Positions 1 to 64,000 of a DNA stretch of 64,000 nucleotides are shown here, one piece after another. Each line of letters starts with the position of its first letter. The stretch's first letter is position 1. This stretch comes from Gemmatimonadales bacterium (GTDB lineage Bacteria > Gemmatimonadota > Gemmatimonadetes > Gemmatimonadales > GWC2-71-9), in NCBI GenBank assembly GCA_036002655.1, contig DASYTD010000107.1, positions 726-64,725 on the forward strand, given 5' to 3'. The notes beneath the pieces were generated by a model, which saw only the letters and a program-made list of their open reading frames with translations, searched no databases and was not told where the DNA came from. Both the position numbers and the translations under genes were made by a program.

Positions 1-1
1 G

Positions 2-1879
2 ATGACGATGGCGCATGTCGTCGCCGACTTCGGGAAGCCCACGCTGGTGCTGTCGCACAACAAGACGCTCGCCGCGCAATTGTACGGCGAGCTCAAGACG
101 TTCTTCCCGTCCAACGCGGTCGAGTTCTTCATTTCCTACTACGACTACTACCAGCCCGAGGCCTACGTGCCGTCGACCGACACGTACATCGCCAAGGATT
201 CGTCCATCAACGACGACATCGAGCGGCTGCGGCTGCGCGCGACCTCGAGCCTGATGGAGCGCGACGACGTCATCATCGTCGCGAGCGTCTCCGCGATCTA
301 CGGCCTCGGCGACCCGGAGCTGTATCGCGAGCTGCTGGTGACTGCGGCGAAGGGCGAGACGCGCGGCCGGGACGCCTTGCTCGCCGATCTCGTCGCCGTC
401 CAGTATCAGCGGAACGACGTCGGCTTCGAGCGCGGCACGTTCCGCGTGCGCGGCGATACGGTCGAGGTGTTCCCGGCGTATGACGAGCAGGCGGTGCGCA
501 TCGAGTTCTGGGGTGACGAGATCGAGCGCATCGCCAAGATCGATCCACTGACCGGCAACGTCATCAGGCCGATGGACCGCTCCGCGATCTACCCGGCGAC
601 GCACTTCGTGACCCAGCGAGCCACCATCGAGCGGGCCGTGTCGCGGATCAGGGCCGAGCTGGCGGAACGCCTGGCGGAGCTGCGGGCCCAGAACAAGCTG
701 CTCGAAGCGCAGCGCCTCGAGTCCCGGACCCACTTCGACATCGACATGCTGATGGAGGTGGGCCGCTGCGCCGGCATCGAGAACTACTCGCGGCTGTTCA
801 GCGGTCGCCAGCCGGGCGAGCGACCGGCGTGCCTGCTCGATTACTTCCCGGACGACTTTCTCTGCATCATCGACGAGTCGCACCAGACGCTGCCGCAGCT
901 TGGCGCCATGTACGAAGGCGACCGCTCGCGCAAGCAGACCCTGGTGGATTACGGTTTCCGGCTCCCTTCCGCACTCGACAACCGGCCGCTCCGCTTCGAT
1001 GAGTTCATGGGGCTGGTGCCGCGCATGGTCTTTGTCTCGGCGACGCCGGGGCAAGACGAGCTGCAGCTCTCGGGTGGTGTGATCGTCGAGCAGATCATCC
1101 GGCCGACCGGGCTCGTCGATCCCGAAGTCGAGATTCGGCCGGTGGCCGGGCAGGTGGACGACTTGCTCAGCGAAATCCGCCTGCGCGAAAAGAAGAACGA
1201 ACGCGTGCTGGTCACGACGTTGACCAAGCGCATGGCGGAAGACCTGACGGACTACCTGCAGCAACACGGCGTGCGCGTGCGCTACCTGCATTCGGAAATC
1301 GACGCGATCGAGCGCGTCGAGATCATCCGCGGCTTACGGCTGGGTGAATTCGACGTCTTGGTCGGGATCAACCTGCTGCGCGAAGGACTCGACTTGCCGG
1401 AGGTCTCACTCGTCGCCGTGCTCGACGCCGATCAGGAAGGCTTCCTGCGCTCCGATCGCTCGCTGATTCAGACCGTGGGCCGGGCGGCGCGCCATCTCAG
1501 CGGCAGGGCCATCCTCTACGCCGATCGCGTGACCGGCTCGATGGAGCGCGCGTTGAGCGAGATGAGCCGGCGGCGCGAAACCCAGCTCGCCTACAACGTC
1601 GAGCATGGCATCACGCCGCGGTCTATCGTGAAATCGGTGGGCGACATTCGCTTCGTCACGCGCGTCGCCGACGCCCGGGTCGTGAAACCCGGTGCCGGCG
1701 CCGTGCGCCGGCCCGCCGACGCCGGCGAGCGCGAGGCGCTCATGCGCATGCTGGAGCAGCAGATGCAGGCCGCGGCCGAAGAGCTCGACTTCGAGCTGGC
1801 GGCGGTGCTGCGCGACCAGCTCCTGGAGCTCAAGGCCGCCGATGCGCCTGTCCGCGAGCGAGCTCAGCCGGTTCGGTGA
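2..1879 (+). CDS. uvrB: Excinuclease ABC subunit B (UvrB), 5' end cut by window edge
   Basis: 625-aa ORF open from the window edge. It has helicase motifs ([18 protein letters not shown]) and a C-terminal UVR motif ([18 protein letters not shown]). Confidence 0.95.
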
Positions 1880-2246
1880 GGATCTCGGCGCCCGGCTCAC
1901 CGCCCCCGCCGTAATCGGGCTGTCGGGAGAGCTGGGAACCGGGAAAACGACGCTCGTCCAGGCCATTTGCCGGGGTCTGGGCGCGCGCGCCCGCGCCACC
2001 AGCCCAACCTACGCCCTCGTCCACCACTACGACGCTCCTGGGGCCACGCCTGTCTATCACGTGGACTGCTACCGCCTGCGTCACCCTGACGAAGCGTGTG
2101 ACCTCGGGTTCGACGACATGGTGCGGGAGCGTGCGATCGTCCTTATCGAATGGCCCGAGCGTGCGGGGGCGTGGGCGCCACCGCTCGACCGGCATTTTCA
2201 GCTGTCGTACGATTCCGATCCCGGGAGTCGCGTGCTTGAAGAATGA
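1842..2246 (+). CDS. tsaE: tRNA t6A37 biosynthesis ATPase TsaE (YjeE family)
   Basis: Walker [10 protein letters not shown] plus the family-typical YHVDCYRL and LIEWPE motifs. Internal ATG 1842 (MRLSASEL) was chosen because the upstream part of the 184-aa ORF overlaps uvrB out of frame. Confidence 0.85.
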
Positions 2247-2970
2247 GCCTTGGCTCGCGATCGATACCGCGACAGAAGTCGCCAGCGTTGCCGTCGGCTC
2301 GCCTGAGCACACCGCGGCGGCGCGCTCGATCCGCGGGGCGCGGCAGCACGCCGCACAGATCGTCCCGCTCATCCGCGAAGTCCTTGCACTCGCTAAAGTG
2401 CCGCTCGGGCAAATCGCGGGGATCATTGTCGGCGACGGGCCGGGCAGCTTCACCGGTTTGCGAATCGGATGGGCAGCGGCAAAGGGCCTCGCTCACGAGC
2501 GCGAGCTACCGCTAATCGCGATTCCATCGCTGCTGGGGTTCGCGCACGCGGCTGCGGGCGAGGACGCCAGGCGAGGACGACCGATCGCGGCATGCTTCGA
2601 CGCTCTGCGTGGACAGGTGTTCGCCGCGATCTACGCGTTTTCAGCGAATCGTGTGGAGACACTAGTGGCGCCGGAGCTGTTCACGGTCGCGGCGCTCGCT
2701 CGCGTGACGCCAGTCCGGCCGCTGCTCGCGGTCGGCGATGGCGCGGCACGATACCACGACGAGATCGTGAGCTGGATCGGCCGGTCGCCAGTGCCGCTGG
2801 AAACGCTGTCACCAGTCGCTGGATCGCTGCTCGCGCTCTTTTCCTATCACGGCGCGCGCCGCGCGATTGATGATCCGCGGGTTGCCGAGCCGGTGTACGG
2901 CCGTCCCGCCGAGGCCCAGGCGAAATGGGAGGCGCGCTACGGCCGACCTCTGCCGCATTCGTCCCGCTAA
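2236..2970 (+). CDS. tsaB: tRNA t6A37 biosynthesis protein TsaB (YeaZ family)
   Basis: WLAIDTATEVASVAV N-terminus and the GPGSFTGLRIG motif, sitting between tsaE and rimI. The start is uncertain; TTG 2236 is proposed, and the ORF is open from 2098. Confidence 0.8.
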   Translation: MKNEPWLAIDTATEVASVAVGSPEHTAAARSIRGARQHAAQIVPLIREVLALAKVPLGQIAGIIVGDGPGSFTGLRIGWAAAKGLAHERELPLIAIPSLLGFAHAAAGEDARRGRPIAACFDALRGQVFAAIYAFSANRVETLVAPELFTVAALARVTPVRPLLAVGDGAARYHDEIVSWIGRSPVPLETLSPVAGSLLALFSYHGARRAIDDPRVAEPVYGRPAEAQAKWEARYGRPLPHSSR

Positions 2971-3403
2971 TCTCGCCGACGTTCCCGCCGTGCACGTGAT
3001 CGAGCAGAGCGTGTTCGCCGATCCGTGGACCACGCAAGACTTCCGCGACTGCCTCTCGTCGGACGCGCTCTTTCTCGTCGCCGAGACGGCCGAGGGGATC
3101 GCCGGCTACGTCGTCGCGCTCGACGTCGCCGACGAAGGTGAGATTCTGAACCTGGCCGTCGCGGCGGCGGGTCGCCGTCACGGCTTGGGACGCGCGCTCG
3201 TCGAGCACGTGCTCGCGGCGTTGAGCGAGCGAGGCGCCAGCCAGGTATACCTCGAAGTCCGGGAGTCGAACGCCCCGGCGCGTGCCCTCTACGCCGCCCA
3301 TGGCTTCAAGGAAGTCGGTCGGCGGCGGGGGTATTACCGCCGCCCGGTGGAGGACGCGATCGTGTTGCGGGCTGCAATCGGGGGTGTCGGAGTTGATGCA
3401 TAA
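2870..3403 (+). CDS. rimI: Ribosomal-protein-alanine N-acetyltransferase (GNAT, RimI-like)
   Basis: GNAT acetyl-CoA motif (RRHGLGRALVEHVL) and YLEVRESNAPARALYAAHGF. The conserved tsaE-tsaB-rimI order supports the call. The start is uncertain (ATG 2870 overlaps the tsaB end). Confidence 0.8.
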   Translation: MIRGLPSRCTAVPPRPRRNGRRATADLCRIRPANLADVPAVHVIEQSVFADPWTTQDFRDCLSSDALFLVAETAEGIAGYVVALDVADEGEILNLAVAAAGRRHGLGRALVEHVLAALSERGASQVYLEVRESNAPARALYAAHGFKEVGRRRGYYRRPVEDAIVLRAAIGGVGVDA

Positions 3404-3429
3404 CTTCGGTACAGGTGGCGTATCTTTGA

Positions 3430-3458
3430 TTGACAGAACGACTTGCGACTTATATAGT
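3430..3458 (+). promoter_or_regulatory. Sigma70-type promoter upstream of ssb (TTGACA, 17-nt spacer, TATAGT)
   Basis: TTGACA at 3430-3435, a 17-nt spacer, then TATAGT at 3453-3458. It lies inside the only AT-rich stretch of this region, about 45 nt upstream of the GGAGG RBS (3494-3498) and GTG 3504. Confidence 0.6.
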
Positions 3459-3503
3459 GTTGGGCACCCTTGGGACCACACCGCATTATCGTCGGAGGTA
3501 GTT

Positions 3504-3965
3504 GTGAGCCGCAGCCTCAATAAGATCATGATTATCGGGAACTTGGGTGCCGATCCCGAGGTGCGCAGCACGAACAACGGATCCCGCGTGGCAACCCTCT
3601 CCGTGGCGACGAGCCGGCAGTGGACGGGGAACGGGGGAGAGAAGCAGGAAAAGACGGAGTGGCACAGGGTTATCTGCTGGAATAACAAGGGCTCCGGGCT
3701 GGCGGACATCGCGGAGAAGTACCTGAAGAAGGGCGATAAGGTCTATATCGAGGGCCGGATCGAGTACCGGACCTGGGAAGATCGCGAGAAACAGACGCGC
3801 TACGTCACCGAGATCATCGCGCGCGAGTTGATCATGCTGTCGTCGAAGGGCGGCGGAATGGTCGCCGCAAAGGCAGTGGCCGCCGGCTCGGAAGGGAAGA
3901 CGCCGGAGTCGCTCGACGCGTTCCCGGAGGCGCTGGATGAGGAGGACGACGATCTGCCGTTCTGA
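3504..3965 (+). CDS. ssb: Single-stranded DNA-binding protein
   Basis: OB-fold N-terminus (LNKIMIIGNLGADPEVR ... TEWHRVICW), a Gly/Ala-rich linker, and the acidic tail ending DDDLPF. GTG 3504 is preceded by GGAGG. Confidence 0.93.
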   Translation: MSRSLNKIMIIGNLGADPEVRSTNNGSRVATLSVATSRQWTGNGGEKQEKTEWHRVICWNNKGSGLADIAEKYLKKGDKVYIEGRIEYRTWEDREKQTRYVTEIIARELIMLSSKGGGMVAAKAVAAGSEGKTPESLDAFPEALDEEDDDLPF

Positions 3966-5214
3966 CCGCGTCGCAGTTCTAGCCCTGGCGGCGACGCTCA
4001 CGTGGCGAGTCCTGCCGGCGCAGGATACGACGCAGATTCAGCAGGACACCACGCAGGCCGTCGCCGCTTTCCAGGCACAGGTTCCCGCCCAGCACACCGT
4101 TTCCCGCGGTGAGACCCTGTGGTCCATCGCGCAGATGTATTTCAACGACCCGCTGCTGTGGCCGGAGATTTACCGCCTCAATACCAACGTCGTCGAAGAC
4201 CCTCACTGGATCTATCCCGGTGAGGTGCTGAACCTCTCAGCTGTTGTGATGGTGGCTCAGGGCGATACCGTCATGGCGGTGCCGCAGGACGCCGCCGCCG
4301 CCGACACGGTGAGCGCGACGCCCGGTGACACGATCGCCGCGGTGGTGCCGCTCGATACCGTAACCGCCCTAATGGATACCATCCCGGCCGACACCGCGCA
4401 GCTCATCGTGGAACCGCCGCCTCCGGCCGTGATCGAAACCTACGAAACGATGTTCGATCGCCGCCGCACCAACCGGCAGGTCGTGCAAGACGTGCTGCGG
4501 GCCTACACGAACCAGCCCTATCGCCCGGTCCGGGCCGGCGAATTCTACGCCGCCGGTTTCCTGAGCGAGAACGAGCGGCTGCCGTGGGGCCGCGTGCTCG
4601 GTGCAACGGCCACGCCTGCGATTCACCGGTTGTCTGAGCGCACGTCGGCGACGACGTTCGAGGAAATCGCGATCCGGCCGCCGCGCAATGCGTCCTATCA
4701 TGTTGGCGACTCGCTGTTACTCGCCCGCATTGACCGGGCGCTGGAGTTCGGCCGCTGGGGCGAAGTCGTGGTCCCGCTTGGCATCGCGCGCGTCACGTCG
4801 GTCGAGGAACAGCAGGTGCTCGCGCAGGTCGTGGCGCAGTACGGCCGCATTCACGACGGTCACCTGGCGATGCCGCTCGAGCCGTTCCGTAATCCCGGGC
4901 AGGTTCGGCCCACCCCCGTGGAACAGGGACTGGCCGGCAAGCTGCTGGAGGGGCGCGATCCGCACCCGATTGCGGGGGCGCAGCAGTTCTTCTTCATTGA
5001 TAAGGGCCGCTCCCAGGGCGTCAGCCTGGGCGATGTGTTTGAGGTCTTCAAACCGGCGGCGGGCTTCGCGGGAGCGGCTTCGGAAGAAGTGCGGGCCGTG
5101 CTGATGATCGTGCACACGCGGGAGCGCTCATCGACCGGTCTCCTTATACAGATCATTCATCCTGGGCTGGACTCAGGTATGCCGGTACGATTGATCAAGA
5201 AGATGCCTTCCTAA
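3937..5214 (+). CDS. Secreted LysM peptidoglycan-binding domain protein
   Basis: N-terminal signal-like segment (VAVLALAATLTWRVLPAQD) and a LysM motif (HTVSRGETLWSIAQMYFNDPLLWPEIYRLN ... IYPGEVLNL). The remainder is uncharacterised. Confidence 0.7.
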   Translation: MRRTTICRSDRVAVLALAATLTWRVLPAQDTTQIQQDTTQAVAAFQAQVPAQHTVSRGETLWSIAQMYFNDPLLWPEIYRLNTNVVEDPHWIYPGEVLNLSAVVMVAQGDTVMAVPQDAAAADTVSATPGDTIAAVVPLDTVTALMDTIPADTAQLIVEPPPPAVIETYETMFDRRRTNRQVVQDVLRAYTNQPYRPVRAGEFYAAGFLSENERLPWGRVLGATATPAIHRLSERTSATTFEEIAIRPPRNASYHVGDSLLLARIDRALEFGRWGEVVVPLGIARVTSVEEQQVLAQVVAQYGRIHDGHLAMPLEPFRNPGQVRPTPVEQGLAGKLLEGRDPHPIAGAQQFFFIDKGRSQGVSLGDVFEVFKPAAGFAGAASEEVRAVLMIVHTRERSSTGLLIQIIHPGLDSGMPVRLIKKMPS

Positions 5215-5257
5215 ACGGCGGCCGGGCTCACTCCTGTGGACCCGGCCGGTATCGGTC

Positions 5258-6052
5258 GTGATTGTCACCCTGCATCTCGTTGCGCTCGTCTTATACGCAC
5301 TGGCAACGGCGTTCGCGTTGGCGCCGTTCATGGGCTTTCGGCCCGCGCCACGCGCGCTGACGATCGCGTTGCCGTGCGCCGGCGCGGCGGTGCAGGTGGT
5401 GGCGGTCTCGCAACTCACACCTATCGGTCTCGGGCCGGCGCTCTCGATGTTGGCGCTGTGTCTCGTTCTGCTCCAGCTCGCGAGCGAGCGTCTGCTTCGC
5501 GGCTCGGCCGTATCCTTCTTCACGGGACCGCTCGCCACGGGCCTGGTCGGCCTCGCCATCCTCAGCGGACTCGCTCCGGGGGCCGAGACGGCCGCCGGCC
5601 GCAACACCTGGTTCGTGTTGCATGTTGCGTTGAGCGTCCTAGGGCTCGCGTTGATGGCGTTGGCGTTCATCGCGGCCGCGCTCTACCTGCTCCAGTTTCG
5701 TGAGCTGAAGGCTCGACGCTTCGGTCAGGTCTTTCAGCTTTTCCCCCCCCTCGAGCGGCTCGACCAGCTCAACCGATTTGCGCTCGTCGCCGGCTTCCCC
5801 GCACTGACGCTCGGCGTATTGCTGGCGCTGGGCTACGGCGCGCGGTTCTCCGGCGGACTGCACGCCGCGAAGGCGCAGGTGGTGTGGGGCATCTTTACCT
5901 GGGTGGTGCTGGGGTGGGCGGTCTGGGTCCGCGTCGTCCGCCATTGGGCGGGCCGGCGTGCGGCAGTCGCAAGCATCGCCGGCTTCTCCGCCGTTCTCCT
6001 CGTCTACGTCGCGTTGAAGCTGGCCCAGCCGGGCGCCGAACGATTCCTGTGA
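5258..6052 (+). CDS. Cytochrome c assembly family membrane protein (HemX/CcsA-like) upstream of hemA
   Basis: Polytopic membrane protein with the family-typical LHV...YLLQFRELK...PPLERLD pattern. Its position directly before hemA matches hemA-hemX-type operons. No WGxxWxWD haem-handling motif was seen. Confidence 0.7.
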   Translation: MIVTLHLVALVLYALATAFALAPFMGFRPAPRALTIALPCAGAAVQVVAVSQLTPIGLGPALSMLALCLVLLQLASERLLRGSAVSFFTGPLATGLVGLAILSGLAPGAETAAGRNTWFVLHVALSVLGLALMALAFIAAALYLLQFRELKARRFGQVFQLFPPLERLDQLNRFALVAGFPALTLGVLLALGYGARFSGGLHAAKAQVVWGIFTWVVLGWAVWVRVVRHWAGRRAAVASIAGFSAVLLVYVALKLAQPGAERFL

Positions 6053-6066
6053 GGGGTCATACAGAG

Positions 6067-7329
6067 ATGGGCATCAAGGTGCTGGGGGTCAACCACCGCA
6101 CCGCACCGCTCGAGGTGCGGGAGCGGTTCGCGCACGGCGCGCACGAAGTGCCGGCGGCGCTCGCGCGCGTCATGGCCGCGGGCGCGAGCGGTGGTGTCCT
6201 GCTCTCCACCTGTAATCGCACCGAGTTTTATCTGGTGGCGGACGACGAGCCGGCCCTGGAGACCGTCTGGTCACTGCTCAACGAACGGCTTACGGCTGCG
6301 CCCTCGGGGGGCGCGCGAGAGTACGGGTACATCGCGCGCGATCGCGACGCGGTCCGTCATCTCTATCGTGTCTCGTCGGGACTCGACTCGATGATCCTCG
6401 GCGAGTCACAGATCCAGGGGCAGGTGCGGGAGGCATGGGAAGCATCGCGCGCGCAAGCCGGACCGGTCTTGCACCGGCTGTTTCAAACGGCATTGCACGT
6501 TGGATCGCGGGTGCGCACCGAGACGGGCCTCGGCATGGGCACCGCGTCCGCCGCGTCGGCGGGCGTCGCCGTGGCCGGAAAGATCTTTGGCGACCTCGCT
6601 GGTCGCAGCGCACTCATTCTCGGCGCTGGGGACATGGCCGAGCTCGCGGCGACCTGTCTGAGCGACCAGGGCGTGCACATCACGCTGGTCGCGAATCGCA
6701 CCCAGGAACGCGCGCGCGCCATCGCGGAGCGGCTGGGAGGTCGCGCGGTCTCGCTGGAAGAGGCGTGGGCTCACTTTGCGACGACAGATATCGCCCTTTG
6801 CTCGACGGCCGCACCGCACACGGTCGTCACGTGGGAACGAGTCGGAGCCGTGATTGGCGAGCGGCGGGGACGGCCGCTGTGCATCCTGGACCTCGCGGTC
6901 CCGCGCGACGTGGATCCCGCGGTCGCCCAAATCGAAAACGTGTTCCTCTACGACGTCGACGATCTCCAGACGGTCGCGGCGCAGGCCACCGCGCGCCGAC
7001 GCGACGAAATTCCCGCTGCCGAACGGATCGTCGAAGAGGAAACCGATCTCTTTTGGGCCTGGTACGGCGGCCTGGGTGTCGTGCCGACCATCAAAGAGCT
7101 GCGCCATCGCATGGATGCGTTGCGGGCGGCCGAGCTCGAGCGCGCGCTGCGCCAGCTCGCGCATCTGAATCCCGAAGATCGCGAGCGCGTGGAGCAGTTC
7201 AGCCAGGCGCTGCTGAACAAGTTCTTGCACCAACCCACCGTGGCGCTGAAAGCGGCGGCCGAGGAAGGCCGAGGATACGGTCTGCTGGAAGCCCTGCGGC
7301 GGCTGTTCGGAATGGAGCCACCAGCGTGA
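6067..7329 (+). CDS. hemA: Glutamyl-tRNA reductase
   Basis: MGIKVLGVNHRTAPLEVRERF N-terminus, active-site region LSTCNRTEFY, and NADPH-binding ILGAGDMAE. The 420-aa length after choosing ATG 6067 is typical. Confidence 0.93.
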   Translation: MGIKVLGVNHRTAPLEVRERFAHGAHEVPAALARVMAAGASGGVLLSTCNRTEFYLVADDEPALETVWSLLNERLTAAPSGGAREYGYIARDRDAVRHLYRVSSGLDSMILGESQIQGQVREAWEASRAQAGPVLHRLFQTALHVGSRVRTETGLGMGTASAASAGVAVAGKIFGDLAGRSALILGAGDMAELAATCLSDQGVHITLVANRTQERARAIAERLGGRAVSLEEAWAHFATTDIALCSTAAPHTVVTWERVGAVIGERRGRPLCILDLAVPRDVDPAVAQIENVFLYDVDDLQTVAAQATARRRDEIPAAERIVEEETDLFWAWYGGLGVVPTIKELRHRMDALRAAELERALRQLAHLNPEDRERVEQFSQALLNKFLHQPTVALKAAAEEGRGYGLLEALRRLFGMEPPA

Positions 7330-8327
7330 CAGGGGGAACCCGGATCCTCGTCACCGGAGGCGCAGGCTACATCGGCAGCGTAATCGTAGAGCTGCTCCTC
7401 GAGCGGGGCCGCAGCGTCGTCGTGCTCGACGACCTGAGCAGGGGACATCGCCAGGCCGTTTCGAGGGGTGCGAGCTTCATCCAGGGCAGCGTTGGAAACC
7501 ACGAGCTTGTGCAGGCGCTGCTCGACCACGAGCGCATCGAGGCGATCATTCACATGGCGGCCTTCGCGCTCGTTCCGGAGTCGGTGGCCGAGCCTCAGAA
7601 GTATGTGACCAACAATGTCACCGCCGCGCGTGTACTGTTGGAGGCGGCCGGCCGGGCGAAGGTCCGCCGCTTCGTCTTCTCGTCTTCATGCGCGGTGTAT
7701 GGCCACCCGGCGACGATACCGATTTCAGAGGATGCACCGCAGGCACCGGTGAATCCCTACGGGGAGACGAAGCGAGATTTCGAGCGGCTGCTCGCCGACT
7801 TCGGCCCCCGGAATGGGCTCGCGGTTGTGAGTCTGCGCTATTTCAACGCGGCGGGCGCCACGGAGCAGCGGGGAGAGGACCACGAACCGGAGACACATCT
7901 GATCCCGAATGTGCTGGCAGCGGCGATGGGAAAGCGCTCAGCGGTGGATGTGTTTGGCACCGATTATCCTACGCCCGACGGCACCGCGGTTCGGGACTAT
8001 GTCCATGTCGTCGATATCGCCGATGCACACGTGCGCGCCCTCGACGTCAGGCTCGACCACCGTGCGCCGATCGCGGTGAACCTGGGCACCGGCACCGGTC
8101 GCTCCGTCCGTGAGATCGTGGAGAGGGCGCGCCGCGTCACCGGCAGGGCCGTCCCAACCGCCGATCGGCCGCGTCGTGCCGGGGATCCGCCCGCGCTCGT
8201 CGCGGCGGCGGGCCGCGCGGCCGACGTGCTCGGCTGGCGCGCAACGCGGTCGAGTCTGGAGGAAATCTTGGAGAGCGCGTGGCGCTGGCATCAGGCGCAT
8301 CCGCACGGTTACCGGGGGGAGAGCTGA
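7326..8327 (+). CDS. galE: UDP-glucose 4-epimerase
   Basis: ILVTGGAGYIGS Rossmann motif, the YGETK catalytic motif, and a 333-aa length. GTG 7326 overlaps the hemA stop (GTGA). Confidence 0.9.
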   Translation: MTGGTRILVTGGAGYIGSVIVELLLERGRSVVVLDDLSRGHRQAVSRGASFIQGSVGNHELVQALLDHERIEAIIHMAAFALVPESVAEPQKYVTNNVTAARVLLEAAGRAKVRRFVFSSSCAVYGHPATIPISEDAPQAPVNPYGETKRDFERLLADFGPRNGLAVVSLRYFNAAGATEQRGEDHEPETHLIPNVLAAAMGKRSAVDVFGTDYPTPDGTAVRDYVHVVDIADAHVRALDVRLDHRAPIAVNLGTGTGRSVREIVERARRVTGRAVPTADRPRRAGDPPALVAAAGRAADVLGWRATRSSLEEILESAWRWHQAHPHGYRGES

Positions 8328-8330
8328 CTC

Positions 8331-9077
8331 GTGGATCCAAGCGTGCTGCTACAGGTTCGAGGCGCGATTCCTACGACACCGTGGGAGCTGGTGCTCACAT
8401 CCAGCCGCGAAACGCAATTCGTGCTGGCCGTGCTCGCCGTCTTCTCGCTCGTGTCGTGGTACCTCATCGTCCTGAAGTGGTGGCAATTCCGTCGCATGCG
8501 GCAGCTCGGCGATCGATTCCTCGCCGAAGTCGAGAAAGCTCCGCGCCTCGAAGAAGCCTATCACGCGGCGATGCGCCTGCCGCCGTCGCCGTACAATCGG
8601 TTGCTGCGTGAGGCGGTCCACTTCTTCTCTGAGCTCAAGCCGGGCACGCTGAAAGCCGGCGCGGTCGTCGCCAATCCCGCGGCGACCGCGTCGTCTGCGA
8701 CACTGACGACGCCGCAGCTCGAAGCATTCCGCATGGTGCTCGCCAAGGAAGTGGCGGCTGAGCGCGACACGGCTGCGCGGTGGATCCCATGGCTCGCCAC
8801 GTTCGGCTCCGTTAGCCCGTTGCTCGGCCTGCTGGGCACGGTACTCGGCGTAATGGACGCATTCATAGGCATCGCCGTCGGCGGTTCCGGAAACATCGCC
8901 GCCGTCGCGCCGGGCGTGGCCGAGGCGCTGGTCACGACCGTCGGCGGCCTGGCGGTCGCCGTGCCGGCCGTGATGGCCTACAACATCTTCGTCAACCGGC
9001 TGGGCCTGTTCGCCGGCGAGCTCGAGGGCTTCGCCCAGGAGATCGTCGGCACGCTGGCTCGCGAAGGGCGGATCTAA
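8331..9077 (+). CDS. tolQ: Tol-Pal system proton channel protein TolQ (MotA/TolQ/ExbB family)
   Basis: Three TM segments and the conserved C-terminal region (GLLGTVLGVMDAF ... VAPGVAEALVTTVGGLAVAVPAVMAYN). It is the first gene of a tolQRAB-pal-ybgF cluster. Confidence 0.85.
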   Translation: MDPSVLLQVRGAIPTTPWELVLTSSRETQFVLAVLAVFSLVSWYLIVLKWWQFRRMRQLGDRFLAEVEKAPRLEEAYHAAMRLPPSPYNRLLREAVHFFSELKPGTLKAGAVVANPAATASSATLTTPQLEAFRMVLAKEVAAERDTAARWIPWLATFGSVSPLLGLLGTVLGVMDAFIGIAVGGSGNIAAVAPGVAEALVTTVGGLAVAVPAVMAYNIFVNRLGLFAGELEGFAQEIVGTLAREGRI

Positions 9078-9517
9078 TGGCCGGACTAGTGGGTTCGGGC
9101 GGAGGCGGCCTGCGCGGTCACGGCGAGCTGCCGCTCACCGCCGACATCAACGTGACGTCGCTGGTGGACGTCGCATTCGTGCTGCTCATCATCTTCATGA
9201 TCACGGCGCCGATCATGCAGGGTGGGGTGGATGTGCGGCTGCCACGGGCGCAGGTGCGAGCGATCGAGCCGAAGCAGGGCCTCGTGGTAACGCTGGACAG
9301 CGACGGCAGGATCTATCTCGACCAGTCCGCGCTCGCCTACGACGACTTCCGCTCCATGTTCCCGGCCTTTGTGCGAACGAAACGGCCTACCGGGGTGTAT
9401 CTGCGGGCCGATGGTCGCGTGGCATATGCCCGTGTCGTGCAGGTCCTGGCGGTGATTCGCGCGGCCGGTGTACAGGATGTCGGACTCGTTGCCGAACCGG
9501 AGACGATCAACCGATGA
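9077..9517 (+). CDS. tolR: Tol-Pal system protein TolR (ExbD/TolR family)
   Basis: INVTSLVDVAFVLLIIFMITAP motif typical of ExbD/TolR. The start is a TAATG overlap with tolQ. Confidence 0.85.
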   Translation: MAGLVGSGGGGLRGHGELPLTADINVTSLVDVAFVLLIIFMITAPIMQGGVDVRLPRAQVRAIEPKQGLVVTLDSDGRIYLDQSALAYDDFRSMFPAFVRTKRPTGVYLRADGRVAYARVVQVLAVIRAAGVQDVGLVAEPETINR

Positions 9518-10197
9518 GAGCACGCAGTCGCACTCCCGCTCCCGTGGGGATGGCCATGACGGGCACGCTTGTCGTGCACGGCGTGGTGGGTGCGTTGCTG
9601 TTCGGGAGTCCCGCGGGACGGACGCGACTGCCGCCGACCTACACCGTGCGCTTGATCGCCGCTCCGGCTGCCGACCTCGAGGTGCGGAAGGCGCCAGAAG
9701 CATTCGAACGGCCGGCTGAGGAAAAACCGGCCCCGATTCCCGCCGCGAAGACTCCGCGCAGCACCGTCTCGCGTGCGACCCCGCCGTCCACGCGCGACCA
9801 GACGACCCGCGAGGCCGCGCCGCGGACCACCCCGACAACGCAGCCGTTGCCGGGAGAGCGACCCTCGACGGGCAACGACGTCGCCACCGTGAGCACGGAG
9901 GGCGTGGCGTTTCCGTTCCCCGAGTACCTCCAGAACATCGTGTCGCAGGTGCTGCGCCGGTGGCAGCGGCCCGGGCAGAGCACGCCACTCGAGGCCGAGG
10001 TCTCGTTCTTGGTTCATCGCGACGGGTCGGTGACGGATCTGCAATTCATCCGGCGCTCCGGCAACTTCGCGTTCGATCTCGAGGCTCAAGGCGCCGTCGA
10101 GGAAGCCGGACGGTTCAAGGCGTTCGGCGGCCTGCCGGATGGATGGCAATCCGACGTGCTGTTCGTGCGGTTTTACTTTTCGGGGCAGCGCCAATGA
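9514..10197 (+). CDS. TolA-like / TonB C-terminal domain energy transducer
   Basis: N-terminal TM anchor, a Pro-rich linker, and a TonB_C-like end (FPFPEYLQNIV ... VSFLVHRDGSVTDLQFIRRSGNFAFD). It lies between tolR and tolB and has an ATGA overlap with tolR. Confidence 0.7.
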   Translation: MRARSRTPAPVGMAMTGTLVVHGVVGALLFGSPAGRTRLPPTYTVRLIAAPAADLEVRKAPEAFERPAEEKPAPIPAAKTPRSTVSRATPPSTRDQTTREAAPRTTPTTQPLPGERPSTGNDVATVSTEGVAFPFPEYLQNIVSQVLRRWQRPGQSTPLEAEVSFLVHRDGSVTDLQFIRRSGNFAFDLEAQGAVEEAGRFKAFGGLPDGWQSDVLFVRFYFSGQRQ

Positions 10198-11606
10198 CGG
10201 CCCGACGGCCTGACGGCCCGACGGCCGTGTTCCTCGCGACGTTGTTGACCGTCTGGCCGTCGGGCCGTCCGGCCGTCGCTCAGGATACGTCAGCCATCGA
10301 CCGCGGCGTGCGCATCGGCATCATCTATCGGCCGGGCGTGCGGCCCGGGCTCGTGATGTTGCCGCGCAAGGGTGGTGGTCTCGATTCAGTGCGCACGATT
10401 GTCGCGCGCGACCTCGACTACAGCGATCGGTTCGAGGTCATCACGCTGCCGGGTGGCGATTCGATCCGTCTGGCGACTTCGCCGACTTCCGGTCGGAGCA
10501 CGACTCCGCGGCGCTCGTCGTCCGGGACGACAACCGGCGCCCAGGCGGCGAGCGGCTCGCTCAATTATCCGCTGTATCAGGCGCTCGGCGCCGATTTCGC
10601 CCTCGACATCACCGCCGCGGGTGATACCACTGTCGCCACGCTGCACGATATCGCCGCGGCCGGTATCCGGCGGACAGTGCGCGCCAGGCTCCCACCGGCA
10701 GGTGATCCAGATTACCGGCAAGCGGTTCACCGCCTCGCGGATCAGGCCCTCCAAGCCGCCGTCGGCACGCCCGGAATCGCCGCCACGCGGGTGTTGTTCG
10801 TGAAAGACGGTAAGGTGTATCAGATCGATCAAGACGGCGCCGATCAGAAGCTCGTGTCCTCGACGGACCGACAGGCGATGTCGCCCGCTTGGGCGGCAGA
10901 CAGCCGGCGCTTTGCCTACATGGAATTCCAGGCCGGACATGGCCAGCTCTTCGTGCAGGAGATGCGAACGGGAGCGCGGACCGCCGTCGCGACCACAGGC
11001 ACGGCACTCGATTTTACGCCCGCGTTTTCGCCTGACGGGCAGACGCTCGCATTCAGCCGCGCGACGGAGGAAGGGACCGATCTCTACACGATTAACGTCA
11101 AGAATAACTGTTGTTTACGCCGCTTGACCGTGGGGCGCTTTTCAGACAACTTGTCCCCGACGTTCAGCCCTGACGGGCAGCGCATCGCATTCGTCTCGAC
11201 GCGCCCGGGTCTGCCGCAGATTTATGTCATGGCGGCGGATGGAACGGACCAGCAGTTGTTCGCCCCATTCGATTACGGCGTGACCGGGTCGTCCAATGCG
11301 CCGGAGTGGTCGCCCGACGGGCAGTCGGTGGCGTTTCACCGGGACGTGGCGGGCACGCTGCAGGTGTTCGTGCTGGACGTGCGTACGCGCACAGTCCGGC
11401 AGCTCACCTCGGTGGGGCGCAACGAGGATCCGACCTGGGCCCCCGACAGCCGACATCTTGCCTTTGTGTCCGACCGGTCGGGTTACCGCCAGTTGTGGAT
11501 CATCGATCTCGAAACCGGCCGAATCCGGCCGCTGCTACAACAGAGCGGTGCGCGTTTGCCGGCTTGGTCTCCACGGCTTTCGGAGGCTCCTTCTACCACC
11601 CCCTGA
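10194..11606 (+). CDS. tolB: Tol-Pal system beta-propeller protein TolB
   Basis: Signal peptide (MTARRPDGPTAVFLATLLTVWPSG), then repeated PAWSPDG/PTFSPDG/PEWSPDG/PTWAPDS beta-propeller blades. ATG 10194 overlaps the preceding stop. Confidence 0.87.
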   Translation: MTARRPDGPTAVFLATLLTVWPSGRPAVAQDTSAIDRGVRIGIIYRPGVRPGLVMLPRKGGGLDSVRTIVARDLDYSDRFEVITLPGGDSIRLATSPTSGRSTTPRRSSSGTTTGAQAASGSLNYPLYQALGADFALDITAAGDTTVATLHDIAAAGIRRTVRARLPPAGDPDYRQAVHRLADQALQAAVGTPGIAATRVLFVKDGKVYQIDQDGADQKLVSSTDRQAMSPAWAADSRRFAYMEFQAGHGQLFVQEMRTGARTAVATTGTALDFTPAFSPDGQTLAFSRATEEGTDLYTINVKNNCCLRRLTVGRFSDNLSPTFSPDGQRIAFVSTRPGLPQIYVMAADGTDQQLFAPFDYGVTGSSNAPEWSPDGQSVAFHRDVAGTLQVFVLDVRTRTVRQLTSVGRNEDPTWAPDSRHLAFVSDRSGYRQLWIIDLETGRIRPLLQQSGARLPAWSPRLSEAPSTTP

Positions 11607-11619
11607 TCGGAGAGACAGG

Positions 11620-12222
11620 ATGAAATCGGTATCGTTGCTCCTCGCGCTTGGCCTCGGCGTCGTGGTCGCGGCTTGCCCCGGCAACCCTCCGCCGCAGCAG
11701 CCGACGCCCAACCAGGACTCGATCGCGGCGGCGCAGGCCGAGGCCGAGCGCCTGGCGCGGGAGGAGGCCGAACGCCGGGCGCGGGAGGAGGCGGAGCGGA
11801 TCGCCCGCCAGCAGGAGGCGGATTCGCTGGCCGCGCTGGGACGTACCACGGAGGCCGTGCGCACCATGCTAGGGACGATGATCCACTTCGACTACGACAA
11901 GTCGAACATCCGCTCGGACGACATGGGCGCGCTCGATCAGAAGGTGGCGATTTTGCAAGCAAACTCCGATCTGCGCATCCGCATCGGCGGGCATTGTGAC
12001 GAGCGCGGCTCGGACGAGTACAACCTTGCCCTCGGCAATCGCCGCGCGCAGGCCGCGAAGCAATACCTCGTGAGTCACGGCATCGATGCGAGCCGCATCG
12101 AGACGCAGTCGTGGGGCGAGGAGCGGCCGTTAGTGGATGGCCACGATGAGAGTGCGTGGTCGCAAAACCGGCGTGACGAGTTCGAAGTGATCAGCGGTGG
12201 CGACAACCTTCGCCGTCCGTAG
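11620..12222 (+). CDS. pal: Peptidoglycan-associated lipoprotein Pal (OmpA family)
   Basis: Lipoprotein signal (LLLALGLGVVVAAC) and an OmpA-like domain (IHFDYDKSNIRSDD ... GHCDERGSDEYNLALGNRRAQAAKQYL). Confidence 0.9.
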   Translation: MKSVSLLLALGLGVVVAACPGNPPPQQPTPNQDSIAAAQAEAERLAREEAERRAREEAERIARQQEADSLAALGRTTEAVRTMLGTMIHFDYDKSNIRSDDMGALDQKVAILQANSDLRIRIGGHCDERGSDEYNLALGNRRAQAAKQYLVSHGIDASRIETQSWGEERPLVDGHDESAWSQNRRDEFEVISGGDNLRRP

Positions 12223-12976
12223 CGCGTTTGTCCTGGCCCTGGGGCTCGCCGCCGGGTGCGCCCTCAAAGGGGACGTCCGGAAGGTCGAGTTCCAGGTCCA
12301 GGCGGTGCAGGCCGATCTCGCAAAGAGTGACGCGGCGCGGGCGGCGGAACGGGATACAATCCTGGCCGCCATCCGTTTGCTGCAGCAGGCCCTGGCCACG
12401 CAGCAGGCGTACCTCGTTCAGATGCGCGGCGATTTGCGCACGGAGCTGCTGTCCGTGCAGCAACAGCTGGTCGCCGTCCAGGAGCTGACTGGGCAGAGCC
12501 AGCAGCGCCTCACGGAGCTGCGGTCGCGCCTCGAATCGCGAGCCCAACAGCCCGACCCCGGCATCGCCACGCCCGTCGGACCCTCCGGCAATCCAGCCGG
12601 TCCGGGTCCCGATCAGATGTACGACATCTCGCTGCAGCAGTACCGGCGCGGTAGTCTGACGACCGCGCGCCTCGGGTTCCGTGAATTCCTCCGCGTGTTT
12701 CCCGCGCATGAGCGGGCCCCCGACGCCCTCTTCTACATCGGCGAAAGCTTCGAGCAGGCCGCACCCGATTCGGCGACGGCGGTGTACGATCAACTCGTGC
12801 GAGCCTATCCCAAGTCGCCGCGCGCTCCGTCGGCGCTCTACAAGCAAGGTCTCCTTGCCGAGCAGCGGGGGGACCGGACGACGGCGCGAAACTTCTACTC
12901 CCGGGTGATCGCGGGCTATCCGCGCTCTCCCGAGGCCGATCTCGCGCGGCAAAATCAGCAACGCCTGCGGCCGTAG
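12197..12976 (+). CDS. ybgF: Tol-Pal system protein YbgF/CpoB (coiled coil plus TPR)
   Basis: Lipoprotein-like signal (FVLALGLAAGC), a coiled-coil N-half, and a TPR C-half (YPKSPRAPSALYKQGLL ... YPRSPEA). It is the last gene of the Tol-Pal cluster. Confidence 0.8.
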   Translation: MATTFAVRSAFVLALGLAAGCALKGDVRKVEFQVQAVQADLAKSDAARAAERDTILAAIRLLQQALATQQAYLVQMRGDLRTELLSVQQQLVAVQELTGQSQQRLTELRSRLESRAQQPDPGIATPVGPSGNPAGPGPDQMYDISLQQYRRGSLTTARLGFREFLRVFPAHERAPDALFYIGESFEQAAPDSATAVYDQLVRAYPKSPRAPSALYKQGLLAEQRGDRTTARNFYSRVIAGYPRSPEADLARQNQQRLRP

Positions 12977-13000
12977 CAGGGCTACAGCCGTACCTCCACG

Positions 13001-16000
13001 ATGACTCCGCGCGGTGAGATGCCGTTTCTCGATCATCTCGAGGAGCTGCGTTGGCGCATCCTCTGGAGCCTGCTCGCGATTCTCGTGGGCACGATCCTCG
13101 GTTGGGTTCTGCTGGATAAGATCGACATCATCGAAGTGCTCAAGCGTCCCATCGCGCCGTATCTGCCCGGCGGGCGGCTCATCTTCACGAGCCCCGCCGA
13201 GCCCTTCATGCTCACGCTCAAGGTGGCGTTTGCCCTGGGATGTTTGCTCGCGTCGCCGATCGTCATCTACCAGATCTGGGCGTTTCTCTCGCCGGCGCTC
13301 TACGAGCGTGAAAAGCGCTTGATCGTACCGGCGCTCGGCGTCGGCGTTCTGCTGTTCTTGGGCGGCGCCGTGGCCTGCTACGAGTGGTTGCTGCCGGCGG
13401 CGCTGAAGGTGCTCCTCGAATTTCAGCGCGCCGACCTCACCGCGATGATCACGATCGATCGCTACTTCGGCATGGCGATCCCCTTCGTCATCGGATGCGG
13501 TCTCGTCGCCGAGCTGCCGCTCGTGGTGACGATCCTGGCGTCGCTCGGCATCGTGACGCCGCAGTTCTTGGCTCGCCAACGGCGCTTTGCGATCGTGATC
13601 GCCGCGTTCCTCGCCGCGCTGCTGACGCCCCCCGATGCGGTCTCGATGATGCTGATGCTGGGGCCGCTGCTGCTGCTCTATGAGATCAGCATCTGGTGCG
13701 CCTGGGTCGCGAGCCGGCGGCGCGCGCGGCGCGTGGCGGCGGCAACCCTCGTGATCGTGGTTCTCGGCGCGGGAACGCTCGGCGGGCAGAACCCGCCGCC
13801 GGCCCCCCCCGCGCCCCCCCAGCCGCCTGCTCGTGGGCAACGGCCGCTGGTGCGCGATACCGCCGCCGTCATGAGGCCGACAACGTCCTCAGCCGACAGC
13901 GCTCGCGGCCGGACGGTGGACACCGCGACCGCGCGCAAGCTGGGGCTACCCACCGGACCGGTCCGCTCGTTTCCGGCTGCCGACCGCGTCATCGACTCGC
14001 TGCTCAAGCTTCCCGACTTTCGCGTGACGCGGTACGTGGCGGAGACGCTGATCGTTCAAGGCGACAGCCAGACGATCTTCCTCCGGCGCGAGGCGTTCGT
14101 GGAGCGGGAGGGCACGCAGCTCGAGGCCGATTCGATTCGGTATCATGAGGCCAGCTGCCAGTTAAACGCCGTGGGTGAACCTCACCTGTTCGACAAGGGG
14201 ACCGTACTGGTTGGGGACGCGATGGACTACGACACTTGTGTCCGCCGGGGGACGGTGCGCGATGCGCTCACCAACTTCAATCAGGGCGGAGTGACGTGGT
14301 ACATGCGCAGCAGGGGCACGTCAGTGGATTCCGGCTCGACACGTGTGTACGCCAAGTCCGCGAACTTCACGTCCGATCCGCAGCCGGTGCCCGACTATCA
14401 CTTCGCCGCGGGCCAGGTCAAATGGATCAACAAGCGCACGATGATTGCGCGACCGGCGGTGCTCTACGTCCGCGACGTGCCGATCATGTGGCTGCCGTTC
14501 ATTTTCCAGGATATCCGCGGCGGTCGGCGCAGCGGGATCATGTTTCCGCAGTTCGGATTGAACGACATCGTGCGTCCCACGCGCCGCTATTCGCGCCATA
14601 TCTCCGACTTCGGCTATTACTTCGTCATCAACGATTACCTGGACGCACTCGTGACGGGGGACTGGTTCGCGGGTCGCAATGTGCAGATTCACGGCCAGAC
14701 GCAGTACCGCTGGATCGACCGCTTCATGCAGGGAAGCTTCTACTTCACGCGCACATCGGAGCTCGATCAGCGTGCCAACAGCACGGAAATCGGGTGGAGT
14801 CATTCGCAGCGCTTCAATGCTCGCACCGATTTGAACGCGAACGTGAGGTATGGAACCAACGGAAGAGTGCTCCAGCGCAATTCGTTGAACCCCTACCAGG
14901 TCATGGCGTCGGTCAACTCGAGTTTGAACTTCAGCAAGCGCTTTTCCTGGGCGACTCTGTCGATCGGCGGTACCCGGCGGCAGGATCTCTCCACGGACGC
15001 CGTGCAACAGGGATTTCCGTCGATCACCTTGACGCCGTCCGCGGTGAACATCTCGAAATCCATTACCTGGTCTCCCGGCTTGAGTTTCACCAATACGCAG
15101 AACTTTCATCAATCGGGCGGGGAGCTGCTGCTTCCGTCGCTGCCGGGTGACACAGCCGCGGTGCGCACCCTCCCGCTGTTCACGACCGATCGCCAAACGA
15201 ACATCTCACTGCAAACGCCCATCCGCATTGGGCGCTGGAATTGGGCGAACAGCATCACGGTCCAGGATGTGTTCACGCACGGCCGGCGGGAGTTCTCGCT
15301 TCCGGGAGACAGCGCCGGCGGCATCCGCCGGGTGCTATTTGGCCAGACGTTCGAGACCCGGGTCGATTGGCAGACCGGCATCAACCTGCCGCCATTGTTC
15401 TCGGGCACCTGGAAGCTGCAGCCGGGCGTGTCCATCGTGAACAAGACGGGCGCCGGTCCCTTCATGCTGCGCAATCAATTCTCGGGCGGGGAGTACGTCC
15501 ACCAGGGCAAACGGCTGGCGTTCAGTGCGAGCATGTCTCCGACGTTCTTCGGCTTCTTCCCCGGATTTGGACCGCTGGCACGCATCCGCCACTCGATCTC
15601 GCCCCTTGTCAGCTGGCAGTACGCGCCGGGCGCCAAAGTACCCGAGGCGTACGCGCGCGCGCTCGACCCGACCGGCCGAACACTCAATGCCCGCAGTGAT
15701 CCGCAACAGACCATCAGCCTGGGTTTCTCGCAGAATTTCGAGGCGAAGCTCAAGCCGCCGCCCGGCGATACGGCCTCGGACAGGGAACCGCGCAAGATTC
15801 GGCTGCTCAGCATCAACACATCGGGGATCAGCTACAACTTCGAACAGGCGAAGCAGCCGCACCGGGTTGGCTGGCAAACGGGGACCATCAGCAACACGTT
15901 CCTATCGGAGCTACTCCCGGGATTTCAGCTGGGGATCGTGCACGATCTGTGGAAGGGCCAGGTCGGAACCGATTCGGCGAAGTTCGATCCCTTCCTGCAA

Positions 16001-16561
16001 AGCGTGTCGGCGTCGTTCCAGGTGGGGCCGGGGACGGTCGCCGGGATCGCGCGGCTGCTCGGGCTGAAGGGTCGTCCACCACCCGAGCCCCCGCCCGACA
16101 CGACGCAGACTGGGACGGCTGGTGCTCCCGGGAATGATTTTCGGCGCTACCAGGGGAGCACTCGCCAGCCGTACGGCCCGGGATCGGGGCGCTACGGGAC
16201 GGGGGGCTACGGCGCGCCCGGAGGCGGCAATTTTTCGCTGGGCGTGACCTTCTCGAGCTCGCGCAGCCGCGGCGATACCACGTTTCAGTTGAAGCACCAG
16301 GCCGGCAGGCAAACCGCCGGCTTGAACATGTCGTTCAGCCCGACCCGCAACTGGACCGCGAACTGGGGCACCTCGTATGACTTTGTGACCCGGCAGTTCG
16401 CCTATCACTCCGTGAGTTTCCAGCGCGATCTGCGGCGCTGGCACGCCAGCTTCGTCTTCGCCAAGACGGGCACCGGCAACTTCGCCTTCAGCTTCAACAT
16501 CACGCTGACCGATCAGCCCGACATCAAGTTCGACTACGACCAGCACACCTACGTGCGGTAG
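13001..16561 (+). CDS. tatC: Single 1186-aa ORF: TatC translocase (about aa 1-244) continuous in frame with an LptD/OstA-like outer-membrane LPS-assembly protein (about aa 245-1186)
   Basis: The N-terminal 244 aa are a complete TatC (FLDHLEELRWRI, six TM segments, basic tail SRRRARR). Without any stop codon, the ORF continues into a hydrophobic segment (VAAATLVIVVLGAGTLGG, GTG at 13733), a Pro-rich linker, an OstA-like N-domain and an LptD-like barrel region (GGRRSGIMFPQFG ... DFGYYFVINDYLD). Confidence 0.8.
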   Translation: MTPRGEMPFLDHLEELRWRILWSLLAILVGTILGWVLLDKIDIIEVLKRPIAPYLPGGRLIFTSPAEPFMLTLKVAFALGCLLASPIVIYQIWAFLSPALYEREKRLIVPALGVGVLLFLGGAVACYEWLLPAALKVLLEFQRADLTAMITIDRYFGMAIPFVIGCGLVAELPLVVTILASLGIVTPQFLARQRRFAIVIAAFLAALLTPPDAVSMMLMLGPLLLLYEISIWCAWVASRRRARRVAAATLVIVVLGAGTLGGQNPPPAPPAPPQPPARGQRPLVRDTAAVMRPTTSSADSARGRTVDTATARKLGLPTGPVRSFPAADRVIDSLLKLPDFRVTRYVAETLIVQGDSQTIFLRREAFVEREGTQLEADSIRYHEASCQLNAVGEPHLFDKGTVLVGDAMDYDTCVRRGTVRDALTNFNQGGVTWYMRSRGTSVDSGSTRVYAKSANFTSDPQPVPDYHFAAGQVKWINKRTMIARPAVLYVRDVPIMWLPFIFQDIRGGRRSGIMFPQFGLNDIVRPTRRYSRHISDFGYYFVINDYLDALVTGDWFAGRNVQIHGQTQYRWIDRFMQGSFYFTRTSELDQRANSTEIGWSHSQRFNARTDLNANVRYGTNGRVLQRNSLNPYQVMASVNSSLNFSKRFSWATLSIGGTRRQDLSTDAVQQGFPSITLTPSAVNISKSITWSPGLSFTNTQNFHQSGGELLLPSLPGDTAAVRTLPLFTTDRQTNISLQTPIRIGRWNWANSITVQDVFTHGRREFSLPGDSAGGIRRVLFGQTFETRVDWQTGINLPPLFSGTWKLQPGVSIVNKTGAGPFMLRNQFSGGEYVHQGKRLAFSASMSPTFFGFFPGFGPLARIRHSISPLVSWQYAPGAKVPEAYARALDPTGRTLNARSDPQQTISLGFSQNFEAKLKPPPGDTASDREPRKIRLLSINTSGISYNFEQAKQPHRVGWQTGTISNTFLSELLPGFQLGIVHDLWKGQVGTDSAKFDPFLQSVSASFQVGPGTVAGIARLLGLKGRPPPEPPPDTTQTGTAGAPGNDFRRYQGSTRQPYGPGSGRYGTGGYGAPGGGNFSLGVTFSSSRSRGDTTFQLKHQAGRQTAGLNMSFSPTRNWTANWGTSYDFVTRQFAYHSVSFQRDLRRWHASFVFAKTGTGNFAFSFNITLTDQPDIKFDYDQHTYVR

Positions 16562-16686
16562 GCGTTGCTGTCCTCTGCCGGTGACACAGTCAAAAGGCGC
16601 TCTGTTGTAACTCGCTGAAAATCACATACTTCGCCTCGGGCATGAGCTGTGCTTACACCACGGTTGATCTCCGTCCTGAGGCTCCT

Positions 16687-17862
16687 ATGCGTTTGCTCTT
16701 GGCATCGCTCTTACTGATCACGGTTGCTTGCCACAGCTCGTTTGTGGATCCCGGCGGTGGGGGCGGCGTACCGTCCACGCCAGCCAACCTGACGTATGAG
16801 CTCGAGCCCAGCGGCGATCCCAATCGTCCCTTGGGCATTCTGCTGATCTGGGATGACGTCACCGACGCAGATCTGTCGAGCTATCGCATCTACTCCCGCA
16901 GCTCGACGAGCGCGTCGTACGGTCTGCGCGGGGAAACAAGCTCCAACACATTCCACGATAACGGCGTGCCGCACCTGCAATACCTGGTGACGGCCGTTAA
17001 CGTGAACGGCAACGAGAGCGGCAACAGCAACGTCATCACGGTGGACGAGCGGCTGCAGCTCGATTCTCCGGGCTGGCTGTTCTCGATTTCCTTGAACGGC
17101 GCGATTCACCTCGAGTGGGACGACAGCTCGTACGTCAACGCGCCCACGCGATTCAAGTGGTACCGCATCTACAGTACGGCCTACAATCTCGATACCGGTC
17201 TCTGCGGCACGAGCTGGCTGCTCGAAGGCACGACGGTGGCGCCCGAGTTCCTCGCGAGCGCGATGTCGAACGGCGTGCCTCGCTGCTTTGGCGTGTCCGC
17301 GGTGAGCCGAGAGGGTTACGAGAGCCTCTGGTCGCCGTTGCGCCAGGACACGCCGCGGCCCGATGCGCGGAACACGCTCGTGTTCGCCTATGACGAAGAC
17401 ACGACCAGATCAGGCTTCCGGTTCTGGCAGGACGTCAACAGTGACGGTCGTGCTCAGGCTTCGGAGCTGGGCCGGGTGCAGTCTGGCAACCTGACGAGCA
17501 TCGATTTCTGGGTGTATCGCGACCCGACCGATTCGACGCTCTGGCTGGTGCCCGAGTTCTCGGGGACGCAGATGCGCCTGTACAGCAACTCCCCTGTCGC
17601 GGACCTGACGTCGATTGACTTCGCGCCGGCGTCCGGCTACTCCCGCAGCATGATTCAGGCAGTCCCGGGTTACGCGTACGTCTTCGAGATCGTCGAGGGC
17701 ACGACGCTGCGCTACGGAGCACTGCGCATCACGCACGTCGGTCGAGACTACCTGATCTTTGACTGGAGCTTCCAAACTGATCCGGGCAACCCTGAGCTGC
17801 AGATTCGCGCCGGGCAGTCGACCGCAATGGCGACTGGCACCGTGGTTTCAGGCTCGAAATAG
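16687..17862 (+). CDS. Hypothetical lipoprotein with two fibronectin-III-like domains
   Basis: Signal/lipobox MRLLLASLLLITVAC. It has two FN3-like segments (PANLTYEL...YRIYSR...; HLEWDD...YRIYST...). No function can be assigned. Confidence 0.6.
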   Translation: MRLLLASLLLITVACHSSFVDPGGGGGVPSTPANLTYELEPSGDPNRPLGILLIWDDVTDADLSSYRIYSRSSTSASYGLRGETSSNTFHDNGVPHLQYLVTAVNVNGNESGNSNVITVDERLQLDSPGWLFSISLNGAIHLEWDDSSYVNAPTRFKWYRIYSTAYNLDTGLCGTSWLLEGTTVAPEFLASAMSNGVPRCFGVSAVSREGYESLWSPLRQDTPRPDARNTLVFAYDEDTTRSGFRFWQDVNSDGRAQASELGRVQSGNLTSIDFWVYRDPTDSTLWLVPEFSGTQMRLYSNSPVADLTSIDFAPASGYSRSMIQAVPGYAYVFEIVEGTTLRYGALRITHVGRDYLIFDWSFQTDPGNPELQIRAGQSTAMATGTVVSGSK

Positions 17863-17874
17863 GTCGTCGGGGTC

Positions 17875-17925
17875 AGCTAAGGCGCCGGAGTGTCCACAGC
17901 CACTCCGGCGCTTTAGCTTTTGTCA
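17875..17925 (+). terminator. Rho-independent terminator after the lipoprotein gene
   Basis: Perfect 11-bp stem GCGCCGGAGTG (17882-17892) pairing with CACTCCGGCGC (17901-17911). The stem is extendable via AGCTAA/TTAGCT and is followed by TTTAGCTTTTGT. Confidence 0.7.
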
Positions 17926-17927
17926 CC

Positions 17928-19385
17928 ATGTCGAAGCCCGTCACACTCGATGGCCGTTCCCTGTCCATTGCCGACGTCGTCGCCGTAGCCCGACGGAATG
18001 CCGCCGTGGCGCTCGATCCCAAGGCCATCCAGGCGGTCCAGGAGTCCCGGCAGTCGGTCGAAGCGGCCGCCCTTCGCGGCCAGACGATCTACGGAGTCAA
18101 CACCGGTTTCGGGAAGCTCGCCCACGTCCGGATTCCCACCGAGCAGGCGCGCCAGCTGCAGCTCAATCTCATTCGCAGCCACGCCTCCGGGATCGGCGAG
18201 CCACTGGCCGTGGACGCCGTGCGCGCGATGATGCTGCTCCGCGCGAACGTGCTCGTGCGCGGCACGAGCGGCGTGCGGCCGGTGCTGCCCGAGCTGCTTG
18301 TCGAGATGCTGAATCGGAAGATTCATCCCACCGTTCCGTCGCAGGGCAGCGTCGGCGCCTCGGGAGATCTCGCGCCGCTGTCACACCTGGCGCTCGCGAT
18401 GATCGGCGAAGGAGACGTGAAGGTGCCGCGCCCGATCATCCTGGAGGCCAAGGAAGGCCTGGCCTTTGTGAACGGGACACAAGCGCAAACGGGACTCGCT
18501 GCGCTGCTCGTGAGCGACGCCTGGATGGTGTGGCGAACCGCGCATGCGGCCGCCGCCATGAGTCTCGAGGCCGTGCGCGGCAGTCCCGACCCGTTCGACC
18601 AGCGGATTCACGATGCCCGCCCGCACCCCTGGCAGCAGCGCTCGGCCGCGCTGCTGCGGGAGCTGCTCGCGGACAGCGAGATCCGGGAGTCGCATCGGGA
18701 AAATGATCCGCGGGTGCAAGACGCGTACTCGCTGCGCTGCACGCCGCAGGTTCTCGGTGCGGTCGGTGAGGGGCTCGCATTCGCCGAGCGGCTCGTCACG
18801 ACGGAGCTGAACGCGGCGACGGACAATCCCCTCGTATTCGGTGACGACGTGCTCTCGGGTGGAAACTTCCATGGTCAGCCGATCGCCCTCGCGCTCGACG
18901 TCATCGGCATCGCGCTCACCACGCTGGCGGGACTCGCGGAGCGGCGCCTGGAGCGCGTGGTGAATCCTGATCTCTCGTCGGGGCTGCCGGCGTTTCTGGC
19001 GTACGATCCCGGCCTCGAATCGGGATTCATGACCGCGCAGATCGCTGCCGCGGCGCTCGTCGCCGACTGCCGGGTACTGGCGACGCCCGCGAGCGTGCAA
19101 TCGGTGCCCACCGAAGGCAATCAGGAAGACGTCGTGCCGATGGGCATGAGCGCGGCGTGGAAGGCGGGACGCATCCTCGCCAACGCGGAGCGCATCGTCG
19201 CCATCGAGCTGCTGGCCAGCGCGCAGGGACTCGAATTTCTGAAGCCATTACAGCCCGCCAAAGCAGTTGCCCGCGTCCACGCGGCCGTGCGGCAGGATTC
19301 AGCGGCGCTCACCGCGGACCGCCCGCTCACCGCCGATATCGAGAAGGTGGCGAACGGCATTCGCGAGGGGCGGTTCGCGCCGTGA
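17928..19385 (+). CDS. hutH: Histidine ammonia-lyase
   Basis: MIO-forming ASG motif in context ([19 protein letters not shown]). Also has NTGFG and the [11 protein letters not shown] motif. Confidence 0.93.
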
Positions 19386-21049
19386 CGGGAAGCGCGCGGA
19401 TCGTTCGCGCCCCACGCGGCGCGACCACGTCCTGCAAAGGATGGGTGCAGGAAGCCGCGCTGCGCATGTTGATGAACAACCTCGATCCCGAGGTCGCGGA
19501 GCGGCCGCAGGATCTGGTGGTTTACGGCGGGACGGGCAAGGCGGCGCGGAGCTGGGCCGCATTCGACGCGATCTGCCGCACGCTGCGCACCCTGGGGGAC
19601 GACGAGACGCTGCTGGTGCAGTCGGGGAAACCGGTTGGCGTCTTCACGACGCATCCGGACGCACCACGCGTGCTCATCGCCAATGCGAATCTCGTCGGCC
19701 GCTATGCGACGTGGGACGTATTCCGCGATCTCGAACGCCGCGGACTGATCATGTACGGTCAGATGACCGCGGGATCGTGGATCTACATCGGCACGCAGGG
19801 AATTCTGCAAGGAACATATGAGACGCTAGCGGCAGTGGCCGCACGGCATTTTGGAGGATCGCTTCGCGGCCGGATACTTCTCACCGGTGGATTAGGCGGG
19901 ATGGGCGGAGCGCAGCCGCTTGCCGCCACCATGAATGAAGGAATCTGTCTGGCGGTCGAAGTCGACCCCACCCGCGTGCAGCGCCGCTTGGAGACGCGGT
20001 ATCTCGATCGCTCGACGGCGTCGTTGGACGAGGCGCTGGCGTGGTGCGCCGAGGCCAAACGCGCCGGCACGGCGCGGTCGGTCGGCCTCGTCGGCAACTG
20101 TGCCGATGTGCTGCCCGAGCTCGTGAGCCGCGACTTTGCGCCCGACATCGTGACCGACCAGACGTCGGCGCACGACCCGCTCAACGGCTACATCCCGTCG
20201 GGCCTGACGCCCGCCGCGGCCGCCGAGCTGCGACGCAAATCTCCCGACGACTACATCCAGCGTTCACGCGCGAGCATCGCGACGCACGTGCGCGCGATGC
20301 TCGCGTTTCAAAGACGCGGTGCGGTCGCATTCGATTATGGAAACAACCTTCGCACCGAAGCCCGCGACGCCGGCGTGGCGGAGGCGTTCGCCATCCCCGG
20401 CTTTGTCCCGGAGTACATCCGCCCGCTTTTCTGTGAAGGCAAAGGGCCGTTCCGATGGGTGGCACTGTCGGGTGATGCGGCGGACCTGCATCGCACCGAT
20501 CGCTTGGTGCTCGAGCTGTTCCCGGAGAACGCGCATCTCAAGCGCTGGATCACGCTGGCGCAGGAGCGTATCGCATTTCAAGGCCTGCCGGCGCGCATCT
20601 GTTGGCTGGGACAGGGCGAGCGCGCCCGTTTTGGTGTCGCGCTGAATGACCTCGTGCGCCGCGGCGAGCTCTCCGCGCCGATCGTGATCGGCCGTGACCA
20701 TCTCGACACCGGATCGGTCGCGTCGCCGTTCCGCGAGACCGAGGGCATGCGCGACGGCTCCGACGCGATCGCCGATTGGGCGATTCTCAACGCGCTGCTC
20801 AATACCGCCTCCGGCGCCTCGTGGGTCTCATTCCATCACGGTGGCGGCGTCGGCATCGGGAACTCGTTGCATGCGGGGCAGGTGATCGTCGCCGATGGCA
20901 CGCCCGCCGCCGGCAAGCGGCTCGAGCGCGTCCTCACCAATGATCCCGGAATCGGTGTCGCGCGTCATGCGGATGCCGGATATCCGGAAGCGATCGAAAC
21001 GGCGCGGCGGAATCACCTCCGCCTGCCGATGAGCGAGGATCTCGACTGA
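19382..21049 (+). CDS. hutU: Urocanate hydratase
   Basis: [33 protein letters not shown]-terminus, [16 protein letters not shown] site, and a 555-aa length. GTG 19382 overlaps the hutH stop (GTGA). Confidence 0.93.
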
Positions 21050-21078
21050 AGACGCTGCTCGTCGGTGCGCGGCAGGTC

Positions 21079-22305
21079 GTGACGTGTCGTGGGCCTGCGC
21101 GCGCGCGTCGCGGGCGCGAGATGGCCGAGGTCGAGGTCCTGCGCGATGCGGCGGTGCTGATCGACGACCAGCGCATCGCCTGGGTAGGGCCGCGGCGGGA
21201 TGTAGGGGCGCAGCATGCAGCGCCCGTACGAGAAGTCGAGGTCAACGGGGTATTGTTTCCCGGATTCATCGACTGCCATACGCACGCCGTGTTCGGCGCG
21301 CCGCGGCTCGACGATCACGAGCGCCGCGCGCTCGGCGTGGATTACAAAGCGATCGCGGCCGCGGGCGGAGGGATTCTCCAATCGGTGCGCGACGTGCGCA
21401 GCCGATCGGAGGCGGAGCTCGAAGCACTCACGCTGTCCCGGCTCCGCACCTTGATGGCGCACGGCGCGACGACCATCGAGGTGAAGTCGGGCTATGGCCT
21501 GGAGCTCGAAGCGGAGCTGAAGCAGCTGCGCGTGATCCGGCGCGCCGCGGCCGCGTTGCCGGCGACACTCATCCCGACATTCCTCGGTGCGCACGAGGTG
21601 CCTCCCGAGTACCGCGGCAATCGCGCGGCCTACGTGCAGCTCGTCTGTGAGGAAATGATTCCGGCCGTCGCGCGCGAGGGGCTCGCGCGCTGTTGTGACG
21701 TGTTTTGCGAACCGGGCGTGTTCAGCGCGGCCGAAAGTCGCCAGGTGCTGACCGCCGCAGCCCGACACGGGCTCGCGATCAAGCTGCACGCCGATGAGCT
21801 CGACGGGTCGGGCGGCGCGGAGCTCGCCGCCGAGCTGGGAGCACTCTCGGCCGACCATCTCGCCGCGATCTCCGATGCGGGTATTCGCGCGCTGGCGGCG
21901 AGTCCAACCGTCGCGGTGCTCCTGCCCGCGACGCTGATCTTCCTCGGCACGCGCTCGCAGGCGCCCGCGCGCCGGCTCGTAGAAGCGGGGGCGGCGGTCG
22001 CATTGGCCACCGACTACAATCCCGGAACGTCTCCCACGCTGAGCCTGCCGCTCGTCATGGCGCTCGGTGTCTCGCAACTCGGCCTACGTCACGCGGAAGT
22101 TGTGACGGCCGTGACGATCAACGCCGCGGCCGCGCTGGGTCTTGCCCAGGGCCGCGGTCAGATCGCCCCCGGCTGTGTCGCGGACCTCGTGATTGCGGCG
22201 GTGGACGACTGGCGGGAAGTGGCCTATTGGATGGGTGGGGACGTCGTAAGCGCCGTCTGGACAGCAGGTTCGGCTTGTCCCCCTAGGACGGCCCCGATAT
22301 CTTAG
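21079..22305 (+). CDS. hutI: Imidazolonepropionase
   Basis: Amidohydrolase motifs (GFIDCHTH, KLHADEL, ATDYNPG). The true start may be upstream: CTG 21046 would give [13 protein letters not shown], as there is no ATG/GTG/TTG between the hutU stop and 21079. Confidence 0.9.
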   Translation: MTCRGPARARRGREMAEVEVLRDAAVLIDDQRIAWVGPRRDVGAQHAAPVREVEVNGVLFPGFIDCHTHAVFGAPRLDDHERRALGVDYKAIAAAGGGILQSVRDVRSRSEAELEALTLSRLRTLMAHGATTIEVKSGYGLELEAELKQLRVIRRAAAALPATLIPTFLGAHEVPPEYRGNRAAYVQLVCEEMIPAVAREGLARCCDVFCEPGVFSAAESRQVLTAAARHGLAIKLHADELDGSGGAELAAELGALSADHLAAISDAGIRALAASPTVAVLLPATLIFLGTRSQAPARRLVEAGAAVALATDYNPGTSPTLSLPLVMALGVSQLGLRHAEVVTAVTINAAAALGLAQGRGQIAPGCVADLVIAAVDDWREVAYWMGGDVVSAVWTAGSACPPRTAPIS

Positions 22306-22313
22306 TCGTTCCA

Positions 22314-24791
22314 ATGTCCAAGCTTGAGCAGCTCAAAGAGAAGGCGAAAGGTCTCGAGGCCAAGGATCCGAAGCGCGCCGTCGAGATCTGGCTCGAGGTC
22401 CTCAACGCGCAAGAATCCGACGGCGAGGCGAATCCCGACCTCTCGATCTACAACCGCATCGGTGATCTCTACATCAAGCTGAAGGATCCCGGCCTGGCGG
22501 CGGACTACTACGACCAGGCGGTGGACAAATACGCCGAGCTGGGATTCCACAACAACGCCATCGCGATGTGCAACAAGGTGCTGCGCAATGCTCCCGCGCG
22601 GCAGACGACGTATTTGAAGTTGGCCAAGCTATACGCGGCCAAAGGGTTCATGGCCGAAGCCAAGCAGAACTTCGTCGAGTACGCCGAGCGCATGCAGAAA
22701 GTCGGAAAGATCGAACACGCGTTCGCGGCGCTGAAGGAATTCACCGACATCTCGGCGGAGGGCGCCGGCCTGCGCGAGATGCTGTCCGAGCATCTCAAGT
22801 TGTACGGCACCGATCCGGGGAAGCGCGGCTCCGCCCCCCGTATGAGCACGCCCTCCGCGGCGAAAACGGCCCCGCCCGCGGAGAAAGACGACCTCAGCAG
22901 GTCGGGCAAGCGGAAGACGTCGAGTCTCGTGTTTCTCGATCTCGATGAGCCGCGTGTAGCCAAGTCCACCAAAGGGCCCCTCCCCGGGGTCGCTCCGGCC
23001 AAGGCCCCGCCTCCGGTCGTGCCCGAGCCGGACGAGTCGCTCCAGATCGAGACCACGAGTCTGGTCGATGAAGCGCCGGGCGGCGTGTCCAGCGGCGGGA
23101 TGCTCGAAGGCCTCGAAACGACGGTCACCGACTTCGGTCAGGTGCGCGCGAGCAGCCCCAAGACGCCCTCGATCCGCGAGGAGCTGAATCCTGCGGATCT
23201 CGACTTGCCGCCGATGGCGGAGCTCGAGCCGACGGTTCCGGAGGTAAGCGCGGACGAAGTGCCTGGGCTGGATGATGCGGACCTCGTGCTCGAGGGCAAC
23301 ATCGATGTGAAGCCACCACCACGCAAAGCGCCCGCCAAGAAAGCGGCTCCTCCTCCACCTGCTCCCGCGGCTCCCAAGTTGAAGCCGCTCGGTGGGAAGT
23401 CGGCCGCGCCCGAGCCGCCACGCGTGAAACCGGTGGTTCCCAAGCGCCCGTCCGCGCCCACGGCAACACCGCCGTCAGGTCCGGGAAAGCGTAAGACGGT
23501 CGTCGAAGTCCCGCCGCTCGAGCTCGAGCCGGATTTCGAGACCGCGACGACGGATGCAGGGCACGACGTGGATGACGAGCCGCTGGCCATCGACGAGCCG
23601 CGGTCGCACCCGAGCTTCATCCAGACCGAGGACGTGACGTCCATCGCTCCGGGGCAGCGTCGGTCCGGGTTCATTGATTTGGGCATCGACGAGATCAACA
23701 CCGCCGGAGATCAGGCGGGCTCGCTGGTGTTCTCCAACATCGAGGAGACACCCGCGGCGCCGCGCATCGAGGAGCTCGAGTCGCGCGTCGCGGACAATCC
23801 CGACGATCCCGAAGCACATCAAGCGCTCGGCGAAGCGCTGGTCGAGCAGGGCGACCGGGAGCGCGGGATCGAAGAGCTCGACCTCGCGACGGGGGGCTTC
23901 GAGAACGCCGGCAATCTCCGGCAGGCGCGCGATCTCGTGGACGAAGTCCTGCACCTCGATCCCAACAGCGTGCGCCATCGGCAGAAAGCGGTGGAGTTCG
24001 CCTTCAAGGCCGGCGACAAGGCCAAGCTGATCGACGCGTATCTCGAGCTCGCCGATGCGCTGTTGCGCTCGGACCTTCCGGACAAGGCGCGCGCCGTGTA
24101 TGCGCGGGTTGCCGACCACGATCCCAAGAACGAGCGCGCCAAGGGCGCGCTGTCGATGCTCGCGCCGGCCGTCGCGCCGTCCGGCAAGCCGGAAGGCAAG
24201 GTCAAGGCGAAAGACGCGAAGATGAAGGTCCGCGACGAGGCCGCGCTGGACGGCGACTTCGTCGACCTGGGCTCCATGCTCAGCGACGACGAGGACGATG
24301 GTCCGCCGGCGAAAGACACGCGGATGACCGTTGCGGATGAGGAGCCCACCGGCGACGAGGAGCAGGATTTTCAGGACATGCTGGCGCGCTTCAAGCAGGG
24401 CATCGACGAGAACATCGACGACACCGACTTCCAGTCGCACTACGATCTGGGCGTCGCGTTCAAAGAGATGGGCTTGCTCGACGAGGCGATCGCGGAGCTG
24501 CAAAAGGCGCTGCACGCTCCCGAAGGCAAGCTGCGCACCTCGGAAATGCTCGGCATCTGCTTCTTCGAAAAGGGCGCATTCGGCGTGGCCGAGTCGATTC
24601 TGCGGCGCGGCCTCGACCTGCCCGCCTCCGGCGATCAGGAACGACTCGGCGTCTTGTACTGGCTGGGCCGCGCCCTCGAGCAGCAGGGCAAGAAGGCCGA
24701 CGCCCGCGACCTGTACGGCCGCGTCTTCGCCGTGGACATCCGGTTCCTCGATGCCGAGCAGCGCGTGAAAGCGCTGGCCAAGGCGAAATGA
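22314..24791 (+). CDS. Large TPR protein with a central Pro/Ala/acidic low-complexity region
   Basis: TPR-like helices at the N-terminus (IYNRIGDLYIKLKDPGLAADYYDQAV...) and the C-terminus (YDLGVAFKEMGLLDEAIAELQKAL). About 350 aa of PAPK/E-rich disordered sequence lies between them. Confidence 0.7.
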   Translation: MSKLEQLKEKAKGLEAKDPKRAVEIWLEVLNAQESDGEANPDLSIYNRIGDLYIKLKDPGLAADYYDQAVDKYAELGFHNNAIAMCNKVLRNAPARQTTYLKLAKLYAAKGFMAEAKQNFVEYAERMQKVGKIEHAFAALKEFTDISAEGAGLREMLSEHLKLYGTDPGKRGSAPRMSTPSAAKTAPPAEKDDLSRSGKRKTSSLVFLDLDEPRVAKSTKGPLPGVAPAKAPPPVVPEPDESLQIETTSLVDEAPGGVSSGGMLEGLETTVTDFGQVRASSPKTPSIREELNPADLDLPPMAELEPTVPEVSADEVPGLDDADLVLEGNIDVKPPPRKAPAKKAAPPPPAPAAPKLKPLGGKSAAPEPPRVKPVVPKRPSAPTATPPSGPGKRKTVVEVPPLELEPDFETATTDAGHDVDDEPLAIDEPRSHPSFIQTEDVTSIAPGQRRSGFIDLGIDEINTAGDQAGSLVFSNIEETPAAPRIEELESRVADNPDDPEAHQALGEALVEQGDRERGIEELDLATGGFENAGNLRQARDLVDEVLHLDPNSVRHRQKAVEFAFKAGDKAKLIDAYLELADALLRSDLPDKARAVYARVADHDPKNERAKGALSMLAPAVAPSGKPEGKVKAKDAKMKVRDEAALDGDFVDLGSMLSDDEDDGPPAKDTRMTVADEEPTGDEEQDFQDMLARFKQGIDENIDDTDFQSHYDLGVAFKEMGLLDEAIAELQKALHAPEGKLRTSEMLGICFFEKGAFGVAESILRRGLDLPASGDQERLGVLYWLGRALEQQGKKADARDLYGRVFAVDIRFLDAEQRVKALAKAK

Positions 24792-24792
24792 C

Positions 24793-25788
24793 ATGAGCCA
24801 ACAGGTCACTCGCGTCAGTCTCCGCGACGTCCAGCGGCCTGTCGCCGGCGAGCTCGAGCTGGTCGTGGCGGAGCTGCAGCGCGTCATCGCCGCCGATTTC
24901 CCGATCGTGAGCGAAGTGAACGACCATCTGCTCCAGATGAAGGGGAAGCTGTTCCGGCCGACGTTGTTGCTGCTGAGCCACCAAGCGGCGGGATGTACGG
25001 ACGCGCGCGCCGTGACCCTGGCCGCCGTGGTGGAGCTGATTCATCTCGCCACCCTGGTGCACGACGACTCGGTGGATCATTCCGTGCTGCGGCGCGGCTT
25101 GCCGACGATCAACGCGCTGTTTTCGCATCAGATCGCCGTGATCATGGGCGACTATCTCTACTCGCGCGCGATCATCGAGCTGGTGCGACTGGACGACCAC
25201 GACGCGCTGCGCGTGCTCGCGCGCGTGACGAACGAGATGACGGTGGGCGAGATGCGCCAGCTCGAAGCGCACGATAAGCTCGCGTACGGCGAAGGCGCGT
25301 ATGACAAGCTGATTCGGGCGAAAACAGCGTCGCTGTTGTCGGGCGCATGCGAGGTCGGGGCCCGCAATGCGTCGCCGGGTTATCGTCAGGCGTTGGCACA
25401 ATTCGGGATGCTGCTGGGGATGGCCTTCCAGATCACCGATGATCTACTCGACTACACGGAGCCGGAAGCGGTGACGGGCAAGCCGTCCGGCTTGGACCTG
25501 CGGGAGCACAAGGTCACGCTGCCGCTGATCGCCGCGCTGGCACGGTTGCCGGCGGAAGGGAGCGGCCGGCGGGTGGTGGCCGAGCTGATGGCTTCGGCAG
25601 AGCCGAGTGACGATTTGGTCGCTGAGGTGATCCGGTTAGTGGAGGCGGAAGGCGGGCTCGAGACGGCGCGGCAGCGCGCGCTCGATCTCGCGCAACAGGC
25701 CGAGGCTGAGCTCGATGTGCTGCCGCCCTCGTCGGCGCGGGACGCGCTGCAGGGGAGCATTGCGTACGCTGTGGAACGGCGCAGCTAG
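24793..25788 (+). CDS. Polyprenyl diphosphate synthase (trans-isoprenyl, IspB-like)
   Basis: First and second Asp-rich motifs are present (LVHDDSVDHSVLRRG; FQITDDLLDY). Confidence 0.9.
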   Translation: MSQQVTRVSLRDVQRPVAGELELVVAELQRVIAADFPIVSEVNDHLLQMKGKLFRPTLLLLSHQAAGCTDARAVTLAAVVELIHLATLVHDDSVDHSVLRRGLPTINALFSHQIAVIMGDYLYSRAIIELVRLDDHDALRVLARVTNEMTVGEMRQLEAHDKLAYGEGAYDKLIRAKTASLLSGACEVGARNASPGYRQALAQFGMLLGMAFQITDDLLDYTEPEAVTGKPSGLDLREHKVTLPLIAALARLPAEGSGRRVVAELMASAEPSDDLVAEVIRLVEAEGGLETARQRALDLAQQAEAELDVLPPSSARDALQGSIAYAVERRS

Positions 25789-25791
25789 ATC

Positions 25792-26064
25792 GTGCCCCAC
25801 GGCCCCCGTCGCCCGCTCTTCTATCTTGGTGTCCTGGCGGTAGGTTTCGTGCTGGGCGGGTTGGTGCACGCGTTCTTGCGGCGCTTCCTGCCGCAGGGCC
25901 CGGCGAAGGAAGTGTTCACGTGGGCGGTGACGCCGACCATTGGGCCGATCCACTTGGATTTGCTGGTGATGTCGATTACGCTAGGACCTATCGGGCTCGA
26001 TGTCTCGCTGCTCGCCGTCGTCGGCGTCGTGATCGCGTATCTCGTCGCCCGCTCGCTCTTCTAG
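25792..26064 (+). CDS. Small membrane protein, DUF4321-like
   Basis: 90-aa two-TM protein. Its pattern (LGGLVHAFL..FLPQGPAKEVF...IGPIHLDLLVMSITLGP) matches my recollection of the DUF4321 family. GTG start. Confidence 0.5.
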   Translation: MPHGPRRPLFYLGVLAVGFVLGGLVHAFLRRFLPQGPAKEVFTWAVTPTIGPIHLDLLVMSITLGPIGLDVSLLAVVGVVIAYLVARSLF

Positions 26065-26075
26065 AAAGGCGAACC

Positions 26076-26306
26076 ATGTTCGGCAATCTTGGCTTCACCG
26101 AAATCGCGATCCTGCTGCTGATCCTGGTGCTGTTCTTCGGTGCCAGGCGCATCCCCGAGATCGGCGCGTCGATCGGCAAAGGCATCAAGGAATTCAAACG
26201 GGGTCTCAAGGACGTCGAAGCCAGTGAGCCCCCCCCGACTCCTCCGCCGCCATCGGTGGCGGCGCCCACGGCGAACAGCGACGCGCCGAAGCGCCTGACG
26301 CATTAA
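26076..26306 (+). CDS. tatA: Twin-arginine translocase subunit TatA/E family, copy 1
   Basis: MFGNLGFTEIAILLLILVLFFGARRIPEIGASIGKGIKEFKRG is a canonical TatA TM plus amphipathic helix. ATG 26076 lies within a longer ORF. Confidence 0.88.
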   Translation: MFGNLGFTEIAILLLILVLFFGARRIPEIGASIGKGIKEFKRGLKDVEASEPPPTPPPPSVAAPTANSDAPKRLTH

Positions 26307-26318
26307 AGGCGGTGGGGT

Positions 26319-26537
26319 ATGCTGGGGAATCTGAGCGGCAGCGAAATCGTCATCCTGATGCTGATCGTACTGCTCGTCTTCGGCGCCAATCGGCTGCCCG
26401 AGGCGGGCCGGGCGGTGGGGAAGGGCCTGCGGGAGTTCAAGCGCGCGCTCTCGGATGCGGAAAACAGCATCCATCGCATGCCGTCCGCGGAGGAGGAGCC
26501 CCCGCGGGACGCCAAGCCGAAGCGCCTGGTGGAGTAG
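26319..26537 (+). CDS. Twin-arginine translocase subunit TatA/B family, copy 2
   Basis: MLGNLSGSEIVILMLIVLLVFGANRLPEAGRAVGKGLREFKRA. It is a tandem paralog of copy 1. Confidence 0.85.
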   Translation: MLGNLSGSEIVILMLIVLLVFGANRLPEAGRAVGKGLREFKRALSDAENSIHRMPSAEEEPPRDAKPKRLVE

Positions 26538-26538
26538 C

Positions 26539-28377
26539 CTAGAAGAGCGCCCCTGCGTCGGGTTCCGCCGACGCCTGCGCCTTGAAGATCTCCTTGCGCC
26601 GATCCACAATCTTAGCCCTGGCGCGCACGCCTTCCATGAATTGCTGAATCCGTGCCTGTTGCACCGCCTGGCGCAGCTGGTTGCGCTGCACATCCCGCTG
26701 GGCGAGCCATGCGCTCGAGTCCGCCAGCTTGCGCCCCAGTGACTGGACGATGAAGTAGCCGCCGTCGCCCTCGATCACGCCGCTGCGCTGTCCCAGCGGC
26801 AACCCGAACGACGCCCCGACGACGATCGGCTCCCGCCCGAGGTAGCTCGGCGGCCGCAGCCGCGTGAACGGACCGAAGCGCTGGACGTCGAGGCCCCGCG
26901 CCGTCGCGGCGGTCGTGAGATCCGGCACGCTCTTGAGCACCGTGGCGAGCGAATCGGCGCGGTGGCGCGCGGTGACTTTCTGTTTCTCCAGGCGGACAAC
27001 GGCACTCACGCGCGCCCGGATCTGATTCAGCGGCGGCACACCGCCCGCGGTCACGGAGTCGAGCCGGAAGATGTAATACGCAGGCGCCGCCTCGATCACC
27101 GGGCTCGTTTCGCCGATGGGCGCCTCGAACGCCCAGATGCTGACGTTGGGGATCACGTACCGACCGAGATTGAAGCGCTCGCCCTCGACGACCTGGTAGA
27201 CCGGCGATACCTGTAGGCCCAGGCGGCGCGCCACGCTGTCCAGCACGGTCGGGTCGCTACGTTCCGCCGCCAGCCGCTCCAGCGTGTCGGCGCGCGCTTC
27301 CACCTGATCGAGGTGCGCGCCTTGCAGCGCGATCGGGATCAGGATGTGACGAACCTTGACGGAATCACCGTTCGCCTGATCGACGCGGATCAAGTGATAG
27401 CCGAACTGGGTGGCAACCGGTGCCGAGACCTGCCCGGGCTTGAGCCCGCGCAACCCGAGCAGGAATTGCGCGTCGAAGTTCGACTCAGTGCGCTTCACCC
27501 AGCCCAAATCGCCGCCCCGCTGACCACTCACGCTGTCGCTCGACTCGCGCCGCGCGACGTCTTCGAACTTCGCGCCGCGCGCCAGCTCGCTGCGAACGCG
27601 CGCGACGTGCGCGCGCGCGGCCGCGCTGTCGGCGGCATCGGGGAGACGGGGCAGCGCGATGAACCGCACATGCGCGACTGCCGGCCGCTTGAAGTCGTCG
27701 GGGTGCTTCGCGACATACGCCGACAGCTCCGCGTCGCTGATCGCGGTGGTGTCCGGCAGGTTGTACGGCCACACCGCGAGCGACGCGATGCGCACCGAGT
27801 CATGCTGATCTTTGTAGGTCCGCCACAGCTTCGCGTCGGAAACGTAGACGTCGCTGGTGAGATACTGCGCCAGCTTGATGCGGGGGATCTGCTCGCGGTA
27901 GATCGCTTCGATCTGCGCGAGCAACTGGCGATCGGTATTGGTGGCCAGGAACTGCTGCCACTTGCGGATGTCGAATTGGCTGTCGGTTTGGAACTGCGGA
28001 TCGCGCATCACTTCGGGCGGCGGCGACGTCCGCGCCGCTTCGATGATCTCAGCGTCCGAGACGCGGATGCCCAAGCGCCGGTATTCCTGCTCGAGCAGCG
28101 CATCCTGGATCATCTGATTGATGACTTGATCCTGGATCTGCTGCTCGTCTTCCCGCGTCAGCGGCGCGGTGCCGTTCTGCTGCCGGTATTGGTCGTAGGC
28201 GATCTGGAGGCGCCGCTGGTATTCGGTGACCTGGAATTCCTGCCTATTCACCCGGAGCACGACGCTCCCGCTGGGACCGAGGATCTCCATCACTTGGCCA
28301 ACCGCAAGCCAGCCGATGAAGGCGACGGCGAGGATGTAGAAGACCCACTTGGCGTTGGAGCGCATCGTGCGCAGCAT
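26539..28377 (-). CDS. Periplasmic chaperone / peptidyl-prolyl isomerase (PpiD/SurA family)
   Basis: N-terminal anchor (AKWVFYILAVAFIGWLAVG) and a parvulin domain (GGDLGWV ... FGYHLIRV), with a SurA-like N-domain. Confidence 0.8.
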   Translation of the reverse strand: MLRTMRSNAKWVFYILAVAFIGWLAVGQVMEILGPSGSVVLRVNRQEFQVTEYQRRLQIAYDQYRQQNGTAPLTREDEQQIQDQVINQMIQDALLEQEYRRLGIRVSDAEIIEAARTSPPPEVMRDPQFQTDSQFDIRKWQQFLATNTDRQLLAQIEAIYREQIPRIKLAQYLTSDVYVSDAKLWRTYKDQHDSVRIASLAVWPYNLPDTTAISDAELSAYVAKHPDDFKRPAVAHVRFIALPRLPDAADSAAARAHVARVRSELARGAKFEDVARRESSDSVSGQRGGDLGWVKRTESNFDAQFLLGLRGLKPGQVSAPVATQFGYHLIRVDQANGDSVKVRHILIPIALQGAHLDQVEARADTLERLAAERSDPTVLDSVARRLGLQVSPVYQVVEGERFNLGRYVIPNVSIWAFEAPIGETSPVIEAAPAYYIFRLDSVTAGGVPPLNQIRARVSAVVRLEKQKVTARHRADSLATVLKSVPDLTTAATARGLDVQRFGPFTRLRPPSYLGREPIVVGASFGLPLGQRSGVIEGDGGYFIVQSLGRKLADSSAWLAQRDVQRNQLRQAVQQARIQQFMEGVRARAKIVDRRKEIFKAQASAEPDAGALF

Positions 28378-28470
28378 GGCGACTTCGAACTCCGGTCAGA
28401 AGGAGGGGTGAAGGGGCATAAGTCTAAAAACCACAACGCACAAACTCAAGCGCACAGACTCGCGGGTCAT

Positions 28471-28500
28471 TTGACAGCAGCGCCGGCCAAACGCTATCTT
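28471..28500 (+). promoter_or_regulatory. Candidate sigma70-type promoter for the TPR gene at 28528
   Basis: TTGACA at 28471-28476 and TATCTT at 28495-28500 (18-nt spacer), in the divergent intergenic region. Support is sequence match only. Confidence 0.3.
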
Positions 28501-28527
28501 CCTCCAATTCCCACATAGACTTAGGCC

Positions 28528-30141
28528 GTGGCCTATACCAGCGAGATCGACAAGCTCGAAGCACGCTTTCGCGATAACCCCAAGGGCCGAAACTTTGCCC
28601 CATTGGCGGACGCCTATCGTAAAGCAGGGCTTATAGATAACGCGGTCGACCTCTGTCAGAACGGCCTCAAGCTCCACCCCGATTACGTCAGCGCCTACAT
28701 CGTCTACGCTCGCTGCCTCGTCGACAAGAAAGACGATAACGCCGCCCTCGGCGTCTTCAAGAAAGTGCTCGAGCTGGACGGCGAAAACATCATCGCGCTG
28801 CGCGGTCTCGCCGAGCTCGCCGAACGGAACGGAAAGTACGAGGAAGAAGTCGAGTGGCTGGCGCGGCTGCTGAACGCCGATCCCATGAACGGCGATGCGG
28901 CCGAAGCCCTCGCCCGGGCCAAAGGCAAGGCCGCCGCCAGCCCTACTGCCGCGACCGCGCCGATGGCCAAGCCGGATTTCGCCGTGGAGCACGAAGAGCG
29001 TGTTGAGACGACACTCGCGGCAAAGCCCAGCGCGGAAGTCGAGAATTTCGAGAACCCGATCAGTTTCAATCCCAATGCCCATGCGGCCGCGAAGGCGGAA
29101 GGGCTCGAAGTTCAGGAAGACGTCGAGCTGAATGCGGAGCAGATCGAGCAGGTGGAGGTCGAAGGGCTCGCGCGGACGCAGTATGAAGGCAGCGGCATGT
29201 TCAAGTTGGACGCGCCCGAACCTGCTGAGGCGAAGGGCGGGCCCGATCTCGACGAGGCGCTGCCTGAGGTTGACCTGCCATTGATCATGCCGGACGACGA
29301 GATACGCGCGCCTGCTAAGCAGCCCCCCCGGCCCCCCCCGCCCCCCCCGCCCCTCCCGCGCCCGCCCCAGCCCGCGCCCTCCCCACCACCACCGCCGGCC
29401 CCACCGCCGCAGGCGAAGGCGCGAGTGCCTGCCGCCGTCGCCCTTTCCGACGATGATGGGGCGGCCGATACCGCGGCGTTGTCGCAGGCCGAGCCCGTGC
29501 TCACGGAGACGATGGCGGAGCTGTACCTGAAGCAAGGCCACCCGCAGGATGCGCTGCGGGTCTATCGAGCGTTGCTCGCGCAGCGCCCCAACGACGCGAG
29601 GCTGAAGAGCAAAGTCGAGCAGTTGTCGTCCGGTGGGAAAAAGGGCTCGGGGGTGTCGGCGCAGGCATTTCTCAAGGGCATTTGGTCGGGACGCGGGGCC
29701 GCACCGGCACCAATGGCTCCCGAAGAGCAGAGCACGCTCGCGGCCGCCTTCGACGCGGCGGGACCCCAGCCGGGCGAACCGTCGCATCCGGCGCAGGATC
29801 ATATCTCGCTCGATTCGGTCTTCGGTGAGGAAGCGGCGCGGCGTTCGACCGTCCAACCGGCTGGCACGGAACCGTCAGCGGCAAGCGCCGCGGCACCGGG
29901 GGGAGGCGCCGCGACGGACGATGGGTCGAAGACCGGCGGCTTCTCCTTCGACGAGTTCTTCCCGGGTGCCGGCGGGGTGGCGGGGGGGGCGGGGGGGGCG
30001 GGGGCGGGCACATCCACTCCCGAGACCACATCGCCGAAGGCGCCCGGCGGCAGCCGTACGTCCGGCCGGTCGCAGCGACCGCCCGAGGATGAGGCGGAGG
30101 CCGATCAGTTCCAGCAGTGGTTGAAAAAGCTCAAATCCTAG
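28528..30141 (+). CDS. TPR protein with a central poly-Pro / Gly-rich low-complexity region
   Basis: N-terminal TPRs (FAPLADAYRKAGLIDNAVDLCQNGLKLHPDYVSAYIVYARC) and one later TPR (ELYLKQGHPQDALRVYRALLAQRPND). There is a PPRPPPPPPPLPRPPQP tract. GTG start. Confidence 0.65.
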   Translation: MAYTSEIDKLEARFRDNPKGRNFAPLADAYRKAGLIDNAVDLCQNGLKLHPDYVSAYIVYARCLVDKKDDNAALGVFKKVLELDGENIIALRGLAELAERNGKYEEEVEWLARLLNADPMNGDAAEALARAKGKAAASPTAATAPMAKPDFAVEHEERVETTLAAKPSAEVENFENPISFNPNAHAAAKAEGLEVQEDVELNAEQIEQVEVEGLARTQYEGSGMFKLDAPEPAEAKGGPDLDEALPEVDLPLIMPDDEIRAPAKQPPRPPPPPPPLPRPPQPAPSPPPPPAPPPQAKARVPAAVALSDDDGAADTAALSQAEPVLTETMAELYLKQGHPQDALRVYRALLAQRPNDARLKSKVEQLSSGGKKGSGVSAQAFLKGIWSGRGAAPAPMAPEEQSTLAAAFDAAGPQPGEPSHPAQDHISLDSVFGEEAARRSTVQPAGTEPSAASAAAPGGGAATDDGSKTGGFSFDEFFPGAGGVAGGAGGAGAGTSTPETTSPKAPGGSRTSGRSQRPPEDEAEADQFQQWLKKLKS

Positions 30142-30599
30142 TGTCTCCCCACATCGCCGTGCTGAACGGCCCCAATCTGAATCTGTTGGGTGAGCGCGAG
30201 CCTGAGATCTACGGCCGCACGAGCCTCGCGGAGATCGAGCGCGCGACGCGGGAGCGCGCGCGCGCGTTGGGCGTCGAGTGCACGTGGGTCCAGACGAATC
30301 ACGAAGGCGAATTTGTCGACGCGATCCACAGCCTCAGAGGAAAAGCAGACGGCGCGCTCATCAACGCCGCCGCGTTCACACACACCAGTCTGGCCGTGCG
30401 GGACGCGCTGCTGGCGGTGCGCGTGCCGTTCGTCGAAGTCCATCTGTCGAACATTTTTGGACGCGAGCCCGAGCGGCGAAAGTCGCTGCTCGCGGATCTC
30501 GCGGTCGGTGTGGTGACGGGGTTCGGGGCCGACAGCTATCTCCTGGGGCTCGAGGGGCTCGTGGGCCATCTCGCGTCCCGCGATGTCCTCCGCCGCTGA
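30141..30599 (+). CDS. aroQ: Type II 3-dehydroquinate dehydratase
   Basis: VLNGPNLNLLGEREPEIYG, NHEGE and INAAAFTHTS motifs. GTG 30141 abuts the preceding stop. Confidence 0.92.
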   Translation: MSPHIAVLNGPNLNLLGEREPEIYGRTSLAEIERATRERARALGVECTWVQTNHEGEFVDAIHSLRGKADGALINAAAFTHTSLAVRDALLAVRVPFVEVHLSNIFGREPERRKSLLADLAVGVVTGFGADSYLLGLEGLVGHLASRDVLRR

Positions 30600-31698
30600 C
30601 CGGCGCGCCGAGCGCCACGCGGCACTCGTCGCGCTGCTCGAAGCGGAGGGGCTGGACGCGCTGCTCGTCACATCGCGTCCCAACATCCGCTACCTGACGG
30701 GTTTCAGCGGGTCGGCCGGCGTGGCGGTGGCAACTCGGCATGCGCTCCTGCTGGTGACGGATTTCCGCTACGACGAGCAGGCGCGGCAGCAATGCGGCGC
30801 GCTGGCGCGCGTCGAGATCGAAGCAACGAGCCTGTGGGACCGGCTCTTTAAGGAGCTGCCGACGCTGACGCGCGGTGGAGGCACACTCGGCCTCCTCGGC
30901 TTCGAGGCGCATGCGGTCAGCGTGAAGGATGCGGAGCGGCTGTCCTCGGGCGCCGGTGCGGCGTGGCGCTGGAAGCCGGTCGGCGAGCTGGTCGAACGGT
31001 TGCGCGTGCGCAAGGATGCCGGCGAGATCGCCGCCATCCGCGCGGCGGCCGCGCTGGCCGCGACGGCGCTGCGCGATACGCTCGCGACGGTGCGGCCGGG
31101 CCAGACGGAGCTGGAAATCGCCGGGCGGCTCGAGAGCGCGCTGCGCCGGCACGGCAGCGAAGCCCATCCGTTCTCGACGATCGTGGCGAGCGGGCCGCGC
31201 AGCGCGTTGCCGCATGCGCATACCAGCACGCGCACGGTAGCGGCCGGAGAGTGGCTGCTACTAGACTTTGGCGCCGTCGTGGACGGCTACTGCGCCGATG
31301 TGACGCGCACCGTGGTGGTGGGGGCGCGAGCCGATGAGTCGCAACGCGCGCTCTATGCGTTGGTGCAGGACGCGCAGCGGCGCGCGCGCGAAGGTGTGCG
31401 CGCCGGCATGAGCGGCCGCGAGGCCGACGCGCTCGCGCGCGATCCAATCGAAGCGCGCGGATTCGGCGCGGCATTCGGTCATTCGACGGGTCACGGTCTG
31501 GGTCTCGAAGTCCACGAAGCGCCGCGGCTCGCGCGCACCTCGGCGGAGCCGTTGCCCGAGGGCGCGGTCGTGACGATCGAGCCGGGCGTCTACGTCGCGG
31601 GACGGGGCGGCGTGCGCATCGAGGACGATGTGCATCTGTCGGCGGACGGGCCGGTGTTGCTGACGGACGGTTGTACGGAACTCGTGGAACTGGTGTAG
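30583..31698 (+). CDS. Xaa-Pro aminopeptidase/dipeptidase (peptidase M24B)
   Basis: Creatinase-like N-domain (NIRYLTGFSGSAG) and M24 metal ligand context (DFGAVVDGYCADVTRT, HSTGHGLGLEVHE, TIEPG). Confidence 0.88.
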   Translation: MSSAADRRAERHAALVALLEAEGLDALLVTSRPNIRYLTGFSGSAGVAVATRHALLLVTDFRYDEQARQQCGALARVEIEATSLWDRLFKELPTLTRGGGTLGLLGFEAHAVSVKDAERLSSGAGAAWRWKPVGELVERLRVRKDAGEIAAIRAAAALAATALRDTLATVRPGQTELEIAGRLESALRRHGSEAHPFSTIVASGPRSALPHAHTSTRTVAAGEWLLLDFGAVVDGYCADVTRTVVVGARADESQRALYALVQDAQRRAREGVRAGMSGREADALARDPIEARGFGAAFGHSTGHGLGLEVHEAPRLARTSAEPLPEGAVVTIEPGVYVAGRGGVRIEDDVHLSADGPVLLTDGCTELVELV

Positions 31699-31724
31699 GG
31701 GCCGAGGGGGGGTATCTTCACGGT

Positions 31725-32222
31725 ATGAAGCTCGACATCATCGCCCAGATCGTGCAGATCTTGAAGGACGCCCCGGAGGTGGGCGCCATCGAGATCCGCC
31801 GCGGGCTGTTCGGGGCGTGGTCGTCGGTGCGGGTTTCCAAGGCCGGGCACGGGGGCAATACGGTTGGCGGGGGCGGGGGGGGCCCAGCGCACGTGGTGGT
31901 GTCGCATCCCGCTGCCGCACCGGGGGCCGCTCCGGGCGGCACCCCGCAAGCCGGCGCGGCTCCCTCCGCCGGCCCGCAGCTCAGTGAAATCAAGTCACCG
32001 ATGGTGGGCACCTTCTATCAGTCGCCGGAGCCGGCGGCGCAGCCGTACGTGAAGGTCGGCAGCCGGGTGAATGTGGGGCAGGTGGTCTGCATCATCGAAG
32101 CGATGAAAATCATGAACGAGATCGAGTCTGAGGTCTCGGGCGTGATTCGCGAAGTCGCCGCGCAAAACGCGCAGCCGGTGGAATTCGGCCAGGTCCTTTT
32201 CCGGGTGGATCCGCATGGGTGA
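31725..32222 (+). CDS. accB: Acetyl-CoA carboxylase biotin carboxyl carrier protein
   Basis: Biotinyl-lysine motif CIIEAMKIMNEIE, with a Pro/Ala/Gly linker. ATG 31725 lies within a longer ORF. Confidence 0.9.
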   Translation: MKLDIIAQIVQILKDAPEVGAIEIRRGLFGAWSSVRVSKAGHGGNTVGGGGGGPAHVVVSHPAAAPGAAPGGTPQAGAAPSAGPQLSEIKSPMVGTFYQSPEPAAQPYVKVGSRVNVGQVVCIIEAMKIMNEIESEVSGVIREVAAQNAQPVEFGQVLFRVDPHG

Positions 32223-33372
32223 GGCGACACACAGTAATCTGCCGGCATTCAACTTCAAACAAGCCATCACGACCATGGTGCAGCGCAACGGCTCCGACCT
32301 CCTGCTCAAGGTCGGCCGGCCGGCGACCATTCGCGTGAACGGCGATTTGGTTGCGCTCGATACCGCGCCGCTCAAGCCCGAGGAGCTGAAATCGCTGGCC
32401 GAGCAGATCATGACGCCCCGGCAGGTGAAGGAGTTCGCGGAGCACAAAGAGGCGGACTTCGCGATCGGCGTGCCCGGCGTGGGGCGGTTCCGGACCAACG
32501 TCTACCAGCAGCGCGGCACGGTGGCGTTCGCCTTCCGGGCGATTCCCTACGAGGTCAAGCTGATCCGAGAGCTGAATCTTCCGGGCGTCCTGGAGGAAAT
32601 CGCGCTCAAGCCGCGGGGACTGGTTCTGGTGACGGGAGTGACCGGATCGGGAAAATCGACGGCGCTGGCCGCGATGATCAATCACGTGAACACCAACCGC
32701 CGCGTGAACATCATCACGATCGAGGACCCGATCGAGTTCCTGCATCGCGACCAGCACTCCAACATCTCGCAGCGCGAAGTCGGCAACGACACGCTGACGT
32801 TCAACTCCGCGCTGCGGCACGTGCTGCGGCAGGATCCCGACCTGATCCTGATCGGCGAGATCCGTGACATGGAGACGCTGGACACGGCGCTCAAGGCCGC
32901 CGACACGGGGCACATGGTGTTCTCGACGCTGCACACGACCGACGCAACGCAGACGGTCAGCCGCGTGATCTCGTTCTTCCCGCCGCACCAGCACGACGAA
33001 ATCCGGCACCTGTTATCCACGGCGCTGCAGGCGATCGTCTCGCTGCGTCTGGTGCCGCGCAAGGATGGCCGCGGCCGAGTACCGGCGGCTGAGGTACTGA
33101 TCAATACGGCAGCCGTCGCAGACAACATCCGTGATCTCTCCAAGCAGCTCAACATCCCCGATCTCATCGCCGAAGGCTCCGTCCAGTACGGCATGCAGAG
33201 CTTCGACCAGTCATTGTTCCACTGGTACAGCCAAGGCGTGATCAGCTACGAGAGCGCGATCTTCTACGCGACGAACCCGAGCGAGTTCGCCCTGAAGGTG
33301 TCGGGCGTCGATTCGTCGGGGAACCGGCTGGGCGGGGCCGACGCCGCCGGGGCGATCGAGCTGACGCCGTAA
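32215..33372 (+). CDS. pilT: Type IV pilus retraction ATPase PilT family
   Basis: Walker [10 protein letters not shown], Asp box/Walker B ([12 protein letters not shown]), His box ([10 protein letters not shown]), and AIRNLIRE-like AVADNIRD. Its length and N-domain are typical of PilT. Confidence 0.9.
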
Positions 33373-34730
33373 TGTTCAAGAAAGTGCTGATCGCGAACCG
33401 CGGGGAAATCGCCCTGCGGGTGATTCGCGCGTGTAAGGAGCTGGGCGTCGAGACGGTGGCGGTGTATTCGGAAGCGGACCGGGAGTCGTTGCACGTCCGC
33501 TTCGCCGACGACGACGTCTGCATCGGTCGCGCCCCGAGCCGCGACAGCTATCTCAACATCCCGCGCCTGATCGCCGCCGCCGAAATCACCGGCGCCGACG
33601 CCATCCATCCCGGCTACGGGTTTCTCGCCGAGAACGCCGAGTTCGCCGAGAAGGTGACGGCGTCCAATATCACGTTCATCGGGCCCAGTCCGGATCAGAT
33701 CCGCCAAATGGGCGACAAGGCGGCGGCGCGGAAGCTGGCCAAAGAACAGGGCGTCCCGACCGTGCCCGGCTCGCCCGGTCCCGTCCAATCGCTCGAAGAA
33801 GGCCAACAGGTCGCGGGCGAGATCGGCTTCCCCGTCATTATCAAGGCGGCCGCCGGCGGGGGCGGGAAGGGCATGCGCGTCGCGAATGATGACGATCAGT
33901 TCGCGCAGTCGTTCACCCTCGCCAAGCAGGAAGCGCTCGCCGCCTTCAACTCGGACGAGGTCTACATCGAGAAGTACCTCGCGCGCCCGCGGCACATCGA
34001 GATCCAGATCATGGGCGACACGCACGGCAAGGTGATGCATCTGTGCGAGCGCGATTGCTCGGTGCAACGCCGCCATCAGAAGCTCGTCGAGGAGGCGCCC
34101 TCGCCCGCCGTGGACCAGACGCTGCGCCAGGACATCGGAGACTCTGCCGTCAAGCTCGCGGAGGCGATCGGCTACGCGGGCGCGGGGACGATCGAGTTTC
34201 TGCTCGACACCGACGGGTCGTTCTACTTCATGGAGATGAACACGCGCATCCAGGTCGAGCACCCCGTCACCGAGATGTGCACCAACTTCGACCTTGTGAA
34301 GGAGCAGATCGCGGTCGCCTCGGGCGCGCCGCTGTCGTTCGTGATGAACGGGCACCGCCTCCGCGGTCACGCGATCGAGTGCCGCGTCAACGCCGAGGAT
34401 CCCAGCCGCAACTTCCAACCGTCACCCGGGCTGATCACCGCGTACCATCCACCCGGCGGTCCGGGCGTGCGGGTCGACACGCACATCTACGCGGGCTACA
34501 CCGTTCCGCCGTACTACGATTCGCTGCTCGCGAAGGTGATCGTGCACGGCAACACGCGGACCGAGGCGCTCGCCCGTATGCGCCAGGCACTCGACTCGTT
34601 TATCATTGAGGGTGTGACGACGACGATTCCATTTTTAGGCCGGGTCATGCGCCACCCGGACTTCGTCGCGGGCAAGGTGGACACGAAATTCCTCGAGCGC
34701 GAGCCGCAACTCCTCAAAGATCAGCCATGA
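33372..34730 (+). CDS. accC: Acetyl-CoA carboxylase biotin carboxylase subunit
   Basis: [22 protein letters not shown]-terminus, ATP-grasp GGGGKGMR, and [14 protein letters not shown]. Confidence 0.95.
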
Positions 34731-35455
34731 AGATCGACGTGTATCACACGCCACTCGGCCTCAATGCGGGGGATCTGACCGGCCGGGCGGTTGTCGTCAT
34801 TGACGTGCTCCGCGCGACCAGCACGATCGTCACGGCGCTCGCGGCCGGGGCCAAAGCCATCGTGCCCGCCGCCAGCTCCGAAGAGGCCGTGCGCCTCACG
34901 GCCAACCTGGAAAAGAACGGCATCGTGTTGGCAGGCGAGCGGCGGCTGCTGAAGATCGAAGGGTTTGCGCTCGGCAATTCGCCGCGCGAGATGACCCGGG
35001 AGGCGGTGGGCGGGAAGACGCTGTTTCTCGCCACGACCAACGGCACGCCCGCACTCCTGGCGGCGCAGGGGGGCGATCCGGTGCTGGTTGCCGCCGCGCT
35101 GAACTTCAGCGCAGTGGCCGAGCGCGCCCGCAATCTGTTCAACGAGCGCGGTGATCTCGTGATCATCTGCGCCGGCCGGGACAAGCAGTTCGCCCTGGAA
35201 GACGCCTACACCGCCGGCCGGCTGATCAAAGCCGTGAAGAAGGGCGTCCCCCCGAAAAAACTCACCCTCAATGACGCTGCCCAGGTGTCCCTCGACCTCG
35301 CCGCGCAGCAGGGTGGCTGGCAGGATGCCCTCGGGGCGAGCGACGCCGCGCGGCAGCTGGGGGAGGTTGGGCTGGGCGATGACGTCAAGTACTGCGCCAG
35401 TCCCGATCGCCTCTCGATCGTTCCGGTTTACGCGGATCGCCGCATCGCGGCATGA
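34727..35455 (+). CDS. 2-phosphosulfolactate phosphatase (ComB) family protein
   Basis: [21 protein letters not shown] and FLATTNGT patterns typical of the ComB family. ATGA overlap with accC. Confidence 0.75.
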
Positions 35456-37644
35456 ACGCCAAGGGGCGGCAAGAGCTGATCGGCATAGCGGCCCTGCTGG
35501 TGGGTGTCTTCCTGGGCCTGACGTTGCTGCCACCCCCGATGGCGCTCACGGGCAGCTGGGGCCGGTCGATCGGCGGAGCGCTGTGGCAGCTGTTCGGTCT
35601 GGGCTCGGGTTTGGTGCCGATTCTTGGCGTGGGATGGGCCCTCGCGGCCTTCGACCGCCTCGGCGCGCTCTCCTGGGCCCGAACCGCATCGCTCGGCGCG
35701 GGCCTCATTCTCCTGGTTCCCTACAGCGTTGCCGTGGCCATCGGCCCGGTGTTCCCTGCCGACTATTCCAACTGGACCCGCACCGAACGCCTGGTCGGAC
35801 TGTTTCCCGGATTCCTCGCCAACGGGGTGCAAGGGGCGATTGGAACGGCGGGGGCTGTCCTCATCGGACTATTCGCCTTATCGGCCCTTGGGATTCTGAC
35901 GATCGGTTGGCATCCATTGACCGTACTGAGAACTCGGGAAACGGGAAACGCGCAACGGGAAACGAGAAAAGCAGCGCCCCCTCAAGTTCCGGAAGAACGT
36001 GTCCCGTATCCCGTTTCCCGTTTCCCGAAAAAGCCAAAGGGCGCACCGCCGCCCAAACCCGCGCCGGCGCCCCCACCCGGCTCGCTCATCCCGCCGATCG
36101 AGCTGCTCACCGAAGGCCCCGGCGCCGTCGCCGATCCCGACGCGCCTCAGATCGAGGACATGGGGCGCCGCCTGGTCGCGACGCTCGAGACATTCCGCGT
36201 CGGCGCGCAAATCACGAACAAGACAGTCGGGCCGGTCGTGACGCGGTTCGAGCTCCAGCCTGGACGGGGTGTGAAGGTGGGTCGCGTCTCTTCGCTCGCG
36301 GACGATCTCGCGCTCGCGATGCGCGCCCAGTCGCTCCGCATCGTCGCGCCGATTCCCGGCAAGGCCGCGATCGGCATCGAAGTGCCGAATCCGACGCCGC
36401 GTCTCGTGCATGTGCGCGATCTGATCGACAGCGAGGAATTCCGCCGCGCCGCGCGCGTGCTGCCAGTGGTCTTGGGACGGAATCTCGAAGGGGATGAGGT
36501 CGTGGATGATCTCACCAAGATGCCCCACCTCCTCATCGCCGGCGCGACGGGGTCGGGAAAGTCGGTGTGCATCAACGCAATCATCACGAGCCTGGTCTAC
36601 GCGCACGGCCCAGACAAGCTGAAGCTGCTGATGATCGACCCGAAGATGGTCGAATTGTCGATGTACAGCGCGCTGCCGCATCTCGGCCTTCCCGTGGTGA
36701 CGAGCCACCACAAGGCGGCGAATGTGTTGAAGTGGGCGGTGTGGGAAATGGAGCGCCGCTACCGGCTGCTCCATGCGAATCACGCGCGCAACATCACCGA
36801 CTTCAACAAGAAGGTAGACAGCAAGGCGCCGCTTAAAGGGCCGCGCGAGACCCTGGCCACGCAGGCGGGCATTCAGAAAGAGCTGCCGTTCGATGCGGCG
36901 TACACGGGCGGCATTCTCCCGTACATCGTGCTGATCCTGGACGAGCTCGCCGATCTGATGCTTACCGTGCAGGGTGAGATCGAGACACCGCTCGCCGTGT
37001 TGGCCCAAAAGGCGCGCGCCATCGGCATTCATTTGCTTCTCGCGACACAGCGCCCGTCGGTAAACGTGATCACGGGACTCATCAAAGCCAACTTCCCGTG
37101 CCGGATCGCCTTCCGCGTCTCGGCGAAAGTCGACAGCCGCACCATTCTCGACCAGAACGGCGCCGAGACGTTGTTGGGGAATGGGGACATGCTGTTTCTG
37201 CCGCCGGGCAAGAGCGAGCCGATGCGCGTGCAGGGCGCGTTCATTTCCACGGACGAGACCGAGCGGTTGATGGAGTGGTACAAGGCGCATGCGACTGCGG
37301 CTGCCGCCGCGCCCGGGACCTCGATCGACGAGCAGGTGGCGGCCCTGGAGAAGGCGGAACGGGAGGGCGACGAGGGAGCAGGGAGCGGGGAGCAGGGAGC
37401 GGGCGAGCGTGACCCCCTGTTTCGGCAGGCTGCCGAGGTCTGCATTCAGAACCAGCTCGGCTCGACGTCGTTGCTCCAGCGACGGATGAGCATCGGCTAC
37501 GGTCGCGCCGCGCGCATCATCGACCAACTCGAGCTGGCAGGCATACTTGGGCCTGCGAATGGCTCGAAACCGCGTGACGTTTTGGTGGGGCTGGAGGAGC
37601 TCGACGACATCGTCAGCCCGGGAAATGGCGACGGCACCGCGTAG
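35452..37644 (+). CDS. ftsK: DNA translocase FtsK/SpoIIIE
   Basis: Four N-terminal TM segments and a variable linker. The motor has Walker A (AGATGSGKSV) and Walker B (VLILDELADLM), followed by a gamma domain (STSLLQRRMSIGYGRAARIIDQLE). Confidence 0.93.
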   Translation: MNAKGRQELIGIAALLVGVFLGLTLLPPPMALTGSWGRSIGGALWQLFGLGSGLVPILGVGWALAAFDRLGALSWARTASLGAGLILLVPYSVAVAIGPVFPADYSNWTRTERLVGLFPGFLANGVQGAIGTAGAVLIGLFALSALGILTIGWHPLTVLRTRETGNAQRETRKAAPPQVPEERVPYPVSRFPKKPKGAPPPKPAPAPPPGSLIPPIELLTEGPGAVADPDAPQIEDMGRRLVATLETFRVGAQITNKTVGPVVTRFELQPGRGVKVGRVSSLADDLALAMRAQSLRIVAPIPGKAAIGIEVPNPTPRLVHVRDLIDSEEFRRAARVLPVVLGRNLEGDEVVDDLTKMPHLLIAGATGSGKSVCINAIITSLVYAHGPDKLKLLMIDPKMVELSMYSALPHLGLPVVTSHHKAANVLKWAVWEMERRYRLLHANHARNITDFNKKVDSKAPLKGPRETLATQAGIQKELPFDAAYTGGILPYIVLILDELADLMLTVQGEIETPLAVLAQKARAIGIHLLLATQRPSVNVITGLIKANFPCRIAFRVSAKVDSRTILDQNGAETLLGNGDMLFLPPGKSEPMRVQGAFISTDETERLMEWYKAHATAAAAAPGTSIDEQVAALEKAEREGDEGAGSGEQGAGERDPLFRQAAEVCIQNQLGSTSLLQRRMSIGYGRAARIIDQLELAGILGPANGSKPRDVLVGLEELDDIVSPGNGDGTA
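35932..36030. repeat. About 99-bp imperfect palindrome built from GGGAAAC / GTTTCCC heptamers, inside the ftsK linker coding region
   Basis: CGGGAAACGGGAAACG (35935-35950) is the exact reverse complement of CGTTTCCCGTTTCCCG (36012-36027). Further heptamer copies extend both arms to about 31 nt (10 of the next 14 positions pair). Confidence 0.85.
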
Positions 37645-37862
37645 GCGGTTGCACCAATTGCTGCCGGAGTTAGGTCGGTCCGCCCCCGGGGTGTACAAAA
37701 CGGTGCATCCGAGGGACTAGTCCCTCCGGTGCGCGGTAATCCACAATTCCTCCACCTTGGCTACACCTGTTTTCAACCTGCTGAGCGATGTTCCCGCCTC
37801 TCTACTGATCCTAAACTCACGGTCGTTAGTACTCCTGTCGTCTTGGACCCCTGAGGAACAAC

Positions 37863-38384
37863 ATGCCGCCGCAAGTTGTCGCCGATACTCTCGAGTCCGT
37901 TCCCCCTTCAGCTCCTTCTCCCGCGTCGAGTGCTTCGTCGAGTGTGCGCGTCCGTATTCCGATTACGAATGCTGCCGACGTTGCCGTAGCCGGAGAGCAT
38001 GGCCGTCGTCTCGCGTCGCGCCTCGATTTTTCGCCCACCGACATCACCGTCATCGCTACCGCGATTCTCGAAGTCGCGCGCAACGTCCTCACGTACGCGC
38101 AGCGAGGCGATCTGATGCTGCATCTGATCCAGAGGCGTGGCCGGCTGGGACTCGCGATCGTCGCGCGCGACAAGGGTCCTGGCATTGCCGATGTCGCGCA
38201 GGCGTTACGCGACGGCACGGGACTCGGGCTCGCGAGTGCGCGGCGCTTGATGGACGAATTCCGCGTTCGCTCGGAGCCGGGTCGCGGCACTACGGTCACG
38301 ATGCGCAAGTGGACGCGTTGTCGCCAGGTCGAGCGGGGTGGGGCGCGCCGGCCCGGGCACCCCGGATTGCGGGAAGTGAGATGA
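37863..38384 (+). CDS. Anti-sigma-factor-like serine kinase (RsbW/SpoIIAB-type HATPase_c protein)
   Basis: N-box-like ILEVARNVLTYA, G1 DKGPGI and G2 GTGLGLASARRLMDEF. It is a 173-aa single-domain protein with a Ser/Pro-rich N-terminal extension. Confidence 0.7.
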   Translation: MPPQVVADTLESVPPSAPSPASSASSSVRVRIPITNAADVAVAGEHGRRLASRLDFSPTDITVIATAILEVARNVLTYAQRGDLMLHLIQRRGRLGLAIVARDKGPGIADVAQALRDGTGLGLASARRLMDEFRVRSEPGRGTTVTMRKWTRCRQVERGGARRPGHPGLREVR

Positions 38385-39814
38385 TCACCGTGCCGCTCGA
38401 GACGTTGGTCGCAGGCAACGGCAACGGCTCTCCAGAGACGCACGGCGAGAATCGCGTCGAACAGCGTACGAAAGCCGCGCGCCTGCTCGGTGTCGGCGGC
38501 GATCAGTCGCTGTTCCGCGAGCTGGCGCGTTATGTCGAGCAATCCGGCGCGACGCTGGAGCGGTCCATAGATGAAGCGACGACGCTGCAGGCACTCGCGC
38601 ACGGCGGCTGGGATGCCGTGCTGACCGTGCTCGACCGCGACGCGGATCTCCAGCTCGAATGGTGGGAAGAGGTGCTGCCGCGTCTGCCCGTCCGGCCTCG
38701 CATGATCGCGGTGACTGCCTCGCCGTCCATGAGTCTCGCGCTGCGGGCGACGGAGCTCGGCGTCACGGCGGTGCTGCCACTGCCGCTGGAGCGCGATCAG
38801 CTGCGCGCCACGTTGAATCGCGTACTCGCGGCCGCCGCGGAAATGCCGCTCCCGCTGCCATCGGTCACCGCGGTGGCCGTCGGGCCATATCAGATCGTCT
38901 CGCAAAGCTCGGCGATGGTGGATGTCTATCGCACGATCGCGCACGTCGCGCCGAGTACCGCGACCGTGCTGATCCAGGGCGACTCGGGGACTGGGAAGGA
39001 GCTCGTCGCGCGCGCGATTCACGCGCACGGCCCCCGCAAGGCGCGGGCGTTCGTAGCCGTGAACTGCGCCGCAATCCCGGAAAACCTGCTCGAGAGCGAG
39101 CTGTTTGGGCACGAGAAGGGCGCGTTCACCGGCGCCGTCGCCCGCAAAATCGGGCGCTTCGAGCGCGCCAGCGGGGGCACGCTGTTCCTCGACGAGATCG
39201 GCGACATGAGTCTCGTGCTGCAGAGCAAAATCCTGCGCGCGATTCAAGAGCGCGAAGTGGAGCGCGTAGGCGGCGGCGAGGCCATTCCGGTGGATGTGCG
39301 TCTCATCGCGGCCACCAACAAGGACCTGAAGCAGATGATCGCGGAAGGAAAGTTCCGCGAGGATCTGTATTATCGGCTCGCGGTCGTGACAATCCGTCTG
39401 CCGCACCTCACCGCGCGCGGCGACGATCTCATTCTGCTGACGTCCTTTTTTCTCCAGGAATTCGGCAAACAGTACGGCAAGCGCATCGTCGCCATCTCCG
39501 ATCGCGCCACCGGCCTGCTGCGCGCGCACACGTGGATCGGCAACGTCCGCGAGCTGCGCAATGTGATCGAGCGTGCCGTCCTGCTCTGCGAAGGCGACGT
39601 GCTGCGCTCCGTGGACTTGCCGGAAGAGTGGCTGGCTGGGGCGACGCAGAGCGAAACGGCGTGCGCAGGTGCGCTGGCGACGCTACAGGAAGCGGAAGCG
39701 CGACACATCTCGCAGGTGCTGGCGCATACCCACGGGCAGATCGGTGAAGCCGCCCAGATTCTCGGCGTGCACCGAAATACACTCGCCCGAAAGATCAAGG
39801 AGTACAGTCTCTAA
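38381..39814 (+). CDS. Sigma54-dependent transcriptional activator (NtrC family) with an atypical receiver-like N-domain
   Basis: AAA+ Walker A GDSGTGKE, the sigma54-contact GAFTGA motif, Walker B LFLDEIGD, and a Fis-type HTH ([19 protein letters not shown]). ATG 38381 overlaps the preceding stop (ATGA). Confidence 0.9.
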
Positions 39815-39952
39815 GCACTACTTTTGGGCATTGAACTGCGTGCCCTGCTTCACGGCAGGGCCTCTTGCGATCTAGTCTATTTGGGCTTCCTCCGAACTAA
39901 CCCGTTGGCGGAGTAGAAGTAACAGGCTGCATCGACATGTGACGCAAACTCC

Positions 39953-41356
39953 GTGCTTTGGCGCGCTTCGTGCAAACCGTGCCATGCGTCCATGCCAACG
40001 AACCAAGCCGGAACCCAACTCTCCCAGCCCCCGCATCCACCGCCGCCGCTACGGGTCGAGCAGGCGCTGCGGCTGTTGCCCGATGTCGCGGATCTGGCGC
40101 CGCTGCGTGGCGTCGTGGTCTCGCTCTCGTCCAGTCGAGGCGGGGCCTGGACCGCGGCAGACCCGAATCGAACCATCGGCAAGCGGACACTCGATCCCAC
40201 CACGCTCCGCGCCCGGGTCCCTCAGGTGCTCAATCACGTCACCGGCCGCGCCGCCGTGCTCTACGACGCCGCGGTGGACGCGCTCGAGTCGGAGCAGAGC
40301 GGCGATCTGTCCCAGGCCGTGCGCGCGTTGGTACGTGCCGGCGAGTACGAAGAGAACGGCGTTCGCTACGCCCAGGCGCACGCGTGGTATCGCCAGGCGC
40401 TCGGCATCGCCGAGCAATTGCGCGATCGCCAGCCCGAGATGGAGGCGCTCTGCCACTTGGGGCGGTTGGAAGCGACGCGTGGGTACCTCGACGAAGGGGC
40501 GCGTGCCTTCCAGCGCAGCCTGGCCCTCGCGGAAGCCGAGTCGGATAGCGAGCACGCGGCCGGCGCATGTCAGGGGCTGGGCGATGTCTTGTTCGCCCAG
40601 TCGCAGTGGGTCGGCGCCGAGGCGTGGTTCAACCGCGGTCTCCAGTACGCGAAAAGCAATCGCTCACTGACGGGTGAGCTGTCGCTTGGGCTCGGGCAAG
40701 CGGCGCTGCGCCGCGGTCGGGTGGCCGATGCCGCGGAACGGCTGCAGCGGGCGCTCGAGAGCTTCGAGGCGGTCGGCGACAACGGCGGCGTGATCCGGAC
40801 GCTGCTCGCCCGCGGGCTCATGGAGGCCGCCCAAGGCAACACGGCGGACGTGCTGGTGAGTTACCGGGAAGCGCTGAGCCGCCTTCCCGTCGCAGGCGCC
40901 GATCCAGTGCTCGAGCTCGCTGTTCGCTTGCGTCTGGCGGAGCTCTACTTTGAGCTCGGTCGCCTTCCCGATGCCGAAGACGAGGCGCGCCGCGCCGAGG
41001 ACCTCGCGATCACGCACCAGCAGCAGGGCTCACTGGCGCGCGTCTACGTCATCATGGGGAAGCTGCGCGGCCGTCAGGGCGACGAAAGCGGCTTTGTCTT
41101 CTTCGAGCAGGCCATCGAGCTGTGTCGCAGCGGAGAGCCATCGCGCCGTCTGGAGGCGGAGGTGTACCGGGAGTACGCCAGCTTCCGCACCACGATGGGC
41201 GACCGTCATGAGGCTCGCGCCTATCTCGAGCGCGCCCGTGAGTTGCTCGACCCGTTCGGGGACGATGCGGCCCAGGAACGGATCGATCAGGAATTGCGGC
41301 AGCTCGATGTGTGGTTGTTGACCGATGGAGCGCCGTCCGCGCCTAATCCCCACTAG
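39953..41356 (+). CDS. TPR repeat protein
   Basis: Multiple TPR-like helical pairs (YAQAHAWYRQALGIAEQL, LCHLGRLEATRGYLDEGARAFQRSLALAE, and others). The start is uncertain (39953 or ATG 39992). Confidence 0.6.
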   Translation: MLWRASCKPCHASMPTNQAGTQLSQPPHPPPPLRVEQALRLLPDVADLAPLRGVVVSLSSSRGGAWTAADPNRTIGKRTLDPTTLRARVPQVLNHVTGRAAVLYDAAVDALESEQSGDLSQAVRALVRAGEYEENGVRYAQAHAWYRQALGIAEQLRDRQPEMEALCHLGRLEATRGYLDEGARAFQRSLALAEAESDSEHAAGACQGLGDVLFAQSQWVGAEAWFNRGLQYAKSNRSLTGELSLGLGQAALRRGRVADAAERLQRALESFEAVGDNGGVIRTLLARGLMEAAQGNTADVLVSYREALSRLPVAGADPVLELAVRLRLAELYFELGRLPDAEDEARRAEDLAITHQQQGSLARVYVIMGKLRGRQGDESGFVFFEQAIELCRSGEPSRRLEAEVYREYASFRTTMGDRHEARAYLERARELLDPFGDDAAQERIDQELRQLDVWLLTDGAPSAPNPH

Positions 41357-41389
41357 TTACTCGACGGCGCGACGGCTCGGCGGCTCGAA

Positions 41390-42784
41390 CTAGTGGCAGC
41401 TCGCGCTACCCGAATCGGTAAAGCTGCTTCCTGCCACCGGGACGAACTTCCAGTCGTAGCGGTCGGGATACAACGTCAGTTTGAGCACCCCGCGCGTCGT
41501 GTTGTTCCGCACTTCGCTGTTGGGCACGATCGTATTGAAGGCATACAGCGAAGCTCCGCCTCCCGTGCCCACCACGAACTCGCGAATCCCCTTCGCAACG
41601 TCGAGCTGTCCCGCCGCGGTCTGCGGTGCGAAACGCTCATAGACATGATCATGGCCCACGACGACAACCTCTGCCCCTGCATCGTACAGGGTCTGCCAGA
41701 GGGCCTGCAGAGCGGGCGAGCTGCCGTGCGGTCCGGAGCTGAACCGCGGGTGATGCCAGATCGCGAGCGTACACCGCACCGGGTGGGAGGAAAGATCGCC
41801 GACTAGCCACGTCTGCTGAGGTGACCCCGTCGCGGAGGCAAGATTGCTGTTGAGCACGATGATGTGCCACGAGCCGATATCGTAACTGTAGTAGCCTTTG
41901 CTGGGATCGCCGGCGGCGGCTCCGAAGTAACCGTAGTAACCGGTCGCGCCGAATGTGAAGTACTCGTGGTTCCCAGCGGCCGGACGCGTGCGTGACTTGT
42001 GCCGGCCCCAGGTCGGCGCATAACAATTGGCGAACTCGGCCGCCGTGCCGTCCTGGTACGCGTTGTCGCCGGCCGTAAAGACCGTCCCCTGGATGCCATC
42101 GAGCAGCTTGGCCGTCGCCTCGTCTCCCCCCGTCGTGCAGGACGCGATGTCGCCGGCCCCGACCAGGGTGACCGAGCTTGGCTTCGGATCGACGGTGATC
42201 TCGGCCGTCGCACTCAGGTTGCGCACTTTCGCCTGGATCGTCGCCGTACCAGTGGCCCGCGCGGTGACCAGTCCCGTCGCGTCTACCGAGGCCACGCTCG
42301 AGTTATCGCTCTTCCAGTCGGGGTCGGCGGGCAATGTGTCGCCGTGCCGGTTCTGGAGCGTCGCGGTGAAGCGCTGGGCGCCGTCCACGTACATGCTGGC
42401 AGTGGTCGGTGTGATGGTGAGCGTCTGCCCGCTATCCACGGAGACGGTGATGGCGGCAGTCTCCACCTCCCCGCGCGCGGAAACGCGTAGGGTGGAGCTG
42501 CCGGAACCCACCGCCCGCACCATGCCGGACGAATCCACCGTCGCGACCGACGGGTTGTCCATGCTCCAGGTAAGCGGCGCGGAGACGGGGCTGCCGTCCT
42601 TGTCGAGGAGTGTCGCGGTGAATCGCGCACTGTCGGGCACAAACAGACTCGCCGCCGTCGGCGTCAGGGTCAGCACGACGCCCGAATCGGTGATCGCGCG
42701 CGGGCAGGCGGCGAGCAAGACGACGGCGATGATGCCGATCGCCCGCGCTAGATAGCGGCTTGCGGTAAGAGATTCTGGATTCAG
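41390..42784 (-). CDS. Lipoprotein with three Big_2 (bacterial Ig-like) domains and a calcineurin-like metallophosphoesterase domain
   Basis: Three repeats of the Big_2 pattern (e.g. TATLLDKDGSPVSAPLTWSMDNPSVATVDSSGMVRAVGSGSSTLRV), then GAGDIASC ... GDNAY ... AAGNHEY ... GHDHVYERF. The lipobox is VVLLAAC. No ATG/GTG/TTG lies between the tRNA-like element and the signal peptide, so CTG 42784 is only a proposal. Confidence 0.75.
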   Translation of the reverse strand: MNPESLTASRYLARAIGIIAVVLLAACPRAITDSGVVLTLTPTAASLFVPDSARFTATLLDKDGSPVSAPLTWSMDNPSVATVDSSGMVRAVGSGSSTLRVSARGEVETAAITVSVDSGQTLTITPTTASMYVDGAQRFTATLQNRHGDTLPADPDWKSDNSSVASVDATGLVTARATGTATIQAKVRNLSATAEITVDPKPSSVTLVGAGDIASCTTGGDEATAKLLDGIQGTVFTAGDNAYQDGTAAEFANCYAPTWGRHKSRTRPAAGNHEYFTFGATGYYGYFGAAAGDPSKGYYSYDIGSWHIIVLNSNLASATGSPQQTWLVGDLSSHPVRCTLAIWHHPRFSSGPHGSSPALQALWQTLYDAGAEVVVVGHDHVYERFAPQTAAGQLDVAKGIREFVVGTGGGASLYAFNTIVPNSEVRNNTTRGVLKLTLYPDRYDWKFVPVAGSSFTDSGSASCH

Positions 42785-42813
42785 AACGACCGGTCCTTTC
42801 CCTGTGCAGGCGA

Positions 42814-42885
42814 GGAGCGGGAGGCGGGGTTGAAGCCGCGACCTCCGAGGTGGTATCCCCGGCGCTCTCTCTGAGCTACTCCCGC
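42814..42885 (-). tRNA. Aberrant tRNA-Gly-like element (probable tRNA pseudogene or non-canonical tRNA)
   Basis: The minus strand reads GCGGGAG TA GCTC AGAGA GAGC G CCGGG GATACCAC CTCGG AGGTC GCGG CTTCAACC CCGC CTCCCGC T CC. The 7-bp acceptor stem is perfect, and the 5' and 3' halves closely resemble bacterial tRNA-Gly. However, the D-loop has only 5 nt and no GG, the anticodon loop has 8 nt (ACC in the anticodon position), and the T-arm has 4 bp with an irregular loop. Confidence 0.45.
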
Positions 42886-42997
42886 GAGACGCCTCGCAGG
42901 GCTTACCGACAGTCCATCCCTGCGTGTTGCACCCCCTATCTATGCACGATCCGCGCCAAAAACCGTTTTGCGGCCCGCTGCTCATCCCTTCGATGAG

Positions 42998-43044
42998 TTT
43001 GAACTAATTCTCTTGTGCCTGAAATGGCTAACTCACTAAGGTGC
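42998..43044. repeat. Copy A of an about 46-bp imperfect direct repeat flanking the GT4 gene
   Basis: Core CTAATTCTCTTGTGCCTG here versus CTAATCCTCTTGTGGCCTG at 44113-44131. Overall identity is about 70 percent by hand alignment. This copy spans the GT4 stop codon. Confidence 0.55.
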
Positions 43045-44074
43045 GCGGCAACACCGAGCGGTACACATCCAACACCCGCTCCGTAAGGAGCGTTTCATCC
43101 AGGTGGCGAACGGCGGACCGTCCATCCACACGCCCCCCGCGCGCGAGCACGCGCTCGAGGGCGGCCGCAATCGTCGCCGGCTGGTCGTCATCGCATAGCT
43201 CGCATCCCTCTACGCCCTTCAGCCGGTCACCGACATCTCCCACCGCCACAGACACCACCGGAAGGTCACAGGCCAAGGCTTCCTTCACGACATTGGGGGA
43301 GCCTTCCTGCATCGACGTGAAGATCAGCGCGTCGCAGGCATTCATGTACAACGGCACCTGCTCGTGGCGCACCTTCCAGGCGACCACCAACCGAGCCGGC
43401 ATTCGTGCGTTGAGTAGCTCGACGGACTGCTGCGCGAGGGGATAGCGCTTGCGCGCCTGATTCGGTCGCCCCACGAATAGCACTAGGCGCTCGCCGGGAG
43501 GGACGTCCAATCCCAACTGCTGCCGCGCTTCGCCCTGCGGAATCGGCCGGAACAAGGTGAAGTCGATTCCGGACGGGATGACGTGCACGGGTGCCGATGT
43601 CTCGACATGACCGGCCAAGTGGGGGGCGACAAGAATGACGGCGTCGGCATGCTGCGCGACGAAACGGGAAGCCTTTTGCAGCAGCCGTCCGGCTCTCGTA
43701 TAGCCGCTGTCGCCGTCCCCCACGATCCCGAGGAGGTCGCTGCCGCGGAACGTGACCACGAGGGGCACGCGCTTGGGAAGCGCGAGGAGCCCACTCTGCC
43801 CGAACTGCGCGTGAATGAGGTCATAGCGTTCGGTGCGGAGGCGACGTCGGAGCCGCGCCCACGCCTTCACGTAGTTGTACGGATTCTTCTCGCCAAGAAA
43901 TGGAAAAACTTCGAGGTTGACGCCGGCCCGCGCCACAAACTCGGCTTGCCGCTTGATGAACGTGGGCGTCCACCGGATGCCGGGGGTGGGCCAATCGCTG
44001 GTCACCATCAAGACACGCTCCGTAATCCCGCTACCCTCGCTCCCCTGGTCACATGGGGGACAAGCAAGAAGCAC
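43028..44074 (-). CDS. Glycosyltransferase family 4 (GT-B, GT1-type C-domain)
   Basis: C-terminal GT1 motif (ALIFTSMQEGSPNVVKEALACDLPVVSVAVGD) and an N-domain of the GT4 type. The start is uncertain (ATG 44074 or ATG 44008). Confidence 0.8.
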   Translation of the reverse strand: MLLACPPCDQGSEGSGITERVLMVTSDWPTPGIRWTPTFIKRQAEFVARAGVNLEVFPFLGEKNPYNYVKAWARLRRRLRTERYDLIHAQFGQSGLLALPKRVPLVVTFRGSDLLGIVGDGDSGYTRAGRLLQKASRFVAQHADAVILVAPHLAGHVETSAPVHVIPSGIDFTLFRPIPQGEARQQLGLDVPPGERLVLFVGRPNQARKRYPLAQQSVELLNARMPARLVVAWKVRHEQVPLYMNACDALIFTSMQEGSPNVVKEALACDLPVVSVAVGDVGDRLKGVEGCELCDDDQPATIAAALERVLARGGRVDGRSAVRHLDETLLTERVLDVYRSVLPRTLVS

Positions 44075-44107
44075 GCCGCTTAACCCGAATTAATGGTCAC
44101 ATGCAAA

Positions 44108-44154
44108 TTGGAGCTAATCCTCTTGTGGCCTGCTAGTTAGTTCATTAGGGTGAG
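44108..44154. repeat. Copy B of the about 46-bp imperfect direct repeat (upstream of the GT4 gene)
   Basis: See copy A. It lies 35-80 nt upstream of the GT4 start, in the relatively AT-rich divergent intergenic region 44075-44309. Confidence 0.55.
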
Positions 44155-44309
44155 CGTGTCGGATGTGAGCCCTCCTGAGAGTGGTCTCGGACCTAGGGCA
44201 GACCGCTCCGCCGACCTTCAAAGCAGCGCCCGCTTTAGTTCAAGACTTCAGCAAGACCTGAAAGCTCAGGGCTAGCAGTTCGCCCTTTTGCTGAAAGGAG
44301 TTAGGTCTT

Positions 44310-46013
44310 ATGACGTTCGGATTTAAGCTGTCTCATCGGTTGGCTCGTGGCTTCTGGGCGGTCGGTACTGCCGCCGCGCTGGTTGCATGCGCGGGGGAGA
44401 ATCCCACCACCCCAGTCCCGTCCAACAATCCTGTCAACACGATCACCGTTAGTCCCAGCACCGCCAGCCTCGCCGTCAACGGCACGCTGCAGCTCCTAGC
44501 CGAGCTCCGTGATTCCACGGGCGTGACGTTGTCGGGTCGAGCGGTCAGCTGGAGCAGCGATGCCGCAAGCATTGCTTCGGTCTCTGGCGAGGGATTCGTT
44601 CAGGCGCAGGATACCGGCACGGCGACGATCACCGCCGCGAGCGAGGGAAAGAGCTCGACCGCGACGGTGACGGTCACACAGGCCCCGCCCGCCAGCGAGC
44701 ACGCGGGCTATTACGTCTCGCCATCGGGTTCGAGCGCCGGCAACGGCAGCAAGAACAGCCCGTGGAATTTGGCCACGGCTTTGGCCGGCGCCGGTGGCAA
44801 GGTGCAGCCGGGTGATACGGTTTGGATGCTCGGCGGCACGTACCGCGGCACATTCTCCAGCACCGTCAGCGGCAGCTCGGGGAAGCCGGTCGTCTTCCGG
44901 CAGTATCCGGGTGAGCATGCGCTCATTGACGGAGCGGGCGCCGCGCGAACGGCGACAGTTCTGAGCGTCAGGGGCCCATACGTGGTGTTCTGGGGCTTCG
45001 AGATGACGAATACGGATGCCGACCGTACCTGGTCGCAGACCGGTAACGGCGGCCGTCCTCACGCGTTGGCGAACTACGCACTGCACACGAAGTACATCAG
45101 TCTCGTGGTGCACGATGCGGGCGTGGGCATCTACAACGATCCGCGGCAGTACGACGTCGAGATCGTCGGGTGCGTGTTCTATAACAACGGCTGGCAGGGT
45201 CCCGACCGTGGACATGGTCATGCGATCTATCTGCGGAGCAACACGGGCCCGGTGTACGCGCACGACAACGTGTTGTTCAACCAGTTCGGGTACGGGGTGC
45301 ACGTGTACACCAACCCGGGCGATGGCTTGCTCAACAACATCCATATCGAGGGCAACATCGCCTTCAATAACGGCACGTTGGCCACCAACTCGTCGTCCTC
45401 GAATATTCTCGTGGGCGGCGACGACAAGGCCGACGGCGACGTGGTGACGCGCAATCTGACGTACTACCCGCCGGGCGTGTCGGCCACGAACATGAAGATC
45501 GGCTACGGCTCGCTGGTGAACGGGTCGGTGGAGCTGACGGATAACTACGTCGTCGGCGGTGGCCCGGTACTGAGCATGGGTTACTGGACGTCTTCGACGG
45601 TCAGTGGCAACAGCTTCATCGGCACGGGTTCGGTGCTGTCGCTGGTCGACCCCGCGCTGTCACCGAGCAAGTTCACAGGGCAGACGGCTGCATCGCTGCC
45701 CACCACGACGAAAGTCGTCGTGCGCCGCGTTGCGTATGAGACGGGGCGGGCGAACATCGCGGTCTACAATTGGGGGAACGCAGGTGAGGTGAGCGTGAAT
45801 CTCGACGGCATCTTGCCGCTGGGAGCGCAGTATGAGATTCGCAACGTTCAGAATATGAACGGCGCTGTGGTCACCAGCGGGACGTTCAACGGCGGCTCGG
45901 TTGCGCTGCCGATTCGTGCGGTTCCGCCGCCCGCTCCCGTGGGCTGGACGACACGGGTGGCTCCGGCGACGGGCACGGTCTTCAACGCGTACGTCGTAAC
46001 GATCCGCGAGTAA
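44310..46013 (+). CDS. Secreted lipoprotein: Big_2 domain plus right-handed parallel beta-helix (pectate-lyase-fold) domain, a candidate polysaccharide depolymerase/modifying enzyme
   Basis: Lipobox AALVAC and a Big_2 segment (TVSPSTASLAVNGTLQLLAELRDSTG...). Then YYVSPSGS..G.GS...PW.L..AL...V.PGDT.W..GGTY, typical of beta-helix proteins, and the NNGWQGPDRGHGHAIY motif. RBS AAAGGAG lies upstream. Confidence 0.72.
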   Translation: MTFGFKLSHRLARGFWAVGTAAALVACAGENPTTPVPSNNPVNTITVSPSTASLAVNGTLQLLAELRDSTGVTLSGRAVSWSSDAASIASVSGEGFVQAQDTGTATITAASEGKSSTATVTVTQAPPASEHAGYYVSPSGSSAGNGSKNSPWNLATALAGAGGKVQPGDTVWMLGGTYRGTFSSTVSGSSGKPVVFRQYPGEHALIDGAGAARTATVLSVRGPYVVFWGFEMTNTDADRTWSQTGNGGRPHALANYALHTKYISLVVHDAGVGIYNDPRQYDVEIVGCVFYNNGWQGPDRGHGHAIYLRSNTGPVYAHDNVLFNQFGYGVHVYTNPGDGLLNNIHIEGNIAFNNGTLATNSSSSNILVGGDDKADGDVVTRNLTYYPPGVSATNMKIGYGSLVNGSVELTDNYVVGGGPVLSMGYWTSSTVSGNSFIGTGSVLSLVDPALSPSKFTGQTAASLPTTTKVVVRRVAYETGRANIAVYNWGNAGEVSVNLDGILPLGAQYEIRNVQNMNGAVVTSGTFNGGSVALPIRAVPPPAPVGWTTRVAPATGTVFNAYVVTIRE

Positions 46014-46030
46014 GGACGCTGAAGAGCAGG

Positions 46031-46070
46031 GCGCCGGCCGTTGCCATCGCAGCGGCCGGCGTTTTGCTTT
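46031..46070 (+). terminator. Rho-independent terminator between the two beta-helix genes
   Basis: 13-bp stem CGCCGGCCGTTGC (46032-46044) pairing with GCAGCGGCCGGCG (46049-46061, one G-U pair). The loop is CATC, followed by TTTTGCTTT. Confidence 0.65.
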
Positions 46071-46081
46071 CGGATAGTCGC

Positions 46082-47533
46082 ATGGATCAGTTCTTCCGTC
46101 TCTTTGTGCTCGCCGCGATCGCCCCCGCCTTGGGGATGCCCCGAATCGGTGCGGGGGACACCCTCCAACAGGGCTCCCCCCCCCGTCACGGACGCAGCTA
46201 CTACGTCGCACCCGGCGGGACGAGCTTCGGCGATGGCAGTGAGCGCCGCCCCTGGGACCTGAAGACCGCGCTCGCGGGCGGGGGGGGGCCTAGCCGGGTG
46301 CAGCCGGGTGACACCATCTGGCTGCGTGGCGGCACGTATCGCGGCGCGTTTCGCAGCACGGTAGCGGGGCGAGAGGGCGCGCCGGTCGTGGTGCGGCAAT
46401 TCCCAGGCGAGCGCGCTGTGCTGGACGGCGCGGGTCCGGCGCGCAGCAGCACGCTCTACGTCGCCGGCGACTATAGCGTGTTTTGGGGTTTCGAGCTCAC
46501 GAACTCGAGTCCACAGCGTACCAGCCCGTCTCCAGGGTCGGACTTCCGTCCCAACGTGGTCGTGCCCGCCGCGGCGCACACGAAATTCATCAACCTGGTC
46601 GTGCACGACGGCGGCGTCGCGTTCTATACCGAGCCGAAATTCCCCGACATCGAGATCAGCGGCTGCATCATCTACAACAACGGCTGGCAGGGTCCCGATC
46701 GCGGACATGGGCACGCGCTGTACATCAAGAACTACACGGGGCCGCTCGTCGTACGCGACAACGTCATGTTCAACCAGTACGGCTACGGCGTGCATGGCTA
46801 CACCAACGCGACGACAGGGAAGCTCATCAACATCACCATCGAGGGGAACGTCGCGTTCAACAACGGCGCCTTAGCGCAAAGAAACTCGCTGTCGTCGAAT
46901 ATCCTGCTCGGCGGAGAGGCGTACGCCGCGGGCGATGTGGTCCGCGACAACGTGGCGTACTACTCGCCGGTGCTCCGGGCCGCGGGCGCCAATGTGATGA
47001 TCGGCTGGAGAAAGGTCGAGAACGACGACGTGGTCGTGGAGCACAATTACTTGGTGGGCGGATCGCCGGTGCTGGAGTTCGGTTACTGGAAAGCCGCGCG
47101 TGTCTCGAACAACACGCTGATCGGCGCGGCCGGCCCGGCAATCATTCGGCGCGACGCCGCGGCGCGCGGCCAGATCTGGCGCGACAATGAAGAGCACTCG
47201 TCCGCCACAACCACCAAAGTCGTCGTGCGTTCGAACCTGTACGAGAAGGGCCGCGCGCACGTCGTCGTATTCAATTGGGCACGGGACAGCGCAGCGAGCG
47301 TGGATGTAAGCGGCATCCTCGCGCCCGGCGACCGCTACGAGGTCCGCAACGTCCAAGACGTGTTCGGAGCCCCGGTCGCCACCGGTACTGTGGCCGGCAG
47401 CTCGATCACGATCCTCTTGCGCGGTGTGACGCCGCCGGTGCCCGTGGGGTTGACGTCGTCGCCCGCCCCCAAGACCGGGCCAGCCTTCGATGTGTTCTTG
47501 GTGACTCGCACGCCCGCGGTTCCAAAGAGCTAG
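46082..47533 (+). CDS. Secreted right-handed beta-helix protein, tandem paralog of 44310-46013 without the Big_2 domain
   Basis: Signal peptide MDQFFRLFVLAAIAPALG and the same motif series (YYVAPGG...PW.L.TAL...VQPGDTIWLRGGTY; NNGWQGPDRGHGHALY). ATG 46082 is chosen over TTG 46064, which lies inside the terminator. Confidence 0.72.
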   Translation: MDQFFRLFVLAAIAPALGMPRIGAGDTLQQGSPPRHGRSYYVAPGGTSFGDGSERRPWDLKTALAGGGGPSRVQPGDTIWLRGGTYRGAFRSTVAGREGAPVVVRQFPGERAVLDGAGPARSSTLYVAGDYSVFWGFELTNSSPQRTSPSPGSDFRPNVVVPAAAHTKFINLVVHDGGVAFYTEPKFPDIEISGCIIYNNGWQGPDRGHGHALYIKNYTGPLVVRDNVMFNQYGYGVHGYTNATTGKLINITIEGNVAFNNGALAQRNSLSSNILLGGEAYAAGDVVRDNVAYYSPVLRAAGANVMIGWRKVENDDVVVEHNYLVGGSPVLEFGYWKAARVSNNTLIGAAGPAIIRRDAAARGQIWRDNEEHSSATTTKVVVRSNLYEKGRAHVVVFNWARDSAASVDVSGILAPGDRYEVRNVQDVFGAPVATGTVAGSSITILLRGVTPPVPVGLTSSPAPKTGPAFDVFLVTRTPAVPKS

Positions 47534-48015
47534 GACAGAACCTCACGATACACGTCGAGCAGGCGCTCCGTCGCCGCCTGTTCATCCGTTTCCGGAGTGA
47601 TCACGTACACCGGCGTCCGCGTGCGGAGCTGCTGCTTGATCTGCTCCGAGGGGACGATGACCGCGTCCGCCCGCGATGCCCAGAAGCGCGCCAACAGGTT
47701 TCGCTTGACCAATGAGACGACCAGCGGCACGCGTTTGGGGAGCGCCAATAACGTATTGGATGCGTCTTGCGCGTGGACGACGTCGTAGCGCCCGGGGTGC
47801 AGGCGCGGCCGCAGCTGTGTCCACGCCGCTGCGTAGTTGTAGAAGTTGCGGCCCCGGAACGCGAAGACTTCCACGGAAAGGCCTGCCGCCTGCAGAGCCT
47901 CGGCTCGGCGTTTGACCGCGCTCGGTTGTGGGTGCTGTGGCTTGAGCACCGGCCACTCGTTGGTGATCAGCAACAGCCGCGGCTGCTTCTCCCGCATCTC
48001 ACGACTACCGTTCAC
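47530..48015 (-). CDS. Truncated GT4 paralog: N-terminal domain and last about 12 residues only (likely non-functional remnant)
   Basis: It aligns to the GT4 at 43028-44074 over the N-domain (NFYNYAAAWTQLRPRL...RYDVVHAQ...LLALPKRVPLVV versus NPYNYVKAWARLRRRL...RYDLIHAQ...LLALPKRVPLVV) and at the C-end (ERLLDVYREVL versus ERVLDVYRSVL). The whole GT1 C-domain is missing. Confidence 0.55.
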   Translation of the reverse strand: MNGSREMREKQPRLLLITNEWPVLKPQHPQPSAVKRRAEALQAAGLSVEVFAFRGRNFYNYAAAWTQLRPRLHPGRYDVVHAQDASNTLLALPKRVPLVVSLVKRNLLARFWASRADAVIVPSEQIKQQLRTRTPVYVITPETDEQAATERLLDVYREVLS

Positions 48016-48817
48016 GGGTACGCAGCCGCACGTACCGTGCGTACAACGGAGGAAACAATGCCCGCGCGATCCCGCCGAGGCGCCTGATCAGCTGCACGCG
48101 CTGCCAGCCGCGGAACGCGACGAGCTGCCGGACCGTGGCCGCCGAGACGCCCGCTTTCAGAATCACGCGTCCCAGGATCCAGGTATCGCCGATCCGCTCC
48201 GGGGTCACGAGGGGCTCGGACGTGAACAGATAGCGAATGCCGCCGTCACCGGCCGATTCCAAGACGACGCGGGAGATGTCGCCCCCTGGGACCGACGCGG
48301 TAACGCAGGGCTCGCCGAGCAGCGCCTCGAGAATCGCACGGCTCACACGCCATTCCGTCGCCATCAGCTCGCGCGGCAAGTTGCAGAAAATGTCGGGATG
48401 CGTGTGCGAGTGCGTGCCCACGAGGTGGCCAGCGCTGCGCAGCGTGCGGATATCGGCCGGCTTGAGGAAGGTGCGCTCGCCGATGCGGCTGGTGATGATG
48501 AAGAAGTGCGCCTTCCACCCACGCCGCGCCAATTCCTCGGCGACATACATCGCGCTCGCGCCGCCGTCGTCGAAGGTGAGCAGCAGATGGCGACGCTTGC
48601 CGTTGCCGCAGAGATCGAGGTCCGACACCAGCTCCGGCTTGAGCGAGCCGCCCGCGATCGCGTCCATGTGGCGGCCGAACGCGCCCCGCGTCAGGGTGTA
48701 GGGCAGGGCTCCCGGTCGCTGAAAACCCGACGTCGTCGGATCGTCCGTGACCTCGTGATACATCAGGCCGGCAATCTCAGGCCGGGACACCAACCCTCGT
48801 CCCCCCCGTTCGGGCAT
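48005..48817 (-). CDS. Polysaccharide deacetylase (NodB homology domain)
   Basis: TFDDG motif (LLLTFDDGGAS) and His motif (HLVGTHSHTHPD). Confidence 0.88.
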   Translation of the reverse strand: MPERGGRGLVSRPEIAGLMYHEVTDDPTTSGFQRPGALPYTLTRGAFGRHMDAIAGGSLKPELVSDLDLCGNGKRRHLLLTFDDGGASAMYVAEELARRGWKAHFFIITSRIGERTFLKPADIRTLRSAGHLVGTHSHTHPDIFCNLPRELMATEWRVSRAILEALLGEPCVTASVPGGDISRVVLESAGDGGIRYLFTSEPLVTPERIGDTWILGRVILKAGVSAATVRQLVAFRGWQRVQLIRRLGGIARALFPPLYARYVRLRTRER

Positions 48818-48829
48818 CGCGTTGCTCCT

Positions 48830-49879
48830 TCAGCGAGACATCGGGACGGCGGCGGGATCGCGCCACCGGCCCCTGCCGAACAGCCCGTCGCGCAGGCCGC
48901 GAATAAAGCCGAACCCGTAGCTCAGATGCATCACAGGCAACGCCGCGGCGAGCGCGAGCGCGCAGCGCAGACTGTGTGAGCGCGCGACCGGCACGGCGCA
49001 CGCCGCGACGCCAAACGCGTACGCGGCGGCAATCGCCAATCCGGCGAACCCGGCTGGGGGCCAGAAGATCGCGCCGACGGCCGCGCCGAACAGCGCGGTG
49101 ACGAACATCGCCGGCACGAGCTGCCGCACCGTCATGATGCGCCCGACCTTGCGAGCCACGAGGGGCTTGAACGCGCCGTACTGGTAGAACATGCGCGCGG
49201 TTTGGCGCAGCGATCCGCGGGCGTAGTAGTAGCAGACGACATCCGGAATCAGCTTTACGCGGCCGCCGTGCCGAATGATCCGGTGGTTGAACTCATCGTC
49301 CTGATTGCGCACCAGCTCTTCGTCGAACATCCCGATGCGCTTGAACACGTCGCGCCGGAAGCAGCCGAACGGCACCGTATCCACGAACCGCGCTTCCTTC
49401 GCGCCGATGCGGAAATGGGCGTTCCCGACGCCAAACGGATGCCCCATCGCGATCGCGATGGCCTGCGACACGGCCGTGCCGTCCGCCGGGAGGGTGATCA
49501 AGCAGCCGCCCACATTGTCGGCGCCGCTCTCGATCAAGGCGCCGACGAGCCGCGGGATGTACTCGGGCGGATAGACGACGTGGCCATCCATGCGCACGAT
49601 GATGTCGCCCGTCGCGGCACGAATCCCGATGTTCAGCGCGGTGGGGACGATGCGTTGTGGATTGTCGAGCATCCTGATCCGCGGATTCGCCGCGGCGTAT
49701 TGCGCGATCAGCTGCCGCGTGCCGTCGGTGCTCATGCCGTCCACCACCAGCACCTCGAGCCGCTCGGCGGGATGTGCCGATGCGAGGATCGAGTCGAGGC
49801 ACGCCGCGATGTGCTGTGCCTCGTTGCGGCACGGCAGAGTCACGGTTACGCGGCGCTCCGCAGGTGGGGGCGTGATCAC
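48830..49879 (-). CDS. Glycosyltransferase family 2
   Basis: VTVTLPCRNEAQHI, VVDGMSTDGT and IVRMDGH (DxD-like) motifs. GTG 49879 overlaps the upstream stop (GTGA). The longer 514-aa ORF is rejected because its N-part overlaps the ligase gene. Confidence 0.85.
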   Translation of the reverse strand: MITPPPAERRVTVTLPCRNEAQHIAACLDSILASAHPAERLEVLVVDGMSTDGTRQLIAQYAAANPRIRMLDNPQRIVPTALNIGIRAATGDIIVRMDGHVVYPPEYIPRLVGALIESGADNVGGCLITLPADGTAVSQAIAIAMGHPFGVGNAHFRIGAKEARFVDTVPFGCFRRDVFKRIGMFDEELVRNQDDEFNHRIIRHGGRVKLIPDVVCYYYARGSLRQTARMFYQYGAFKPLVARKVGRIMTVRQLVPAMFVTALFGAAVGAIFWPPAGFAGLAIAAAYAFGVAACAVPVARSHSLRCALALAAALPVMHLSYGFGFIRGLRDGLFGRGRWRDPAAVPMSR

Positions 49880-51312
49880 GGCCGGCTCGCTCGTCTCACG
49901 CCTGCGCGCCCGACGCCGGCGCCTGCCATGCGACCGGCGAGGGCCGCCGTGCGCTCCTCTGGTGACAGCTGACACACGATGGTCCGCAACTTGCCGTTGG
50001 AAGTGCGCGGGACTTCGCTGACACGGTCCACGATCACCCGTACATCCCCCATGCGCTCCTGCAAACGCTCGACGATCGTGCGTTCGGTCACCGTGCTGAA
50101 TCCCGGCGCGGGCGTGACCCGCACGCGCAGCACGTCGAGATGCTCCTGAATGATTTGCGACTGACGCAACGGCAGTCCGTAGAAGACCGGATTCAACCAG
50201 AACACCGGCCGTCCATCGGGCGTGATCAGGACATCGTTCATGCGGCCTTCCACGCGACCCATGGGCGGCAAGCCGCGCCCGCACGCACACGGGCCGTTCC
50301 CCTGCGGCGCCTGGGCGCGGTCGCCGACGCGATAGCGGATCAGCGGCATGTCGGGATTCAACAAGCCGGTGCAAATCAGCTCACCGTGATCGTGCAGCTC
50401 GACGTGCCCGAACTCGGGCCACTGATGCAGCCGCCCGGCCGAGCATTCGCTGGCCGCCGCGACCGATTCCGCCATCCCGTACGTTTCGCGGACAGGGCAC
50501 TGGAATGCCGCGGCGATCGTGCGGCGCTGCTCCGGCAGCATCGGCTCGGCGTTCGTGTACACGGCGGCCATCCGAAGGTCGGTTCGGCCGAGCCGCACGA
50601 CTTCCTGCGCGAGGGCATGCGCCGACGAGGGATAGGACGCGAGGTACACGATCTTATAGCGCGCCAGCGCGTCGAGGTAGTACGGAATCAGATCGGGCGC
50701 CAAGTGGAATGACGACAGGTAGAGCTGCCGCATCGCGGCGTTCCACACCCAGAACGGGGGCCGCCGCTGCCGCACTGGAGTGACGAGCTGCCCACCCAGC
50801 CGCGCCCAACGGACGTGGGTGGGAATGCCGTCCCAGCGGCCCGTTCGCGCGTCGGCGATCGCGTGCAGCGTCGCCACCGTGGTCTTGGTCCGCCAGATAT
50901 CGAGCGGCTTTCCCGTCGTGCCGCTGGTCTGTTCGTGGAACATGTTGCGCGGGTCGCAATCGTCGGCGACGAAGGCGCGCGCAGTGGCGCGCACCTCGTC
51001 CTTCTCGAGGATGGGCCAGTTCTCGAGCATCTCCCACGACGCGCGGTCGCCGCGGCGGCGCCGCGCCTCCCACTGATCACGGTAGTACGGCACCCGGGTC
51101 GCGGCGCGATGCAGCACATAGGCGATGCGTTCCTCGCGCCACGTGGCCCACTGCGCCGCGGTCCAGGCGTCGCGCGCGAGCGCTTCTTCGATGAGCTGCT
51201 CGCTCTCGGCGCCGTAACGCCAACGCTTCAAGTACCAGCCCCGCAGCGTGGCGGCGGCGGAGCGTACGCGCGGAGGCAGGCGATGGTAGAGGCGCAACAG
51301 ACGGCTGTTCAT
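49876..51312 (-). CDS. PaaK / coenzyme-F390-synthetase-like adenylate-forming ligase (CapK-like), copy 1
   Basis: Adenylation P-loop EQTSGTTGKP and YGMAES. The C-terminal SNGKLR contains the conserved Lys. This family is commonly found in capsule/EPS loci. Confidence 0.85.
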   Translation of the reverse strand: MNSRLLRLYHRLPPRVRSAAATLRGWYLKRWRYGAESEQLIEEALARDAWTAAQWATWREERIAYVLHRAATRVPYYRDQWEARRRRGDRASWEMLENWPILEKDEVRATARAFVADDCDPRNMFHEQTSGTTGKPLDIWRTKTTVATLHAIADARTGRWDGIPTHVRWARLGGQLVTPVRQRRPPFWVWNAAMRQLYLSSFHLAPDLIPYYLDALARYKIVYLASYPSSAHALAQEVVRLGRTDLRMAAVYTNAEPMLPEQRRTIAAAFQCPVRETYGMAESVAAASECSAGRLHQWPEFGHVELHDHGELICTGLLNPDMPLIRYRVGDRAQAPQGNGPCACGRGLPPMGRVEGRMNDVLITPDGRPVFWLNPVFYGLPLRQSQIIQEHLDVLRVRVTPAPGFSTVTERTIVERLQERMGDVRVIVDRVSEVPRTSNGKLRTIVCQLSPEERTAALAGRMAGAGVGRAGVRRASRP

Positions 51313-53552
51313 GCCGGCCCCCCCCTCCGTGTACCCGCCGTCAGCGCGGCCATCAGCGGCAGCAGCGACAGTCGTGCGGCGCTGTGCCAGCGCCCCGATT
51401 CCAGCGTCGCGCGGAAATGTTGGAGGTACAAGCGGGCAGCCGCCGGGACCGGCGGGAAATACCGCTCCGCCCTCCGTTCGTCGGCGATCGTCTCGAATCG
51501 CGCGAGCGCGTCGCTCGGGAGGAGCGAACGCTGCGCCAGCGTCCGGTAGATGCCGTCCACGTACTGTAGGTAGCAGCCCACGGCGGGGACGATGCCGATG
51601 GATAATGCCGTGGCGAAGAGATAGTCCCAGTCCACTTGTTCCTGCCGAATTGCGTCGATCACGCTGTAAACGTCCGACAACCGGAACGCCGGACGCGTGT
51701 AGAGCTGATGCATCGCGAGCAGCAATAGCTGATCCGTTCGCGACGGCGCGAGGCAGCTCATGGTCCCAGCCGCCAAGGGGCGCGCACGCGCGAGCAACAG
51801 TCGGGCGTAGCGCGCATGCTCTCCCAACCGGCCGATCCGGCCGTGGCGGATGAGGATGCGATTGCCGTAGGCGGCGGTGTACAGGGTAACGTTTGCCAGC
51901 CGCTGGTGCAGCGGTGCGCGCCTGGGTGCGGCGGGCACGTCACCCAGAATCACCTTGTCGCTGCCGGAGGTCGGATGCCCGACCAGCAGCTCGACGGTGG
52001 GCTGCGCGTCGGGATAGGACTCGAGCGTCCGCAGGAACGCGTGCGCGATCCCCAACCGGTGGCACGCGTCGCTCAGCTGCGCCACGAGCTCGAGGACGCG
52101 CTGGGCGCTGGAACAGGCCTGCGCCGCCGCGGCGCTGAACTTCGGTGGCAACGGCTCGCCGCCGGCCTTGCTCGAGATCGCGTCCGCTACGCGCACGAGG
52201 GCGCCGCCGCGCTGCGCGGCCCTGCGCAGCTCACTCCAATCCACGTGGTCGAGGTCCCGTGGTGGCCGGGCGAGCAGCAGCTCGAGTGCCACGAGGTCGT
52301 CCGGCTGCTTCTGTGCCGCGGGCGCGAGTCGCTCGCGGCGTGTCGAGCGGAGCAGACCGGCGAGCGTCGCGCCGTTGCGCCAGAGGTCGTACCGCTCTTC
52401 CGCGCGCCGGCGGGCGCGCGCCGCGATGCGCTGCCGCTCCGGCTGATCCTGAAGCAGACGGCCGATCGCGGTGGCGAGCGCGTCGGCATTCTTGGGCGGC
52501 ACGAGCACGCCGCACCCGCCTTCGAGCGCGTCGGGAATGCCCGCGACATCGGACCCGATCACCGGCGTTCCAACCGCCATCGCCTCCCGCACGACATTCG
52601 GCAGGCCATCGCCGAGGCCGTCGGACGGATGGACCAGCAGCGTCGCCTCGCTCATGGTCTGGCGCACCTCGGCGAAGGGCAGCCAGCCGCGGAACTTCAC
52701 GCGATCGCCGATCCCGAGCTGCTCCGCCAGCGCGGCCAGATTGCGCTGCTCCTCGCCTTCACCGACGAACTCGACGACGACGTCCGTCCCGCGGCCCCTG
52801 AGCAACCCCGCGGCTCGCACCAGGTAGTCGAACCCCTTGTGCTTCGCCAGACGGCCAACGGCGAGGACGTGATTGTGCCGACGTCCGTCGGTGCGGTACG
52901 GAAACGACGCGATGTCGAGCCCGTGATGACAGACGTGAATTTTGGGTGCGAACTGCGGCGCGATATCGGCGAACGCTTGCTTCATGTACCCCACGTTGAA
53001 CTCACAACAGGTGATGATGTTGTCGGCATACAGCAGCTTCTCACGCAGAAACACCGGGGTCCGATACAGATCGGTGCCCGCATGCAGCCAAATCGAGAAC
53101 GGCACATCGGGGACGGCGAGCCGGTGAAACGCGTAGGCGCAGGTCCCGGCGTAGTTGCCCCAGTACGCGAGGACGTGATCGTATCGCGTCTGCGCCGCGG
53201 CCCAGGCCCACGCCTTCGGCAAGACGTAGGCCGTCTTGGCAAACGGCACCGGCCCGTGACGCAGCGCGCTGGCGAGGACGGCCCGCATGTCGCGGCGCAA
53301 CGTCGCGCCACCCGAGCGCAGCAGCTGTATCGCCCCGCCCAGGCTCTCGCCGAGCCGGGCGTGGTGCACGCGCTCGCGCGGCAGCTGGTCGGGTCCCAGG
53401 AGATCGAGCGAGTGGTGCCACAGCGAGGCGTCGAGCGGCGCGATCGAGAACACGTCGATCTCCACGCCGGCTTCGATGAGCGCGCGCATGTCCCGCTCGA
53501 AAAACGTCGCGACCTGAGCCGGATACCGGCTCGTGAACACGGCGAGTCTCAC
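51309..53552 (-). CDS. GT4 glycosyltransferase (WcaL-like, about aa 1-400) fused to a degenerate nucleotidyltransferase-like (NTP_transf_5-like) C-terminal domain
   Basis: The GTG 53552 start (VRLAVFTSRYPAQVATFFERDM) is paralogous to MRLAVFTSKYPA of the gene at 58145, with a GTGA overlap to the upstream gene. GT1 motif LLVHPSDGLGDGLPNVVREAMAVGTPVI. The C-terminal about 340 aa resemble the N-domain of the 62379-63827 protein, but have TVELLV where that protein has DIDLLV. Confidence 0.75.
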   Translation of the reverse strand: MRLAVFTSRYPAQVATFFERDMRALIEAGVEIDVFSIAPLDASLWHHSLDLLGPDQLPRERVHHARLGESLGGAIQLLRSGGATLRRDMRAVLASALRHGPVPFAKTAYVLPKAWAWAAAQTRYDHVLAYWGNYAGTCAYAFHRLAVPDVPFSIWLHAGTDLYRTPVFLREKLLYADNIITCCEFNVGYMKQAFADIAPQFAPKIHVCHHGLDIASFPYRTDGRRHNHVLAVGRLAKHKGFDYLVRAAGLLRGRGTDVVVEFVGEGEEQRNLAALAEQLGIGDRVKFRGWLPFAEVRQTMSEATLLVHPSDGLGDGLPNVVREAMAVGTPVIGSDVAGIPDALEGGCGVLVPPKNADALATAIGRLLQDQPERQRIAARARRRAEERYDLWRNGATLAGLLRSTRRERLAPAAQKQPDDLVALELLLARPPRDLDHVDWSELRRAAQRGGALVRVADAISSKAGGEPLPPKFSAAAAQACSSAQRVLELVAQLSDACHRLGIAHAFLRTLESYPDAQPTVELLVGHPTSGSDKVILGDVPAAPRRAPLHQRLANVTLYTAAYGNRILIRHGRIGRLGEHARYARLLLARARPLAAGTMSCLAPSRTDQLLLLAMHQLYTRPAFRLSDVYSVIDAIRQEQVDWDYLFATALSIGIVPAVGCYLQYVDGIYRTLAQRSLLPSDALARFETIADERRAERYFPPVPAAARLYLQHFRATLESGRWHSAARLSLLPLMAALTAGTRRGGPA

Positions 53553-54751
53553 ACGCGGCTCACCGTTTTGTCGCCCGTGGCGAGCGCGATGGCGAAGGCA
53601 AGCCAGAGCACCTTCGAGGCGATCCACGTGCCGCTCACGCAGCCCATGAGCGCCGTCATCAGCATCGCGAACGGCAGCATGCCGCACGGACCCTGGCGGG
53701 CGCGCCACGCGCTCGCCACGCACAGACCCAGGCCGATAAAAAACGGCAGCGTCCCCAGGAAACCGGTGGAGGACATCAGGTCGAACACGATGTTGTGCGC
53801 GTCGCGCTTGTCCTTCTTCTCTTCGCCGATGCGGGCCGCGATCTCGAACTGGTTCTCGATCGGTCCCCACCCGAGCAGCGGGCGCTCGCTGATCATGCCG
53901 ATGACGGCGGGATAGATCCGCTCCCGGCCGGCGAGCGAGCCTTCCTCGGCCGCGGCTTGGAGGCGCACCCGCATCATGTCGGATTTGAGCACGCCGAACG
54001 CCACGACGCCGAGGGCGAGGACGCCGATGCAGAGGCCCCGGATACGAGCCGCCGTGGTGCGGCCCAAACCGACGGCCCAGATCAGCAGTCCGAACGCCAA
54101 GGCGACCAGTCCGCCCCGCGATCCCGTTTGAATGATCGCGAGGCCGGTCAGCGCTCCGAGCGGCCAGGTCAGGACGCGCGGACGCAGGCTCAACAAGGTC
54201 ACGGCGCCCGCCGAGAGCACGATCGCGCTCCAGTTGGGGTTCTGCCCAAACGCGGTGACGCGCATGCCGCCGGTCCAGACTTCCCGCGCCGTGGCCCCGA
54301 TACCGAGCAGCTGCATCCCCGCGCGCACCGCCACCGCAAACGCGAACGTGATGATCACGCCGCGGAGGACGGCACGATCGCGCATCAGATTGGAGCCGGC
54401 CCAGAGGATCAGCACGAGCTGCAGCATCAGCAGGAACAGCTGGAGAATCAGCAACGTCTGCGAGCTGCGATTCACCAGCGTGCTGAGCCCGAACATCCAC
54501 AAGTAGGTGACGAACCAGAGCACCGCCCCCGGGATGCGGCGATAGCTCGCGCTCGGTTGAATGATCGTGAACAGCAGGAAGATCGCGCCCGTGATCGTGG
54601 GGATTTCCACCGGGAACGTCCGCTGGGGCAGCTCGAACGGAATCGACAGGACGAAGAGGTACAACGCGGCGCGCACGAACGGATTGACGGCGCTCTTCGC
54701 TCCGGCGGCGACGTACGCGGGAAACGACGCGACGCCGGCGTTAGTGGCCAT
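53549..54751 (-). CDS. O-antigen ligase/polymerase family membrane protein (Wzy-like)
   Basis: About 10 TM segments with a central periplasmic loop region (IIQTGSRGGLVALAF...) typical of the Wzy_C/O-antigen ligase family. Confidence 0.75.
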   Translation of the reverse strand: MATNAGVASFPAYVAAGAKSAVNPFVRAALYLFVLSIPFELPQRTFPVEIPTITGAIFLLFTIIQPSASYRRIPGAVLWFVTYLWMFGLSTLVNRSSQTLLILQLFLLMLQLVLILWAGSNLMRDRAVLRGVIITFAFAVAVRAGMQLLGIGATAREVWTGGMRVTAFGQNPNWSAIVLSAGAVTLLSLRPRVLTWPLGALTGLAIIQTGSRGGLVALAFGLLIWAVGLGRTTAARIRGLCIGVLALGVVAFGVLKSDMMRVRLQAAAEEGSLAGRERIYPAVIGMISERPLLGWGPIENQFEIAARIGEEKKDKRDAHNIVFDLMSSTGFLGTLPFFIGLGLCVASAWRARQGPCGMLPFAMLMTALMGCVSGTWIASKVLWLAFAIALATGDKTVSRV

Positions 54752-55475
54752 TGCGATGGCGGGTAAGCGTCGCCCGCAGCCGGGCGGCGCTCCGATTGAG
54801 GTGGCCGTCGGTCCGCACCTCGTCCACCGCCAACTGCCCGGTGCGACTCAGCTCGGCGATGACGGTGTCGAATGCCTTCCGGAAGCCGGCCGCGAACCGC
54901 CGGATCGCGACGTCGCTCCCCTTCATCATGCGGTGCTTCTTGGCGCGGGTGCGAATGCGGCCGGCCAACGTCGTGTCGCGCGCGTCGAGGAAAATCACGG
55001 AGTCGAGCAGCACGGACCACTTGGCGAGGGCGCGGCGGCGCCATTTGGCGGGCGCCTGCGCGCCACGCTTGGCAAACGAGAGATCGAGCCAGCTGATCCC
55101 AAACACCGGTCCCTCATCGAGGAGGATGATTCGATGCCGCGACTTCTCGCGGCGCAGAACACGACGTAACGCATCCAGCCGGATCATGTGGGCGATTTCG
55201 CGCCAGCGCAGACGGCGCTTGCGCACGGCTGCCACCACGATCGTGGGAACGAGCGCGAGGGCGCCCCTGACCAGACGCGAGCGGGGGAGCCCCCAGATAC
55301 TGAGTCCGACATGCACGCTGGAGTCAGCGCGGTGGACATTCTGGGCGAGCGTTGTTTTGCCGGCGCCCGCCGGACCCACCAACTCTACGACCACTGACCC
55401 ATTCCTCTGTGATCCACCCCGCTGCTGTGCACGAAGCGGGCCGCGCCGAGCTCCTCCCGGGGATTTAGTTCGCAT
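54741..55475 (-). CDS. Uncharacterised P-loop NTPase/kinase-like protein, copy 1
   Basis: Walker A GPAGAGKTT and Walker B-like IILLDEGPVF. It is a paralog of 61708-62382, and both end in RNGH. I cannot name any characterised family. Confidence 0.6.
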   Translation of the reverse strand: MRTKSPGGARRGPLRAQQRGGSQRNGSVVVELVGPAGAGKTTLAQNVHRADSSVHVGLSIWGLPRSRLVRGALALVPTIVVAAVRKRRLRWREIAHMIRLDALRRVLRREKSRHRIILLDEGPVFGISWLDLSFAKRGAQAPAKWRRRALAKWSVLLDSVIFLDARDTTLAGRIRTRAKKHRMMKGSDVAIRRFAAGFRKAFDTVIAELSRTGQLAVDEVRTDGHLNRSAARLRATLTRHRNGH

Positions 55476-56880
55476 GGGCGACCGCGGCGCTCATGCTCCG
55501 AGCGAGCGCGTCTTGACGCTGCGCCGCAGTCAGCTGGCAGAGGACGGCGCGCAGCTTTCCGTTGGCACTGCGGGGAAGGACATCCACGCGCTCGACCAGG
55601 ACCCGGACTTCGCCCATCCGCTCGCGCACGTTCACGGCGATGCTGCGTTCGTGAGCATCCGAGAAACCGGGGGCGGGGGCGACCCGCACGCGCACCAGGT
55701 CGAGCTGCTCCTGGATGATCTGCGCCTCGCGAATCGCTTCCATACCGTCGAAGATCGGGTCGAGCGATCCGATCGTTCTGCCATCGGCGGTGACCAGCAC
55801 CTCATCGCTGCGCCCTTCAATCGTCTCGAGGGCCGGCAGCGTCCGCCCGCAGGAGCAGGGCGTCGGATTGGCGACGAGTCGTCCGCGATCCCCCACGCGG
55901 TAGCGGATGAGCGGCATGTCGGCATTCAACAAGCCGGTGCACATCAGCTCACCGTCCGGGAGCCGCTCGATGTGTCCGATCTCGGGCCACTGGTGCAGGC
56001 GGCCGGCCGCGCACTCGCTTGCCGCGGCGACGCTTTCCGCCATGCCGTACGTCTGGCGCACGGGACACTGAAACGCCGCCGCCATCGCCTGACGTTGTTC
56101 GGGCGAGAGGGCTTCGGCGTTGGTATAGACGGCGAGCAGCCGCAGATCGCGCCGTCCCAGCCGGATGGCTTCGCGCGCCAAGGCCTGGATCGCGGAGGGA
56201 TAGCCGGAGATGTAGGCGACGCGATACCACGCCAGCGCGTCGAGGTAATGCGGGATGAGATCCGGCGCGAGATGATACGATGACATGTACAACTGCCGCA
56301 TCGCGGCATTCCAGACCCAGAAGGGCGGACGGCGCTGCGGCACGGGTGTGACGAGCCGGCCACCGAGTCGCGCCCAACGGGCATTCTGCGGAACGCCATC
56401 CCATCCGCGCGTGCGCGTCGTCGCGATCGCGTACAGCGTGGTCAACGTCGCGCGCGAGCGCCACAGCTGCAGCGGCGTGCCGGTCGTCCCGCTGGTTTGC
56501 TCCGGCAGCATGCGACGAGGATCGCAGTCCTCCGCCAGGAAGCCGCGCGGGTTGACGCGCAACGGCTCCTTCTCGAGCAGCGGCCAGTTCTCGAGCAGCT
56601 CCCACGAGGCCTGATCGCCGTGGCGGCGGCGCGCCGCCCAATACTGGCGGTAGTAAGGAACGGTCGTGGCGGCGCGATGCAGGACGAACGCCAGCCGCTC
56701 CTCGCGCCAACTCTGCCACTGCGACGCGCTCCAGCGGTCGCGTTCCAGGGTTTCCTCGGCCAGCCGCGCCCGCGCGGCGCCGCTGCGCCAGGCCTTGAGG
56801 TACCACCCGCACAAGCTGGCGGTCAGCGTCCGGGCGGTCGCGGGCAGCGCGTGATAGAGCGAGAGGAGATGGGCGTTCAT
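55465..56880 (-). CDS. PaaK / F390-synthetase-like adenylate-forming ligase, copy 2
   Basis: EQTSGTTGTP, YGMAES and ANGKLR motifs. Long identical blocks are shared with copy 1 (RRPPFWVWNAAMRQLY). ATG 56880 overlaps the upstream stop (ATGA). Confidence 0.85.
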   Translation of the reverse strand: MNAHLLSLYHALPATARTLTASLCGWYLKAWRSGAARARLAEETLERDRWSASQWQSWREERLAFVLHRAATTVPYYRQYWAARRRHGDQASWELLENWPLLEKEPLRVNPRGFLAEDCDPRRMLPEQTSGTTGTPLQLWRSRATLTTLYAIATTRTRGWDGVPQNARWARLGGRLVTPVPQRRPPFWVWNAAMRQLYMSSYHLAPDLIPHYLDALAWYRVAYISGYPSAIQALAREAIRLGRRDLRLLAVYTNAEALSPEQRQAMAAAFQCPVRQTYGMAESVAAASECAAGRLHQWPEIGHIERLPDGELMCTGLLNADMPLIRYRVGDRGRLVANPTPCSCGRTLPALETIEGRSDEVLVTADGRTIGSLDPIFDGMEAIREAQIIQEQLDLVRVRVAPAPGFSDAHERSIAVNVRERMGEVRVLVERVDVLPRSANGKLRAVLCQLTAAQRQDALARSMSAAVAHAN

Positions 56881-58145
56881 CGGGTCAACGCCAGGGAGGG
56901 GCGTGAGGCCCGGGACGCGGAACGACGCTTCGCCCGCAAGATCGCGGCGAGCCGGACGCCGTTCTGCCACATGTCGTAGTGCTCATCCACGCGCCGGCGT
57001 GCGCGAACCGCGATCGCGCGGCGCTCGTCCGGATCCATGAGGAGCCGATTCAGAGCGGCAGCGAGTGCGCCGACGTCCTGCGGCCGCACCAGGACCCCGC
57101 ACCCGTCCCGCAACGCATCGGGGATGCCGGCCACGCGTGACGCCACGACCGGCGCACCGAGCGCCATGGCTTCACGCAGCACATTGGGTAGGCCGTCCCC
57201 CAGGCCGTCCGAGGGATGCACGAGCAGCGTGGCCCGTTGCATCGCGTCGCGCACACCGTTGAAGGGCTGCCAGCCGCGGAACTCGACACGCTGGGCGATG
57301 CCGAGATCGGCGGCGAGCCGTTCCAGCGCAGCGCGTTCGTCTCCATCGCCGATGATCTCGACCCGGACATCGGTGCCGCGCGCGATCAGGACGTGCGCCG
57401 CGCGAATCAGGTAGTCAAAGCCCTTGCGCTGCGACAACGCCCCGACGCCGAGCAGGCGATTCGTGTCACGCCCGTCGAGGCGATGGGGAAACTCGGCGAG
57501 ATTCAGGCCGTGATGGGAGACGTGGAGTTTCTTCGCGAGGCGCGGTACGCCGGCGAACTGTTTCAGGATGTACGCCTGATTGAATTCGCAGCACGTGATC
57601 ACGTTGTCGGCGTAGCGGAGCTTCTCCTCCATGAACACCGGAGCGCGATAGAGATCCGTTCCCGCGTGGAGCCAGATGGAAAACGGCGCGCGCGGCGCCG
57701 CCAGCCGATGAAACGCGTACGCGCAGGTGCCCGCGTAATTCCCCCAATAGCCGAGCACGTGGTCGTAGCGGACGCCGGAGCTTGCCGCTTGCGCCGCCCA
57801 TGCCCACGCCTTGGGAAGCGCGTATGCCGTCATGGCGAGACGCACGGGGCCGTAGCGCGCGGCCGACCGCAGCGTCGCCCAGGCGTCGGACAGCGCGGTT
57901 CGGAACCGGCGCAAGACCGGAACGGCGCTGCGCAGCGCCGAGCCGATCGTCAGGTGGTGCACCCGCTCGCGCGGCAGCTGCGCGGGACTGAGCAGCTCGA
58001 GCGCGTGCTGCCAGGCGCTCTCCTCCAGCGGAGAGATCGCGAACACGTCGATCTCGATCCCTGTTTCGAGCAGGGCACGCATGTCCCGCTCGAAGAAAGT
58101 CGCGATCCGCGCCGGGTATTTGCTCGTGAAGACCGCCAGTCTCAT
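56877..58145 (-). CDS. GT4 glycosyltransferase (WcaL-like), copy 2, without a C-terminal extension
   Basis: MRLAVFTSKYPARIATFFERDMRAL N-terminus and GT1 motif LLVHPSDGLGDGLPNVLREAMALGAPVV. ATG 58145 was chosen within a longer ORF. Confidence 0.85.
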   Translation of the reverse strand: MRLAVFTSKYPARIATFFERDMRALLETGIEIDVFAISPLEESAWQHALELLSPAQLPRERVHHLTIGSALRSAVPVLRRFRTALSDAWATLRSAARYGPVRLAMTAYALPKAWAWAAQAASSGVRYDHVLGYWGNYAGTCAYAFHRLAAPRAPFSIWLHAGTDLYRAPVFMEEKLRYADNVITCCEFNQAYILKQFAGVPRLAKKLHVSHHGLNLAEFPHRLDGRDTNRLLGVGALSQRKGFDYLIRAAHVLIARGTDVRVEIIGDGDERAALERLAADLGIAQRVEFRGWQPFNGVRDAMQRATLLVHPSDGLGDGLPNVLREAMALGAPVVASRVAGIPDALRDGCGVLVRPQDVGALAAALNRLLMDPDERRAIAVRARRRVDEHYDMWQNGVRLAAILRAKRRSASRASRPSLALTR

Positions 58146-58167
58146 CCGGGCTCCCCCTCCCCCTCCA

Positions 58168-60141
58168 TCACCAGGACAACTCGTAATCCCGCATCCACAA
58201 CTCCAGCGCCAGCAGCGTGAACACACGCTGATACAGGCCCGTGTGGCTGATTTCACCGCCTTCTCGTCCGGACGAGGCGCGGAAGCGAGTGACCCAGTCG
58301 CGAATCAACGCGCGATTCAGGAACCACCCGACGCGCGCATCGCCACCCAGAAGCAGGTCATCGCATGCGGTGGCGATCGCGGACGTCGCCAACAAATCGG
58401 GAGGAACGGCGAAGCCGTGCTTCGGGTGCCGGGCCACGCTGCGCGGCAGCCACTGCTGCGCCACGGCACGGAGGACCAGCTTGCCCTGCCGTCCGTTCGT
58501 CTTCAGCCGGTGCGGCAGCGTCAGGCCGACGTCCACGACCTCTTCATCGAGGAACGGCACCCGCACCTCGATGCCCGCGCGCATGCTCATCATGTCCACC
58601 TTGCGCAGCATGTCGGACGGCAGCCCCACCGCAAACACCTTGTCGGTCATGCGGCGCGACAGCTCCTCGAGGTCCTCCACACCCGCGGGACGAAAGCCGT
58701 CGAAGTGGCGATAGACCGGCAGGATCTGTTGGGCCGCCGCCGGCAGCAGCAACTCCGCTTTCTGGTCTTCCGCCAGATAGTTCGACAGCCCCGCGAGCAG
58801 CACCGACGAGTCGGCGCGGCCGGCTTCGGCCAGGACTGTCGCCTTCGCCAGGTGCCGTCCGAGATCGCGCGTCCACGGCGTCAGCGCCGATCCGGCGGAG
58901 TGCACCGCGGTGCGCGCCCACGCCGGCAAGCGCATCAGCTGCATCAGCCGATTCGCGCGCCAGAAGCGGTGGTAGCCGCCGAATGCCTCGTCGCCGCCGT
59001 CCCCCGAGAGCGCGCAAATGATGCCCTGCTCGCGAATGGCGCGAGACACCCAGTACATCGGGATGCAGCTCGTGTCCGCAAACGGCTGGTCGAAGTGCCG
59101 CAGGATGCCGATGACCGTGTCCGGGGTCAGCGACCAATCGCGTGGCTCGATGACGTGATGCTGCGTCCCGAAATGACGAGCGACGGCAAGAGCCAGCGGC
59201 GTCTCGTCGGCACCGGGGATGGGGAATCGCACATTGAATGTCGTCGCGTTGCGCCGCTCGGACGTTCCATCCGTCGTCCAGCTGTGGGCGGCTACGACGA
59301 GCGACGAGTCGATGCCGCCCGAGAGCAGCCCCGCGACCGGCACGTCGGCTTCCGACTGGCTGCGTACGGCGCCGATCAGCTTCTTGCCCGCCTGGTCCGC
59401 CGCCGCGTCGAGCGTGCGCGTTGCATCGGGGCGCGCCGCGACCCGGTGGTAGGTCTGCATGCGACTGCCGCCGTCGCCGGCGATCAGCAGCGTTCCCGCG
59501 GGCAGCGCCTGGATCTCGGTGAAACCGGTGGCCGGCTCGGGGACGTATCCGAGCCCGAGAAAATCGCAGCAGGCCTGCCGGTCGAGCGTCGGCCGAAAGT
59601 GGGGCAGGGCGGTGATCGCCTTGATCTCGCTCGCGAACACCAGCTGTCCCTCGCGCGTCGCGTAGAACAGGGGCTTGACGCCGAAGCGATCGCGCGCGAG
59701 CAGCAAGCGGCGCCCCCCCCGCCCCCCACGCCCCCCCCGCCCCCCCCGGCGGGCATCGTAGATCGCGAACGCGAAGATGCCGCGCAGGTGCTCGACGAGA
59801 CGCTCACCGCGCTCCTCGTAGAGATGAACGAGCACTTCCGTGTCGCTGCGCGAACGGAAGACGTGGCCGCGCGCGGCCAGCAGGTCGCGCAGATCGTGGT
59901 GGTTGTAGATCTCGCCGTTGAACACGACCCAGATGTCCCCGGTCTCGTTCGCCAGCGGCTGCGCGCCGGCGGGCGAGAGGTCGATCAGCGCCAGCCGGCG
60001 ATGCACCAGCTCGCACTGATCGTCTACCCAGTGCCCGGCACCGTCAGGGCCACGGTGCGCGAGCAGGTGATCAGCGCGAGCGTGCCATCCCGGGGCAGGG
60101 GGCAACCGGTTGGCGTGAAACCGTCCGGCGATACCGCACAT
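58168..60141 (-). CDS. asnB: Asparagine synthase (glutamine-hydrolysing) family amidotransferase
   Basis: The MCGIAG N-terminal nucleophile follows Met 60141. Also has the GATase-II region (VFNGEIYNHHDLR) and the PP-loop SGGIDSS. Length 657 aa. Confidence 0.9.
   Translation of the reverse strand: MCGIAGRFHANRLPPAPGWHARADHLLAHRGPDGAGHWVDDQCELVHRRLALIDLSPAGAQPLANETGDIWVVFNGEIYNHHDLRDLLAARGHVFRSRSDTEVLVHLYEERGERLVEHLRGIFAFAIYDARRGGRGGRGGRGGRRLLLARDRFGVKPLFYATREGQLVFASEIKAITALPHFRPTLDRQACCDFLGLGYVPEPATGFTEIQALPAGTLLIAGDGGSRMQTYHRVAARPDATRTLDAAADQAGKKLIGAVRSQSEADVPVAGLLSGGIDSSLVVAAHSWTTDGTSERRNATTFNVRFPIPGADETPLALAVARHFGTQHHVIEPRDWSLTPDTVIGILRHFDQPFADTSCIPMYWVSRAIREQGIICALSGDGGDEAFGGYHRFWRANRLMQLMRLPAWARTAVHSAGSALTPWTRDLGRHLAKATVLAEAGRADSSVLLAGLSNYLAEDQKAELLLPAAAQQILPVYRHFDGFRPAGVEDLEELSRRMTDKVFAVGLPSDMLRKVDMMSMRAGIEVRVPFLDEEVVDVGLTLPHRLKTNGRQGKLVLRAVAQQWLPRSVARHPKHGFAVPPDLLATSAIATACDDLLLGGDARVGWFLNRALIRDWVTRFRASSGREGGEISHTGLYQRVFTLLALELWMRDYELSW
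59712..59748. repeat. Four tandem GGR/RGG-encoding units made of C8/C6/C8/C8 homopolymer runs (+ strand) inside asnB
   Basis: The + strand reads GCCCCCCCC GCCCCCC ACG CCCCCCCC G CCCCCCCC GG. This encodes RRGGRGGRGGRGGRR between the conserved FAIYD and LLARDRFG motifs. Confidence 0.9.
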
Positions 60142-61718
60142 CAGCCTGTATGACGCAATCCGGCGACCATGGTTCGCACGCGTCCGATGATGACCCGCCG
60201 GTCGCCTGGGGTCGGGCCAAAAAAGAGCGTCACCGCGGCAAAGCAGGCGAAGCTCAACGCCACTCCGCCGATCCACACCGGCCAGCTCGGCGCGACAATC
60301 GTGCGCCCGGCGATGTTAGCCGCCGCGAACAGGAGAGCGGTCATGAGCGCCATGCGAATGGCAGCGAGCCGTTCGGCCATGTTCTGTTTCGGTTTCTGGA
60401 GGCAGGAGTGGACGATCAAGGGATACGAGACCGATTGGATCGCGCGGCCTGCGAGCAGGCCGAGGCAGATTCCTGCGATGCCCAAGGCATGGGTGAGCAA
60501 AATGCCCAGGGCGAGAGTGGCGACGACGGTGACCGCGCCGAACAGCACCCGCGCGCGCGGGCGAAGTGCGGCATCAATGATGTAGGAGTCGGTGCGAATG
60601 AAAGCGGTTTGCAGAACGACGCAGACGATGAGCAGGTCCACCCAGGGCCCTGCGTAATTTCGCGAGCCAACCCAGAGGTGCAAGAACGAGTGGTTCCACA
60701 CGAGGATCGTGGCGCCGATGACCGTCGTGAACAGCCACGTGAGCATGCGCAGCTCGTGACGGATCTTCACGGCGCTGGCGAATTTTCTCTCGCCCAGCAC
60801 CCCGCCCAGGCCCGGCATGGCGGCGCCGGCCGTAAACACAAAAACCCCAAGCCCCGTGCGCGCGGCATAGCCCGTCAGGACGTAGGTCGTGACCGCCGCG
60901 GGAGAGATGATCCATCCGAGAATGAGCACGTCGCTCGCCAGCAGCAGCTTGGCGACGAGGTCGCCGGCCGAGAGCCAGACGCTCATGCCGAAGAGGCTCT
61001 TGATGGCGTCGCGGGTCGGTTTCCCAACACGGAACCACGGGACGTACTTGCGAACCAGCACCCAGAACACGACGCCGGTGATGAACGCGCGCGCGATCTG
61101 CGAGGCGCCCATGCCCGGCAACCCAAAGCCCGCTTTCACGACCCACGCGGCGAGGGCACCCACGATGATGCTGAGGGCGGCCTGCAGCCCCATGCGCTTG
61201 TAACCGAGGTTCATGCCGCGGAGCACGGACTCGGGGACCGCGGCGAGGCCGGTGAAGATGAAGCTCACGACCAGTAGCGCGCAGGTGAGGCGCACCGCGG
61301 TGCGGCTGGCTTCCGGTGCGTGTGTGATGGACGGTGCGAGCCACGCGAGCGCGCCGCCTACGACGGCCACCAGGGGCAGCATCAGGATCCAGACGGCCAG
61401 CGCGGCGCCTACACTGCGGCGCTTTACGGCATCATCGGCTCCCTGCTGCTGCGCGATCACCAGCCGCAGTGCCTCGGTCGGCCGGCCATCGGCGGCAGCC
61501 ATGTACCCGATCAGGCGCCCCAGCATTTCCCACATGCCGTAGAGCGAGCGTCCCAACCCGCCCACGAGAATGGGCGTGATGATGAGTTGCACGATCGCCT
61601 TCACGCTGTAGTCGAGCAGCGAGGCGACCGCCGTCAATGAGGCACGGCGCGTCAGCGTGGCTGGGCGGCGTACTGGCTCAGCGGCAAGGGGAGCGGCGAA
61701 GCCGGCGTCAGTGCCCAT
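60141..61718 (-). CDS. Polysaccharide/oligosaccharide flippase (MOP superfamily, Wzx-like)
   Basis: 525-aa protein with about 12-14 TM segments. The N-terminal pattern (LLDYSVKAIVQLIITPILVGGLGRSLYGMW) is typical of polysaccharide biosynthesis (Wzx/MATE-like) proteins. Confidence 0.78.
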   Translation of the reverse strand: MGTDAGFAAPLAAEPVRRPATLTRRASLTAVASLLDYSVKAIVQLIITPILVGGLGRSLYGMWEMLGRLIGYMAAADGRPTEALRLVIAQQQGADDAVKRRSVGAALAVWILMLPLVAVVGGALAWLAPSITHAPEASRTAVRLTCALLVVSFIFTGLAAVPESVLRGMNLGYKRMGLQAALSIIVGALAAWVVKAGFGLPGMGASQIARAFITGVVFWVLVRKYVPWFRVGKPTRDAIKSLFGMSVWLSAGDLVAKLLLASDVLILGWIISPAAVTTYVLTGYAARTGLGVFVFTAGAAMPGLGGVLGERKFASAVKIRHELRMLTWLFTTVIGATILVWNHSFLHLWVGSRNYAGPWVDLLIVCVVLQTAFIRTDSYIIDAALRPRARVLFGAVTVVATLALGILLTHALGIAGICLGLLAGRAIQSVSYPLIVHSCLQKPKQNMAERLAAIRMALMTALLFAAANIAGRTIVAPSWPVWIGGVALSFACFAAVTLFFGPTPGDRRVIIGRVRTMVAGLRHTG

Positions 61719-62382
61719 TGCGGCGCTTCGTCAGCCTGGCCATCAGGCGCGCGGTGTTTTCGTCAACAGGGTCGGACTCGGTGCTCAACGTGTCCACCAC
61801 GACGTGGCCGGCCTGCGAGAGCTCGCCGATGGCTCGCTCGAACGCGCGCCGGAATCCCGCCGCGAAGCCGAGGATCTCGGCATCGGGCAGGTGTTTCACC
61901 ATGTGGGGTTTCTCGCGCTCGCGAATCCGGTTGGCCAGCGTGATGTCCGATGCATCGATGAACACGACGACGTCGAGCAGCGTCGCCCATTCGGCGATGA
62001 CGCGGCGGCGCCAGGATGCGGGAACGTGATCTCCCTTGCGGGAGAAAAACACTTCGAGCCAGCTCAAGGCGAACACCGGTCCTTCGTCCAGGATGATGAC
62101 GCGGTGCCGAACGGCCTCGGCCTCCACGACGCGGCGCAGCGCGCCGAGCCGGACCATTTGGGCGATTTCGCCCGCGCTGAGCGGCGAGCGATTGATTCCC
62201 GCGCCGAGAATGGTCGGCAACAGCGCGATGGCGCTTTGCATCAGCCGGCGCCGCGGTAGTCCCCACAAGCTCAAGCCCGACCGCACCGTGGAGTCCGCCG
62301 CACTGACCCCCTGGGCAAGCGTGGTCTTCCCCGCGCCGGCCGGTCCGACCAGCTCCACAACGACGGCTCTGGCTCTGCTCAC
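61708..62382 (-). CDS. Uncharacterised P-loop NTPase/kinase-like protein, copy 2
   Basis: Walker A GPAGAGKTT and VIILDEGPVF. It is a paralog of 54741-55475. GTG 62382 overlaps the upstream stop (GTGA). Confidence 0.6.
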   Translation of the reverse strand: MSRARAVVVELVGPAGAGKTTLAQGVSAADSTVRSGLSLWGLPRRRLMQSAIALLPTILGAGINRSPLSAGEIAQMVRLGALRRVVEAEAVRHRVIILDEGPVFALSWLEVFFSRKGDHVPASWRRRVIAEWATLLDVVVFIDASDITLANRIREREKPHMVKHLPDAEILGFAAGFRRAFERAIGELSQAGHVVVDTLSTESDPVDENTARLMARLTKRRNGH

Positions 62383-63827
62383 AGCGTGCTCCAGAGCTCC
62401 GCTTTGAGCGAGGCGACGACCTGTGGCAACGGCTGCGCGGCATCCACGATGCGCGCCCCGCTACGGCTCCAATCGGTCTCGGCAGTCAGACGGGCGCGCT
62501 CGCGGACGTAATCCGCCGGCTCCGTCGGCTTGCGGCTGACGGCGGTCTCCGCATCGAGGCGCAGCAAGAAGACGACATCGGGCGCGGCCATGCGCTCGTA
62601 GAACCGCCGCTCCCATTTCCGCAGAGCGGTTGCGAACCCGGATTGCGCGCCGAGGGCGTGGCCCTGGACTTCGCTCGGGCCGGCCAGCGCCCAACTCTCG
62701 GGAAGCGGGTAGCGCTCACAGATGGCGATGCCACCGCCGGTAGCGAAGCGGTGAGCGCGGCGATACAGCGCGTACCGGTCGCGCGCGGTACATCCGCACC
62801 GCAGCAGCTCCAAGTGCGCGATCGTGTTGGACGAGGCACCGAGGCGCCGCAGCAGCTGCAGCGCGCCGCCGACGACGAGCGTCGCCAGGCTGCGCGTGGG
62901 GCGGCCGAGATGGAGGTGCAACGTGGCGATCGATGACTCGAGCCAGGCTTCGAGTGCGTCGGCACACGTGGATTTGCCCGAGCCGTCTCCGCCGAGCAGC
63001 GCGACCACCGAGCCGCCGCTGGCGAGCCGCTGGCCGGTGGGGCGAATGCGACGCCAGATCCGCTCCGCCACGCCGAACACCGCCGGCCGGCTCGCGTGCG
63101 CGGACAAGGCGCGGGCCAGCGCGATCCGGATGGCGACCCGGCGCCATGCGGGGCAGCCGGACTGGAGCGAGGCGCGGCACTTCGAGAACAGCGACAGGCT
63201 GACCTCGGGCAGATGCCGGCGCAGCGCCGCGTCGACGTGCTCGGGAGCGGCCTGCTCCTCGAGCCGATCGATCTCGTTCAACGCGCCGTCGAGCCAGCGC
63301 GGCGATGTCCGGCGCAGCGAGTCGCGCAGCATGTGGCGCAACGACAGCCGCAGAATGGCGACGATCAGTTCGAGCTCCGGAGCCGCTGTTTTGAATACCG
63401 CGGCGGTGCCGCCCCTCGATTGCGAGGATTCGAGCAGCGCCCGCTCCAGCGGCAACCGATAATGCGTCCGCCACGGCAAGCCGATCACGAGCCGCTGATA
63501 GACATGCAGATGGATCAGCTGGCCGGTGCGTTCGTCGAGACCGAAGCAGTGCACGATCCCGGCCGCTTCTCGACCGGACGGCGGCAGCGCCAGCTTGAAG
63601 CCCAAACCCGCGACCGCAGCGGCGAAGTCGGACCATGACCCGCTCTCGACGAGCAGGTCGATGTCGCCGCGGCCGCTCTCCCAGCGCTCGCGTTTGCCGT
63701 GGCCCTTCCACTGACAGTAGGAGACGCCACGGTTCGCCAGTGCCGCGCCGAGCCGCGCGACCAACGGCGCCGGCATCGTCGCACCGGGGCGGGGCGGTGT
63801 GGCGGTCGGCAGCATGCTCAATGACAC
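62379..63827 (-). CDS. Two-domain protein: nucleotidyltransferase-like (NTP_transf_5-like) N-domain plus a P-loop kinase-like C-domain
   Basis: The N-domain has the GRGDIDLLVE motif I associate with the uncharacterised nucleotidyltransferase family. The C-domain has Walker A GGDGSGKST and a thymidylate-kinase-like layout. The start is GTG 63827 or ATG 63815. Confidence 0.6.
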   Translation of the reverse strand: MSLSMLPTATPPRPGATMPAPLVARLGAALANRGVSYCQWKGHGKRERWESGRGDIDLLVESGSWSDFAAAVAGLGFKLALPPSGREAAGIVHCFGLDERTGQLIHLHVYQRLVIGLPWRTHYRLPLERALLESSQSRGGTAAVFKTAAPELELIVAILRLSLRHMLRDSLRRTSPRWLDGALNEIDRLEEQAAPEHVDAALRRHLPEVSLSLFSKCRASLQSGCPAWRRVAIRIALARALSAHASRPAVFGVAERIWRRIRPTGQRLASGGSVVALLGGDGSGKSTCADALEAWLESSIATLHLHLGRPTRSLATLVVGGALQLLRRLGASSNTIAHLELLRCGCTARDRYALYRRAHRFATGGGIAICERYPLPESWALAGPSEVQGHALGAQSGFATALRKWERRFYERMAAPDVVFLLRLDAETAVSRKPTEPADYVRERARLTAETDWSRSGARIVDAAQPLPQVVASLKAELWSTL

Positions 63828-64000
63828 GACCCGGACCCCGAGTCGCTGAACGAGGCACCGGCGATCGGTACGAACGCCCAGTCGTAGCTACCGGCCTTCA
63901 GGGTCAGCTTCAGGACGCCAAACGTGTCGCCGCGGCTTTCGCTGTTCGGGTGAATCGCGACGGTGGGCATCAGCGTGCTCTCACCGCCCACCCCAACAGT
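63818..64000 (-). CDS. C-terminal 60 aa of a second metallophosphoesterase (paralog of 41390-42784), 5' part outside the window
   Basis: My translation is TVGVGGESTLMPTVAIHPNSESRGDTFGVLKLTLKAGSYDWAFVPIAGASFSDSGSGSCH*. This matches ...GVLKLTLYPDRYDWKFVPVAGSSFTDSGSASCH* of the first gene. Confidence 0.7.
   Translation of the reverse strand, partial: TVGVGGESTLMPTVAIHPNSESRGDTFGVLKLTLKAGSYDWAFVPIAGASFSDSGSGSCH

Follow-up and report, generated by a model that had tools for sequence, protein, structure and literature searches.

Gene content of the locus

Within the window (the whole stretch of 64,000 nucleotides that was analyzed), the interval under study forms the middle portion of a large sugar-polymer operon, of the exopolysaccharide or O-antigen type, from an uncultured soil Gemmatimonadales bacterium. 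The operon comprises 13 genes on the minus strand, with reading frames overlapping by 1 to 11 nt (Table 1). Every gene listed in the original prediction was found at its coordinates on this strand, the domains proposed (Wzx, Wzy_C, AsnB, GT4, and AMP-binding/PaaK-like ligases) agreed with profile matches, and the view of the locus as a polysaccharide assembly and decoration system is supported.

Table 1. Features of the locus, with positions numbered from the start of the window
Feature	Position	Strand	Remarks
up1, NTase-like + thymidylate-kinase-like two-domain protein	62379..63827	-	outside the interval of the original prediction
PloopA, soluble P-loop protein, 224 aa	61708..62382	-	predicted nucleoside/nucleotide-monophosphate-kinase fold
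Wzx-type (MOP family) flippase, 525 aa	60141..61718	-	PF01943, PF13440
AsnB-family glutamine-dependent amidotransferase, 657 aa	58168..60141	-	TIGR01536
GT4A, WcaL/EpsE-like GT4 glycosyltransferase, 422 aa	56877..58145	-	PF00534/PF13692
ligA, CapK-family adenylate-forming ligase, 471 aa	55465..56880	-	lineage alpha; PF00501
PloopB, second small P-loop kinase-fold protein, 244 aa as annotated	54741..55475	-	PloopA paralog
Wzy-type polymerase (O-antigen ligase-like), 400 aa	53549..54751	-	PF04932 Wzy_C
GT4B-PF14907 fusion, 747 aa	51309..53552	-	GT4 ~52350-53552; NT5 domain ~51309-52349
ligB, CapK-family adenylate-forming ligase, 478 aa	49876..51312	-	lineage beta; PF00501
GT2 glycosyltransferase	48830..49879	-	PF00535, 99 bits
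Polysaccharide deacetylase (CE4)	48005..48817	-	PF01522, 66.7 bits
Small gene, GT4 N-terminal domain only, 161 aa	47530..48015	-	PF13439/PF13579; last gene of operon
Distal part of locus as a whole	41390..47533	.	Pfam
Big_2-Metallophos phosphoesterase, distal part	41390-42985	-	Pfam
GT4, distal part	43028-44074	-	Pfam
Two Big_2/beta-helix proteins, distal part	44310-46013 and 46064-47533	+	Pfam

The flippase exceeded the cut-offs of both its models (PF01943, 32.8 bits against 28.2; PF13440, 31.5 bits against 23), as did the polymerase (74.4 bits; cut-off, 31.7), while the best matches of GT4A, NF041876 and TIGR04005, were both under their cut-offs. The true start of the GT2 gene overlaps the ligB stop, and in relatives this gene is kept after the ligase. 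The position of the deacetylase beside the ligase/GT2 block is likewise conserved, and in the related locus L048 the deacetylase gene is followed by the same small GT4 N-terminal gene (163 aa). In the distal part, the first beta-helix protein carries an N-terminal ...LVAC sequence that may be a putative lipobox-like signal. Pel9A-like beta-helix and PKD-Metallophos genes were found repeatedly in related loci, and a sigma-54 activator is encoded close to the locus.

The lack of sugar-nucleotide synthesis genes noted in the original prediction is an effect of the window edge, as an 80%-identical relative carries such genes immediately upstream: a PglF-like dehydratase, a DegT aminotransferase, a formyltransferase, PIG-L, and a Bac_transf priming transferase. 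Relatives also encode a FemAB-like plus ATP-grasp fusion upstream. The next-best matches of AsnB and the GT4s (TIGR03108, TIGR03088, and TIGR04063) recall PEP-CTERM/exosortase (XrtA) exopolysaccharide loci, but all were under their cut-offs, and neither the window nor the flanks of relatives showed an exosortase, a PEP-CTERM protein, or EpsH.

Paralogous pairs and their history

Two consecutive gene runs had been described as paralogous in the same order. Pairwise BLASTP showed the paralogy to be real for three pairs, whose order along the minus strand is the same in both runs: ligA and ligB (63.7% identity over 466 aa; E = 0), GT4A and the first 407 aa of the GT4B fusion, which is 747 aa long (63.7%; E = 1e-178), and PloopA and PloopB (55.7% over 219 aa; E = 2e-83). 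The peptide blocks pointed out earlier as identical all occur in the translations, although ILLDEGPVF is inexact, as PloopA reads IILDEGPVF. The PloopB gene is also present; its start, however, is likelier to be a GTG at 55394 (217 aa) than the ATG at 55475 (244 aa), because its orthologs start there, and this alternative start has a Shine-Dalgarno-like sequence, AGAGGAA. At the DNA level the three pairs share 61 to 69% identity. Third-codon identity of 44 to 52%, against 37% expected from composition, indicates that the copies are old, with synonymous sites close to saturation.

The original model was one recent in situ segmental duplication of a four-gene cassette (P-loop, membrane protein, GT4, and ligase) followed by divergence. 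Shared gene order and three paralogous pairs at 56 to 64% identity are what it would lead one to expect, but it was contradicted by trees (neighbor-joining only) and synteny across approximately 50 related Gemmatimonadales loci. A sister grouping of ligA and ligB was recovered in 0 of 60 bootstrap replicates and a GT4A-GT4B clade in 0 of 100. Instead, ligA clustered with the first ligase of L010, L047, and L048 (59 of 60 replicates), ligB with its own close orthologs (60 of 60), and GT4A with the single GT4 of L010, L047, L048, L014, and L015 (100 of 100). Orthologs of PloopB were identified in L001-3, L005, L006, L052, and L053, and since GT4A-ligA is absent from L001-3, L005, and L006, PloopB arose separately, contrary to a common origin for all three pairs. 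Further evidence against a single duplication comes from the two membrane genes, which belong to unrelated families (Wzx and Wzy), from the unequal spacing between the members of each pair (6970, 4593, and 5568 nt), and from the near saturation of synonymous sites; we regard this model as highly improbable. As judged from these comparisons, GT4A/ligA and GT4B/ligB are separate old lineages and the repeated genes are old paralogs, with no fresh duplication. The likeness of the two runs would trace to no fewer than two old and separate events, namely, a mixing of GT4-ligase lineages between loci and a separate duplication of the P-loop gene.

A conserved module beside Wzx and Wzy

The P-loop gene had been taken as the head of the four-gene cassette, but its conserved partners proved to be the NTase/TMK-like fusion on its upstream side and Wzx or Wzy on its downstream side. 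In the synteny analysis, up1 lay directly before 36 of 47 P-loop genes, and 44 of the 47 were followed by Wzx or Wzy. The conserved unit thus appears almost always as a PF14907-like nucleotidyltransferase plus thymidylate-kinase-like domain, a small P-loop protein, and Wzx or Wzy. The PloopA frame shares 4 nt with that of up1 and 11 nt with that of Wzx. Fusion proteins were also identified, some of them metagenomic, that join P-loop and Wzx; Wzx, NTase, TMK-like, and P-loop; or NTase, TMK-like, and P-loop. Most are metagenomic singletons, only the P0161 cluster coming from independent sources, and those that keep native gene order could be frameshift artifacts. Wzx shares 48 to 53% identity with the flippase portion of the P-loop-Wzx fusions P0161, P0188, and P0200.

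The up1 protein has an N-terminal Pol-beta-type nucleotidyltransferase-like domain (PF14907-like) and a C-terminal thymidylate-kinase-like P-loop domain, and its homologs carry precomputed PF14907 and PF02223 annotations. G42, D55, D57, and D98 were invariant in 26 homologs. The predicted structure (AF2 pLDDT, 87.7) had only thymidylate kinases as top Foldseek PDB matches, all on the C-terminal domain, which carries a GxDGxGKST loop of the TMK type together with an ERY (DRY-like) motif and shares 29% identity with PloopA. The N-terminal domain aligned with the PF14907 domain of GT4B (hhalign probability, 81%; E = 1.2e-5). For the GT4B fusion itself, the N-terminal GT4 assignment stood, and the C-terminal 340 aa were corrected to PF14907 (NTP_transf_5; 35.3 bits; cut-off, 31.2). 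Most relatives encode GT4 and NT5 separately; in the window, the NT5 domain reads TVELLV rather than DIDLLV in its NTase motif and lacks the first catalytic Asp.

The only family matches of PloopA, AAA_33/AAA_18, were all subthreshold. Its predicted structure (AF2 pLDDT, 85.5) matched adenylate, deoxyadenosine, dTMP, and shikimate kinases in Foldseek, and its conserved motifs are a Walker A (GPAGAGKTT), LDEGP, and an Arg-rich RIRxRxKxH. From these models, the small P-loop proteins are predicted to have a nucleotide-kinase fold. They share Walker A and an Arg-rich LID with thymidylate/adenylate/deoxynucleoside kinases, with fold matches at TM 0.5 to 0.6 for PloopA and, normalized to target, 0.6 to 0.7 for the up1 C-terminal domain. 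They differ from P-loop NMP kinases in that identity is 11 to 25%, every family model is under its cut-off, there is an extra helical insert, DEG occupies the DRY position of TMK, and the genomic context is polysaccharide export rather than nucleotide metabolism.

We consider this unstudied kinase-like and nucleotidyltransferase-like module the most interesting part of the operon. It might conceivably be a phosphotransfer/nucleotidyl-transfer device that, at the level of Wzx and Wzy, either acts on the lipid-linked unit or gates it. That the P-loop proteins and up1 are nucleotide-binding regulatory or energizing subunits of Wzx/Wzy, serving ATP-dependent gating or assembly rather than acting on glycan, seems unlikely: the nearly obligatory adjacency, the overlapping and possibly translationally coupled frames, and the flippase fusions would fit, but the Arg-rich LID, the ERY motif, and the intact NTase triad of up1 suggest enzymes that act on a small substrate, and MOP flippases are not known to require ATP.

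A kinase is also paired with an NTase-like protein in the pseudomycoidin lasso-peptide cluster, whose PsmN we take to be a member of PF14907 (NTP_transf_5), a family labeled as uncharacterized nucleotidyltransferases. Two Asp residues of PsmN are needed to add a hexose onto the phosphate installed by PsmK (PMC6993621). There, however, the kinase is HPrK-like and its substrate a peptide, whereas the partners in the present locus are TMK/AK-like and stand in a glycan context. A phosphonate gene-cluster family likewise pairs a thymidylate kinase with PF14907.

Proposed amide decoration and comparison with known pathways

AsnB exceeded the cut-off of the general asparagine synthase model (TIGR01536, 414.8 bits; cut-off, 267) and matched the WbpS family model strongly (TIGR03108, eps_aminotran_1; 406.7 bits; E = 2e-121), at half of the latter's cut-off of 816.9. 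Uronamides are made by the AsnB-like proteins WbpS, WbqG, and PGN_1234 (PMC7468200), which, like the protein encoded here, are glutamine dependent and AsnB-type with an N-terminal Cys (the nucleophile in MCGIAG). The AsnB gene adjoins wzx, as in P. gingivalis; unlike the WbpS family, the protein clears only the general model. By analogy, it is a candidate enzyme for the conversion of a uronic acid to a uronamide. Neither the window nor the examined flanks revealed a dehydrogenase that would form a uronic acid.

Both ligases matched PF00501 (ligA, 30.5 bits, with a cut-off of 29.9; ligB, 30.0 bits), and the ANL core motifs TSGTTGxP, YGMAE, YRVGD, EGRxxD/V, and NGK are legible in each. CapK_C (PF27533) is carried by P0391, an exact match to ligA, and by an ortholog of ligB at 90% identity. 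These assignments bear on whether the two are true acyl-CoA ligases (PaaK/F390-synthetase-like) feeding acyl-CoA to a polymer-decorating acyltransferase. Source databases label both as phenylacetate-CoA ligase, and in PDB and NCBIfam they match phenylacetate-CoA ligases and a DVU_1553-family CoA ligase best, but the scores (41.6 and 50.1 bits) are far under the family cut-offs (646 for PaaK), both proteins fall in the separate CapK_C family, and domain searches found no CoA-dependent acyltransferase in the operon, which makes this role very unlikely.

The best match of ligA in a cultured organism was the ligase in the VpsH position of a Vibrio vps-type cluster, encoded between an acetyltransferase and a GT4 (32% identity over the full length; E = 1e-74); ligB shared 33% identity with it, also over the full length (E = 7e-64). 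The three proteins have in common the motifs TSGTTGxPL, P(F/Y)W, MSS(F/Y)HL, PL(I/V)RYRxGD, CxCGR, and NGK, and VpsD (NF038255) and VpsF (NF038256) of the same cluster exceed their cut-offs. VpsH was found to be needed for a glycine amide on the uronic acid GulNAcA of a bactoprenyl-PP-linked disaccharide in a 2026 study whose evidence is genetic and not biochemical (PMC13463779). As identity to the vps-cluster protein is only approximately 32%, the substrate of VpsH is not transferable to ligA and ligB.

Given the VpsH and WbpS/WbqG precedents, no role for the two ligases and the AsnB homolog is better supported than the ATP-dependent amide chemistry proposed originally, and these enzymes, taken with the deacetylase, support a Wzx/Wzy-made glycan that carries amide decoration. 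The chemistry could also run in reverse, with free carboxylic or amino acids being adenylated by the ligases and used to N-acylate an amino sugar from which the deacetylase had removed the N-acetyl group. This would parallel VimE deacetylase and VimA acyl transfer (PMC7468200) and suit the retention of the CE4 deacetylase beside the ligase/GT2 block, the free sugar amines to be expected where relatives encode PIG-L deacetylase and DegT aminotransferase, and the activation of small free acids by PaaK relatives. However, VpsH, the sole genetically studied homolog from a polysaccharide locus, puts an amino acid on a sugar carboxylate, and related loci already hold a FemAB-like/ATP-grasp enzyme able to N-aminoacylate; N-acylation is therefore a minor possibility.

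The reading that we hold, with moderate confidence, is an amide-decorating Wzx/Wzy heteropolysaccharide operon with a Wzx/Wzy-linked kinase/NTase module, its paralogy reflecting at least two old events. Two WcaL/EpsE-like GT4s, the GT2, and further GT4s would assemble a lipid-linked repeat unit at the cytoplasmic face. Carboxyl groups would become amides, AsnB making the primary amide (uronamide) as WbpS does and the CapK/VpsH-type ligases joining an amino acid or amine via an acyl-adenylate, as suggested by VpsH. The unit would then be flipped by Wzx and polymerized by Wzy, with a small nucleotide-kinase-fold P-loop protein encoded ahead of each.

In the V. cholerae VPS pathway, the PaaK/CapK-like VpsH adjoins the GT4 VpsI, VpsE is the flippase, and VpsF is the polymerase (PMC13463779). 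Unlike in VPS, no UDP-ManNAc dehydrogenase/epimerase genes were seen at the Gemmatimonadales locus, whereas the Vibrio vps-type cluster examined is without a P-loop or NTase module. The two systems are alike in Wzx/Wzy-dependent assembly on a lipid carrier and in a CapK-like adenylate-forming ligase beside a GT4. In contrast to VPS, there are two ligases here, and related loci hold one to four; as ligA and ligB come from different old lineages, they probably differ in specificity.

Operon layout and origin of the paralogous genes

Thirteen tightly packed genes occupy the minus strand from ~63.8 kb down to 47.5 kb of the window, with neighbors overlapping mostly by 1, 4, or 11 nt and the widest gap measuring 22 nt. 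All of the genes named in the original prediction were recovered at the positions it had assigned to them. The flippase (Wzx) was placed in the MOP family by PF01943/PF13440, and the polymerase (Wzy) encoded in the same locus was identified by PF04932 (Wzy_C), each above its Pfam cutoff. Searches of Pfam and NCBIfam also assigned two WcaL/EpsE-like GT4 glycosyltransferases (GT4A and the N-terminal part of GT4B), one GT2, and one CE4 polysaccharide deacetylase. The last gene, GT4-N, encodes the N-terminal half of a GT4 alone (161 aa); as the same gene, of 163 aa, follows the deacetylase in the homologous locus L048, it is conserved rather than a broken remnant. An identical 11-nt overlap was seen at four junctions within 47530-62382 on the minus strand: PloopA/Wzx, ligA/PloopB (given the ATG at 55475), PloopB/Wzy, and deacetylase/GT4-N. 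Translation from that ATG yields a PloopB of 244 aa (54741-55475, minus strand); orthologs are 217 to 220 aa long, and the alignment with the ortholog in locus L053 begins at residue 28. The likelier start is the GTG at 55394, with AGAGGAA upstream.

The first 41 kb of the window carries housekeeping genes (UvrB, Tol-Pal, TatC/LptD, HutH, FtsK, and AccC) plus a sigma-54 activator. One 1,186-aa open reading frame contains both TatC (aa 11 to 222) and LptD_2 (aa 482 to 949) domains and is an unusual fusion or else a pair of genes that has been read as a single one. There are hints of sigma-54 control of these loci: the gene for the sigma-54 enhancer-binding protein lies ~1.6 kb from the polysaccharide locus, and in L029, a locus of a second type (type II), a sigma-54 response regulator gene is found immediately before the locus.

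Coordinates of features in the window and in homologous loci of other genomes
Sequence	Feature	Coordinates	Strand
Window	TatC/LptD_2 open reading frame	13001-16561	+
Window	Sigma-54 enhancer-binding protein	37757-39814	+
Window	PKD/Big_2-Metallophos phosphoesterase	41390-42985	
Window	GT4-N	47530-48015	-
Window	ligB	49876-51312	-
Window	PF14907-like domain of GT4B	51309-52349	-
Window	ligA	55465-56880	-
Window	up1	62379-63827	-
L029	Sigma-54 response regulator	174-1682	
L043	up1-like and P-loop genes, then two sulfotransferase genes	5944-9938	
L049 (Vibrio sp. THAF191d)	Ligase	12004-13332	
L050	Bac_transf fused to Metallophos phosphoesterase domain	6048-7694	
L051	Bac_transf fused to Metallophos phosphoesterase domain, with PKD repeats	1-4087	
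L052	FemAB-like/Acetyltransf_6 plus ATP-grasp fusion	3587-5863	

It had been proposed that the region 49876-62382 arose by segmental duplication of a four-gene cassette (P-loop protein, membrane protein, GT4, and ligase). The paralogous pairs themselves are real, with BLASTP identities of 55.7 to 63.7% and E values from 2e-83 to 0, far beyond chance. The ligases ligA and ligB share 63.7% identity over 466 aa, GT4A and the GT4 domain of GT4B share 63.7% over 411 aa, and the small P-loop proteins PloopA and PloopB share 55.7% over 219 aa. Nucleotide identity within the pairs is 61 to 69%, and identity at third codon positions is 44 to 52%, compared with the 37% expected from base composition alone, indicating that the copies are old.

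Homologous loci were collected by a pattern scan using one genome per species, which yielded 44 loci, nearly all from Gemmatimonadales metagenome-assembled genomes (MAGs), and extra contigs were obtained for comparison by exact protein lookup. In neighbor-joining trees (60 bootstrap replicates for the ligases and 100 for the GT4s), ligA clustered with the first ligase of L010, L047, and L048 in 59 of 60 replicates and ligB with its close orthologs in all 60, while a bipartition uniting ligA and ligB was never recovered (0/60). Similarly, GT4A grouped with the single GT4 of L010, L047, L048, L014, and L015 in 100 of 100 replicates, and GT4A never joined the GT4B clade (0/100). PloopB and its orthologs formed a clade sister to all PloopA orthologs, and synteny placed PloopB without GT4A-ligA in five relatives. 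The bootstrapped trees and synteny thus indicate that the three pairs did not originate in one event and rule out a recent in situ duplication; the proposed duplication of the cassette has to be abandoned. The ligase and GT4 copies are members of old lineages that have been combined differently from locus to locus.

Across loci, the common gene order, with window proteins mapped, is up1, P-loop, Wzx, Wzy, AsnB, GT4, NT5 (PF14907), ligase(s), GT2, and deacetylase. The closest relatives (76 to 90% identity) have the order up1, PloopA, Wzx, AsnB, PloopB, Wzy, GT4B-NT5, ligB, and GT2, in which both P-loop genes are present and GT4A-ligA is absent. On a short metagenomic contig (L053), a GT4A-like gene (77%) is followed by a ligA-like gene (79%) and a PloopB-like gene (69%), and this gene order shows that the GT4A-ligA-PloopB junction of the window is present in a second organism. 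GT4A-ligA may be ancestral, having been retained here and lost in L001 to L006, or may have been acquired by recombination from an L010-like lineage. Composition provides no sign of a foreign origin, as the GC content of GT4A-ligA is 0.70, compared with 0.68 to 0.69 in adjacent windows. Ligase number also varies, with two in L010 and L048 and four in L047. The four CapK-type ligase genes of L047 (GCA_009772005.1, WNGC01002068.1) are interleaved with a GT2 gene and a Pel9A-like beta-helix gene.

Precursor genes upstream of up1 in relatives

Sugar-nucleotide synthesis genes had been reported as not visible in the window. Indeed, neither a priming phosphoglycosyltransferase gene nor nucleotide-sugar genes were found within the 64-kb window, which ends at up1. 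However, this is probably a window-edge effect: in an 80%-identical relative (L052), the stretch immediately upstream of up1 encodes a PglF/CapD-like dehydratase, an aminotransferase (DegT), a formyltransferase, a deacetylase (PIG-L), and a small priming transferase (Bac_transf), along with a FemAB-like/Acetyltransf_6 plus ATP-grasp fusion, an fn3 protein, and two PKD-Metallophos proteins. More distant relatives have the same upstream set, with the priming transferase sometimes fused to a Metallophos domain, as in L050 and L051. The FemAB-like/ATP-grasp fusion (750 aa in L052, likewise in L050 and L051) lies between the priming transferase and up1 and is a candidate for a further aminoacyl-decorating enzyme encoded outside the window. 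Going by the upstream genes of relatives, the system appears to be a full Wzx/Wzy pathway, joined by several additional predicted amide-forming enzymes.

A nucleotidyltransferase/kinase-fold module beside Wzx and Wzy

No curated Pfam or NCBIfam family matched the P-loop proteins above its cutoff, a profile of the family matched PDB sequences at Walker A only, and tblastn of PloopA against plasmids gave no match. Three segments are conserved in these proteins: Walker A, the acidic LDEGP, and the Arg-rich RIRxRxKxH. The AlphaFold model of PloopA (pLDDT 85.5) resembles adenylate, deoxyadenosine, thymidylate, and shikimate kinases at TM scores of 0.5 to 0.6.

The gene upstream of PloopA, up1, encodes a two-domain protein. 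Its C-terminal domain is a third, distant paralog of the small P-loop proteins (29% identity) and has a thymidylate-kinase fold, and kinase matches dominate the Foldseek results for the whole model; the match is one of fold only, with up1 falling below the thymidylate kinase cutoffs (PF02223, 21.1 bits versus 27; TIGR00041, 18.3 versus 83). The N-terminal domain (up1N) has no local PF14907 match itself, but homologs at 46 to 52% identity carry PF14907, and hhalign aligned it with the PF14907 domain of GT4B at 81% probability. Residues G42, D55, D57, and D98 of up1N are invariant, matching the Pol-beta-type nucleotidyltransferase signature (G[SG]...DxD and a third Asp). GT4B (747 aa) ends in a 340-residue PF14907 domain (35.3 bits; cutoff, 31.2), which most relatives encode as a separate gene. 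This domain has TVELLV, compared with DIDLLV in up1 and DIDLL in L010 and L012, and the third Asp is not aligned; judged by these residues, it may be noncatalytic in this clade.

Association of the module with the flippase and polymerase is conserved. Within 48 loci, up1 directly precedes 36 of the 47 P-loop genes with room upstream, and 44 of the 47 P-loop genes are followed directly by Wzx (n = 26) or Wzy (n = 18). An exhaustive profile search for the P-loop family returned 1,160 clusters at an E value of ≤1e-3 (clustered at 50% identity), and several of its top matches, when checked against the window proteins, are fusion proteins. P-loop plus Wzx fusions (P0161, P0188, and P0200) were accompanied by fusions of flippase, NTase, TMK-like, and P-loop domains (P0143 and P0514), of NTase, TMK-like, and P-loop domains (P0133), and of flippase and P-loop domains (P0146). 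Members of the P0161 cluster come from JGI as well as ENA assemblies; the other fusions are mostly singletons and could in part be frameshift artifacts.

The loci repeatedly encode secreted PKD/Big_2-Metallophos phosphoesterases, one of them in the window, and this recurrence prompted the idea of a phosphate tag. The NTase/TMK-like fusion and small P-loop proteins would, on this idea, form cytoplasmic accessory machinery of a new kind serving Wzx/Wzy, either placing a phosphate or nucleotide tag on the lipid-linked unit or gating flipping or polymerization by ATP, with any tag removed outside the cytoplasm by the phosphoesterases. We regard this as quite improbable; if true, it would introduce a nucleotide-dependent control step into a pathway thought to need none. 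Literature searches on PF14907, or on a flippase with thymidylate kinase and nucleotidyltransferase, found nothing relevant beyond one phosphonate survey, in which a gene-cluster family pairs thymidylate kinase with PF14907. That pairing is one lead on the module's substrate; the other is the pseudomycoidin cluster, in which the "uncharacterised NTP transferase" PsmN adds a hexose to a kinase-installed phosphate (PMC6993621).

Sulfation, with the NTase and kinase supplying a PAPS-like donor, was rejected. Sulfotransferase genes lie beside the module only in L043, a non-Gemmatimonadales contig, and none were found in the window or in the annotated Gemmatimonadales loci L029, L047, L048, and L050 to L052. 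In L043 the module is preceded by a Wzc-like tyrosine kinase gene; the contig, labeled as a Nitrosomonas sp. MAG, also encodes a protein with a T9SS sorting domain, an unexpected feature for Nitrosomonas. The second locus type, in L029, runs Wzx, up1-like, AsnB-like, P-loop, Wzy, TMK-like, and ATP-grasp.

The module, which forms about 1,160 clusters, lacks a dedicated Pfam family and has no sequence relative of solved structure. It is the part that merits follow-up, and its link to Wzx and Wzy, including by fusion, offers a testable handle on how flipping and polymerization might be coupled to cytoplasmic chemistry.

Predicted amide chemistry and relation to known systems

Gemmatimonadota are abundant soil bacteria, and no paper describing their surface-polysaccharide chemistry was found in the literature searched. 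One to four CapK/VpsH-type ligases together with AsnB, deacetylases, and the FemAB-like/ATP-grasp proteins of relatives predict a glycan unusually rich in amides and amino acids.

AsnB passed the asparagine synthase model (TIGR01536, 414.8 bits; cutoff, 267.1), contains GATase_6/7 and Asn_synthase domains, and begins with MCGIAG, which carries the class II GATase Cys. Its match to TIGR03108 (WbpS/eps_aminotran_1) is strong (406.7 bits) yet below the cutoff of 816.9. A lasso-peptide cluster, in which an AsnB-like protein, a kinase, and PF14907 also meet, was rejected: the GATase of AsnB is intact and the asparagine synthase model was passed, while the lasso cyclase model scored 204 bits versus 525 and the precursor and B genes are absent. 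A PEP-CTERM/exosortase exopolysaccharide locus was likewise rejected, as no exosortase was found and TIGR03088, TIGR04063, and TIGR03108 were below their cutoffs. Among the uronamide-forming AsnB-like amidotransferases (WbpS/WbqG/PGN_1234), one adjoins wzx (PMC7468200), as does AsnB in the window.

The ligases had been described as PaaK/F390-synthetase-like. Both passed the AMP-binding model PF00501, albeit marginally (ligA, 30.5 bits; ligB, 30.0 bits; cutoff, 29.9), but scored far below the cutoffs for PaaK (TIGR02155, 50.1 and 41.6 bits versus 646.3) and coenzyme F390 synthetase (TIGR03335, 16.5 and 18.9 bits versus 458.7), and neither identity was retained. Precomputed annotation places PF27533.1 (CapK_C) on P0391 (100% identity to ligA) and on a 90%-identical ligB ortholog in L001. 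Core motifs of the ANL superfamily are named A3 (T[ST]GTTGxP), A5 (YGxxE), A7 (GD), A8 (hinge GRxxD), and A10 (Lys); both translations contain EQTSGTTG(T/K)P, TYGMAE, RYRVGD, EGR(SDE/MND)V, and (A/S)NGKLR.

A 2026 study combining gene deletion with LC-MS of lipid-linked intermediates reported that, in Vibrio cholerae VPS assembly, the GulNAcA of the bactoprenyl-PP-linked disaccharide carries its glycine amide only when the PaaK/CapK-like protein VpsH is present (PMC13463779). When 72,556 records of plasmids and secondary replicons were searched, the best match to ligA was a gene of Vibrio sp. THAF191d, located between an acetyltransferase gene and a GT4 gene. Its neighborhood is a vps-type cluster (WecB, ManNAc dehydrogenase, flippase, acetyltransferase, ligase, GT4, an unknown gene, and a WecG-like transferase) with VpsD and VpsF equivalogs above cutoffs.

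By transfer from the VpsH family, the ligase reaction would be carboxylate adenylation followed by amide formation. Alternatively, the ligases could N-acylate a de-N-acetylated sugar; this reading, which we consider unlikely, is based on the combined deacetylation and aminoacyl transfer on a sugar amine described in PMC7468200. The original interpretation holds in part: the duplicated cassette has fallen away, and amide decoration of the glycan is the best reading. The ligase/GT4/AsnB part belongs to a known but barely characterized kind, and the ligase paralogs offer a natural series for studying specificity in a family of which just one member has yet been examined genetically. Over their full length, ligA and ligB share 32% (E value, 1e-74) and 33% (E value, 7e-64) identity, respectively, with the ligase of the THAF191d vps cluster, a direct link to the VpsH family that reflects homology within one family, not orthology.
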